A stretch of DNA of 61,912 nt, filler included, from Sphacelaria rigidula (GCA_964200075.2; 8 parts of 8 records of this genome joined end to end with filler, not necessarily neighbours in it), one strand, 5' to 3'; positions 1 to 61,912 are shown, numbered from the whole stretch's first letter. Numbers and translations: made by a program. The notes: generated by a model not told the origin, from the sequence alone.

Positions 1-212
1 GTCAACATCGGGGTATAAGTGGACCCAAAAGGGCCAAAATGGGGTATATTTTGATATGATTTTAGTACTGAAAACAAGTTTTTTTTATTTTCTCAGTCAG
101 CCTCGTCTGCACGTTATCTCTCTAACGAGCTCAACTGTAGCATGATCGTGAGCATTGAAATACCCACACGATTAAACGTCCATAACGATACAGACTTATG
201 GGACAGAGGAAG
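1..212. mobile_element. Right end of a mariner/Stowaway-like non-autonomous DNA transposon
   Basis: 181-212 (cataacgatacagacttatgggacagaggaag) followed by TA matches the TIR of the mariner element at 2016-3035. The left part lies outside the contig. Confidence 0.65.
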
Positions 213-279
213 TATATATATATTGTATTGTATTATTCAAGGTTCCCCTTCGGGAGGTTGGTATGGGCCTCCCGGGGGT

Positions 280-1240
280 GACGCAAGTCGAAAATACATG
301 TTTAACAGAAGCTACTGTTGGTGTATCGTCAGGTACAGTAGTGATCGTGGCTGCACAAAACATCGCGTGTGTTATCGGGTGTCGTTCGGAAACATGGCAG
401 TTTGGACGGAGGCCGACGGCAGAACCGCCGGCGTTGGACATGTTTGGTATACCGGAGGTGCCAGAGTGCGAATTAGCTCTCGTGCCATAAAGGCATGACA
501 GCGGGAGGCACTTCCGGAAAAAATAGAATGCGTGGAACATTCTTGCCATGTTCGTCGCCCATCATTGTGGCTTCCACATCACCAGGCCTCTTTTTTAACC
601 CCTAGACCGCGGTGCGGGTAGTTCATTTGGATCACGCATACTTTTTTCAAGTGGAAATTGATGCCGATTCAGCAGGTGACCTACCCCTCGCGGTGTAAGG
701 GTCAAACAGGGTATTTTTTTTTGCGGCAAAACATTCCTGTGCTGCCGTGCTGCTGTGTTTAGCTCGCCGACGGCCCATTGCATGGTCTTGTGTTTGCTGC
801 TGACTAAGGCCATGGCAATGTTCAATTGTTTTCAACTGCTTTGCTTTCATGTTCTCGTGACATTGGCGGCATAACCGGTGTGTTCGTGCTCCCAAATGAA
901 CGAGAACGCGACAAAGAGAAACACGGGGGGAAGATACCCCGCCAAAAGTAATCCTGTTTCTAGTTTTGATGCTCTCCAAGAGGCTTTTGTGGTTCGGGTT
1001 CCTGTTTCAAGTTTTCCATGATCTTAAAGAGGCTTTCGTGGTTCGGAATCGACACCCCGCAATAAAGGGTCAGTTTAAACGACTTTCGATGGCCAGCCAG
1101 AACACGCGCAACAGGTATTAGATGACGCCCAAACCTGAATGGTAATGTACCGCTGAACCTTGTCAGTGCGCTGCAAAAGAAAGCGTGGGGAAAAATGCCT
1201 TGCCGCCAGAGAAATTCGGTAAAAGTGGTGCAAGATGTGA
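280..1240 (-). pseudogene. Possible highly degenerate MULE/FAR1-like transposase remnant
   Basis: Frameshifted fragments (..QWAVGELN../..EHCHGL.., ..TITTVPDDTPTVASVKHVF..) loosely resemble the FAR1 DNA-binding and MULE TD..A...VF motifs. There is no intact ORF. Confidence 0.25.
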
Positions 1241-2015
1241 AATGATACATGTATATATATATATATATATATCTTCTGTCCACGGTAGCTGTACGCATCC
1301 GCCAATGCTTCGGCAATAAACCAAAGGACACACGGGTGGGTCCCTCCCCCCCTCAAAAAGGCAAATATTCTATCTCGGGGCCTATGTGTCCGGATTTCTT
1401 CTTCGCCGCCCCCTGGACTATTGACAATCGTTCACATTTATCGTATGCCCCTCACTTGCAGGTGTATCGTGCAGCTCTTCATGACAAGGGGAACACCGAC
1501 AACAACAGTGGTTCAAGGCTAGCTGATCGCATGGCAGGGCCGACGTCTGGTAAAGGAGGGGTCTCCGCAGGGGCCGCCTTTTACTCGACTGGCCTTTTCC
1601 CCATGCCCGCGGGTTCAACACGCAAGTAGACGCACACTGCATGCTTCCTTTGGGACGAGTCCATGGTCTTGAGGAACCAACTGATCTCTCTCGCCGTATC
1701 CAACTATCCAGTGCATGGTCATCGATCCCTCGAGTGAAGCAGCGGCGCGCTCAGGACGTATGGTTCACTGCATGACCAACGAAAATGATCCAGAGGCTAC
1801 CACAGCAACACTCTGGCCCCCCAGCGCTGTTTCGCTTGGTCTACTCTGGTTGTAGTCGCGGCTTTGAGCAGTTTAGTTTACCGCTAGTGACATAATGGAA
1901 ATATTGTGTGATTCGTCGTTTGTTGTCTTCAAACTGCCCTGGTCTTATGCCCTATGCATTTGACCCCGGTGAATCAGAGTTCTATTCTTGGTCCAACCGA
2001 AGCCTGAAACGAATA

Positions 2016-3035
2016 CTTCCTCTGTCCCATAAGTGAAGTCCGTTATGATCACACGGACCCTTAGATGTGTCCGATGTCGCAGGCGATAATTTTTTTGAAA
2101 TCTTTAATGTTCTTTGGGTTGAACCCCGTTTTTGTTTTGTTTTTCTATGCACTTCCCGGCTCACGCGACCGTCCGAAAAAAAAGTAGTCGGCCCAAAAAT
2201 GGCCATATCTAGGCCCTTTTGCAGGGGCAAAAAAGTGTTGGAAAAAAAAATCTTACCCGCCCTCGTCGTCGCTAGGGCTTGCCGCTAGGTAGTCCCAGGC
2301 CTTCGTGAAGGCATCCTTATCGTATTTTACCACCCTTTCTAACGTTCCTGCCCTCTGCCGCACCCTCACCCCGGAATGTTCCACACTGAAGTCGTTGTCG
2401 CCCATCTCACGTAGTGTTTGGTTGTAAACCTTAAAGAGGCTCTGCCAAACTCGCTCCAACGTGTCACCGTCGTACTCCTCGTACTGCTTGAAGATAGTCT
2501 TCACCAACTCGTCTATCAAACTTGCATCCATCCCCCATACCCTCGACTTAAGAGATGCGAAAAAGCCCAAGTCGTTGACGTTCAAGTCAGGCGACTGTGC
2601 AGGCTGCGTGACTAGCTCCGCCATGGGGCCTAGAACGCCCTTGGACACCCTCGAATTTCCTGGGGGAATGGCCATCGCTATCTCCACCGCCATTGCATAC
2701 CGGCGGCCCAACTACACATCTGCGCCCCGCTTACGTTTGGGGGGGGTCTCCATCGTGGTTCTGGGGGTTATGGGCGTTCAATTGCCCAGAAAAGCAGAAA
2801 TTCTCAATATAATTCTCAGAAACAATTCTCAAAACATTCTCGAATTCCCACCAAAATGCCTACTTTTTGACCCACTAATTCTCAGTAATTTCGATTCAGA
2901 TTTTTCTTTTTTCGTTCAACGAGCATCACCATGTCAACAGCTTTTCAAAAAACCTAACCATAGCGTCGTGGGCAACTCCATTAGCGATATACGATCTTTC
3001 CCCCATAACGGACTTTACTTATGGGACTTAGGACG
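2016..3035 (-). mobile_element. Internally deleted mariner (plant-type/DD39D-like) DNA transposon
   Basis: 32-bp TIRs (cttcctctgtcccataagtgaagtccgttatg at 2016 and its inverse ending at 3035, 4 mismatches), with TA on both sides (2014-15, 3036-37). It encloses a transposase C-terminus. Confidence 0.9.
2253..2625 (-). pseudogene. Mariner transposase C-terminal fragment
   Basis: QPAQSPDLNVNDLGFFASLKS matches the QPxNSPDxNxxDLGFF signature of plant-type mariner transposases. The N-terminal HTH and most of the catalytic domain are absent. Confidence 0.88.
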
Positions 3036-4078
3036 TACAGCCTCGGGGATTGAGATGGAGCAGTATAGTTGGGATCGGGATGGTGATTTCAGCGTGATTG
3101 GTTGTTCGCAGCGCAAATGCACCCAACGGGTCCATTCGTCATGCCTCCCTGATCCTATCGTAGCTTCCGCTGTTTCAAAGCAGATTCGATGCAGAGTGTC
3201 CCTCGCCATGCCCTCCCTAACGGATTAATCCGCCGCAGGGTTGAGCGTACATTTCGTAGGAGCATACGTTTGCGATCTGACTCCGCTTCCATCATGTCGA
3301 CGGACTACTCGATAAAGAGGGTATTGGCATCGTGAGGTAGGGCTCTCAGCTTTTTTGCCAGATGAGCAAGCGTCGCCTGTTGGATATTCGTGGGTGACGT
3401 CATCTACCACTCACTACCGGTCATCCAAATGTCGTAGATTTCATATGGTGATACGTGTGTGTATGCTCAGAAGCATGAAGACCGCCTTCAGCCAATCAGT
3501 CTAGCATCCGTCGGGTCACAAACGTACTGTTGTTGGTCAAAGAATGGTATTATGCGCATGCCATGTTTGATTTTAGCAGATATGCCAACACCTGTGCACG
3601 CCAACGAAGGAGTGCCTATGGTGATGGATCCAATTCTCTTTATCGGTGAGCACCTTTTTTGGCGGCATGTCGTGTGCTCCGCGGTCCCCGAGCACTGAGA
3701 TATGCTATACAACTGTTCAAGCGACGAAGCAACTGCTGTTGGGTAGGGAACGATGCGAGTTCCAATTTTGAAACTGGTTGTTGTCTCAGGCTATTCCAGA
3801 TTCGGCATCAGATTTCTTTGGCAGAAAACACTCTCGTTTGTTTTGGACTACTTGAAAAAAAACAAAGAAAACTTTTAAAAAAACTGCTCAAACCATGATC
3901 CTATTGTATGGAGTACAGGGTACTACACTTAAAACAAGACAACTCTGCACTGGTATATGGAGAACAGAGTACTATCCTGAACACAAGACAACACGGTAGT
4001 TCTACAGTATTTTCTAGTTTGAGAACCTGAAGATGGACTGTATTCAGTATGCATCAGCTTCTCTTGTTGCAAATTCAC

Positions 4079-4967
4079 AGCGTCCTGACTGATACTATAT
4101 GTTACAGCTCGGTTACAGGAAGACGAACACACCAATACAGCACATCAAGCAATCTCAGCGGAGACCAAACCGTCTTCGCAAGGTCTAAACACACCCCAGA
4201 ACAGTGATAGCTACAGCACATGAGAGCGGAAGTGAGTGTGTTTGTGCTGCAGTACAGTGAGACAAGACACGTCCCATCTTTCAGTTCTTCGGCTGATTTC
4301 AAACGGGTCCTCGGTGTTTGCAGGGTGCTGATCTTGAACGCTCGGACATGATCGCCCTTCGCGCAAACCAGTTTTTTACTACAAAATTATCCGCATGTAT
4401 GGGTCCTGTGCCGTGTCTTGCCGTGGCCGCGAGTGCTGGCGCCGATGCCGACGGCAGCAGCTGTCATGCTGACGGGTGCAAGCAGTACCCTGGCGGTGCA
4501 GTATATCCGCACAGTACTGTGCGTTGCTCATTTCATTGGAGCATGGGGTCTGGCCCAGCCGGTCGGGCGGTGTATACTGGTGCTGGTTGTGTGCCTTTAC
4601 CCAGCAGTGTTCGGTATCGCGCAAGTGATGGGTCCGGGTAACATGAAATCTTAAATTTTCAACAGTCAGGTATGTAGACAGCACTGCGTCCTGACTGACA
4701 CTAAATGTTACAGCTTGGTAACAGAGAGACCGACATAACAATACAGCACATCAAGCAATCTCAGCTGAGACCAAACCATCTTCGCAAGGTCTAACACACC
4801 CCAGAACAGTGATAGCTACAGCACATGAGAGCGGGAGTGAGTGTGTTTGTGCTGCAGTACAGTGAGACAAGACATGTCCCATGTTTCGTTCGGCTGAGTT
4901 CGAGCGGGTCCTCAGTGTTCGCGGGGTGCTGATCTTGAACGCTCGGACATGATTGCCCTTCGCGCAA
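4079..4967 (+). repeat. Diverged ~290-bp direct repeat (4079-4367 and 4686-4967)
   Basis: Both copies run gcgtcctgactga...cacatcaagcaatctcagc...gatcttgaacgctcggacatgat..gcccttcgcgcaaa and are separated by about 320 bp. Confidence 0.85.
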
Positions 4968-5708
4968 ATAATTTTGTTTTCGCCCAAGATACAGGCAGCC
5001 GTGACAGCAGCAGAGGCGGCCTTTCACTCCTGCGTGCGCAACCTGGGGCAAACGCACGCTGTAGCTACAACACGAAGAGCTTTACAAAACGATATCCCGC
5101 GTGCACGTTGACCGCAGAAAAAGCGGTTGTGTGCATTATGTGGCGAACTGCATAGGACAGCGCGAAATCAATGCAGCACAGGGGTAGGCTGAGGATGTGG
5201 CGTTCTGTGGTGTGCTTTGTCACCCTGCATCCTGCCGCTGTGCAGTGAACAGGTAGTACCACCGAAGGCGTCACGTCGTGTTGGTACGCAGTGTCGAACC
5301 CATAGCAGCAAACCGCATATTTCTTGTACAACAGACGAAGATGTGTGTTTCAAGACCGATGCGGACAGAGTGGGACCCGTATGTTGTTGATGGATGAATA
5401 TATTTAGCAAAAAATGCTTGTAACGTGTGCTGTGACGAATGTCATGCGTCATGCAGCTTTCTCCCATGTGCGGTATCGCCCGTGAAGCGAGCTGTTGAAG
5501 CTAACAGTGCCCAACCCTGTTCCCACGATGACCTCCTGTCTGAGCTCGAGATAGTTGAAATTGCGGAACATTACTTCAACTAGAAGAACGTACACCTCAC
5601 CGTGATTGAAGCTTCCATATTATCGAAAAGGAACAGCACTGTCCGAACCTCGTATCGACGGGGAGACTAAGTTAGGAAGATAAGAGGCACCACGATCACA
5701 AGAGTGGC

Positions 5709-7652
5709 GTGTGCTTCGTTTCGGAACAAATTAGCGGCGGCATGCAGCTCAACGATGAAGCACCGGTGTGGACACCGGGGCTATGCAGCAGCGGAGAGCG
5801 CAGTGGGGACATCCTAGATAGGAATGGAGGGGCTGCACATCGCGTGGGTACGCACACCAGGAGCGAGGAAGGAGTAGAGTCGGACAGAGCAGGAGAGTTG
5901 CACCTGCCTGTGAAAAAAGACGAGCACCGGGCTAGCAATAGCCAGAGAATCCAAAACGCGATAAAAATCAAGCAAATAAAAAAAGGCAGAAAGAAGAGGA
6001 GGAGGGACCGGGCGAGGCGTAGGCGTGCTAGGAAAGCAGCACGAGTAGCCCGGGCGAGATAGCGGAGTCAACTTGTTAAGGTAGCCACTTACAATGTCAG
6101 AACTCTAGCTGTGAAAGGGGCCAACGGATGGGGGTGAGAACACAGCGTCTTGTACGAGGCCGCGAGACTTAACATCTCGGTGGTAGGACTGCAGGAGACA
6201 CGAAGGGCGGGGCGAACAGACTGTACAGCAGCAGGGTTCAGAGTCTTCTGCTGTCGGCGCGGGTTAGGTGGGCAACACGGTGTGGGTATAGCCGTGAAAG
6301 AGTCGATTTGCAATAACGCCACCTATACCACTGAGTACGTTGACGAGCGCCTCTTGGCAATGCGATTCGAAATATCGGGACAGAGCGGAGCGATCAATTT
6401 CGTAGCTGCGTATGCACCAACTGAAGTCGCCAAGAACGAAACGAAACAAGCGTTCTGGGATGGGGTTGACGATCTGGTACAGCGGATCCCGTCGAAGGAA
6501 TTTGTGTATGTATTGATGGATGCCAACGCGCGGACGGGGGACAAAATAGTAGAGGGCTTAGAGGACGAAGGGGTCCTAGGCGCCCATGGACGTGATGAGC
6601 TGAACGATAACGACAAACTTCTGCTAACTTTCGCAACCGAGAACAAGCTAGCCATCACGAACACCTTGTTTAGCACGCGCAAAGGCGGAATCTCGCACAC
6701 ATACAACGGTGTTGCGGGGAATCGCACGAGCGACTTTAAGCGCATATACTACATTCTTACCCGGCAGGCACACCGAGGTAGAGTGCGCAACGTAGTCATA
6801 TACCCCCAACCCGCACCCCCGACTAGAGCGGACTCGGACCACAACATGGTGGCCACTGTCGACCTCGGTGGCCGCATTGCCCACAACCGCCAAGTACGCA
6901 CCAAGTCGAAGCAGCGGCTATTCAGTCGACAGCAGCTGCAGACCGAAATGGCAAGGTGGCACGTGACCGAGGGGTTCCTGCATAACCTCTCCGAGCGAAA
7001 ATACCAACCAATCACCCCCGCACCGGCGGCCGCGAAGGTGTTTACCGAAGCTATCCTTGAAGCAGCGCAGACAGTTCTCCCGGAAGAGGCACGGATACCA
7101 CGTACGCCGGAATGGTGTGAAAACCCCGGCACGAGAGCAACAGTGGAAGCAGCGCTCGCCAAACGACGGGAGGCACGCCAATTGATGAAGCATCACCGGG
7201 CCCCAGCATCGTGGAAAGCATTCAGAGTCGCGTGTAAGAACGTGCGTACAGCAATCGATGACGGCATCTATGCACATCTGGAGAGGTATGTGGCAAGGCT
7301 AGCAGTTATCTATAAGGATCGCGACTTGAGAGGCCTGTACAAACACCTCAAGAGATCGGTGGGTCTTGGTGGAAGGTAATATGGGGGGCAGCAGTTCATA
7401 AAGGACGAGAACGGCGTCCTACTGAGGAACAAAATTGCCATCCTTGAACGGCGGGCGAGATTTTTCTGCACCCTGCTCAACGTCAAATCGCCCACGCTGA
7501 ACCCAGCCATCATCGAGGAGGTGAAGCAGCGACCGGCAGCGTCAACCACCGGGGATTCAGTACCGCTCGGGGCAGCACCAACACTGGAGGAAACCAGACG
7601 AGCAGTCCGGGAGATGCACAACTGGAAAGCGCCAGGACACGACTCCCTCTCT
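5709..7652 (+). mobile_element. RTE-like LINE, 5' part (APE endonuclease and linker to the start of RT), with in-frame stops
   Basis: A single frame carries VATYNVRTL, VGLQETRR, AAYAPT, MDANAR, SDHNMV and KAPGHD. Stops lie at 6060, 6135 and 7377. The element is truncated by the contig end. Confidence 0.92.
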
Positions 7653-7752
7653 NNNNNNNNNNNNNNNNNNNNNNNNNNNNNNNNNNNNNNNNNNNNTTAA
7701 TTAATTAANNNNNNNNNNNNNNNNNNNNNNNNNNNNNNNNNNNNNNNNNNNN
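7653..7752. other. Artificial contig linker (N44-TTAATTAATTAA-N44); identical linkers at 15405, 23157, 30909, 38660, 46411, 54162
   Basis: Seven 100-nt spacers at 7751-7752-bp periodicity. Confidence 0.97.
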
Positions 7753-7967
7753 GGGGAGGGGGGGTGATATCAGGGAAAACGGCGGTTTCTGTCAGCGCTG
7801 TAAGCTCACAGAGTCGGTAAAATGCGCTGAAGAAGTATCTACGAGATCGAGGGGCATTAAGCCGACAAGAAAGTCATTGGGCACAATCGCTGAAAGTGTG
7901 GAGAAAGTACTGTTTTGGGCTTGAACCTCATTTCATTGATAAATCTCATTTTATAGAGTTGTCTGTT
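7753..7967. mobile_element. Right half of a foldback MITE (same family as 19055-19465)
   Basis: Aligns with 19259-19465 (gggggtgatatcagggaaaac...tgtaagctcacagagtcggtaaaatgcg...) and ends in tctgtt. Confidence 0.85.
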
Positions 7968-8401
7968 TTCGGGCTAGTTTGGGGGCGGAGCTATCGTAGA
8001 AAGATGCGCATACTGTCGCAACGCGGAAGGCATTAAGAAACAAACATAAGGGGGGGAACTGATATAATAGGATACAGTCGAACCTTTCTCCTGTGGTGAA
8101 AATAATGTACCTGTAGACATAACCTCTTGTTTATAAACAAACCACGTCTCTTCATCCAACGTGTGCCGGATAAAGCTTGATCAATAGCACCGTAGTCATA
8201 GTCGTTGGAAGATGTTACGGCTCACAAAATCGGGATACAGCTTCGTTCAGTTCAGTCTCGTCATTTTGTCTCTCCGCTGCCTCTGCTCCACTAACATTAA
8301 CTGTAAACTAATCAAGAGGGCCTGTACATTGAAATCAACTCACCTAGGTCCTGAAAGTTGAAATATCGTTGCTTGGGGAGGAAAAGCGAGGAGGAGGATT
8401 A

Positions 8402-10803
8402 GGGGGGGCGTCCGCATTTGTTGTTTGCCTTAGTCACTTGACCATTGACCACGCATTCCACTCGAGACGCAGCACCCTTCCTGCTCGAAATAAAGGCACC
8501 TCTCACATTTTGGGCGTCTATTACACTTCTTCCATACGTTACACCAAACCCTTGGCATGACTTGTCCCTTTCCTTTTCCGCTGTTTGTGGTTACCATCTA
8601 TCTCATAGTATTGCAATTATTTTCTCGCTACTGCCTAATATACCAAACCTTTCCATGCCACTTTCGTTTACCCCACGTTTCCCCCCTAACACGTTCCGCT
8701 CCTCCTTGTATAGTTCACAGTCTGCCCCTGTATGAGTTATTTTCTCTTTTGCATTGCTACAGGGGCGATTCTGTGCATCTACTTTCTCCTTCGCCCGACT
8801 ACAGGTATACCTCATTCCTCTTTCTGGCGGGTCAAGGCCCCCCACCCGGAATCGCACTTTCAACGTTTTCGCGGAGTTCATTCCGCCGTGAAAATATGCT
8901 TCCATCCCTATCCCGTCTTTCAACTCCCCGTTTATCTTCAGGTGCTCTTACTCGTCCACTCTCTGTTTTAGCGCTAGCTTTTGCCTTATTTCTACCATGT
9001 GTCTTGTTTTTGTCTTGTACCCCCTACATTTACCTGTAGACACTTTCCCGTCTTGTTTTCCTCCTACTGTTTGTCCTTCATACTTTTTCGACTACGCTAT
9101 TCAAACATATTCCGGCCTGCCCTTCCGTACTTTCTGACATACTGCCCTATTTACTGTGGCTGCCAATCCCTTCCTTGGTATGTTCCTTACGTTATATCGT
9201 CATTTCAGGTTTTCATGACTCTATTTGTTTCAAGTGGGTACATTCTCAATTTTGTGTTCAATGCTGCAGTGCTCGTCGTTTTGAGCATTCAACTATTTTC
9301 TTACCTGCTTCCATCTGTACTATTTTCAGTTTCTTCACCTACTTTGCGTTCCCTTCCCATACTTCTCCTGCATGTTCTGGCTTTGGAGCAGTCACAACAA
9401 TCATCAGAAAACATCTCTCAATGCGAGTCTCTCAGGATCACATTCATCTCGTATGTCTGTACCTTACCCGTTCCTATTACTTTGTCTATGTGAACAGTTT
9501 TTCATATCTCTACGCCAAGGCATATATACTGGTCTACAATCGGCAGTTCCTCTTCTACCCACTTTCATTTTAACTCTACCGGGTTTTCCTTGTCTTCGCT
9601 ACATACAAGTACCGCGCTTTTGTGCCCGTTCGCTGTTACTCTCCTTCTCACAGTGTATTCTAGCGCCTTCTCTATTTGTTCCTACAATCCTTCTGGTGTT
9701 TCTGCTATTCTCACGAAATCATCCGCGAACAGCAATTCCGATAACGTATATTCCCCCACCTTCATTCCTTGATTTGCTGCTTCTGTTGCTATTATCGTTT
9801 CACAAATGTATATGTATAAATATATATATATATATATATGTGTGTGTACGCATGGTCTGCGCAGCTATGGTTAGGTCTAAACCCTGCCTTCCCCTCACTG
9901 AGATTTTCTTCCTTCTCTAGCATCGTTTCTACTCTATCGTTCAGAAGCACACATAGTTTTTCCCTAAGGTGCTCAGGGACACTATCCCTCTGTATTTCCC
10001 TGGGTCAACCTTGCCTCTTTTTCAAAAAAAAGGTTCACCACTACTCCTTCTCTCCACCTCTTGGGTGTGTACTCGTCTTCCCATATCCAATTATTCGCAA
10101 AAACCCTTCATCGTACCAATTCCCTGTCCCCCTTACTTCATAAACTTATTCACTATTTCGCCCGCACCTGCTTCCTTTCTGTTCTTGAGTTGAGCTACAC
10201 ATTATTTTACTTCCCTTCTCCTATACTCTCTCTGGGATTCTTTTGAGCCACTATATTCCCGTTTTGGTGCTTCTATATTTGCCTCTGACCACGCGTTCAT
10301 TTCTTTCTCCGATTTCGCGTCGAACCTTTTGTTGGTTGTTGATGTTCCTTGCTTTTGGTGATGCTCTGCTAAAGTACTTCTCTCTTCCCCTTCGAGCTAC
10401 TAACCACTTTACCATTCTCTTAGTGACGCAAACCCCTTGTGTGTCTCTCCTGCCTGTTTACCAAGAGTTCCTTTTATCCTTACCACGCTTGCTTCACCCC
10501 GTCATCAGAATCTTCATTTGCTTTATGTATCAAGTACATATTTCCGTATTTTCTTCTTTTTCTGCTCTCCCATATTTTTTACCTACTTTCTAGCTTTAGC
10601 ATACTCCTCCCACCCTACCGTGGTTTAACTCGATGTGTATCTTGCGTGGGCCTCTCTCCGAACTCTTATCGCCTTTTTCACTTCCTTGTCCCACCATTTC
10701 ACTGTTCTGTGGCAGACAATCAGTTCCCTCCTTGTGACTTCACTTGCTGTGGTCTTGACCACTTGCTCCCACGATTCTACAACCGTCGTTCATGCCTGAT
10801 CCC
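8402..10803 (-). mobile_element. Degenerate LINE (linker, RT, C-terminal Cys/His region, 3' UTR with C-rich tail), interrupted at 10803 by a Gypsy LTR
   Basis: Minus-strand fragments include KWWDKEVKKAIRVRR (~10680), DPGKYRGIVSLSTLGK (~9980, RT start) and C..AKEKITHTGADCELYKEER (~8700). The 3' UTR is shared with other copies in the window. Confidence 0.8.
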
Positions 10804-11066
10804 TGTGACGAAACCACGCCTTCACGTTGAGTATATATATGGTGATGATTGGATGATGACTTGGGATCTGTAGTGATGAGATGGATGATGACATGGACAC
10901 AGGGATGGTACCCTGATGTGGTTTATGGAGCGTATGTGCCTGGGAGACACTCCGGGAATAACGAAGGTGTTGTGAAGGCTGACAACTGAGACCTTGAGGC
11001 CAGTGGAACTGGGGAGTCCCTCAACAGCATTAGGCGCTGCAGTACTGGCAACCTGCTGGCGTCACA
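10804..11066 (+). repeat. 5' LTR of Gypsy element 1 (263 bp)
   Basis: Begins TGTGACG, ends CGTCACA (7-bp inverted termini) and lies just upstream of gag. Confidence 0.8.
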
Positions 11067-11261
11067 ATATCGATATTGGTGCTAGGAGTGCTAGGAGTGC
11101 TAGGAGTACTAGGAGTGCTAGGAGTGCTATCGTTAGAGACTGCTGGAAATTTTTCAGCAGGGAGGAGTCTGGACAGCTTGTGGTTAGCTTCGGGCATGTA
11201 GCTTCACGGACGCGTGAGGAGGTTTCAAGCTCAGGTAGCTGCAAAGGCGGCTGGCCCGTGA

Positions 11262-12272
11262 TTGATCGAGACTGGAGACTTGCTGGAGCTACGTGCAGAG
11301 GGTGTTTACAGGACCCCAGGCCTGTGCAGAGCGGCGGAGAAGGCAGGTGTGAATTGTGACTTCGAGAAGGTTCAGAAATCTTCGACTGTCCACTCGAGAA
11401 TGTCGGCTACAGAGGTACTGGTAATAGATCCAGCGGAGACGACTGTAACCCCAGTCGTTCTAAGGGAAGAGTTGCGGCCGCCAACTTACGGGAATTTGTA
11501 TTTTGAGGGTGCTTCTCGTTCGTTCTACACGAAATACGTGGAATACAAGAGGAGGGTGGAGCATACGAATGCGGGGGGTGCGGTCAGGCATCAGGTGATT
11601 TCTATGGCGCAACTCGTGCCTACCCCCCTCCAACGCGTCTTCGCGAGAAGGGTCCATGAAAAGCATACCATAACGCCGCTGCAGTTGGCCGCAGCGATAA
11701 AGAAGCACACAAAGCATGCGGTAGGCGCGGAGGTAGAGCTTACACAGGCGTCCGCGGCCGTGGCGAGGGCTGTCGCAATGAACCACAAGGTGAGGACCAT
11801 GCGTGAGAGGGTGGAGCCCATCATGGGTAAGTTGGGGACGTATTCTTCGGAAAATCCTAACGTAGAGATGGTTTATCGTTCCTCCGACGGGAAATTTCGC
11901 CCAGGGCCTGCTGCGGTGGTCACGAAAGCGATAGTGGAGGGTCTGGCACCGGCGGAATTGAAGCAAGCCGTGCTTGTGCAGTTACAGCACGAAACCAACT
12001 GGGAGTCAGACCCGTATTTAGTTATGGATACCGTGGTGGCTGAAGCTCAGGCATGGCGGCGGGTCGAAGTATTCGGAAAATCATCCACTTCGTCGCCGAA
12101 GTCTTCCAGCTCGCGTAACCACGGATCAAAATCCATAGGCAGTGCCGCCGCCAATATTGCTTGCTATCAGTGTGACCAAGTAGGTCACATTGCACGGAAG
12201 TGCCCCACGCCTACTGAGGGGGAGTCCGGGCAGACGAGTGCCGCGCGCCCTCGCAATCACAGGGAAAGGTAG
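11262..12272 (+). CDS. gag: Gypsy Gag with CCHC zinc knuckle (probably frameshifted into 12190-12642)
   Basis: 336-aa ORF containing CYQCDQVGHIARKC (CX2CX4HX4C). Confidence 0.8.
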   Translation: MIETGDLLELRAEGVYRTPGLCRAAEKAGVNCDFEKVQKSSTVHSRMSATEVLVIDPAETTVTPVVLREELRPPTYGNLYFEGASRSFYTKYVEYKRRVEHTNAGGAVRHQVISMAQLVPTPLQRVFARRVHEKHTITPLQLAAAIKKHTKHAVGAEVELTQASAAVARAVAMNHKVRTMRERVEPIMGKLGTYSSENPNVEMVYRSSDGKFRPGPAAVVTKAIVEGLAPAELKQAVLVQLQHETNWESDPYLVMDTVVAEAQAWRRVEVFGKSSTSSPKSSSSRNHGSKSIGSAAANIACYQCDQVGHIARKCPTPTEGESGQTSAARPRNHRER

Positions 12273-12654
12273 TCGGGGTGATGGCGGAGGCGGATCCTCC
12301 AGCGGTGGAGGTGTACAGTCGAGTTCCCAACAGCAGCAGCAGGGGCAACGGCGTCAGCAGGAGTCCGGTTCTGGCTCCGGATCAGCCGCAGGGGCTGCTG
12401 CTCCGCAACGGGCGGTGCAGGTGGGACCGACCTCTCTAGTGTCGGGCTCGGTGCCGGCGCCGCCGGCAGCAGAGCAAGGCGAGACGCCTGCTGCGGAGCC
12501 GGCCGGTTTTCAGCTGAAATTTGGATCCGCTGCTGCGTCGGCCGGAGTACCGCTGCAATTTGGTTCTACGGACGGGGCTTCGTACCCGCCGGCGGTGCAG
12601 GTGACCCCAGCGGGGGCGTCTATGCCTGCGCCGCGCGCGTAGCCGTGGCGCCAA

Positions 12655-15404
12655 GTGGGGATTACGAACAATCAGTCGGCGGAGCAGGTGCCGGTCGAGG
12701 ACCAAGACAATTATATCCCTGTTGAGTTATATCTCCCCGATCAACGGGCGCGGGGAGCCATATCGATCAACGCGGTGTTGGATTCAGGCGCTCACTTCAC
12801 GAGCGTGTCGGTGCTGATTGTGGAGATGCTGGAGCGTCTGCTCCCCGGTGAGAAAATCCGAATTCCACTCTCGCTCGGGGCGCGGCAGGCCATCACCGCA
12901 TCGGGCCAACGTATAAATGTGACGGAGCGTACGATTCCCCTACAGTTGGCGCTCAGGACTAACTGGGGGCCAGCAAAATTACCCCCGATATCGTTTGCGA
13001 TCATGCCGAGGACGGACGGTGTCGTTCTGTTGGGCTTACCGACGCTTCGGGGACTCGGAGTTGATCCGTATGATCGGATGCTAGAATCCCAAATAACGCA
13101 AATGCCGGCGCCCAGTTCGAGTGTCGAGACGCCTGCTTTTTTGGCCAGTCGCAGAGTGAGCTTGTCGGCTGATGCTCTCCAGGAGGCGGGGGGGGCAGGT
13201 GTCCAAGAAGCGTGATGAGGCGGTGGAACGCTTGGTGGAGCGTGGCCCCGATATGTTTATGGAGCCGGCGGAAGAAGAGTCTGCGCGAAAGGCTGCGCTT
13301 GAGGAAAGCGTGACGGATGCGGTGGAAAATGGCCTCACCGTCTCAAAAGCGGAGCGCTTGCGTGGCATACTGTATCGCCACGTTAACGCGTTTCGTCGTG
13401 CACTGAGGGGTGATCCCCCTACGCGCGTGGAACCCATGAGGGTTACACTGAAGCCAGGGGCGGCCGCGGTGAAGGCAAAACCGAGGAGGTATGATCTGGT
13501 AAAGTCCAGTTGGCTAGCTTCTTGCATGGGAGCTTTTGTGGCGTTTGGGTTCGTGTTCAGGAATCTACAGGCGGTATGGTCCAGTCCAGCGATGGCGGTG
13601 CCGAAGAAGGACTCTTTCCGTCTTGTCAGCGATTACGGAGCCGTCAATGATCAAGTGGAGAAGTCGCGGGGTGTCATGCCCAATCAGGAATCCGATATGA
13701 TAGACTTGCTGAGTGCGCGATGTTTCGGTAAGTGGGACCTCCTACAGGGGTACTGGCAGATGCCGCTGGCCGAAGAGGCGCAAGAGTTATTCACAATCAC
13801 GACTCCGTTTCGCATGTTTACCCCACGAAGAGTACCGCAAGGCGTGTTGAATGCTACTTCCTATTTTCAAGGTGTCATGATGGACCTTTCAGATGGCTTG
13901 AAATGCAAGATTTGGGTGGATGATGTCTCTTTCTTCGCGGATACGGAAGACGAACTGTTGTGTACGCTTGATGCAATCTTGGCTCGCTTAGAGAGTGATG
14001 GTCTGTTTGCAGCTGCCCACGAGTGTACCTTTTTTGCTAGTGAACTAGTGTGGTGTGGGAAAGTATACTCATACGGTCGCGTCTCGCATGACCCGGTCCG
14101 CTTGCAAGGTTTGTCTGACATGCGGCGTCCAGAAACAGCCGCAGAACTAATGCAATTCCTGCACGCAATGAACTGGTTGCGTACCTCGTTGCCACGTATG
14201 GCCAAAGTAGTGGCGCCCTTACGCGGTTTCCTAGAGGAACCCATGGTGGGGGCAGCAAGGCGCACGAAGCGGGTGGCAAAACATCGTGTTATCCCACCCG
14301 CCTCGTGGACGGAGGACAGGCTACAGGCGTGGGCGGCAGCGAAGGATCTGGTGGCTCACGCCGTGACGCTGTTCCATACCCGCCCAGGTTGCCAGGTGCT
14401 GATGTTTCCGGATGTATCCGAGTGTCATTGGGGTAGCTTTGTAACGCAGGTGCCTGATGCAGAAATGCAACAACGGTTGTCGGTTGAAGACATGACGCAT
14501 GAACCGCTGGCTTTTCTGAGTGGTAATTTCAAGGGTTCCCAGCTGCGTTGGGCTACCATTGACAAGGAAGGTTTTGCTATCGTGAGCACTTTTCGTCGTC
14601 TTGAGCATCTATTGTGGAATGACGTACATATTTTTACGGATCACCGAAATCTAGCGTACATTTTCAACCCGGAGGCATGCGTGACGTCTGTGTCGAAGGC
14701 GTTGGCACAGCGATTGGAGGGGTGGAAAAGTGTATTAGGACAGTATCGGTACACGATTTGTCATATTTCGTGTGAGCGTAACGCGTGGGGTGACTTGCTG
14801 TCGCGCTGGGTAAATATTCCCATTTTGCCTGCGCACGCCGTGGCTGTGTATGGTCCGTGCGAACCTGACGACTCAATGCCGTCCAAATCTGTTGCCCGCC
14901 AAGCGCAACGAAAAGACTTCGGGGCCGAAGATGCGGATGTGCAATATTTCGAGTCGGACGTTGGTACTGCTATCTTGGGCAATGAAGGTGACCACTGGCC
15001 TCAAGGTCCGCTGTGCAATGGGCGCTAACTAGAGCATATCGCCGTCGGTACGATAGTACGCCGTATCACGTGATATTTGGTCGTGCCCCTCGGACGTCTT
15101 TCTCGGTGCTGGCGTCCTCGTCGGAGGGGGGATGGAAGTGTGATGTTCTGGACGATGTTTAAATTAAGAGTGCATTGCAAGGAGTCTTGGACTTGCAAGA
15201 ACGTTTCCACGTTCAAGTGCAGGAGCGTGTTGCAGCTGAACGTGCGCGTAGACGTGAGGGGTCTTCGTCGGGGCTGGAATTGCCGAATTTCGAAGTAGGC
15301 GATTATGTTTTGTATGCACGCGTGCGTCGCCCGGGAGTTACGCCAAAATTGATGGCGACGTGGACTGGTCCGTGGAGAGTGGTTGGTGCTCATCACCCGC
15401 ATGT
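12655..15404 (+). pseudogene. pol: Gypsy pol (aspartic protease, RT, RNase H, truncated integrase), frameshifted
   Basis: Protease AVLDSGA; RT DLLQGYWQ, VPQG, WVDD; RNase H DVSE, IFTDHRNL, NAWGDLLSR; IN C-terminus FEVGDYV..KLMATWTGPWRV. Confidence 0.9.
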
Positions 15405-16232
15405 NNNNNNNNNNNNNNNNNNNNNNNNNNNNNNNNNNNNNNNNNNNNTTAATTAATTAANNNNNNNNNNNNNNNNNNNNNNNNNNNNNNNNNNNNNNNN
15501 NNNNACAAAAGGTAAGCGGTTTCTGGAGGCGAATCGTCCGTTTTCGCGTGGCCATATCTCTCGAGTAACATGAGTTTTATCCGTTTTTTGTCGAGTCCCG
15601 GGTGCCAATAGCGCCCCCGAACGATGTGCATGAAAACTCCGGAGCGAAAACGGTCAAAATGGCCTGTTTGGCTGTTTTCGCGTTTCTGGCCATTTTTCGC
15701 ACCTTTCCTAGGCAAAAAACGAGAAGGCATACCTTTTCTAGGCCATTGCCCTTTTTTCTTAATGCGGCGGGTTAACGTCAGCAATCACCCCGCACTGGGC
15801 ATTAGTGGGGCGCAGCAGCGTCACGGAAAACATCGAACGCACTGCCCAACTCGACGAGTCTTGAGCTGAAATTTCAGGAAGACCTTTTGCACCCAAGGAA
15901 GTGATACTTCACGAGTCCAGCTGCAGATTCTCCTTTTTTTCCTGGACTTATGGCATTATCTATTTTTCTCTGAAATTTCGGATGCCCGTAACTTCCTTTT
16001 TTTATTTTCTATTTTTGCTGCTCACGTGATTTTCTACATTTCGATCATAAAAAGCTGCTGTCAACATTTCAGCGTTCAGCAAGGGGGCAGCGCCGAAAAT
16101 ATTTCCATACGTCGGACGAGCACGCGTGTTATTCGTGGCACTCGCACCCATTGGGCTGCTCGTTGGCCGTAAAAATGAATAGGGCGGGCACTCGAGTCAT
16201 TGCTCGTTGGGAAAACAAATGAATAGGGCCGA

Positions 16233-16613
16233 TGTTATAGTGTTAGGCGGGATGCACTCTCTTGTGCAAGCCGGTCACGTCAGATGCCCGCTGATCTCCT
16301 GGCACCGACAAGGGTCAGGTTATATCCGAAACCAAGTCACACTGCAATAGCTTCACACAGTAAGCTATACCCACTTGATACAAAAAGCTATTGTTCACTC
16401 GTATTCGTTATCGCTCCTTTAATGCTCTCTCAGCTGCTCTCCGGCTATAGCGAATGCTTAACAGTCAGCTCCACGCGGGCGAGTACGGCGGAAGGGCTCA
16501 AGGACCCATGCCTGTATCTTTTATCAGTCTCACATCCGGCCTAGTCAAGCTTAATCAGACCCGCAACTATAGAATCCCAGATCTGATCATAGACGCCTCC
16601 TAGCTTCATGACA
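16233..16613 (-). repeat. Probable 3' LTR of Gypsy element 2 (~381 bp)
   Basis: The minus strand reads purine tract GGATAGGCGAG, then TGTCATG...TATAACA. It lies downstream of the minus-strand pol. Confidence 0.6.
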
Positions 16614-19054
16614 CTCGCCTATCCAGAGGAACATCTATCACAGTTGCGACGAGAAATCCCGGGGAGCAACGGAAATCGAGGTTTTTCTCCACGTCAAGTC
16701 ATGAGCGACAAGGAAGGCGAACTCAATGCTATAAAAGCACTTGGTGGTAGTGGCTAAAAAGAAAGAAGGTACATCCCAGACGACGAGGGCAACGTCCACT
16801 CCGTTGCCCCATCCTCCCACACCTCAAACAAGGTAAGCGAAATCTGCTACCGAAAAGCGCAAGTGCGTTTGAAGACGCAGGAGCACACAATGCTGCTGCG
16901 GGCTAGCGAACTAAACAGACGAACACAAAATGCTTCGACGTGCTAGCCAAAAAAAAGAGGCAAAAGGGAAAACACACCTGGGGCACAACGTCTACGTGGG
17001 CGGTACCGAAGTCAACCGCCGAACTGTCAATCACATGCGGTGAGCGCATGGTGGCTGAGGAAGCCAGGTAATAAGCACTCCAAGACGGCAAGGGGTCCAG
17101 TGCCAGTCATATAAAACGCCAAAAGCGAGAATACGAAATGCGCCAGTAGTCGAAGATGAATGTGCTCCAAGCAAGTTCCATTCGTTGTCCGTGGTTGTGC
17201 GCCGAAGTAGCGCCGGTTGTAGGCTGTTGAAGAAGTCGGGGGGTGGCACTGGTGTGTCCTGGATGATGGAAGCAGGGGGAGACATCTAAACGACAGGGGA
17301 AAAGAAAAGAAAAGAAAAAGGCAATATGTCGTGGATCGGAAAGCAGAAGGTCTGTGGGAGCTTAAAGCGGTGCGTTAACATAATCTGTGCGATCGATATC
17401 ATTTTGGATTCCGCGGCGGAGGCCTTTGGATTTGAGTCGCCGAAGACACCAACACCCTCGTGGTGCGAATGGAGTGGTGATATAAAGCTCTGGACGGAGC
17501 TTGAGCTGCACGGGTCCGGAGTCATCGATGAAGCGCACGATTTATGTGTCAGTCGCGATGAAGTCTATAGAGTGGGTCTGGCCTAGTCACCAGAGGTTGT
17601 CGCTGCCTTTGTACCAGAGGTTGGCGCCTTTGGGAAGGATTTCCTATTTTGCGCGAATCTTTTCTTTCCAATGCTGGGTGGCTACCAATTCACAGCCATC
17701 AGTGACAAAGCGCAAACCTTTGTCACGGTGAAGTTCGCGTGCTGCTGCGCCGCGGCGCATGTTGCGATATTTCTTGTTGTTAGCAAGATGTTGCTGCTGA
17801 GGTTGTGTCCAGTACAGGAGAATAGCTCGGCGGTGCAGCTGAAGGTCAGATTTGCGTTCCCAAGACGCTTTCCGAAGGCCTCGCCATTGAGTTTTGTTCA
17901 TGACAGCGATCTTACCGCCTCGACCGCGGGTGATCTGGTGACCAGAAATGTGGGACACGGCGAGACGAAGCGGTTGTTCCGTCACATCGTCGGTAGTAAC
18001 GTGATAACGCGGTGATTTGGTCGAATAGCTGTTAAATACGTACTGCGTAAGACCGGCAGGTAAATTTTTGGGCATGTCTCTAGTGTCATGCGGATTGATG
18101 CAAAGTTTACAACGGTGCACAGAGACGCGAGATTTGGCGTCATGTCCTTGAAGATCGCGAGGAAGATCGAGATGAAGAAGTTTGTCACCAACAGGTCTGT
18201 CATCAGGTGATGATGGCGAGGGCCCTACGGTCAGAATCTTGAATGGTCCTGTCCAGTTGAGGGATAACTTAGTCCTCAAGACTGTCTCGTTGGCAGCTCT
18301 GTCGGCGCCTGGGTGAATGGTTGACAAACTGTTGTAAACCCAGACCCAATCGCCAACCTTCCAAGTAGGTCGTTTGTACATCAGATTGTAGAGAGCATTA
18401 TTAGATCTCTCAAGGCGCGAGGAGTTGATGGCGTGTTGTTCACGCACGAGAGTGAAAGCTTGGCGCTGGAGTGCATGCGCCAGGTCATGGTAGGATATCT
18501 AATCCTGATCTAAGCCTTGGTGGCCATCGAAGGTGTGCCTCTTTAACACGGTGATGGGCAGGCGGGGGTAGCGACCGAGATGTAACTCGTTCGGAGAAAG
18601 ACCGGTAGCAGCGTTGACGGAGTTGATACAAGAGAACATGACATGTGAGAGATGGAGATCCCAATCGTTTTGACGATCATTGACTACCATAGACAGCATC
18701 TGGGCCATGGTGTGGTTAACTCTTTCAGTACCACCGTTACCGTTAGGGTGATAAGCACTCGTGGCTATCTTTCGAATGCCCAGGAGCGTGTACAGTTCGT
18801 CCGAGAGATCGGAGCAAAATTGCTGACCATTGTCAGAGAGAAGCCGTTTCGGGTAACCATAGTGCTTGATATAGTCGTGAACTGAGATGTTAGCGGTGCC
18901 TGCCGCTGTGAAGTCTCCGGCGGTGACGGCGCACATGGTGGCGTGACGGCTGAAACGGTCGGTAGAGAGCAACATGTGGGTGTTACCACGATTGGTGGGC
19001 GGTAACGGACCGAAATAGTCGAAAGACACGAGGTGACCAGGAGCGTTGGGAAGT

Positions 19055-19465
19055 AACAGAGGATTCTATAAAATGAGGTTCATCAATGAAATGAGGTTCG
19101 AGCTCAAAACAGTACGTTCTCCACGCTGTCAGCGATGGTGCCCCATGGCTTTCTTGTCGGCCTAATGCCCCTCGATCGCGTAGATACTTCTTTAGCGCAT
19201 TTGATCGACTCTGTGAGCTTACAGCGCTGTCCGAAACCGCCGTTTCTACTTATTTTTTAGGGGGGGTGATATCAGGGAAAACAGCAGTTTCGGTCAGCGC
19301 TGTAAGCTCACAGAGTCGGTAAAATGCGTTGAAAAAATGTTCACGCAATCGAGGGGCATTAGGCCGACGAAAACGTCATTGGGCACCATCGCTGAAAGTG
19401 TGGAGAAAGTACTGTTTCGGGCTCGAACCTCATTTCATGAACCTCATATTATAGAATCCTCTTTT
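19055..19465. mobile_element. 411-bp foldback MITE with ~190-bp TIRs and 4-bp TSD (AAGT), inserted in the Gypsy 2 integrase
   Basis: Termini aacagaggattctataa / ttatagaatcctctttt; AAGT at 19051-54 and 19466-69. Removing the element and one TSD restores the integrase frame ..ISMALPNAPGHLVSFDY.. Confidence 0.92.
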
Positions 19466-22400
19466 AAGTGCCATCGAAATGACTGGCCAACGTATTGCCT
19501 GTCGTGAGGTTTTGCGAGCTTGACACTACAAGCAGCGCCGAATCCAGAAGCGGGTGGACACTTCCATACCTATCCACCAGTAGAAACGTTCGAGTAACGC
19601 TAATGTGCGCGTGACACCAAAGTGGCAAGACAGGTTATTGTGGCAGCCTTTCATTACCCACGGTCGCATCAAAAATGGGACATATATCCGAGTGGGTTCA
19701 TCGTCGAGTAGGCGTGCATGGCGTCCAGGGGGCGCGAGTGAAGTTACACCCTGCTGGGGCGTAGGACGGCGGACAAGCAATTCGATTCCGTGATTAGTTG
19801 TGAAGATAGTACCTTTACGTGCGAGTTCGTACACCTCAGCGGCGTTTGGTGGTGGTAGTGTCCCAATCGGGGCTAATACATTGGCCGGGATAGGAGCAGG
19901 GCAGCCAGCACGGAGGTACCGCATGGTTGCGCGGCATAATGGTTCTGCTTGTTGTTCACGAGCCCAATCACGATGGGAGTAACTGGCGAGAAATTCGCGC
20001 AGATGGCCTTCCGCCGGAGAGCCGACCAGACATGGTGGCTCACGAAGCGATGGAACAGGCGACGGGAGGGAGATGCCAACGTCGATGTGAACATCGGAAG
20101 CATCAGGAGGGGTGGGCACTGACGGGGCCGCAGCGGGCGGCGATGTCGAAGTAGTGTGCGCCGGAGATCGCGCTCGGCGCTTGTGGTGAGGACAACGCGT
20201 GGCGGGGGTTGTCAAGGCTCGTGGTGCGGTGTTGCGGGGAGCCGGCGCTACGCTGCTCGCAGGAGCAGTAGGTGTTATCGGGTGGCGGCGGGGCGCGGGG
20301 AGGGTTAGCGCGGGCGGCAGACCGAGAGCGCATGTTGTCGGAAATGATATGGACAATTGGAGGCGGCGAAACTGCAATATTTGCGCGAGGACCAATAGTA
20401 CGGAAAATCGGCGAAATCGGCGTCTGCGGATTGTAGCCCATCCAAGACTGCATCATACGGTGGGGGGGGGGGGCGCCCATGTGCATACCCGTCTCTGGGC
20501 AATGAAGGTCAAGGGCGTAAATGGGCATTGAGAAACACCGGATAGGATACACGCCGGGTTCATCGGGTTCAGTTGGTCGGCAGGCGGGGCTGAAATCCAC
20601 AGCCGTTGGAGGGAAGGGCAAGCGGGATTCAAGGTCAGCATTCCGTTTGGTTTTGCCAAGGCGGTGTTTGACAGCATACTGATAAGCTGTCAGGAACTCC
20701 AACCAGCGATCACACACGCGAGTTATGTTCGCCAACTTTGGCGAGTTGTTCAAGTCCTGCGTGATCCGTGTAGATTTGGAAAGGCACATGGAACAAATAT
20801 TGTCGAAGGCGCTTTATGGCCCGAGTGATGACTCCGCCTTCCAGCTCCAGTGGACTCCAGTTGGCCTCGTTTGGAAGGGTGGCGCGACTGATATAGAGGA
20901 TGGGTCGAATAGAGCCATCGACTTGAGGCTGATTCAGGACCGCGCCGAACCTGTCGGTGCTTGCGTCTGTATGTCGTTGAAAGAAGCGAGAATCGTCTTG
21001 TGCGGCATCCCAATCTGGGAAGCAAAGGACCGGTTTTTCGGTAAGCGTTTTCCGCAAGTCGCGCACGATAGCTTACATGTCTTTGGTGAAGGCAAACGCG
21101 GCGCCTTTTTTTAAGCAAGTCCGTAATGGAGCGAATCCGTTTGGACAGGTTAGACAAAAAATTGCGATAGTAGGACAGTCCGCCCAATAACGAGCGGAGC
21201 TGAGTAATGTTCAGTCATTGCCCTGACTTTGTTGGTTTCGGGGTGTAGGCTCGCCGGTGAAATTGAGTGTCCCAGAAAATCCAGTTCAGTCGCGCCCAGG
21301 CGATCTTTGGATGGAGACAGTTTCAAATAATGTTTCCGCAGTCGAGAAAGAAACTATCGTAAGGTGTGCACATGCGCAAGAGGGGAGGCATCGAATGCGA
21401 TAGCGTCGTCCAAGTACATGATGACGTGTTCGACGTGCTCTGTAACGCGTTGCATGAAGAGTTGAAAACAATCTGGTGCAGTGGCGGCACCTTGTGGCAT
21501 ACGGAGCCATTCGTAGAGCCCAGAAGATGTGCACAACGTTGTCAGCGGGACTGTGTCAGGATGGATGGCATTCCGGAAAAATCCAGAAGCGAGGTCGAAG
21601 GTACTGAATATTTTGCCTTCGCCTAGAGAGTCGAAGACTTCATCTATGCGAGGAATGGGAAGTTTCCCCACCACAGTAACGCGATTTAGCCGTTGATAAT
21701 TCACGGTGATGCGTATGTTTCCATCCTTTTTGGGGACTATTGCTAGCGGTGAAGCCCACGGAGAAGAGGAGTGTTGGATTAATTCGGCACCTAAGTACGC
21801 ATCTAAGAGGGCGTTAACGTGTTTGATAAGGATGGGGTTCGTCCGATACGGTCGAGGAAAGATTGGCGAAACGCCAGGTTGAAGGGTGAGTTCAAAGGGA
21901 AGCGTTTTCCAATGCCCTAGATCCGTTTTGGAACGAGAAACTCGGTCTTGGTACTCCAATAAACATCGCTCAATTCTTTGATTACAGCGGGTTCCCAACC
22001 GGGTCCATGTAGGTCAAAGGTGATGTCACATAAATGGGATGGAAGTTGATCCCACATGTGCAAGAAACTTGTCCGAGATTCTGGCGATAGGCGTTGTAGC
22101 ACTTCGGCAGGAGGGTCGGACGTTGACGGTGCAGGGTCCACGGTGTGGATACGTGGAGACGAAGAGGTTACGTCAAAGTAAGGCTCACCGACGCCATTGA
22201 CAGAACCGTTTGTCGGAGGCGCCGAGATGGGCGTAGAGGGTTCAGTGGCACATGTCTCAAGTGGAATGTGCATGAGGGGAGCAGCAGCAATACCCAAAAC
22301 ATCTCCGGGTTCCAAGTTAGCATGACCCGTGAGTGGGAAAAGTTGTTTCCCTGCGGAGACAAAGTGTTCTGTGCCGGCAGGCGCACCAACTCGAGGAAGC

Positions 22401-24091
22401 ATTTCAGCGAGGTAATGTCCCGTAAGGGCAGGCATGCCATTTCGGCGAACTAGGGCAACTTCTAGCAGTTGAGGATTATCGGAGAGGGTAACACCAGCAG
22501 TACCATCGTATCGGAGGTGGTAAGGAGCTCCGGTAGCTTGTTCATTTTTTTGATAAGCCAACGCGCCGTGAAGAGTACCGAAATCTTCAAGGTTGGGCTC
22601 TCCACGAGGCGCAGACTGTGGCGATAATGGTGGCAGTGTGCGGCAGGTGCGTTGATCAAACCGCATATAACTATCTCGGCCCATGAGTAAGGCGTAAGCC
22701 ATGGTGCTGTCGGGGACAACATATGCCCAAACTGCAAGGCTGGCAGAACGAGTTGTGTTGTGAAAGAATCGCTCAATGAGACGGACTGATATCCATGTGG
22801 TCAAAGGTACGGTGGAGTCATCAAAACGGCCCCATACTCGAGGTTTGGTGATGATTTCGCAAGCTGCTGAAGCAGCACCAATTTGTTTCATATGTTCCCA
22901 CATTGATTCACGAATAAATGTTTGTGGGCTGCCGCTGTCTAACAAGGAGACGCATTTGGCAGTCGTGGTTGCGTATGGTCCACAATGGAGCGCTACGCGA
23001 GTAGTAAAAGTGGCAGGATTAACAGACACTGTACCGCCGACAAGATCCGGACCATGTTCAGCCAAGGAAACTTGATCAGAATCAGTAGTGCTGACGGCAA
23101 AAACGGAGGAAAGACTTTCACAGGCGGGTACAACACCCATGGGGGCCCGGAGAAGTNNNNNNNNNNNNNNNNNNNNNNNNNNNNNNNNNNNNNNNNNNNN
23201 TTAATTAATTAANNNNNNNNNNNNNNNNNNNNNNNNNNNNNNNNNNNNNNNNNNNNGAGGCCCTTTATATCCCTGGGTAGCATATCGACGTGTAGCTGTC
23301 AGCACACGCAAGTGATGGAGGTCAAGAAAAGCACACGTGGAATACAAGAATGACTCACTTTAAGCGAATGATCAAAGCCACTCTCAATCGTATCATGTAC
23401 TCTCAATGTCACGAAAACACTGTTCGTTCCCAATTTCGTTTTGTTGGGACAAAATGAGGGGAGCTTCGTTCCTCGAGGAAGAACCATTGATCGTACATAG
23501 TCACGATCCAGATCGGTTGGCTCCACCTAAACTTCGAAAACTGAGGTCTTTACACCCGTAGGGCCCCCAACGGCTTGTGCGCCCGTAACTCGCTTAAACT
23601 TGGTCGAAGAATATTTCTTCCCGGAAATGGTGTCGAGTAGCCATATCTCTTAATCTTCGGGGTTCGTGATCAACAAGAGACATTAGTGAGTCGTGATGAC
23701 CGCAAAAACTCGAAACATCACTTTTGATCGACACAAAAGGAGTTTGAAGTTGCAATGCAACAATTAGGCAAAGCCATTGTGCTGTCCACAACGCAGGTAA
23801 CGTCGAGAAGGGACACCTCACTCACAGCGCATGAACGGCAGCTACAACAACAACACGGTTGCTGAATTCGGCAAGGACAGGGGCCCCTTGCGCGTGGCTG
23901 AACGCGATGGGGCGAACGAGACCATCGGGGAGAATATACTTGCAGTGCTTCATGCGACTGCAAGCAACCCCTCGCATCATTCAATGTTGAAGTTTTACAC
24001 GACGAAGCCAACTCGCTCCGCAACACACGGCGACTGTGTGTTCTACCGCCAGTAAAGAGTACCACGGGTGTAGCTGATGACTGTATCATGT

Positions 24092-24291
24092 TACGAGGGG
24101 GGGGAGGGGGGGGATTCAGAGCGATTTCCTCCACGAAATTCCACCTCAAATCGTCGTTGAAAGCAGTAAGGTTTCCCAAAACTTGACGCCGTTTTCACCC
24201 AAATATAGACGTAACGCGGAAAGTTGGATCGTCTGATGCACTTGAGACCCTGTTTTTCATGGAATCGACCCCCTCTCCCCCCCTCCTATCG
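24092..24291. mobile_element. ~200-bp MITE with G-rich TIRs (family also at 25436-25632 and partially at 28305-28390)
   Basis: Shared core ttccacgaaattccac.../atggaatcga. The 25436-25632 copy has TA-cga..ggggg / ccccc..tcg-TA termini. Confidence 0.7.
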
Positions 24292-24504
24292 CATGCTCCG
24301 TCTCGAAAGAGATGCGTGGTCAATGGTCAAAAGACTAAGGCACGCAACAAATGAGTACGCCCTCTCCTATCGCGGCACTCCACGCCTCGTGCCCCCTTGA
24401 CGCATTTCTACCAGAATCACCCGCGACTTTATCACGTCTCTCGTCGAAGCCAAAAATACGGGTTGCTGAGCCGATGTAGTACGATTTCTTCAATAGGAGT
24501 TCAG

Positions 24505-27500
24505 TTAGACATAGTTTCCGTACCTCACGCTAGGCTTGGGCGCCGGCGAGGGTGGCGTTCCTGTGGTGAAGTAGTATGTGGTGTCCGAGCCGTACGTCTC
24601 CTGGCGGTAGGGGGTCAAACTTCCCAGGAACACCTGCGGGCACACAAGTTTCGTTTGTGGAAGTGAACCGTTTGGATATCGTAGGGGTAAGAATGAGAAA
24701 TGGGTTGAATCAGCCTGCACAGGCGAACGTGAAATTGTTCTATCGGCCAGTACAAACCTGTACTGCTAGGTGCACAACCGTAGGTGGTCTCCTTGATCAA
24801 TCATATCATAGACGAAAAGCCGAGACGAGGGCATGGAACAAAGTGAGAAACTGGGACGAAACCATAACTTAGGACTCCGAAACGGAGAACACCAAACCAG
24901 GAAAACACAAAGACAAATAGCAGACTCACGCTGGCAGCATCGGCCGTGGGCACGGTGACCGGGATGACACCCGCACCGCCGGTGGAATCCAGACTCATAC
25001 CCACGATGATACCGGTAGCGGCGTCCTTGGTAGCCGTTACAATAGGGCTATCAGCGTCCAAAGCTTCGTGCTCTTGGAAGTTCACGCACAGGTCGTCGAA
25101 CTTGACCGACTGCACGTCCATTGATGTAGGGAAAGCGAGGTCAGATTGATGTTTTGGACGTTGGACGGCGGTAAAGCTTGTCACTCTCGTGCTACGGGTT
25201 GTCTTGGGGGGTGATGCTACGGTACGGGTTGCACGTCTTTAGCGAAACGCTTCCTCTGGGCGTTGGACGGTTTATTTTTAAAAACGGCATCATTTTTACT
25301 TGAAAAAGACTGAAAATGATGCCGATTCACGATAGGGGCTCTGCGGGTATCTTCATGTCCGATCCCAGCTAATTTGGATCGCATAGTAAGCCCCATATAT
25401 TTGGGCTCCTACAGAAAAGAGACCCAGAGCCATGCTACGACAGGGGGGGGAGAGGGTTCGATTCCACGAAAAACTGTGCTCTTATATTTGGCTAAAAGCG
25501 GTGTAAAGTAGTGTCAATGAGCGTCAGTCATCGGGAGTGAGCGCGTTCGAACAACTGTTTGCTGCTTTTAACGGAGATTGGAGTGGAATTTCGTGGAAGA
25601 AAATGGTCCAAAATCCCCGCCCCCCTATCGTAGAAGTGCTTTTGAACCCCTGAAATTGTTACTCAAGTCTAAAACGGTTGCTTGGAGATGTGACGAAATG
25701 CGTCATACCTTGACGGGGAAGGTGACGAACTTGGACAGGGTGGCCATGACATCTACGTACCACTTCTCCAGCGAGGACATGCCACCCAGGTCGGCAGTCG
25801 GGATAATATTGGCCTGGTGGAACATGTACTTGTCCCTGTTTTCGCGATAGCATCAAGTTGTGGAGAGCAAGGATCAAGCACGACTGAGGGGGGCGGAGCA
25901 AGCGGCGCGTCCACGACATCTTCGCGGAGTGGTGAGGTACCATTGTAACTACTAGGCACGGATGTCGTTGGGCTATGTTCACACAGATTGCTAGGTATTG
26001 GTGAGTCTGAAATTCCTGAAGTGCCGAATACAAGAACCTGACCAGCATGCCCTCGCATACCTGCGGCCCATGAGCATGTAGCGCGTGGTGGTCTCAGCCT
26101 CGGCCGTGTAAATGGCGTCGGTGGAACCGAAAGATGAGATGTCATCGTTGCTGTTGCAGCCGAACACGGAGCCGACGTTCGAGCACGTCTGCTCAAGGAT
26201 GCGTGATGGGCAACATAACACCACCGGGCGAGGGGACAACGGACGTGAGGTCACAAATCAGCCCCTTCCCGCACTTTCGCCGAGAATGGCTTCGATGGCC
26301 GAGCTGATCCCGTCGATCAGCAGTGAACACACTCACGAAACAAGACATTTCGGGACACGACCTAACGCATTTGCCTCCACATGATTCCTCACCCCACGGT
26401 TCGGTATGGTGGGGTCCAGCTCCGAGCAGCCGCAGACGATCCGCCTGATGTACTCGTTTTCATCCACGAGGCACTAATATTTCTCGGGCGGCCAACAACA
26501 GGATTGAAACCGAAAATGAACGACGACGACGACGACATCAGAAACCGACAGGGTCAGGGAACGGACGATGACTGACGAGCCGTTTTGTGAGCTCTCGAAG
26601 CGAGGGATTTTGCGGGACGTTGACAATAGACGACAGTCGCCCACGATAAGTCAAGTTTTCACTTTTCCACCGTACACCTTTGCAAAGTCAACTCTACTCT
26701 CAGGCCCCAGACCGGTTGTGGATGACGATACCATATTGGAGTTTCACTCGGCTTCAGCCCACCCCTACCTTGCCGCTGACGCAGTTATAGTAGACGTAGG
26801 TGGCGTAACGAGGCACGATCTGCATCCCAGCGTGCCCTTGTTCGCAAAGATATCAACATGCGCGGTGGGAAAAGTCCGAAGACAACGGGGTCAGGTCGAG
26901 ATGATGCGCAGCTTTGGCTCTTCGGTCCACCATATTTCATAACGACCTGCACGTCATCGTTCCCTCTCCCTATCCCTCCTTCCTTGATGGGCCAAATAGC
27001 AGATTTCGCGAAGCGTTTTTCCCTTCTACGCAGACTGACGTGAAGCAAATGAGGATGGAAGCGCGCCGTCGACTTCCTCGTGCTCTACACCGCAGTGTTT
27101 CGAGCGATCTCTAGCGAGTTCTCACCGTTTGTGGCCACGGTGGAGTAGATGGAGTGAAACTGGCTGTTCTCGTTGACGAGGCTTACGGTGGTCTGTATGC
27201 CATCGTACGTGTTGTCACCGGGGTAGCAAGTCATGAGGTTGGCTTCACCGGACCTGAGACAGTTGGCGTTGAAGAGACCGGTGATACCCGGCGAAACCAT
27301 GCTGCGCCAGTTGTAAGTGTCCATGTCGAACATACCCGAATACACCGCGATCCGCACGTTGGCTGTGTTTTGGGCGAAGCGTTGGTGGTTGAAAATAAGA
27401 TGAACGGGTGGGGCGAGAACAAGTCCGGCGAGGCGACAGAAAGGGGACAGGATGAAGACAAGCGTGCTTCAAGAGCACTTCGAAAAGTGCACGAAATAAA

Positions 27501-30500
27501 TCAGCTTTCAATTTGGTGATGTTGCCGACACCTACGTTTCGAAAGGGGTTCAATCTAGACGGATTTGTGACAGGTAGGTCACGAACGTGGTCAGCGTGAA
27601 GGGATGTATTTCGGGTACCCTCTGTCCTCGGGGTAATTTTGGCACCGAGTGACTCAGGGTGCCTCAAGAATATATGTAGGGCTTCACAAATCCGGAGTCG
27701 GATCACGCCTCTTTCCTTCTTCGGTGCCTGCTGACCCCCCTGACAAACACGTACTCCTTCATGGTCAATATTTGGTGCTGCTTCCTATGGCCGCACGCAC
27801 AGAGATTACCCCCTCTCCCCTCCCTCCCTGCAACCCAAACGCCCCCAACTCTCGGCCATTCTGTACACACCTCCATCTTCGGCGTTGCAGTCTGACGCTT
27901 GGAGCTCGTCGCGAGAAAGATGTGTGAGGGTATGACTACCATGGAAGCCATCGTTGGGGTAAGCTAGTACCGCCTGGAGCAGAGCATCACTGTCCCATCC
28001 ACCGGCGGCCGCCTCGGCCTCGATGAGGGGTACGGTAACACTCATGTAGTTCGGAGGAATAACAACACTCTGCAGGCCTGGAACGTGTGAGGTACGGGGG
28101 GGGCGAAGGGGAGGGAGGGAGCAACCACAGCAATATTGGTTTTGCCCAAAGTGTGATGAAGTATAGGTTACGAGGTCATGCCCTTCGATACACTGTGAAG
28201 AGTCCGTGCGGCTGGGCACCGACGGGGGTCGCACTGCTTGTTATCGTTGTGGAACGTGGGTAGGCATCTAGGGGGATTACCGGTGAGTGGTGTATGGAGT
28301 GGAGTGAGGGGAGGGGAATTCTGGGCAACATCTTCCACGAAATCCCACCCCAACCGTCGTTTAAAATAGCAACGTCTGCTCGAACGCGTTCGGATTCAAC
28401 AACGTGCACTCATTTGTACCATGTGACACCGTTTTCACCAAGTTCAACCACTCCCTCTCCCATGGAACCATCATTCAAGTCTGCTTTGAAGCTCTCTTCG
28501 ACCACCTCAGTTGCTCACTGGAATTTACTAAACCGTATGAATTGCGGCATCGGTCACGTAGATGCATCGGTAGAGTGTTTAAACAGAAGTACCTGATCGA
28601 TGAGGGCAACAAGAGAATAACGAAAAACCAAGGAAGTGGAGTAGATATAGAAAACACTCGATGTGTATGATGAGCTAAGAACTAGTCACGCACTCGAGAG
28701 AAATCCTTGACAATCACTGGCCATGGTGTCACCCTAAGGAGACTGTGCTAATAGCGAAGTCATGGTAACAGGTCGCGACACCATCAGCTACCAAAACAAC
28801 AGCGACAAGGGTGCGTAACGGAGGGGCAGAAAATTGGAGAGATTCTTCTCATTTCATACAAATCTCAAACTGCACAACATCTCCTTCATCGCAACACCCA
28901 ACCACGTGCGGGGGACGAACACTGCGGCACACTATTGAGCAGTCCATGCACACATGACAAGACTTGTTGGTCATAGGCCGAACTCACCAGGAGGCGTCAT
29001 CTTCGTCCCCTTGACAGTGACGATCGTCTCCTCGTACGGAGGTACGTGGAGAGAGCCGACCTGTGACGCCGTCGCACGGGGGCGGTGGACCAGGGCAGCG
29101 AGATAAGTCGCTGTGTATACACCAACCCACTAGTGTTGCAATGCGTGAGAGGACCGCGTGCTTAGAGGATCGCATCGGCGTTTGAATATCCTTCTGGTTA
29201 GGGTTAGGGTTAGTCTTAGGGGTTAGGGTCAGGGGCGTGGTTCCTGCGGGGACTGGCCGATTAGTTCTAAAAAACGTCGATCCTGGGGTGTTTCGAACTA
29301 CGATGCGGTTCTCTACGCACGTGGTCCTCCCACGCATGACAAGTGTGATCGGGGCTGCGAGCGCCGTTACGGAGGGCACAGTCACAGCGATCAGGACTGG
29401 AGTTGCACAATCTCAGCACAAAATACTACCGCAGTAATTACCGGTCAAGTTGACTTCAGCTTCACCGCGCACGGCACGACACACCGCTCGCGCCGTGCAG
29501 ATCTTCATCCACTACAAACACGGACGATAGTCCACATTGCAATTGAGCAGGCGCCCGCCGAAATAAATGCGAGGATACGGTCGAACGCTGCACCTTATTC
29601 CGGCGGAGGGTATGCAACATCAGTCTACCGAGAATAGACATAGTTTCGCAGGTACGTCCGTACGTGTATATCGGAATGCGTGGAAGGATCGCGTGCGTTT
29701 TGGACCGCATGGGGAATATGAACACCCTAGGATCGAGGTTTTCAAGACCGCTCGGGCCAGTCCCTGCAGAAATCGCGCGTCTGACCCTCACCGTAACCTC
29801 AACCCTAACCCTAGGGGTGTTCATACTCCGATGCTGTTCAAAATGCACGAGGTCCTTTCACGCATGACATATATCTGAAGGTGAGTATTTCGAATGCATA
29901 CGCCGAGAAGGTAATGCTCCCGTTTAGACTGCATGTACCCCGGAGATGGATCCCTAAGAGAACATCAACGACCTATGCAGCTCCTCTCATACGATGAAAA
30001 ACGACGGCACAAGATTGAACAACACCCCAACTGAACTTAGAGACTGGCAACGACACACATATTTCTCGGGGACGAAAAGGGGGGGCGGGAATGGGGGAGG
30101 GGAGACTGCGAAATTCGTCCATTTTATTTCACCTGTACCCTTTGTTCATATTCACCTCTTGAAGGATACCAGCCCCGTTGAAAGCGTACTCCGTGATGAT
30201 TTCCGACGAATATTGACTGTTTAAGTCATTCTGCACGTTGATCATCTTCTCATAGTCCGCAGCTGAACATCTGTACGCCTGTATAGTTTGAACCGCGAGT
30301 TGCACATCCGGTACAATACCAACAGGTGGGACAGACGGGCGAATTTACCGTGAGTAAGCAGAGGATGACCGTAAACATAAGTGGTTCAAGTGTGAGCAGG
30401 TGAAGGCGAAGGCGCGAAATATCCAAATATATCGATGACGTAAACTTGGACATTTCTCCATCAGCTCATTTCGCACCCACAAAAATGGACTGGTTGCGCA

Positions 30501-30718
30501 GGATACCGTCATAGTGTCCTTGAAATCAGATCCCCGGCAGAACGCCAGGAGGTCCGAATAGTGCAACCCGGAGAATCAAGAGGGAGTACGATTGTAAGGG
30601 TTCTGGGCAACGAAACTACACTTACCGGGCCCTCATTGAATAAGCCATTGTATTCGAATTCGTGCGTAGCGAGGAACATATCATCAACCGTGGCTCCCAG
30701 GTAGAAACGACGCTCTCC
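24505..30718 (-). CDS. agd3: Agd3-like (CE18-type) metal-dependent polysaccharide deacetylase, 11 exons, 5'-incomplete
   Basis: Exons 30718-30626, 30278-30156, 29060-28988, 28077-27871, 27362-27126, 26836-26769, 26473-26393, 26188-26061, 25835-25709, 25109-24930 and 24633-(24524 donor or 24505 stop). All have GT-AG boundaries and consistent phase, giving ~475 stop-free codons. Ordered motifs: GERRFYLGATVDDMFL, EYAFNGAG, SHTLTH, SPGITGLFN..GDNT, GMQIVPRYATYVYYNC, DKYMFHQAN, ETYGSD. These parallel fungal Agd3 motifs as recalled (RRVxLxTQIDDMFL, SHTFTH, PPAITGLHN..GDN, PRWATxIYYNC, YMFHQAN). Confidence 0.85.
29141..29337 (+). mobile_element. ~200-bp non-autonomous element with IRs and an internal TTAGGG-like tract (intron of the Agd3-like gene)
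   Basis: atgcgtgagaggaccgcgtg ... cacgtggtcctcccacgcat, with internal ggttagggttagggttag. Confidence 0.7.
29676..29865 (-). mobile_element. Second copy of the TTAGGG-containing element, core inverted
   Basis: The internal sequence matches the reverse complement of 29141-29337 (..ggccagtccctgcag..aaccctaacccta..). Confidence 0.7.
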
Positions 30719-30808
30719 CTACCGTCCATGCAAAGCCGGGTGGATGATAGACACATACGAGGTCGAGTAAGAAGGCGGGAGACGGCGGAGGGCGAGCGAG
30801 GCGCGCGC

Positions 30809-30839
<31 letters not shown>

Positions 30840-32841
30840 ACGGTTTTTTTTTGGGGAACCCGCGGGGAAGAAAAAGGAGGGGGAACGGGCGGGAAGAGGG
30901 GGGATATTNNNNNNNNNNNNNNNNNNNNNNNNNNNNNNNNNNNNNNNNNNNNTTAATTAATTAANNNNNNNNNNNNNNNNNNNNNNNNNNNNNNNNNNNN
31001 NNNNNNNNGGGGGGGGGGTGTACTGATGACCATGCATGCCATAGTAGGGGGGGGGGGGAAAGGAAATGCTTCAGTATAAAAACATGCCTTGGAATGTTAG
31101 TTGTGCATGTATCGTGTGCGACAGCTTATCGCACAAAATTCTCCTGTGGTTTCACCAATTCCCCCCCTCCTCCGCGAGACAGTCGATATATATTAGACCC
31201 TGGTTTGTCTTACTACTCTCGTACCTACACTATACTCCTGTCTCGTAAGGAGGCTGAAGTTGACTGGGGGGGGGGATGGGTCGTGCGGCTGATGGCGGGC
31301 CGCAAACAAGAAGACAGGCAAACTATTTACTATTTTCGGGAAAAGGGGTGATGAATGACGGATGACGAAGACTACATTTGTTTGTTTGTTTATTTGTTTT
31401 CTTTGTCCTCCTTTGCTTCTGGTCTAGCGAGCTAACAATGAAAAACAAGAGAGAAAAAAACAAACATGGAGGTCACTTTTCTCCCGCTGCGTGCTTTTTT
31501 TTACTTCAACACACACAGACACACACAGACACTTTTGTTTTCTGTCTTCCCCGACTTTTTTTCTCTACAATAATCGCGAAAGAAAAAGAGTAAATGCATA
31601 CCTGTATGTATGTGCGTGTGTAGGATAACGAAAATTTCCCAGCTAAGACCAGCTATATGCCGCGGACGCTATATCGGGGATTTAGTTGTGGAGCCTGGGT
31701 TCGTGGATATGGTGCAGTAATGTGGGGGCACATAAAGAGTCACGGTTCTCTACTTCCTAGAGAGTAAGTCGCTCCTTGGGGACCAGACAGCTAGCAAGAT
31801 GTTGGTCGTGGCGCATGACCTCTGGTGGATGTTATCCTAGGGGTCGGAACTACGGAACATCGGCGAAACGTGAAGAACATATTGTTCAGCTGTATGGTAG
31901 TCAGCATTATAAGTCTGCGGAAATCGTATTATAGTTGTTATTATTTCCGAGTTTTTTTCGAGTACTATTCTTCATTAGTACTTGAAAGTGCTAGCGTCGG
32001 TAGATTTATTGCAGGGGGAAAGCGTAGGCCGCGCTCAAACAACAGTGCCCAAATTGGTGTTTTTGGGGCGATACGGACTAGATACCCCGTTTACCAGGAG
32101 GGTGTTATTGATCGTTTTCGGTCCATTAGAAACAGTTTTCCGGCTCTTTCGCAACGAAATGGTGAATGTTCAGATAAATAAATATGTATACAATTCTTCA
32201 AAAAAACGATCGAGATTGTCTTTCCCCCCTATACTGCACAGAGATCAATCCAGCATTTTCCGTGAAGGGTTTCTGTTCTGTTTTTTTCCGCATAATATTC
32301 TCCATGAGCACCCGAAAGCGCTAGCGTCAATATTTTTGGCAAAATAAGCAGATCGTGTTCAAATCACAATGCCCGAGTTGGTGTTGTGGGGGCGATACGA
32401 AGTAAAGACCCCGTTGATCAGGAGGGTGTCTTTGATCGTGAATGGTCCAAGACACACAGTTCTTCGGCTCTAGCGCAGTGAATAGGTGGAACTTAAAAAA
32501 AAACATTGATTTTCCATGTATTCACATATATGATCGGGATCAAGTCGGTCCACCAAATGTACCGAAAAGCCAGAACCTGGGGTCGCACTTTCGCAGGACC
32601 GCCGAAGATCGGTCAAGCTCGTATGTCTCCCGATATTGATCGCAATTTTTTTTTTCTTTCGATATTTATCAAAGAGATGATAATATTCCCAGGTCCCCAT
32701 TTTTTGGCATCCAACGTCCACCGTGATGAGCGGTGGCAAGCGAAAGAAATTTGGGAAATCTCCAAGTAACTAAGAAATTACTAATTCCGCAGACTACTGA
32801 TGCAGACTACTGTATGTCGTGCGATTTTGGTTGCTCCGCAG

Positions 32842-35373
32842 GCGATGGCGTCGTACACCATGGCAGTAGGCATGTTTCGAGCGGGAGCAGGGGCCGGTGA
32901 CGGTGGAGGAGGCGTAGGACCTATGGAGGGTGTAGCAGCCGAAGACATGGCCGCGATGCAGGCGCTACTGGAAGAAGACGAAAATAGCCCCGACGCTTAC
33001 GCTATGGCCGAGGATGACTCGCTTGATTATGACGTGAGATTCGGTCGTTTAGTGTCGCCGCCGGGCTCCGGTGGTCTCAACTATAATGGTACAAATGAAA
33101 TTTGTTTGCGAGGAAGAGCGAGGGTTCGCATCCTGGCAGATGGGATTTTTTTTTTTAATTCTGGGAAGTATCGCTGTAATACCTCGTCTGTCCCATAAGT
33201 AAAGTCGGTTATGGGGTACAGGTTATGCGCCTTGAACGGATGGGCCTACGAAACTGAAGTTAAAGTTAGGTTCATTATCAATAGAGAGTTTTGATTTTTT
33301 TTTTTTGCGTTTTTGGATCACGACGCCAGAAAAAAAAGCCGTTAACGGCACACGCTGGATATTGACAATGACAAGGTTGCAAAGTTGTGTTCTGAAGGGT
33401 ACGGGAATGTTCAATAGGGTATGAGATTCCTTTCAGAACCTAAAGATTTATCGGGTACCGGCATGAAGGTCTTACATAAGTTACAGCGCCTGTCGGGTGG
33501 GGTATGGGAGGCTTATGGAACTCACAGAATGCTCGGGTAGGGTATGAAGGTTGCGCAGAATACCGAACCCGCAACAGGGTATTCTACAAGAGTATACCGG
33601 CGCCCCGGGTTTGGGTCCACATTCCGTAGAGAACCTACAGAACTGTCGGGCACGGGTACGGAAGACCTACATAACTCACAGATCTGTCGGGTACCGGTAT
33701 GAAAGTCTTTGATAACTCACAGAACTATCGGGTATGGGTATGGCAGTCTCGCAGAAGTCATGGAACTGTCGGGTACCTGAATGAGAACCTGATAGGAGTC
33801 ACAGGACTGTTGGGTATGGATAATACCCAGGAAAATACCCCGGGTATACACAAACCGTACCCTACAGGCCACGACCTTGGACAGGTCCACCGTCAACGTC
33901 GGTCACCTGCACCTTGGTGCTTGATCCCCCTGGTGGTGCAGATGGATCACCCCTACTCGGGATCACCCCTACTCGAGCTACCACTCGAGTACGGGGGTGA
34001 AAAATCCTGATCGTTTGTATTTGCTGTTCATGATTCATGCTTCCACTCAACGGTACCCCGTAACCCGGTAGGAAACGAAATGTACAAATTCGAATTTTGT
34101 GGGTGTGTGGTGCGAGGGAGGTTTGGTGGATGGGGGTTTGGGGTACAAGTTCAGGTTCATCATATTGTGTTGGGATTGAACCTTTATCCCTCGCCCCAGG
34201 GTACATACACAGCTCGTACCTGCATCGGGTATATCTACAAGGGTATCCCCAGGGATGTGGAAGGCTCGCAGAACTTACAGAGTGGTGGGGATAGAGCACG
34301 ACTGTCTTACAGAACTTATAAAGTCTCTGGTACTGGTATGAAAGTCTTACAGAAGTCGCTCAGGGTATGGAGGTTGCACAGAAAATCTTACCCGGAAATG
34401 GGTATTTTTACAAGGGTATACCCGTGCCCCCGGCAAGGGTATGTAGGCTTTTAGGACTCACGGAACTATCGGGTATGGGTATGAAAGTATTGCAGATGTT
34501 TCAGATATGTCGGGTACCGGTATGAAAGTTTTGAAGAAGTCACAGAGCTGCCGGGTACGGGTACCGTACCCTATAGAACACAACCTCGGTAGTTCACGTG
34601 TAAGTAATGGAAAATGGCACCATCCGTCTGTGCGTCCGTCCATAAAAGCGTGTAAGACATCTGGTATTGAATCACATTGAAAAGTAGCAGCGCGTGGGTC
34701 ATCTTGCAAAGCATTGAGGATACTGTTGCCGTAAATGATCAGAGTAGAAGCAGACTGCTTTTCTGCTTCAACCTTTGTTTTGTTGTGAGAACACCCTACA
34801 GAGCATGGAGGGAACCGTGATCATACTACGAAATATTTAGTAAGGACGCTCGCTCTGTGTTTTTTTTGCTTCAACCTATATTTTTGAGTCATCCTCCACA
34901 AGAATTCAGGGTGTTGTTGCGGCAAAACAACAAAAGGTTGAAGGCACCCCCATTTCTTTCTTTATCCTACCTTAATTTTGGTTTCGTTGTCACTTTTCTA
35001 GGGCATGCTCGAGCTCGGAAGTGCTATCGGTGACGTTCGCAAGGAGCGATGGCGACTTAGGTGCGAAAAAACGGAAAAAAACGGAAAAACTCAAAGACGG
35101 AAACGCCTTTTTTTTTGTATTTCATTCGCTGGATTTCACTCTGCTGTAGTCGCGTAGGGCTTGACCTGTTACTGAAAGGAACCCGGAAAATAAAAATGTG
35201 GATGGGAAGTTTCAGGGAGTTTCACGCGGCAGGGATCTCGCGGGATGTATGCCAGCACGGGATAGGATGTCCCCTTCCGTCCCCTTGATACGCATCCCCA
35301 ATTTCCCGATCCGCCCTATCATTTCTGAGGCAATGCGTCCAGTCTACAGTGCTACTGGTGCAATCATTTCCAT

Positions 35374-35441
<68 letters not shown>

Positions 35442-36671
35442 ACTACTACTATCACTACTACTACTTACTACTGCTATTGCTACTGCTATTGCTACTACTA
35501 CGACTACGAAGGAGAACACTGTTGCTTTTATGAAGAGAGGATGGCAGCGCCAAATCACACCACTCGACTACCACCATCGTGATCTAATACATCGACAGCA
35601 GGCAACATGCACGGTTCTCCGGTGTCCGCATGTTTCATTTGTTGCTTTTGCTGCTACTGCTGTTGCTGTCTGATATTCATGACGATGGTAGTGGCGGTGG
35701 TGTTGGTGATGCCGTTGTTTCCATTGCTGCTGTTGTTGCTGCTGCTTCTACCGCTGCTGTTATTGGATCCAGGAGCAAGGACGTGATCAAGTCGCTTGGA
35801 CGATTTCGATACACGGTTCCCGACAACAGCGAGGGATCGGGGGAGCAAGAGGACACAAAGTGAGTGTGAACATGGGAAAAATACACAAATACGCCATCAT
35901 TAGGTAAAAATGTCCGATTAACCGTAACCCGAACCCAACAACGACAGGAGCAGAAACAACAACAAGAGGTTTGCCGCAGGCACCTTTGCACCACCCACTG
36001 CATTGGATCTATCTGCTTTAGGTTGGGATTCGTCGAAAATGAGGACTTATATGCCAATCGTAGGATTCTGACGATGGATTAGGGGCGGGGGGGGGTGGTA
36101 GGTCCACCTCCAGTAACCCCGGGCTGCCATTTTGTGAGGGTGATGATGAACATAATGATCCGCTCCCGCGGGAGACTTGCTTACCGGGAGGGCTGATTCG
36201 TGAACTAGTCTTGGAGTCTAGGTTCGTGAATGCAAGGCGGAGCATCCACAGGTTGATGGTGATAAAGAGAGCGAATGTCTTGTTGGAGACCCAACAGCGA
36301 GCAAGCTCTTGGTCGTGGCGGGATGATCTATCGTGGATGTTGTGTAGGGCACCGGAATTACGGAACCTCAGGAATTTCAGGAACGTGCTTTGCCATAATC
36401 GGAAGGAAACATGAAGGAAAGAAAGTGGAGAAAAAATACTCTAATCCGTACAGCTGATGATGATTTGTCTCCCCAAAGCAGGGGCTCATGTTTTGCGTGT
36501 GTGTCGTGCGTTCAGAGATTTTGCGCAGAATTTCTGTTTGTGTGTGTCTATGTATTCATGTGCACGTGTGTTGTTGGTCGTTTGTCGTCTTCAGGTGCCT
36601 GATTTGCCAGTGCGACTTTGAGGTGGACGAAGAGCTGAGGAGACTGCCTTGTGATCACACCTTTCATACGG
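32842..36671 (+). CDS. RING-H2 E3 ubiquitin ligase (BIG BROTHER-related/RNF-like C-terminus), 4 internal exons, partial
   Basis: Exons 32842-33033, 35002-35060, 35773-35859 and 36595-36671 are phase-consistent and give ..SLDYD-GMLELGSAIGDVRKERWRLR-SKDVIKSLGRFRY..EDTK-CLICQCDFEVDEELRRLPCDHTFH. The last RING exon was not located. Confidence 0.85.
33182..33212. repeat. Orphan mariner TIR (same family as 2016-3035)
   Basis: TA-cctcgtctgtcccataagtaaagtcggttatg. Confidence 0.7.
33380..34589. mobile_element. Non-autonomous DNA element(s) with degenerate ~40-bp internal tandem repeats and TIRs (possibly hAT-like), in an intron
   Basis: Repeat unit ~cgggtaccggtatgaaagtcttacagaactcacagaactgt. Termini agttgtgttctgaagggtacgg / ccgtaccctatagaacacaacct. 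A further right end lies near 33879. Confidence 0.65.
35376..35505. repeat. (CTA)n microsatellite
   Basis: Long, nearly perfect ACT/CTA run. Other simple repeats lie at 1251-1272 (TA), 36714-36912 (ATG/ATA), 40457-40520 (TGTTG), 42852-42892 (CAG) and 59853-59878 (TA). Confidence 0.95.
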
Positions 36672-38151
36672 GTAAAAATCATACTAATGCAACCAATAGT
36701 AACAGTAACAATAAATGATAAATAGTCATAGTAGTAGTAATAATAGTGATGGTAATACTGTAGTAATGATACTAATGGCCATGATAATGATAATGATGAT
36801 GATAATGATGATGATAATGATAATGATAATATTGATATTATAATAATACCAAATACTGATGCTAATTATGATATTCAAAACGGTGGTGATGATTAAAATA
36901 ATGATAATGGTGATCACAACAACAAAATCAGCAGCTCGAAGGAGATCAATGATCGCCGACCAAAACGTATCAACATGAGAGTACTCCTGGTGCATGTGAA
37001 GAGAAAATACCCCGAGAGGTGACGTAACATTCGTTTCCCGAGAAACAGTGCTCCCGGCATATCCATGCAACGGGGTTCGTGTACTCATGATCTCGCATGC
37101 CGTAGTCATATAAAGATTGAACTCGCATCCCTCCGATGCCGGGACGGAGCACGCCGGGTTTTCGCCGGACCAGGCTCGTAATCGATCGCCAAGCGCGGAG
37201 CGCCGTGATGTGTTCGGCTAGTCGCATGCAGGGTGAGCTGCATCCTGCTAAGATTGTTCGGCTCGAAGCGTTCTCATCATCTTGCATATGGATGACAGCC
37301 TCCGATGAGTTGCTTCATGTTCTGGTGTCGCCGCTTCTAGGGACAGCCACGGCTTACACACAGCCGCGTGGGTGTCTCACCATTAAAACACTACGTAGTA
37401 TAATCACCCCCCTTGCGCGAAATCGAGGTTCTCCCATTCCGCACGACATGATCCAGCTCGACCACCATCATGGTTACAACAAAACAGGCGCAAGGGTAAA
37501 AAAAAAAAGAAGCTGGCGGCCTAGCTGACTCAGTGAATGGCTTGTTTTATATACAGCGTCGTTGCCATCCGACACCAACCCCATGGGGGGATATTCATGC
37601 CGGAGGGGAAACAATACCCCGACGCATGTATGTGCGTCGAGTGGCGTGTTTTCCCTTCCTTTCTCTTTCACGCCCCTCGTGGTCTTTGAGCTTTCGTCTT
37701 TTCACGTTGGTTACGTACACCTATGTTGTGACAGACCATGCCCGGATCTGTTGTGGATCATCAGCCTGTTGTGAGACAATCAATCAAACCGAGCGATCAA
37801 TCAATCGACCGACCAAGGTGCCTACAACAAAAACGCGACGTACTTCTTTGTCACACACCTTAAACAAAATTCGACTTCACGGTCGACGAAGGAAAGGGAG
37901 TGCTGAACCCCTCTCACGATAAAAAATAAAGGCAAGCACCGCAGAAGGAAGGTAAAGACCTATAAAAAACACTCCTGTGTTGGTCTTCCTCCTGTGTGAC
38001 CCCGGCTAGTGCGCCCACATATAACGAAAGGTGTAGACTGGCGTCCAGAATAGATGAGGTAACAACACACACACAACACACTCCAGACACCTTCCCTCCC
38101 TCGGGACGAGTCCGTGGTCTCGAGGGAACAACCGAGCTCTCTCCTGGGCCC

Positions 38152-38638
38152 GGTAAAGAAAAAAATGAAGGTGCGATTTCGGGTGGAGGGCCTGGACCTG
38201 CCAGAAGAAAGAAATATATGTTCCAGTAGTCGTGTGGAGAAGGAAGCAGATGCACGGAATCTCCCCTATGGCAAAGCAATAGAGAGTAGAACTCATAAAA
38301 TGAAAAAATGTGAACTATACAAGGAGGAACGGGACGTGCTAGAGGGGGAAACGCGGGATGTGAACGAAGGTGGCATGAAATCGTTTGGTGCATCAGATAG
38401 TAGGGAGAAAACGATGGCCGTACTAGGAGATAGGTGGTGGCCACAGACGGCGAAGCAGGACGGGGATTAGATAGGTGAAATGTTTTTGTTCAATGTATGG
38501 AAGAAACGCAATGAGCACACAAATGTTGGAGGTGTCTCTGTTAGGAGAGGGAACGGTGCTCCGTTTCGAAAGGGGTGGGTGGTCAATGGTCAAACGACGA
38601 AGGCGAGCAACAAATGCGTCCCCCCCCCCCCCCCCCCA
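38152..38638 (+). mobile_element. 5'-truncated LINE 3' end with poly(C) tail (same family as 8402-10803)
   Basis: KVRFRVEGLDLPE..CELYKEERDVLE..AVLGDRWWPQ, then the conserved 3' UTR ggtcaatggtcaaacgac..aacaaatg and a C run. Confidence 0.85.
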
Positions 38639-41370
38639 ACAACACCCACGCCAAAAGGANNNNNNNNNNNNNNNNNNNNNNNNNNNNNNNNNNNNNNNNN
38701 NNNTTAATTAATTAANNNNNNNNNNNNNNNNNNNNNNNNNNNNNNNNNNNNNNNNNNNNCTGTAGGGATGCGAGGTGAATGGTCTTCAGACTATGGCATG
38801 CATGATCATGAGTACACCCCCTCCATTCCCGAAGTACGCGCTAGGATCGTATTCTCCATCAGGGCTGGTTAAATACGAATGACGATGCTCCTCAACATGC
38901 GAATGGTTACTGGAACGTAGGCATCCTACTTGCTGATCGAGACCACCATTTTCCCCCTCCTCCCCGAACACCCTCATCCGGGGGTGGTACTCGCCGTTCT
39001 GGCCGTTTACTAGCGGACTACATGATGCTTGTGAAGACATGAGAGGTATCGTCAAAACATCGACACTTTCATTTTGTACCCCTGGGACAGTCAGGAGCAC
39101 CGGCGTTCGTTTGAGAGGACTAAACGGTAGATGCCACCCCCGGGGACGGCTACTTTACTACCCCTGGGAAGACCATGGGCCCAATCTCCACATGAGACAT
39201 CAATGCTTCGAAGATGTTTTCTATACGGTCGTACGTGCCATGCAATATCTTGTTGGCTATTGATGAGGTTCTGAATGTACTGAAACAGCCGAAACAAGAT
39301 AGGGACAAAAATAGCCAGCATGTTCTAAATTCAAATGAATTGGTCAGGACCCATCGGCTGCAGGTCTAAAACCTTCGACTGACGTTGCCCAATTCGGCCG
39401 CAAGTTATTTCTGCCCTCTCTAACTCGACAGCGTAGATTCGATTTCTGGGTTGCCTTGTTTGATTACCTGCCGTATTTACTACCCTGAATCGGCAGTGCA
39501 AATATTTAAATGGTCATTTTTCAATGAAAGAAGGGTTAATGTGGACAATCACCTCGGATTCGGCGTGTGCACCGAAGTTTCAGTCGGTACAGTTTTTTTC
39601 TTCTTTATTCAAGTAATAATTGGGCCGGCTAGTCTTTGGCCTAGAATGACGGCGACATGCCCTGTCCTATTTTGTTTCCTGGATTTGGAAAACAAGCATA
39701 TGATGTAGATTAGATACTTGGGAATGCCGCCGTCGAATTCAGAAAATGCAGCAACAAAGCGAGCTCAGGCCGCTTCTTTTTGTCTGCAAAAAGTCGCTGA
39801 AAAAAGTCGTTATGGTCAGTTTTCAGAGATCTTTTTAGAACCCGACCTTATAAGGCCGTTTTTCATCAAAGTGCTCTCTGGAAACTGCGAAATGTTTTCA
39901 GCCCGCAAGATTTTGCCAAACCCGGCCGAGAAAAGCGGTCAGTCGTCAGTGAGATCAAACTCTCTGAAATGTAGCGCTCCATCACACCCTCCTCGCATAC
40001 AAGTGAAGTACAGTCAGTGCAAAAGTAGCTATGCATGTTCTATGTATTACTGTTTACAATATAAAGCACCGCAGCAGCAGCATAGCTGCTGCAGCACTCC
40101 GTGCATCCTTTGTATGACCGTAGGACTGGCGATAATCAGTTTGGAGCTTTCTGGCCAGCAGCCTCACTACTGGAAAACCGCACGGCATCGGCCCTAATGG
40201 CTGTATTGATCGCTCGTATCGTTTCATGCTCGTCGTGCCCGCAACCGATTGTGAACTCTGCAGTATTCTGTATGTCGAGACTGTTGCTACCGCACTTCTT
40301 GCTGACACGTGAGTTTCTTGTGTGCGGTACGGCACAAACCATCCTGCTACACACTGCACCGCTCAGCTGTTGCGACACTACTACTGTACCAAGCGGCGGT
40401 CGGCTAAAGGGTTGATACACCTGTCTTTTCGACCCCTATTACATCAGTAACTACCATGTGTGTGTTGTGTGTGTTGTGTGTGTTGTGTTGTGCTGTGTGT
40501 GTGTTGTGTTGTGCTGTGTTGCCATCCCATCTATTCCGTACCTGGACGAGATGGCGTCTTCAGTTGACCGCAGGTGACTCAAGCACACCATGCAAATGAT
40601 TACCACTACTATTGCCTGCACCCAGGCTAGATGATGGCCTCGGGTGTACAAAGCCCCAGCTATTTTCTGACAGACTGTAAGCGGGGGTTTTGAAAACTGA
40701 CATCTCTGAAAGAGTCACTGAGAAAAGTCGTCCGCCCCAACTTTTTTCAGGGACTTTTTTTCAGTCTATAAGAAGCGGTCTCAACGCTGCCACGGATCCA
40801 CACACCCCGCGTCCCGGTTGTCGAAGTCGTGCATCACCTCTGGTTTTTGGTTTAGTTCTTGGACTCCAATATCTCCAGCAGGGTCTCTTTTGTTTAGGTT
40901 TTCCGTGACCCGAAAACGGGAGAACGAGATTGACAAAAATAATTTGATAAAAGTCAGCAGGTGGCGGTACCGAGTGAGAGGTGGGCTCATCTCTCGAGAG
41001 CGACTACGGACTCGTACCGGAGAAATACAGTAAATATGAGCGTGGTATATTGCGTCGCGTATTCGTTCATAACAGCATGGTGAGATCCGGTCCGGTCCGG
41101 TTCGATCTCTGCGACCCGCTGGCTCACTCGTCCTCTCTACACCTCTCTATTATAGTCGCTGTACTTGTAGTCATGATTGAATCGAAGAAGCTCTAACATC
41201 GTCACCCTGCCGCCTTCTGCGAGTAGAGGATGCAAAAAGATGGTACGGCTCGAAAACAAAGTTACCATCACCACGGCCACCACGACTACCGCTGCTCTGC
41301 CGCGAGTTGATGCACAAGCAAGTACGTGTGTTCCACGCAACATTTTTTTTCTGTGTATTAACTCAAGTAG

Positions 41371-42313
41371 AACGCAAGTCAGACGAGGAGGATACGGGCA
41401 GCGATGACCAAGAAATCAACGATGAAGACTACTACGCTGGCTATGACGGGGAAGAGTCGGAAGGGTCCGTCAACGTCGGGAAGGAGTTCTTGGTTCCGAG
41501 AGCAAAAACGCCTGCCTACGACATGGACATTTTCGGGCCCGAATTGCTGGCGAGCCGAGACAAGGTTAGCGCTCTCGATTTGGAATTAGAGGGATGCTTT
41601 CAGTACAGCAGTATCATAGTAGAAGCTCTGACTTGTACGGTTAGTCCTACCTTGGTACAGTAGTGATGTGCACCTCGCAATATTTGTATGCATACATGCG
41701 GTGACGATAGTTGTACGAAAAGCCGATCTTTGCGCGGTGGTCGGTCGTGAGGAGAAACTACCGAGGAAGTTCATATATTTGCACACGCGGAATCGCGCGC
41801 AAGGGTGCTGCTCTAATATCGGTGCGTTAAAATATTCCGGTATGTTTTAAATCCCAACATGTCATTGGAATCGTCTATCGTGGCGCACTTGACACAAAAC
41901 GCTACACCACAGACCGCGCACTATAACCCCAGAGGTACTCACTCAACTTGGAATATTCGCATGGCTTGCCGAAAACAAATGTCCTTCAGGAGTTACTTTG
42001 CACTACTTGACACGAGTCAAGCGTCGGCGTCTTTTGTGGTCGTATATTTGATGTCTGATTTTCATGTAGCGGTTATGCTTCCTCTATGCGCCGCTTTATG
42101 GGGCCGACTATTTCCAATCGATCAGTTAGTCGGCAGCTGTTGTCTCCATTGGAGGTTGGACACCAAGTGTTGAAACATGTCGGCTAACTAACGGACTGAT
42201 TGGCCGTCTGACGCGGGGTGTTGCTTTTGCAGGTGTTGGCGGCTAGATCCAGAGCACAGCTGAGGATAGCACACGAGCGCCTCAGGCAATCCGAGCTAGT
42301 ATTGCGCGAACGG
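41371..42313 (+). CDS. Exons of an unidentified gene (acidic region plus coiled-coil-like segment)
   Basis: Candidate exons ~41371-41564 (SDEEDTGSDDQEINDEDYY..ELLASRDK) and 42233-42313 (VLAARSRAQLRIAHERLRQSELVLRER) have AG/GT boundaries and matching phase 0. Confidence 0.5.
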
Positions 42314-42859
42314 GTATGTATGTATACGCACCGTAACTACCTCGCGTGGGTTGGCACCCTGGTCTGGTTTTTCGTGGCACGATATGCCAGTTGTTGTAGT
42401 GCGATTTAGTAGTGAGGATGCCGAGTGCTGGCTTCCGGGCAGGGGGGCAGGGGTGTGTGTGGGGATGGAGGGGGGGGAGCCAGGTACTCTGGTTTTGTAC
42501 AGCACGTTTGGATGCTCGTTGCAATAGTTTCAGTTTTTGAGGGTAGTCCTCGGTTCTAGACGGCACAGACTAATGCCGAGATAGCGCCCCCCCCCCACAA
42601 AGTGCACCGGAGACCGTCCGACAAACCGGCTGCGATCTTACTATTGGGCTCGTTTGCAGCAATTTCGCCCACATGAGAGGCGTGTAGCAGTCTAATATCA
42701 CCCATAACACCCAAATGAGTAGCGTCGAGCAGCACGAAACCAGCTCTAACGGCATTTATGATCATCACCTCCGTGCACTTTTTTGGCCGGTTTGGGGGGG
42801 GGCTATTTCGGCAGCAGCCGGCACAAAAGTGGCTACCCCGATAACTCATGTGCAGCAGT

Positions 42860-42894
<35 letters not shown>

Positions 42895-45800
42895 CTTCAA
42901 GCAAGCCATCCTATTTTGACTACCGAGTGACGAAAGTGGATCCCGCTGGGAACAACCCTGATGCGTCCACTTTCTATGAGTCCACGTTGGTATCTTGTTC
43001 CAGTGAATTTCGCCGCACAACATAGGTACACCGTTTCACGTCGACATCCGTTTACGCAAAATTACCCGTGACGCCCTACTCCAAGTTGGTGATTTCCAAA
43101 CTCAATTCGGTCAAATTATTGCCACAGGTTGGGGGGCTTTGTCGAGGTGTAGTATCTTGCTTTTATTTCGTCACGGTTCTGAACGTGTAGATGATTTCCC
43201 CATTTTGATTCTTGCAAGGCAAACAGTTCAGGATGACCCTGAACTTGTCTCGGTTTCGTGGCGTTGTAAAAGTACTGCTGATGATGCTGGTGGCTTGATC
43301 TGTTGATGCTTCGACTTTTACCAGTCCTGCATGGATATGACTGAGTTCATGGCGCCGTCGTCTCACCCATGACCCAAATTTCCGTGCGGGGGATGGACAT
43401 CAGTCGCTGCGTGGGATCAAATGCGTTCACGGGAAGCTGATTGTGCTGTTTGCTCGTCAATCCGTCCGCATGCTGCGTCAAGTGTTGCGATTGGTTCGTG
43501 ATACCAACGATGTATGCTCTTTTGGGCTTCGCAAGGTTTTGATTCTATCCATGCGAGCGTAGCTGTGTACGTGTGCCTTGTCTCTGCAAGAGAGAGCACA
43601 TACGTCCGAACAAACCATCCCACTGAGTAAGTAGCTCATGAGACTCTTGTTGGATAGCTGTATTAAAGTTCTTCCGTATAGTACTAGCCGCCGCGTCTCG
43701 GTGGTGTAAATCAAAATGGTCTGACTGTGACCATTCCAGTAGGGTGGAGAAAACGTGGGTTCAATTCCCGATGTTTGTGTATTTTTCTTCTTCGAAATAT
43801 CTGATTTTCACCGCCGAAGGAGTGAGTACGTGAGGAAGCAACAAGTATCTGACTGAGATTGTTTGACGAGAGTTGACGCGGTACGGGAGTGCTGATAGTC
43901 ATGATCCAATCCGCGAGACCAAAATGCAAGGCGTGTAGCGGGGAGAGATGGGTCGATACCTTGAGACCACGGACTCATTCTCGAGAAAGAGGAGAAGTTC
44001 AAAGCGTGACAATAAAAAAAAAGATAAAAAAAACAATACCTGCTATTCTGTAGCAGTGACGGTCAATTGATTTTCTTCATCAAGCTCTTTTGATATCGAA
44101 CTGAAATTTGAGCAATGTTTTTCCCCATCGTTTTTTTTTTGCGGACGGTGCCGACGCCGACATGGTCGTCACACAGGCAAGCGTGTACAGAATGATCCCG
44201 CTCGGATGGGATGCTCCAGCGCCGCCACCAGTGCTCGACCAGGCAAAAGTGGGGAGACCGAAGCAAAAGAGAACAGGTGCATGATTGATTGATGAATCGC
44301 TCGGTTGGTTGGTTGACGGATTATTGGGTTGTCTTAGGTTAAGTGTTCCGATACGAAGGCTGGCCACAACGCACGAGGTGGACGTACTCGTACCAAACGT
44401 GAGTATGCGGAAAATGGGTGCCAAAGGAAACTGGAGTAGAAGGGGACAAAGACAAGAGTGAAGAAGGAGCGGGCAACACACACCATCATTACTGTGCGGC
44501 ACCATCGAGCTACTTGTACGTTCGACTCTTTACAGCGATTCATCAAGTGACTGTGCGTGGGTACAGTGAGCATATTTGGAATCGTCGCCATTGAAGCCTC
44601 GCAGGTCTCACTTGGAACAAAAAAAAGTAAGCCGCGAGAATGTCATTCTTCGACAGCTTTATCTTTGATTCAACCATTTTTTCTGGTGTCATTCGTTTCA
44701 TGAAACCGGCGAGGGTCAAAGTCCAAACGACAACCGACCAACCGATTGTGTAAGGTGGTATCTTCCTGTCAAAACCCCATACCAATCATCAACACTTTTG
44801 TAGGTGGCCCTACATCAAGTATGTCAGGTACCAAAGCGTACACTTGATGTAGAGCCCGTATGCTTTATAGAGATACTGCCCGTGCACCAAGGTCTGGTGA
44901 TTACAAATCCGAAGCCCCCGCACCAACCATAATCCGTACTGGACTCCTGGGGGGCCAGTCAAAATGCGACAATCAATCCATCAATCATACGTGATACGCC
45001 CCGGGGATGTAACTGGTAGTGGTGATGTGGTGGTGTACATGTTAAGCCGGGTGGAGGAAGCTGAGTGTTGGAATCCCGACATGGACGTTATTTTCCTGGA
45101 GAGGCAAGCGGTTTCTCTGTCGAAAACGAGAGGAAGTGAACAGGTCGAAAATTCGACGAGAGTGTTGATCCAATCAGGGACACGAAATGTCAGGCATGTA
45201 CAATACGGTCGGAGAGATGAGCTCAAGAGTCGGATGAATGATGATTCGTCTGAGGACTTGCTTGATTATAGTGTGACTGATTCGTACCGTACGATTCAAT
45301 CCTTAGGCTTTGTTTTCAGAGTTGCACTTCAGGCACGCGCACCCCCCAGGGACGTGAAATAGCACACCATTTGTGTAAAGAAGTTTTCGACCCGCGGTCA
45401 ACTGTTCGTGTCTCTTTCTAGCAATGAGACCTCATATCTCGTAGGTTTGTTGATTCCAACCAGCGGTGGTTCGCCCGATTCGTGCATAGGTTGATCCCGC
45501 AAGTAGCCTATGGACTGGATAGGCTTGAGGAAGGAGAGGACTTGAAAGTATATACATATATGTACGTGATACATATATGCAGTGCTGGACCCGTGTTGAG
45601 GCGATATCTGGTATGGCGGGGCTGCAAAAAATGCGTGGGTTTTCGGCTTGTCACAATTTCTTCCCCTAGAAACGCTGGCTTTACTTCTGTCCGTTTTCAC
45701 CCGCCATAGAGCGGAACCCCGCCAACAACAAGGTGCTTTCCCGCTTTATTTAGCCGCTAATAGGCGCAACGGCGGGCAGCATACCGCCGTGTTGCGGGGA

Positions 45801-46510
45801 GCTGGTAGTCGCTGCAAACTCCCTCAGTCAACTTGCCGAACTTTGCCATGAAGTCCATGCGCCGCAGGGCTCGCGTGTAGTGACATTCGAGGGGCGGGGG
45901 GGAGGCATTTCCTGCTGTGGTGTTGGTGGTTACTGTAGGTGTTCCCTTGCTTTGTTTGTTTCGTGTAGTAGTACTGTACTTGTAGACCATCCCTGTTTAT
46001 ACTCCCCAGTTTACTGTTACCGCGTGCTGGTATGCCCCCTTTGCTGGTAGTTCATCCATTCTTTGACTGTTATTTTCTTCGCCCTTTTCTCGTGAGGTTC
46101 CGTGCGTGGTGTGTATTCGGACCACTACTGAAACTTTGGTACGAGCACATCATGAAGTATTATCCCTTCTTCACGTCCCCCCCTCCAAATTTTCCTCGGC
46201 CGTCATTCGCAGTCGCATTTGGCGCTAGAACCCGTGTTAGGGTGCGAAGTCGCCTTACGCCAAAAATATCTGCGTTTAGGTGGAACCCGTCTTACGCAGG
46301 ATCGAGGTGGGACTGGGAATGGGGCGGCTATTTTCGGGTTGTCACTATTAAGCCTTATTAAGCCTTAACACAACACGACTCCCCCCCCCCCCGTTGCATA
46401 TCGGCGGCCCNNNNNNNNNNNNNNNNNNNNNNNNNNNNNNNNNNNNNNNNNNNNTTAATTAATTAANNNNNNNNNNNNNNNNNNNNNNNNNNNNNNNNNN
46501 NNNNNNNNNN

Positions 46511-46575
46511 CGAACCCCACAACTTAACCATCAGAAGGTTACGAGGTTACCAACTGAGCCACCGGGGCGACCGGC
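46511..46575 (-). mobile_element. tRNA-derived SINE head (truncated by contig end)
   Basis: The minus strand gccccggTGGCTCAGTTGGtaa...ggGGTTCG has A-box and B-box-like motifs but no complete cloverleaf. Confidence 0.6.
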
Positions 46576-48059
46576 GTCGGGTGGTACGCGTATATCGGAT
46601 GAGTTAATAGCCACCTGCCACATGAATATACAGCGCGAAGAACCCTCACATAACAAACCCATCCAGCTAAACATGCGTCGTGGTCTGCCGTCGTCACAGT
46701 TATGAGGCGAAGGGTCGGGGCTGGTGCTCAGCAGACCAGTGATGGAAACGCCATCTTTTCACTTCCCTGGAAGATACGATAGTTATGAGTTGTTGGATCT
46801 TTCCCTCTTCAAATCTTTTTCGCTCTGCCAAACGTTGGATGAAGCTACGCATCAGATGCCATGATCTAATTTGGGTCATGACAACAGTTGCAGTTGTTCA
46901 CGTAAATATTTCGGAACACTTTTCTTTTCACGTAGGACGTAGGACAGCAGCAGTTACAGCAGGACGAGAGAAAAGCCCAGATGTTACACAGGTTCAAGCT
47001 TTGGCGTGCAGTGTACAGTACACAGGACCTCTATTTTTCAAGAGACGAAGAGTGTACTAATAGTCAAGCAGGGCCTTGATCAGTTCGAAGGTGAGTTCCT
47101 CCATTTTCTCTGTCCTCCCTCCTGTCGCATCGTTGTGCTCGTACATACCTCTTCTCATGGCCAACACGATGCTTCCAGGAGGCACAGACCTATTTGTCAT
47201 AATGCGGAGCGGACGTGTACCAGTCGTGAACACACTCTACTCTACCGGAAGCAGACGCTGCGTTTTGTCTACAGCTCGCTGACTTTCGCGGAGGATTTTC
47301 ACAACACACCGTTGCTCTCCCCCTTTCTTCTCACTGCAACGCCCTCCCAACAACACCGCCGCACGAAGAGAGAGTAACGCTGCCTCTGATTCAGCAAGTG
47401 TCTCTGGTGGCTGTTTGGGAAGGGCTGTTTTCGCGCATGATCTTGACGTAAGAGTGATTACCTCCGATGGATGTCGTGGCTCGAAAAGCACCGCGTTGAG
47501 ATGTCTTGCCTCGAGAAGAACACTGGTAGTTTTCGAGACTTTTTGTTCCGTGGAATGGTCGGCCGGGCTAAGTGCTGTGCACTAACACCTTGAGAGCAAT
47601 TTGAACGTCAAACTCGGGTACAAAGTATGCTGTTGTACTCTTGTACTGTACCGCACTGCTTCCATCTATCCCATACCATTGCGGCAGCGTAGACTAGCGC
47701 ACACGTTGACGTCGGTAACCCGCGTACACCTCTAGCTCGTCTCGGCCGATGCGCAAGGGGGTTGGTCATATGTATGATGTTGCAGCGTTCGCAGTATGTG
47801 ATGCGGGTATGACGTGCGTCTTTGAAAGTGGTGGAAGTCTATCGGTTTCAACCGTTTCCACTCAGTAGTTTGGACACATGAATGTAACCTACGCGGAGAT
47901 GGGGACGCGGGGCTGTAAGTAGTGAAGAGCACTCAAGTCAGGAAACCACAACGGCAGATATCAGCTACTGCATCCAACCCAATTGCCGTGAATTGGGCCT
48001 CATCTCTTGGAGAAATATGCCCAACCGTCGAGACTAGAGGCGATAACACTTTTCGAAGA

Positions 48060-50060
48060 ATTGATTTACTCTCACGTACCAATCCTCCCCGACAGTTTTT
48101 TTTTTCCCCTCTCGAAGAAAGGAGGAAACCTGACCCAACACAAGCGGGTTCGTGTGCCGATTACCCGGAGGCTCGACTGGACTACCCCACGGCAGTCATG
48201 TGGGGTAGGCGCCTCGAGCGTTCGCAAGCTTTGCCCAAGGCGGTGTAGGGGTTCGACCCATTAAAACCCCCCCTCAACTTGCCGCAGTGCACGCGCCGCC
48301 CTACTCTTGAGAGCTTTGGCCCCACGTCCCCGACAGGTTTATGGCGGACACGAGGCGATCTTCTTGGAGTGCTGTCGTGAAATCCTTTCATGAGTTCATG
48401 CTATAGCCGGTCCCCAGAAATCTGTTGTCGTCACCGAAAATCCGCAGTTGCCTCCTTAACCCCATAGGTTATGGAAACATACATATTTTAGTCTGAACGC
48501 TGGGATTCGACGCTCACGGTTGCTAACCGTCCTCAAAGCGCTCGCCGGCGTGCGCAGCACCAGCTTTCTCCTGTAAGTCTGCCCCGATTTTTGCTCCCCC
48601 CAACGCACATTTTGCCAAGGGCTGATAAGGGCGTCTTTTCGAGCCTCCCCTGACTGAGGGTTCTCGATCTGCTTTGGGCTTAAGCTACGGTTACGATCAT
48701 GGTGGGGGTTGGCATATTGCGTCGTTCAGTTAATTTTTTGCGCACGCGTGAGGCCGCTCGTATCGTCGCTGTTTCCAAGCACTCACGCGGGTGGGTGCAC
48801 TTCGTCTCTGAAATACCGACAGTGGCTCGCCAGTGGAAAAGCTCGAAATTTGTACACAAGCTTCGCAATGTAGATCTTCGCCGGAGGTTGAGAGCTATGC
48901 TGAATCAATCCTCTGCCCCGAGCAAATCGAGCATCGCTGGTGGTAACCCGAGCACCACCGTGTTAAAGGTTGGCACTTCAGAAAGAAAACAAGTGTTGCC
49001 ATTTAATTCATTCTCCGGGAGAACAACAATTATAGCACGACGTGGGTGAGTCTTGTCCCGAGAATGAGACTGCGCTTCAACTTTAATCCTAACGGTATTT
49101 CTCCGTTTCGAAGGGGTTTCCATTGAGATATTTTTGGCTATTCCTCTTGCGTCTCTATAGACTTGTGCGGCGCAAGAGCCTCTCATGCGATTTATACATT
49201 GTGCAGCAGTGAATGACAAATAGTTCGTCGATTAGTAGGTGACGCGATTCTACTTGCTTGCTCTAGCACGAAGTGCTGTCATGGACAGCAAAGAGAAAAG
49301 GTATGGAACATCACTGGGGAGAAACGCAGCTTTATCTTCGTTTGATTTTACTGACCTTGTGGGGTAGCGAGTTACAGGTCGTGCCAATTATTTTTCGGAA
49401 GGTGTACTGACAGTTGTCTCTCGCCCATGACCTCAGATTATGCCACTTCTTTGGTGGTGGCGTAGGGTGCAAAAACATGCGTTCTTCATTCGTTCCAAGA
49501 CATTTAAGGAACACACTCAAAAACGAGAGCAACAAAATTTCCGAAGTATAAGCTTTTGCTTCAAAAATCCCCCGACTATCAAGATTTTGTTAGTCATCTC
49601 CAGGGGCATCACCCGATCCTATAAACATCTAGCGTGCCAAGTGACACCTAAGCTTAGCACTGATTCACGTCTAGCGTCCGCCGCTGTGTACCTTTACCCC
49701 AACGCAGCCCTGGCGTCCACAACCCTAGGTGTGGCTTCCGTACTACGGGCAATTCTTTCTTGAAATATTTTTGCAGATGCTGCTCAGCGTGGTTTTTTTC
49801 GTATCATATTCCAAAGAAGTGCGGCGTTTGTCACCGTCGTCTACTTCCGTTCTGTGTGAGCGTCTCGTGGGGCGCGGTCCCAACAAAATGTTTCATGTGT
49901 CTCTCATGCTTGTACAACCACTTTCGTGATTCCCGCAAAACGTTCCGTTGGTTACATGTTAGAGGTGATACATTGAATATCTGTATCGGGCAGCATTCTC
50001 GGACACCACGCTGCCTTATCTTCCATTCCTCACACGCCCTGGTCTCCGTTCAAAATTCCT
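48060..50060 (-). mobile_element. Highly degenerate non-LTR retrotransposon remnant, possibly RLE/CRE-type
   Basis: Fragments QRGVRECCP (RT GVRQGCP-like), FLSEVPT..FSIALNLR and MIVTVA occur in the expected order, with many stops. Confidence 0.35.
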
Positions 50061-50796
50061 TTTGTGCAAACCGTAGGATACTACAAAGAGATCACACTCT
50101 ATACCTGTGGCGAAGGGGTGGCCGTCATATCAAGCGAAAGGGAGAGAGAGCAGCTTGGGACGAGGGGGGGGGGGGGGGTGCGCAGTTCTACGTCGAAGGA
50201 GCGCGTGTTGACGAGTGGTAGCAAGGACGTGTGTGGGTCTCTGCCTGTTGGAGATAGCGCGCTGCGCATGGGCTGTCGAAGTCTTTAGTTCAGCGTAGCT
50301 GTTGCTGTGTAGTGCGTGGCGTCTCTAGGCTCTATATTCCCGGCATTTTTTTTTTAGACAGCCAGCCCAACCGCGTGGAGAAGGGGAGAAGTAAACAAAG
50401 CTCCTGGACTCGCTTTGCCAGTAGTGGACATCGCAGTCGCGCTTAGCTTCGAGAAGAGGAGAAATCGGTGCAGCCGAGGCACCGCACGAGCAACACTCTT
50501 TCGGCCGATTTTTTTCAGGGGACACTTGCTGCTCGCGAGTACAACAGGTGCTTTTGGCGAGAGCCAGAGAGGGGACGAAGGAGCACGGCCTGGGGGGGCT
50601 GAACGACTGGAGACGATTGAAACGAGGAGCGCGTATCATACACACGGAGGGAGCAACGCCGCTGAACAGTCGCAGTTGTTGTTTTTTACGACCAAAACAA
50701 ATCAAACCCTGCCACGAGCCAAAAACGTGGAAGAACGAAGCAGGAGAGCACACCGAAACGGGAAGTATATAAAAACAATCTACAACCGAAGAAAAC

Positions 50797-50973
50797 ATGG
50801 CGAACATGATACGACGATTCGGCAAGAAGTCTTCGAACAACAACTCGAACTCGACCGCGGCCAACAGCAGCACCAGCAGCACCCGCTCGCCTCGCCTCAC
50901 AGACCCTGGCCCGGGTTCCGCGCTCCCTCCCAACGGTCACACGCATCCAGCACACCCGCTACCGTCAGAGCAG
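50797..50973 (+). CDS. Probable first coding exon of an unidentified gene
   Basis: AACATGG start context, 59 low-complexity codons (MANMIRRFGKKSS..PLPSEQ) and a strong CAG|GTAAGG donor. TATATAAAAA lies at 50766. Confidence 0.55.
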
Positions 50974-53900
50974 GTAAGGGAACGAACGGGGGGGGGGGGG
51001 GGGGGGGGGGGGGATTTTTCCCTAGGCACCCGCCCGGGGGGCCGTGGTACGGGGTGGGGGAAGGGGGGGGTTGGGAGGTTGTGTGGNNNNNNNNNNTCTA
51101 GCGCTCCAGCAATTTGGGCCTTCCGGGGTTGGGCTTGCGCGGGGGGGGGGGGGGGGGGGAGGGAGGCGATTGTTACCTAGGCACCTGCCTACGGTGCTCT
51201 TGTACTGACTTCGGGAAAGGTATGGTTGGAAGATTGTCTGGTGTGGAGGACGTGTATCGATCGACATGTCTCTCGTGGTCGGTAGCACAACCGTGGTAGT
51301 TATGTCGTGGTGATCGTGTTATGAAGTCATCCATAGTCGCCCCCGCGTGTCGAAGCTCCTTTTTGTTGTCATCCCTTGGGCCATACCACGGTAGAGGCTC
51401 TACATTTGGGCCCACATCTTCGTCATTGAGGGGCTCCTAGAGTTCATCGTGGGTCAGGCCATTCCCGTTTTCAAAACCATCCGTGATGTCCCTAGCCCAT
51501 TTGAATGCTCGTCGTGGCGTGTCCTCACATATTCTATGTGTCATTTTTTTTAATGCTATTACGGTCTCCTAGCAAGTCACACCTGAGAAATATGTTGTGC
51601 GACCCCTGGCATGGCATGAAGGTTCAGCCGCGCACAATTGGAACTACTGACTGACTGCTCGGGTTGAGATATTTTTTTTTGGCAGGGGTCGGCACATTTC
51701 TCCCTCTCGGTCCTTGCACGCCTCCCCCTCTCCTCTCCCCCTTTAGCCTGGTTCGGTGAAATCCCAACGTGCTCCGTCCCGGCTTCTTAAAGATGCCAGG
51801 TCAAATCTCATATAACTACGGCATGCAAAGTCATAAGTACACCCCGGTCTGCCCCTTTTTGGCCATAAAGTAGAAATTTGCATATTGGATCAAAACCACG
51901 CCCCTGGACACTAGATGGCGTATTCAAGAAGTGTACTGCGTACTGCATGGAATCATTGTCTATTGCAAGAGACGCAATGGTCGATACTGTACGCAGTATA
52001 CTTCTTGACAGAGCGATCTGTAGTCCACGGTGTGATGAAAACCACCGTGAAACCAGTGTGAAAAGGCTTCTGCCATCCGCTGCATTTTGCTCTGCAGGAG
52101 CGATGTACAGTGCATAGATAACGGATTAGGTAGCTGATGTAGTATTTTCAGAGCCAAATGTTTCTGGGGAAACACATAGCTCTGCACTTCCCGAAAGATA
52201 GGTAACCACTCCATGGTACGAAATCGAAATACAGCACATGTTGTTGGTTCTGCACTTCCGTACACCCAAAAAAACGGTTACATGAAACGATCCCAAGAAA
52301 ATACACTGCTTCACGGTTGAATACAGGTGCTAGTCAAGGCCTCGGACCGTTCCTGACCTTCGGGCCGCCCATTTTTTCGAGATCGAAATATCTTGATTAG
52401 ACGTCTTGTTTTTCTTGGCGCGACGTTTGTCCGACTGGCACCTTCGACTGTGCAAATAATGGAATTGGAAAGAAATCAAATTCATCCAAAGGTTTTCCTT
52501 CTGGATACCCCCACGGTGGTCATGGTCATGCCCTTCCCCCCCGACCTCTTCAACCTCCCGATCAATTAGCCCTGACCTGGCTGTACAGGCGCGCGAGATA
52601 TCATTCACCCTTTTACGCCTGGACCCCTGGTTGGATATCAGGTGTACAGACGAAATTTCAGACTCTGGGCAGTGGGTGATTACATCGTCAAGGAGTGTAC
52701 TGCGTACAGTATAGAATCTCTCGTCTATTGTGATAGACGCCTTGGTCAATACTGTACGTGGGATACTTTTCGGAGAAGGGTAATCTATTGTCCAGAGTGT
52801 GCCAAAGTTTTTAGTCTCGGAACAAAAGTTTTGGAAAACGTCGATGCCGCGCGAATGCCGCTTGTCATATCTATCCGTGCGTGAAGCTCCACTTCTGTAG
52901 TAGTTGCAGATTAACCGGCTCACACACAGTGCGGCACGCACAGCAGCTGTAGCGGTGATTGTGCATGAAGAGGCAGCGCATGTAGTGCTGTACGTTTAAA
53001 TTGTAGGGCAAGGCACACCGCAGATTATCGCGCGATTGATTGGTTTGGCTAGCTGGCTGGCTGGCTGATTGGAGCACAGTCACTGATCAGACACCAACTC
53101 AGCCAAGTTGTGCATGAAAATAACGAAAGTTGCATCCACCTCCCTCAACTATAGCGAGCGAGGCTCCTGCGTGATTCTTGACTGAAACGTCTTGGCTTTT
53201 GCGGAAGTCGTGCTAGCGTAGTCGTCCATGCCCATGTAGCGTCCAAATACACCCCCACGGCCATTATTCTCCAAAAACTCGCGGGATTGTCAGCGGCTAA
53301 AAATTCGAAGTGATTACGTAGCATACGTGATGAGAACTTGACCCTTTCACCGCTAAGGTGAACGATCTGTTGAATCGTTTTTTTTTGTTTGTTTCATAGA
53401 TGATCGTTCATACGTGAATATCGAAAATAAGTCACGAAATTGCTCATGGTTCAGCTAGACTTTTACCCACATGAGATTGTTTTTAGCCGTGACATTATCG
53501 GATACGCGTTTCCGTATGTTACCCTGTTCGGATAGGTGGTGCGTTTCAGTGTGAAAATTACAGAACAATTTTGTAAGTTCTCTCTCCACGGAACGAACCA
53601 CCGCCCCCCCCCCAAGGTCAACGTTTGACTCAAGAAGAAGTCTGTTCGACCCAATTTTGTCTTGAATATGGCAAGTCATTATTTAGCAGTGTGAAATAAA
53701 AACCAAGGCTAGTAGACGTGGCACACGAACAAGCTAGGTTAAACCCGACGCACATTTTGAATTGCTGTCGCACAATGTGCGCGAAATTATGAATTAGCGC
53801 CACGCTGTGCCCTCGTCTCGTCCTCTTTTTCTCATATCCCGATTGACTCTTGCGCACCTGCCTCCCACTGCGATCACTGTTTCGTCATGTTGCGTGTATC

Positions 53901-55179
53901 GCTGATCGTACTGTTATTCGGGCCGTTCATCTTCGTTGCCGGAAACGCAGGAGGTGAACGAAATGTTCCTGAAAGTAATGGACAGCCATGGGTGAGTCAT
54001 GAAGATTTGTATATTTATTTTTGTTACATTTTTCTAGTTTTCTTGAAATATATGGGATAGTTTGGCCACCCCTTAGTGCCTTGGCACTATTGCTCCGTCT
54101 CGAAAGGGATGCGTGGTCAATGGTCACACGACTAAGGCAAGCAACAAATAAGTACGCCCCCNNNNNNNNNNNNNNNNNNNNNNNNNNNNNNNNNNNNNNN
54201 NNNNNTTAATTAATTAANNNNNNNNNNNNNNNNNNNNNNNNNNNNNNNNNNNNNNNNNNNNCCCCCCCCCGAGCTCTGGAAACCCCCCAATGTCTCGGGA
54301 GTGTCAGCCTGTGCAACTGTTCCGAGGCGACGCTCGTCGTCGAAGGGTTAAGCTTTCGCCGACGGTCGCGTATCACGCCTTTTTTTCGGAGTTTTTCTTT
54401 TTACCGTTTGGCTTGGTTTCAGCGTAGGACAGTGTCAGTTGCAATTTCACGGATAGAGCATGATCGTCTCCAGTGGACGCCGCGGTTTATGAACGATCAC
54501 TTCTCTGGAATGTCTGCAATATTATTGAAGAGGGACAGCAGTGTATGGGTATGCAAGTCGGGTCTGGAGATGACTTTGTCGGGATCTTTGTTGATACGGT
54601 CACGAACATGCCTGTGTCACGCGAACATGCCTGTGTCACGCGGCCTCTACAAAGATCTTACGGTATGTCCACCTCGATGTGTGCAACACAGTCTGAGGAA
54701 TTCAGCGTAGTCTAACCACACTGGTTCGGGGATAAGGGCACATCCGCGCACAACAGCATAGTTGTTCACGCAAAAAGCGGGAGCCCCCACCAGTTAGCTC
54801 TCAGAATGGCGATGTGTACCACCACCGATCTATCTCGACTGTGTAAGATGTCTGCAGTGGGGTAAAATACCAGCGAGTGTGCTGGTGTATATCTCGTCGC
54901 GGTTGAAGTCAGCCAGTAGCGCTTCCCCCATTTATCATATTTCCTTTGCCCATGTGCTTACTCCCCCCCCCCGCCCCTAGAGGACAAGAGGAGGAGAGTC
55001 GTGAAATGAAACAGAGTTCAAATCATAGTCTCGCAGGGAGAGCATTGATGAGTGATGACAAAGTTGACACGGAAGCTGAAGGGTACCCCCCAACACCCTC
55101 ACATCGCCACGTCCTCCATCCGCGCGTGCGCTCGCCACCTGTTGCTTCTGTCGTTCGCCTTTCTGATCTCTCTTCCCAG

Positions 55180-58100
55180 GCTCAACGACTAGTCTTTGAT
55201 CAAAGCAGTCCCAACGGCATTCTTCTGTTCCGAGAATGCTCCAAGATAGCCGTTGCCTTCGGAACTCGTCTCTTGCAGGTAACACTTGTACAAAATCTTG
55301 CACCAAGGAATGGATAGTGACTAGTCGCCGCGCTTTCTACTTCCTGCTGCCCATGGATTCTTGTTCGCTCTCAGTTGGATTTTGTGTAATTTTGCGTGAA
55401 GGAACATTCACTATTTGAATCAGTCATGACTCGTCGTGACTCGCGTCGTACACAGCCATTCCGAAAGGTCAGTCAAGATAACCCTGACTCGACTCATGCG
55501 AGTAACTGAGAAAACCAAGACGAGTCTGATACGCTGTCTGTCACACAGCGCGTGCTTGATCGAAGCAAACGTGGTGAAGAGCTGTTCGCAGCCTGCACGG
55601 GAGACACGTCATCCCCGTAATTTCCTGTACTGTGTTGTCTGTCGGTGCAGCGCACTCATCGATCTGTGTGCAATGCACTTACAGGCGTGAAGAGTACCCT
55701 GCGGCAGTGACCAAATCTAACGAACATTCCTAATATGAATGTTCGGTTCACTCGACGAGCCATTCCTGAGGAATAAGGTCGACTCGGCTTAAAAAATCTG
55801 ACAAGTCGTCCGTAAAAATTGCTCACTGTGCGATATCAGTCCGAAAGTTATACGAGCTGGGCCAGCCGAGAAGCGGTTCTGTAGTTTGCAGGCCCATTAT
55901 ACGGCCAATATTTAGAATTGGACCCTGAAATTTGGTATGGACAATAAATAGGGCACGATGAAAAAATGATCAGTGCACACAAGTTTTTTTTTTTTCCATT
56001 AGTTGGGGGCATTCTACCGATATCTGAAAAGTGATTATTGCCCTTAACTCATGGAAACAAAAAAAAAACCTGTGTGCACTAGTCATTTTTTATTATGCGC
56101 TATTCATTGTCCATACCAAATTTCAGGGCCCAACTCTGAGTATTGAGTATTGGCCGTATAATGGGCCGTTTAGTGACGGGGTCAGAAAAATTCGGAACAA
56201 AAGTTTGCAGGCCACTTAACGGCTCACGTTTGGTGTTTGTGTATTGAATCTTTGTGTGGGCCGTGGCTAGGGCATGATTGACGAAACAAAGTGGGTCAGG
56301 TTGATTATTTTTTTATTTTTTCACTGGTTTAGGGCGTTTTAGTATGGAAACCGCGATTGTTTGACGAGAACACCCGAACCTCTCCCCCCCCAAAAAAAAA
56401 CAAACTGAGGACGCATTTTTTTTTATTCAGCATACTTCTGTGGTTCTTTCTCCTGAATTTCAAATTACAATTCTAAAAATTTTGCTAAAAATTTGTGATG
56501 GAACCCAAAGGCAGTGTCCATTTCTCCTCAAAACTGCCCCAAAAACCCTAAAGAAATTAAAATGCTGTGTTTATAAGCTTTATTATGCACTAGCGTTTTT
56601 CCATACGAAATTTTATGGCATAACTATCAAAAACTGAGACGCGATATCCAGGTTTCGCTAATCTAGCGCATCTGCTCGTAATATACTGATTTTAGTATCG
56701 AAAATTATGTGCGCCGTATCTCGAGATAGATTACGAATTACGTAAAGGTGAGGGTATCTATCGTCTCCCCGTGCTTCAGGGAATGCCCACACCGAAATTT
56801 GTCGCCATCCGCTGAATGCATCGATCGGGGGTTTCATAGAGATTTTTGTATGGACGCTATCTCCTTTAGGTATAAGAATTTCTAGACATGGGGTTTAATC
56901 AACGAGAAAATATGGGCCCAATTTTTGTAGCAGATGGGCACCTTTCCCTTGGTTGGACGATTAATACAATATGCGGATCATGGCCCAAGTCGTCCGTGTC
57001 GACGAGATATTGCTTTGAGAGCTTAAATCCGTGTCTAGGCTGGCCCAGATTGTACCGACAAGTCCAAATCGCTCGATTCCGACTTCGACTCGTTCGACCT
57101 GTCGAAACTTTTATGTAGCCCTGTGCTTGTGTAGGTCCATCATTTGTGCTTCGTTTGTTGCCTTCGGTTCGATTTCGGGTTCCGTGTTCTCGGTTCATGT
57201 GTGTGGTCCTTGTATAATGCCGAGTTAGCAGTTGTGGCAAGAAACACTCGCCGGCGATGTATCTCTGTTCACCTGAAGACCGTGTGCGATGACTGGAAAT
57301 GATTCAAAATCTGGAAAACACTGACCCGGATGGTAACCCGCTGGATTATGACACGAAGAAATGGCACTCGCGTACGACACCTTTTGCATGCCCTGAATTC
57401 ATGATCCGTTGCTTACATGATGACCCAAAGTAGACGCCGGGAACCTGTGGTAGCTCGGGGGCAATTATGCGCGTTGTTGAACAGCTCTTGATGATGTCTG
57501 CCAAAAGCACTCTCATATGTCGCCCGGTTTCAATACGCCCAACAGGCATGCGCTGTGTTCGATACCGCAATGAGCTATGGATAGCTCCCCGTCGTTGAAC
57601 TACGCTGGCTCATTGATGGTCGATATGATCTCCATCCAGATTGGCGTTATTCCCGCTAGGCGAACAAATACCTCCCCGGCAACATTGTGTCCCACCGTCT
57701 GTCATGCGTATTATTCATGCTGCAAACCACGTGCGCGTCCGTATCGAGTTCACACTGTGCACGAAACTTACTATTTGAAACCGGAATTTCCCCGCCTCCC
57801 GTGCGCTTCTCCCTTCTGTGCGGCTTACAGCTTCCGCCACCGCAGTCGACCAATCTGTACCGAGAAAAGTACAAGGGGATCGCCCTGTGCCTGGGGATGT
57901 TGAGCACGGCGCTCGCGGGGACGTACGTGAACTTCGGGGTGTTCACGCTGTACAACGATAAGGTCTGTGTATTAGTATGTGTATGTGTACGTGTGGTTTG
58001 CTTCACCGTGTCCTTCCTTCGAGCGATCACTTGTCATTTATCCTTTTCTTGTCCATCGGTTGTTAACTTTTCTTCTCGTGTCCTGTGTGTACTCTCTTCG

Positions 58101-59662
58101 TTCTTGCCTCCTTTTCCGCATGACTGTACCGTTCCTTTCCCTTTCTTGCTGTTGATATTCCCGGAATATTCGAAGTCCGTTGATTTGGGAACTCGTTTCA
58201 CCGCGGGCTTGCTTCCGTGTGTGTCGTGTGTGGCAATCGAAAACTTGTTTCCCCCCGCACCCCCCATTTCCCACGGGATGAAAGTCATGAGAACCCCACC
58301 CCCCCACCCCCCAACCNNNNNNNNNNTGTTTGGCGGTGTAATATAAAACTTTTTTCCCCCCCGCCCCCCCCTCTTTTTTGGGTTGAAAGAAAAGAACCAC
58401 CCCCCCCCCCCCCCCCCCCCTCCCCTCCCCTCCCATTTCCGTGGTGTAGGTGCCAGTGGCGCACCTACACGTGTGCGCTTAGGAGAGCTGGGTTGGGTCC
58501 AAGTTATTTCAAGCACGCGTGTATCAGCATGTTAAGAGCGTTGGTGTATTTCACTCTTGCCCAATTGGAATGCGACTTTTTTATTTGTTACTTTTTGCCA
58601 CAACTTGCAGATCGGCGGGAGAGCCCAGTAGGCGTGTTGGGGTGACAAGAAACTGATGTATTATGTTGCGGGGATTGGTACCTCGCAACCGTGTGCAACG
58701 CGACCTTTTCAGCTTATTGTGTAGGATACGCATCCAGCAGATGATCAAGCAGTGGGCAGTTTGGGATCTACAGCTCCAGGGGCAGATACCTTATTACGCG
58801 TGGCAGGCTGGTTACTACAACAGGATTCAGAGTACCCTCGCCCCCCAAAGGACGACCTACATCCAATAGTTGTATGTGGGTGCAGTTATTTCTTCGTGCT
58901 TCCACTCGTTGATTTCTTTCCCCCGTTTTTCAACCCGTCGACCGCCAGACGGGTCATGCGTTGATATGGCAACACATTGACTTGAAAAATGAATGGAACA
59001 CCCAGATAACCCGTCTTAGCGATCGGAGGGGGGGGGGGGGGGGGGCATGCAATATTTCACGCGTCGGACAGCTGCTCATGAGCTGCTACCTGAAATAGCC
59101 AATCGAAGAGAACTCTGCAGATTTATTGTACTAAACACACAAAACACGTGATAGCAGTGTCCGAGAAGTCAAAGCCTTACCTTCCTGCTACACGGCGTGC
59201 TTGTAGTCCATCGCTGTCAGTAGCTAATACGGAGATGGTGGCCAAATGAGCTAGCTCATGATCCGGAACAGTAGTCAAATAAGAAGTAATATCCAGGTAG
59301 CTTGTGAGTCGGCGGACGTGTGCAATATTTATCCCATTCGCCTCGTTCCTCCGTCTTTTCCTTCAGGTTATCCACCCCTTATCTTATCTTTTCCTTCAGG
59401 TTATCTTATTTTTCGGCGATTTTTTCCAAAACCATGCGTGTATGCGACAAAAAAAAAAATGCAGGCTCTAGACAACGCGTTGGAGACGGCGCTGAACCTG
59501 GCCCTAAGTGTGCCTTTGGCGGACGTGACCGCGTTCCCAAAGCTGTGCAAGTCATACTTCGTGTTTTTCGAGATACTGTTCCGGAATCACATCGCCGTCG
59601 TCGTGGCCCTGGACACACCGGTCTTCATGCGTGTCATGCACGCTCTGCACGAGGGATTGCAG
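55180..59662 (+). CDS. XPO7: Exportin-7 / RanBP16-17 family, 3 internal exons, partial
   Basis: Exons 55180-55278 (AQRLVFDQSSPNGILLFRECSK), 57831-57962 (YREKYKGI..YVNFGVFTLYNDK) and 59465-59662 (ALDNAL..FPKLCKSYFVFFEILFRNH..LHEGLQ) are all phase 0 with AG/GT boundaries. Confidence 0.93.
55891..56167. mobile_element. 277-bp foldback MITE in an XPO7 intron
   Basis: ggcccattatacggccaata ... tattggccgtataatgggcc, with ~120-bp inverted arms. Confidence 0.8.
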
Positions 59663-59697
59663 GTGTGGTGGGCGCCTTACGGGTATTGGGTAGTCCA

Positions 59698-60480
59698 TGG
59701 GGGGAGGGGGGTGTAGTCATTTTTTGCTCGCCTGCGTCCTCCGACCGTTGACCACGCACCCATATCGAGACGGAGCACCGTTCCTACTCCTGACAGAGAC
59801 ACCTCCAGCATTTGGGTGCTTATGTTCCTTCCATACATCACCCGAGAACCTCATATATATATATATATATATATATATCCTTCCTGATTTGCCGTCCGCG
59901 GTCGTTTATCTTCTGGTTTAGCCGTCGTTTTCTCGCTACTGCCTCATGTATCAAACGATTCCATGCCACCTTCGTTTACTTTCCACATTTCCCCCCATCA
60001 ACACATGCAGTTCCTCCTTGTATACATTCTGCCACTATATGACTCTCTATTGTTTCGCTACAGGGGTAAATTCTGTGCATCTACTTCTCCCTCCACTCGA
60101 CTACTGGTATACCTCTTCCTTCTTTGTGGCAGGCCCAGCTCTCCCACCCAAAACCTAATTTTTAACGTTCTCGTGGAGTCCATCTGGCCATGCAGATATG
60201 TTTGCATGCCTCTCCCCTCTCCCAGCTCCCCGTATATCTTCGGGTTTTCTTACTCGTCCACTCTCCGTTTTAGCTCCTTTTCCTCTTATTTCTACAGGCT
60301 GGTTCACGCTTATTACGCAAAATTGTGTCATCAGCAATGTCTTTCGTTTTACCTACCCTATAGTCGCATACATGATGCCATACTGGGCGCCATGGACAGC
60401 TGAAGAGCATGACATAGCCAGATCAGTGTTCAAGGCTATAATGGTAGCGCTAAGGGCGAAAAGGTACCTCGATTAATCAG
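59698..60480 (-). mobile_element. LINE 3' fragment with C-rich tail (same family as 8402 and 38152)
   Basis: Homologous to 8410-8990. Shorter 3'-UTR copies lie at 24295-24366, 54092-54161 and 61838-61912. Confidence 0.8.
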
Positions 60481-61024
60481 CGCCCTTTCATTTGTTCGGA
60501 GATCGTAAATACGAATTTCAAGCCCAATTTTCACCCAATACCTAAATCCTTCAAATTGTAGTGACTGTCATGAGCTCGGCAATCTAGCTGAAAAAAACAC
60601 GTTTGGAAACGGTTACTACCGGGTCGAAGTATACCCGAAACCGTGATGTTTCGGTGACGTGGGGTTTTGGCGTCGTCTATTTTCCCCTGATGATACGTAC
60701 GAAAGAACCAGAGAGCCCCGTGACGATTTACCTTATATTTGTTGTAGATAAGCTCAGATCGTCCTCAAACCTCGCGGTTCCGTAGGTCGTGATGCTCCAA
60801 ATGGAAAAAAAAAAATGTATTGATGACAATATTCTCCGTTCTTCACCGGCTTCCGGGGGTCCCAGTATGAAGACCCCCGGAAGGTGGTACAAAATGCCTC
60901 AAAAGCAAAATAATTAAATGACGCGTCCCGGGATAGTCAAAGAAACACATGTTCAAAGTTTATCCGAGAAACTCGAAAATGCCACACAGTTTCTCTTGCC
61001 TTGACATGAAATTCACCCGAAAAA

Positions 61025-61610
61025 GACGTTTTCATTCTAAAACCAAGTAGTTGGGAGTTTGCACGTTTCAAGCTCACGTCCTCGCACAGGCGCGCGGAAC
61101 TTCACACCGTTGTCAGGAGTTCGACCGGACCCTGAAACTTTGCACAGATATGCTATGGGTCATTACATCCTCGTTGATGTTTTTCACCGTTTGTCGGGGT
61201 TCCGACGGGATCCAAGTCGTTCTTCGAAGTATTGTCCCTTCTTCTGTGACCCCGGAAAACCGGCACTGCGTTCTTCTTTCAGTTTTTTTCACGAACGAGC
61301 TGTCAGCGCATAACTGAAGGGAGTGCCCCAAATCGTTTCGTGGCCAAATTCGACGAAAAAATGCTTGAATTTTCATTTTCACTTCAACTAAGCCCTAGAA
61401 ACGCCATTTTCATACTAAAATCAAGTAGTTTGCGGTTTCACCGTGGCACGAAAAAGTTCATCGCACAAGTACGCAAAAGTTCACACCGTTTTTAGGAGTA
61501 AGATCCTAAAATTTTAGGCAAATGTGCTATATATTATTGCGCAACTTCGGATGTAAGAGGTTTTTCCTTTTTCTTTCACCGTTTTCTGGGGTCTGACGGG
61601 ATCCAAGTTT
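61025..61610 (+). repeat. Diverged direct repeat (~61025-61220 and ~61400-61610), probably a DNA-transposon subterminal region
   Basis: Shared blocks ttttcat.ctaaaa.caagtagtt, ttcacaccgtt..caggagt and ttcaccgttt..ggggt..gacgggatccaagt. Confidence 0.65.
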
Positions 61611-61912
61611 CCTCGAAAGTCCTGGGACCCCCCAAAAAGGTGACAACGGTCGAATGGTGGCGAAACCTCGACCTGCGAAAGTTGCGTAATGACTCATAGC
61701 ACATTTGTGCAGAATCTCAGTGTCTAACGCCAGAAAACGGCGTTAACTTTTTCCTTTGAGTGTTTTTAGTTGGATAGGCGTGAACCAGCCTGTATCATGT
61801 CGCTTACTTTCGCCTCATACCCGCCACGTCTGTGAGGGAGGGGGAGGGGGGGTGTTCTCATTTGTTGCTTGCCTCAGTCGTTTGACCATTGACCACGCAT
61901 CCCTTTCGAGAC

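What the first reader, a model, noticed from the sequence alone, without database searches (positions are those of the whole stretch)
24505..30718. Intron-rich Agd3/CE18-like exopolysaccharide deacetylase in an apparent brown alga
Seen: eleven short minus-strand exons, which appear in the ORF track only as scattered fragments, splice with canonical GT-AG sites and consistent phase into ~475 stop-free codons. They keep, in order, the Asp-Asp motif (TVDDMFL), the HxxxH metal motif (SHTLTH), the Arg motif (PRYAT) and the His motif (YMFHQAN). Established: Aspergillus Agd3 (family CE18) de-N-acetylates alpha-1,4-GalNAc in galactosaminogalactan, making a cationic adhesive biofilm polymer; it has an N-terminal CBM87 module. 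Brown algal walls are described mainly as alginate, sulfated fucans and cellulose, and I know of no described galactosaminogalactan pathway there. Inference: an intact, apparently functional enzyme points to an undescribed amino-sugar or acetylated polysaccharide, possibly for spore/holdfast adhesion, or to activity on microbial biofilms. It may have arrived by ancient horizontal transfer and then gained introns.
Basis: partly seen in the sequence, partly recalled or inferred. Interest (0 to 1): 0.85.

Follow-up and report, generated by a model that had tools for sequence, protein, structure and literature searches.

The report
Brown-alga Agd3-like sugar deacetylase gene fragment
This is the intact-looking but 5'-cut rear two-thirds of a brown-alga gene for an Agd3-type (CE18-like) polysaccharide deacetylase, one member of a large family shared by all brown algae whose sugar target is still unknown.

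Summary
Eleven minus-strand exons (30718 to 24505) join through ten GT-AG introns into 481 stop-free codons. All four Agd3 catalytic motifs are present. The Asp-to-His spacing is 132 residues, exactly as in Agd3.

Against a profile built only from fungal and bacterial Agd3 relatives, the spliced product scores 242 bits. The best of 200 shuffles scores 3.1 bits.

A 55%-identical Pylaiella homologue folds with pLDDT 90. Its best match among solved structures is Agd3 (6NWZ), E 4e-42, TM 0.70/0.82.

Corrections to the finding:
- The window is eight unrelated 7.65-kb contigs joined by N/TTAATTAATTAA linkers.
- The gene runs off its contig about 190 bp above the first listed exon. The N-terminal third (signal peptide, WSC, CBM87-like part) is therefore missing, and the window neighbours mean nothing.
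- The 3' end is uncertain.

The gene is not a lone oddity. Its product is 86% identical to a Sphacelaria rigidula protein and sits in a brown-alga-only clade that includes the earliest-diverging orders. Databases already label Ectocarpus copies as Agd3-domain proteins. The donor of any gene transfer is unresolved, and the substrate is untested.

The parts
23257..30908 (.). The 7652-bp contig that holds the gene. It is bounded on both sides by artificial N44-TTAATTAATTAA-N44 linkers (linker cores at 23201-23212 and 30953-30964).
   Evidence: seven identical linkers cut the window into eight pieces of 7652, 7652, 7652, 7652, 7651, 7651, 7651 and 7651 bp
30626..30718 (-). Exon 1 of the part present (aa 1-31). 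It carries CM1 (TVDDMFL): the putative catalytic base at codon 30685-30683 and the metal-binding Asp at codon 30682-30680. An acceptor AG at 30720-30719 precedes it, so upstream exons are missing.
   Evidence: local profile E 5.1e-12; aligned to the fungal/bacterial 'vDDvfl'
30156..30278 (-). Exon 2 (aa 32-72)
   Evidence: Pfam Agd3_CE positions 16-66, E 8.8e-4; local profile E 3.5e-12
28988..29060 (-). Exon 3 (aa 73-96, ends in phase 1). It lies in a brown-alga-specific insertion.
   Evidence: local profile E 0.017; the junction to exon 4 is ungapped against Sphacelaria P0005
27871..28077 (-). Exon 4 (aa 97-165). It carries CM2 HxxxH (SHTLTH): His codons 27934-27932 and 27922-27920.
   Evidence: local profile E 2.5e-14; aligned to 'sHTftHe'
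27126..27362 (-). Exon 5 (aa 166-244), the best conserved exon
   Evidence: Pfam Agd3_CE 29.9 bits against a cut-off of 27.6, E 3.8e-7; local profile E 1.6e-41; 79-81% identical to Sphacelaria proteins
26769..26836 (-). Exon 6 (aa 245-267). It carries CM3 (PRYAT): Arg codon 26810-26808.
   Evidence: Pfam Agd3_CE E 1.3e-5
26393..26473 (-). Exon 7 (aa 268-294), the start of a Cys-rich insertion between CM3 and CM4
   Evidence: (E 8.2e-10)
26061..26188 (-). Exon 8 (aa 295-336, ends in phase 2)
   Evidence: (E 8.5e-10); 13 of 13 homologues are ungapped across the exon 8/9 junction
25709..25835 (-). Exon 9 (aa 337-379). It carries CM4 (YMFHQAN): Met codon 25825-25823 and the putative catalytic acid His at codon 25819-25817.
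   Evidence: Pfam Agd3_CE E 0.014; local profile E 9.8e-16
24930..25109 (-). Exon 10 (aa 380-439), part of the C-terminal beta-rich domain
   Evidence: E 2.3e-20; aligned to the C-terminal part of the fungal/bacterial profile
24505..24633 (-). Exon 11 as read through to TAA (24507-24505). An alternative donor AG|GT would end the exon at 24524 and lead to further exons that were not found on this contig.
   Evidence: no convincing match to the last 78 residues of P0005 in 23257-24640 (best E 2.7)

Best explanation
The locus is the rear two-thirds of a nuclear brown-alga gene for a metal-dependent polysaccharide deacetylase of the Agd3 (CE18) type. The part present covers the catalytic domain and the C-terminal beta domain. 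A contig end in the assembly cuts off the front.

Shown here:
- An 11-exon GT-AG model of 481 codons.
- Full-length homology of that part to the Agd3 family.
- All catalytic residues that Bamford et al. 2020 defined: base Asp12, metal triad Asp13/His145/His149, base-orienting Arg254, Met341 and acid His343 (numbering of my model).
- The CE18-typical spacing of 132 residues between the Asp and His motifs.
- Membership in a brown-alga-only clade that includes Discosporangium and Choristocarpus, so the family predates the brown-alga radiation.

Shown for a 55%-identical homologue only: the three-domain Agd3 fold.

Inferred:
- The full protein is secreted. Complete homologues start with hydrophobic, signal-like N-termini. 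Members of this gene's subfamily carry WSC carbohydrate-binding domains.
- It removes acetyl groups from an extracellular glycan by the Agd3 mechanism: a metal-activated water, Asp as base, His as acid.
- The most likely substrate class is an N-acetylhexosamine polymer of the alpha-1,4-GalNAc (galactosaminogalactan/Pel) kind. This rests only on family precedent and on the amplified GH114 family in brown algae.
For: Gene model. Junction support: junctions 3-10 are ungapped against Sphacelaria P0005 (86% over 391 columns; the single 6-residue gap lies inside exon 5). Junctions 4, 5, 6 and 8 are ungapped in 13 of 13 homologues.

Family:
- Pfam Agd3_CE hit 4 of the 10 ORF fragments I submitted, in collinear profile order; exon 5 is above the gathering score.
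- Homologues hit PF25115 at E 1e-39 to 1e-45 over profile positions 2-363 of 366.
- Ectocarpus P0013 matches PDB 6NWZ (Agd3) at E 1.8e-22, residues 152-766 against chain 96-647.
- The spliced model scores 242 bits against a profile of 15 fungal and 18 bacterial members. None of 200 shuffles exceeds 3.1 bits.

Catalytic residues: the motif definitions come from passages of PMC7229062. The alignment is and the spacing. The same residues are invariant or at least 90% conserved in 12 brown-algal proteins and in 60 family members.

Fold: P0018 gives pLDDT 90.3 and pTM 0.90. The top Foldseek hit is 6nwz_A at E 4.1e-42, TM 0.70/0.82, 765 columns. The next hit, human NDST1, is at E 4e-14.

Lineage: brown clade of 47 of 146 rows (support 100) and 19 of 61 rows (SH-aLRT 100). 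The window model is sister to Sphacelaria.

Context: GH114 at about 5 genes per genome and 'amplified' in brown algae (passages of PMC11468063; passage of the bioRxiv preprint 10.1101/2024.02.19.579948). A GH114_assoc domain is present on paralogues P0045 and P0039.
Against: - No transcript evidence for this gene was available, so junctions 1 and 2 rest on homologues only (7 of 13 and 10 of 13 ungapped). Exons 3 and 11 are statistically weak on their own.
- The gene is incomplete at the 5' end and perhaps at the 3' end, so intactness of the whole gene is unknown.
- The window's own spliced protein could not be sent to Pfam or to structure prediction (tool rules), so the fold evidence is by proxy.
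- Pfam's CBM87 model (PF25116) did not hit any of the 7 brown-algal proteins scanned at E <= 0.01.
- The CAZy-based expert annotation of brown algae lists only one CE18 row among 6,821 rows, and none for Ectocarpus or Sphacelaria. By CAZy's own thresholds these proteins may therefore fall outside CE18.
- No galactosamine polymer is documented in brown algae in the papers I searched.
- GH135 (the Sph3 family) is listed only for Discosporangium and Tribonema.
- Nothing here shows activity or substrate.
Confidence: 0.75

Rival explanations
1. Same fold and chemistry but a different substrate. The enzyme strips acetyl groups from a known brown-alga polymer (O-acetylated fucans or alginate), or from a GlcNAc-containing glycan or glycoprotein, rather than from a GalNAc polymer.
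For: - Brown-alga proteins sit on a very long stem (1.1-1.8 changes per column) away from every characterised member.
- They carry two lineage-specific insertions, one between CM1 and CM2 and a Cys-rich one that widens CM3-CM4 from 55 to 89 residues.
- They lack a detectable Pfam CBM87.
- Subfamily members carry WSC domains instead.
- From my own knowledge, not from a call: the related CE4 family includes both N- and O-deacetylases, and brown-alga fucans are often O-acetylated.
Against: - Every characterised enzyme near this fold acts on N-acetylated hexosamine polymers: Agd3, PelA and PelADA (passages of PMC7229062 and PMC13254593), and NDST1 by the description in its row.
- The GH114 partner family is amplified in the same genomes.
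Confidence: 0.25
2. The enzyme targets microbial rather than algal polymers. Together with the amplified GH114 hydrolases, it would de-N-acetylate and so expose bacterial Pel or fungal galactosaminogalactan on the alga's surface for cleavage, as an anti-biofilm defence.
For: - Ega3 (GH114) cuts only deacetylated regions of GAG, and agd3 and ega3 are functionally linked (section 13 of PMC7229062).
- Both families are multi-copy in brown algae.
- Homologues appear to be secreted (N-termini read by eye).
Against: - In the known systems deacetylation makes the polymer adhesive and builds the producer's own biofilm.
- WSC fusions, which in brown algae also sit on wall-modifying enzymes (my own knowledge), point to the alga's own wall.
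- No data here address expression on infection.
Confidence: 0.12
3. The copy in this window is a dead fragment or pseudogene, one of many tandem or dispersed copies, and is not expressed.
For: - It lies on a small 7.65-kb contig with low-complexity ends and dispersed repeats in introns.
- The N-terminal third is absent from the contig.
- The family is highly multi-copy.
Against: - There are no stops or frameshifts in 481 codons.
- All 20 splice dinucleotides are canonical.
- All catalytic residues are kept, and the product is 86% identical to the Sphacelaria protein with 93% positives.
- The truncation coincides with an assembly break, not with a lesion.
Confidence: 0.07
4. The contig is a fungal or bacterial contaminant in the algal assembly.
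For: The Agd3 family was described only from fungi and bacteria (section 13 of PMC7229062).
Against: - The nearest relatives are all brown-algal. The window product is 86% identical to Sphacelaria and 52-57% to full-length Ectocarpus, Scytosiphon and Pylaiella proteins. Ectocarpus P0013 is only 20-38% identical to the fungal and bacterial hits.
- The window model nests inside the brown clade with support 100.
- Ten spliceosomal introns rule out bacteria.
Confidence: 0.02

Closest known systems
Aspergillus fumigatus Agd3 (CAZy CE18, PDB 6NWZ), the galactosaminogalactan de-N-acetylase
   Same: - All four catalytic motifs: CM1 DD, CM2 HxxxH, CM3 R, CM4 MxH.
- An identical 132-residue gap between the metal Asp and the first His.
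- A C-terminal beta domain.
- For the homologue P0018, the whole three-domain fold (TM 0.70/0.82).
   Different: - About 19% identity in the structural alignment.
- A 34-residue longer, Cys-rich CM3-CM4 segment and an extra insertion after the AFNG motif.
- Pfam CBM87 is not detected in brown-alga proteins.
- This gene's subfamily adds N-terminal WSC domains.
- No GAG gene cluster context can be seen.
- The substrate is unknown.
Chytrid and ascomycete Agd3 homologues (e.g. Cladochytrium replicatum P0080, Chytridiales sp. JEL 0842 P0077)
   Same: - They are the best-scoring non-brown-alga relatives of the brown-alga profile: P0077 (E 4e-68) and P0079, P0080 (E ~1e-52 to 1e-51). The unnamed P0074 (E 3e-93) scores higher.
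- In the unrooted tree they lie on the same side as the brown algae (SH-aLRT 84).
   Different: They form their own clade (SH-aLRT 98) and carry Pfam CBM87 and Agd3_C hits. Brown algae are not nested among them.
Bacterial Agd3-like proteins (Myxococcota, Actinomycetota, Chloroflexota, Bdellovibrionota and others)
   Same: The same catalytic motifs and a three-domain layout.
   Different: They lie on the far side of the tree. They are 22-36% identical to one another's reference and 19-25% to P0018. In published work they often sit in exopolysaccharide operons with GH114 genes (section 13 of PMC7229062).
PelA (CE21), Bacillus PelADA and the human NDST1 N-deacetylase domain
   Same: They are structural relatives found by Foldseek (NDST1 E 4e-14; PelA 9cgy E 1.2e-7). 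All are metal-dependent de-N-acetylases of hexosamine polymers (passages of PMC13254593).
   Different: The fold match is much weaker (TM 0.24-0.47), and they belong to other CAZy families or to none.
CE4 NodB-type deacetylases (PgdA, PgaB, IcaB)
   Same: The same Asp-His-His metal chemistry and a related barrel (passages of PMC7229062).
   Different: CE4 has about half the MT1-MT2 spacing, an early MT3 Arg and an MT4 Asp. No Pfam NodB hit at E <= 0.01 appeared in the 9 proteins scanned.

Membership tests
CE18 / Agd3 deacetylase family (Pfam PF25115 Agd3_CE) | Significant match to the family's sequence profile | tested here: met
   - Exon 5 alone scores 29.9 bits against a cut-off of 27.6. Three more exons give collinear sub-threshold hits.
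- The spliced model scores 242 bits against a fungal and bacterial profile.
- The orthologue P0005 scores 137 bits against PF25115.
- The spliced protein itself could not be sent to the Pfam tool.
CE18 / Agd3 deacetylase family | CM1 Asp-Asp (catalytic base plus metal ligand) | tested here: met
   TVDDMFL at aa 10-16 aligns to 'vDDvfl' of the fungal/bacterial profile and to the Agd3 'iddmfl'.
CE18 / Agd3 deacetylase family | CM2 HxxxH metal ligands, more than 120 residues after CM1 | tested here: met
   H145 and H149. The spacing is 132 residues, the same as Agd3 D378 to H510.
CE18 / Agd3 deacetylase family | CM3 late arginine that orients the base | tested here: met
   PRYAT with R254 aligns to 'iiPRraT'. 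The Arg is invariant in 60 of 60 aligned sequences.
CE18 / Agd3 deacetylase family | CM4 Met-x-His (catalytic acid) | tested here: met
   YMFHQAN with M341 and H343. These are at least 90% conserved in alignment A2.
CE18 / Agd3 deacetylase family | Agd3-like three-dimensional fold (CE barrel plus C-terminal domain) | tested here: inconclusive
   Met for the 55%-identical homologue P0018 (6nwz_A, E 4.1e-42, TM 0.70/0.82). The window's own spliced protein could not be folded under the tool rules.
CE18 / Agd3 deacetylase family | N-terminal CBM87 module | not testable with these tools
   That part of the gene lies beyond the contig end. In homologues the structural alignment spans the Agd3 N-terminal domains, and phmmer aligns P0013 152-318 to chain 96-250. 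Pfam PF25116, however, gives no hit at E <= 0.01.
CE18 / Agd3 deacetylase family | Metal-dependent de-N-acetylation of alpha-1,4-GalNAc | not testable with these tools
   This needs enzyme assays.
CE18 / Agd3 deacetylase family | Listed as CE18 by CAZy-based annotation | tested here: inconclusive
   Supplement file 3 of PMC11468063 has a single CE18 row among 6,821 rows (Desmarestia herbacea) and none for Ectocarpus or Sphacelaria. UniRef names Ectocarpus copies as Agd3 deacetylase domain proteins.
Galactosaminogalactan (GAG) biosynthetic system | Clustered or co-occurring Gtb3 (GT4), Uge3, Sph3 (GH135) and Ega3 (GH114) | not testable with these tools
   - The contig is 7.65 kb and holds only this gene. 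Window neighbours are unrelated contigs.
- From the literature only: GH114 is amplified in brown algae, and GH135 rows exist only for Discosporangium (4) and Tribonema (1).
CE4 (NodB homology domain) | NodB profile match and short MT1-MT2 spacing | tested here: not met
   No NodB/Polysacc_deac hit at E <= 0.01 in the 9 proteins scanned. The spacing is 132 residues.

The most novel reading that the evidence does not exclude
Brown algae make and remodel an unrecognised, partly de-N-acetylated alpha-1,4-GalNAc-type (galactosaminogalactan/Pel-like) cationic polymer in their extracellular matrix. The machinery would be an ancestral, much-duplicated Agd3-like deacetylase family, fused to WSC or GH114-associated domains, working together with the amplified GH114 hydrolases. 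Such a polymer could glue the polyanionic alginate/fucan wall or serve in spore and holdfast adhesion.
Probability: 0.25. Interest if true: 0.8.

Novelty: new member of a known kind. Interest (0 to 1): 0.45.

Why it matters
Brown-alga walls are described as alginate, sulfated fucans and cellulose. Yet all sampled brown-alga orders carry a conserved, catalytically intact, multi-copy Agd3-like deacetylase family. The GH114 family, already reported as amplified in these genomes, is its functional partner in fungi and bacteria. Together they point to an acetylated, probably amino-sugar, glycan that nobody has characterised in these algae.

In the papers I could search, this family is not discussed for brown algae:
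- Agd3 + brown alga: 0 papers.
- CE18 + brown algae: 1 irrelevant paper.
- No paper listed holds 'galactosaminogalactan' together with a brown-alga term.

It appears only as one CE18 row in a supplement.

The hypothesis is directly testable with recombinant enzyme and sugar analysis. For this particular window, though, the value is limited: it is a truncated copy on a short contig.

Tried and rejected
- **Upstream exons.** tblastn with four homologues and a profile of 15 full-length homologues against all six-frame fragments of the whole window found nothing for the N-terminal ~410 profile positions (best E 21). The cause is the contig end.
- **Further 3' exon.** tblastn with the tail of P0005 against 23257-24640 gave only noise (best E 2.7).
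- **Pfam on fragments.** Six of the 10 submitted fragments gave no hit: those bearing exons 1, 4, 10 and 11, and two that proved to be in the wrong frame.
- **Naming unnamed tree neighbours.** P0056, P0124, P0127 and P0158 therefore stay unidentified. Whether other stramenopiles or algae own the family is unchecked.
- **ESM Atlas.** It gave family-consistent rows but no useful taxonomy.
- **Contaminant reading.** Rejected (see rivals).
- **Non-catalytic lectin-like reading.** Rejected, because every catalytic residue is conserved across the brown-alga family.
- **Complex prediction.** Not used; no binding claim is made.
Full report
**1. What the window is**

The 61,912-base window is not one stretch of chromosome. 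Seven identical spacers (44 N, TTAATTAATTAA, 44 N) cut it into eight pieces of 7652, 7652, 7652, 7652, 7651, 7651, 7651 and 7651 bp. These are short contigs sorted by length and chained together.

The finding lies wholly in the fourth piece, 23257-30908. Anything beyond those limits is unrelated sequence. The two preceding pieces carry retrotransposon fragments: a zinc knuckle, reverse transcriptase/RNase H and integrase.

**2. The observation**

From the raw sequence and tblastn with homologues I built an exon model on the minus strand:

| Exon | Coordinates |
|---|---|
| 1 | 30718-30626 |
| 2 | 30278-30156 |
| 3 | 29060-28988 |
| 4 | 28077-27871 |
| 5 | 27362-27126 |
| 6 | 26836-26769 |
| 7 | 26473-26393 |
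| 8 | 26188-26061 |
| 9 | 25835-25709 |
| 10 | 25109-24930 |
| 11 | 24633-24505 |

All ten introns (204-1095 nt) begin with GT and end with AG. The phases agree, and the product is 481 codons without a stop, ending in TAA.

A profile of 15 full-length brown-alga homologues was searched against all 3156 six-frame fragments of the window.
- It picks out exactly these eleven fragments, in order. Nine have E <= 1e-9; exons 3 and 11 are weak (E 0.017 and 0.083).
- Nothing else in the window scores better than E 0.52.

Junction support:
- Junctions 3 to 10 are ungapped against the Sphacelaria rigidula protein P0005. It is 86% identical over 391 columns, and its only gap lies inside exon 5.
- Junctions 4, 5, 6 and 8 are ungapped in 13 of 13 homologues.
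- Junctions 1 and 2 are ungapped in only 7 and 10 of 13.

First, the gene is cut at its 5' end. Exon 1 begins right after an acceptor AG with an in-frame stop before it. The remaining 190 bp to the contig end are low-complexity C/G runs. No match to the first ~410 positions of the homologue profile exists anywhere in the window.

Second, the 3' end is unsure. The alignment to P0005 stops exactly at an alternative donor (AG|GTACGG, exon end 24524). P0005 then goes on for 78 residues that I could not find in the 1.25 kb left on the contig.

**3. What it is**

*Sequence evidence.*
- Pfam's Agd3 deacetylase domain (PF25115) hit 4 of the 10 fragments I submitted, in collinear order. Exon 5 is above the curated cut-off on its own.
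- Tool rules barred sending the spliced protein to Pfam or to folding. I therefore built a profile from 15 named fungal and 18 bacterial family members, with no brown algae in it.
- The spliced product scores 242 bits over profile positions 296-656 of 675. That span is the catalytic domain plus the C-terminal domain. The best of 200 shuffles scores 3.1 bits.

*Catalytic residues.*
- Bamford et al. 2020 (PMC7229062; passages and section 13 read) define four catalytic motifs in Agd3: D377/D378, H510/H514, R613 and M666/H668.
- All four align in the window product: D12/D13, H145/H149, R254 and M341/H343.
- The Asp-to-His distance is 132 residues in both proteins, which that paper gives as a mark of this family against CE4.
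- The same residues are invariant or nearly so in 12 brown-alga proteins and across 60 family members.

*Differences from Agd3.*
- There are two lineage-specific insertions: one after the AFNG motif, and a cysteine-rich one that lengthens CM3-CM4 from 55 to 89 residues.

*Fold evidence.*
- The complete Pylaiella homologue P0018 is 55% identical to the window product. Folded with a 60-sequence alignment, it gives pLDDT 90.3 and pTM 0.90.
- Its best match among solved structures is Agd3 (6nwz_A): E 4.1e-42, TM 0.70/0.82 over 765 columns.
- It is far ahead of human NDST1 (E 4e-14) and PelA (E 1e-7).
- Ectocarpus P0013 aligns to Agd3 by sequence from residue 152 to 766 (E 1.8e-22).

**4. Relatives and lineage**

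The window is brown-algal.
- Exon 5 alone finds 26 proteins. The 20 named ones all come from Sphacelaria, Scytosiphon, Ectocarpus, Pylaiella or Choristocarpus; the other 6 are unnamed.
- A wider search with Ectocarpus P0013 finds 62 proteins. Of these, 46 are of the brown-alga type (E <= 1e-91).
- Of those 46, 36 are named as Ectocarpus spp., Scytosiphon, Pylaiella, Discosporangium, Choristocarpus or Hapterophycus, or carry the label Undpi1, which I read as Undaria.
- The other 16 are distant: one chytrid, some bacteria and unnamed sequences.
- UniRef already calls Ectocarpus copies 'Agd3 deacetylase domain-containing protein' or 'WSC domain-containing protein'.

The family as a whole is large. 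The brown-alga profile finds 1265 clusters at E <= 0.001 and 151 at E <= 1e-30.

*First tree (146 rows).* Of 166 proteins with hits, I left out 2 with repeated domains and 19 with under 280 profile positions.
- The brown-alga proteins form one clade of 47 rows (support 100).
- Discosporangium and Choristocarpus are basal, and three later subfamilies follow.
- The window product is sister to Sphacelaria inside the WSC-bearing subfamily.

*Second tree (IQ-TREE, 61 rows of my choosing).* The rows were 19 brown, 15 fungal, 18 of the 75 bacterial loci plus 2 named bacterial proteins, and 7 unnamed.
- Brown algae form one group (SH-aLRT 100) on a very long stem (1.82), and fungi form another (98).
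- Brown algae and fungi lie on one side, and bacteria with the unnamed proteins on the other, with support of only 84.
- Brown algae are therefore nested in neither fungi nor bacteria.

The family was present in the common ancestor of the sampled brown algae. Where it came from, and whether sister groups have it, is not resolved here.

**5. How it most likely works**

Shown: catalytic competence at the sequence level, and the Agd3 fold for a homologue.

Inferred:
- The protein is secreted. Many complete homologues begin with hydrophobic, signal-like N-termini. I read these by eye; no predictor was run.
- It is anchored or targeted by WSC domains.
- It hydrolyses acetyl groups from an extracellular glycan through a metal-bound water, with Asp12 as base (held by Arg254) and His343 as acid.

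The substrate is not known. Three things favour an alpha-1,4-GalNAc-type polymer:
- the family precedent set by Agd3, PelA and PelADA;
- the published finding that GH114, the family of the Agd3 partner Ega3, has about 5 genes per brown-alga genome and is 'amplified' (PMC11468063, passages; bioRxiv 10.1101/2024.02.19.579948, passage);
- paralogues P0045 and P0039, which join the Agd3 domain to Pfam's GH114-associated domain.

Several things count against it:
- the long branch and the insertions;
- no Pfam CBM87 hit;
- GH135 rows only for Discosporangium and Tribonema;
- no report of galactosamine polymers in brown algae in my searches.

**6. Known or new**

Bamford et al. list fungi and bacteria only; the words alga, Ectocarpus and stramenopile do not occur in the text.

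The CAZyme survey of brown algae (PMC11468063) does not mention CE18 in its main text. Its gene table has a single CE18 row, for Desmarestia herbacea, among 6,821 rows.

I found no paper discussing the family in brown algae. However, bioRxiv supplements were closed, subscription journals are not in the library, and the protein databases already carry the automatic label.

I therefore rate it a new member of a known kind: an ordinary, truncated copy of a conserved brown-alga family. That family as a whole deserves attention, because it implies an uncharacterised acetylated glycan.

**7. Unchecked**

- Transcript support was not checked.
- The missing 5' and 3' parts were not recovered.
- Intron positions in other algae were not compared.
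- Genomic partners were not searched for.
- The closed metagenome and viral collections were not searched.

Noticed in passing
window 7653-7752, 15405-15504, 23157-23256, 30909-31008, 38660-38759, 46411-46510, 54162-54261: Seven identical artificial spacers (N44 + TTAATTAATTAA, a stop in all six frames, + N44) join eight contigs of 7652 or 7651 bp. The window is a length-sorted chain of unplaced contigs, so adjacency between pieces has no biological meaning.
   Followed up: yes
window 11262-15028 (+) and 19526-22013 (-): Retrotransposon fragments lie on the two neighbouring contigs. One has a gag-like zinc knuckle, reverse transcriptase and RNase H on the + strand. The other has reverse transcriptase and an integrase zinc-binding domain on the - strand.
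   Followed up: partly
window 24102-24149, 25559-25625, 28308-28372: A short dispersed repeat of ~50-65 nt (core GGAATTTCGTGGAAGA, flanked by G/C runs) occurs three times. All three copies are on this contig: the 3' flank, intron 9 and intron 3, in mixed orientation. It may be a small MITE- or SINE-like element. There are no copies on the other seven contigs.
   Followed up: partly
window 29282-29341 and 29810-29869 (intron 2): A 60-nt direct repeat (75% identical, 528 nt apart) lies inside the 1095-nt intron 2. Short telomere-like CCCTAA/TTAGGG runs sit next to each copy.
   Followed up: no
homologues P0045, P0039, P0043 (Scytosiphon promiscuus and unnamed): Some brown-alga paralogues join the Agd3 deacetylase domain to Pfam's 'N-terminal GH114-associated domain' (PF14741). 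My scan gave E 2e-21 for P0045 and 1e-20 for P0039; P0043 carries the precomputed label only. This is a domain-level link between the CE18-like and GH114 families.
   Followed up: partly
homologues P0074 (2398 aa) and P0077 (1926 aa, Chytridiales sp. JEL 0842): These proteins have two or three consecutive copies of the Agd3 catalytic domain. They are either tandem genes fused by gene prediction or true multi-domain enzymes.
   Followed up: no
homologues P0056, P0124, P0158: A well-supported small clade of unnamed, long Agd3-family proteins. P0056 has a signal-like N-terminus, Pfam CBM87 and EGF-like domains, which suggests a further eukaryotic lineage that owns the family. Its organism could not be determined.
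   Followed up: partly
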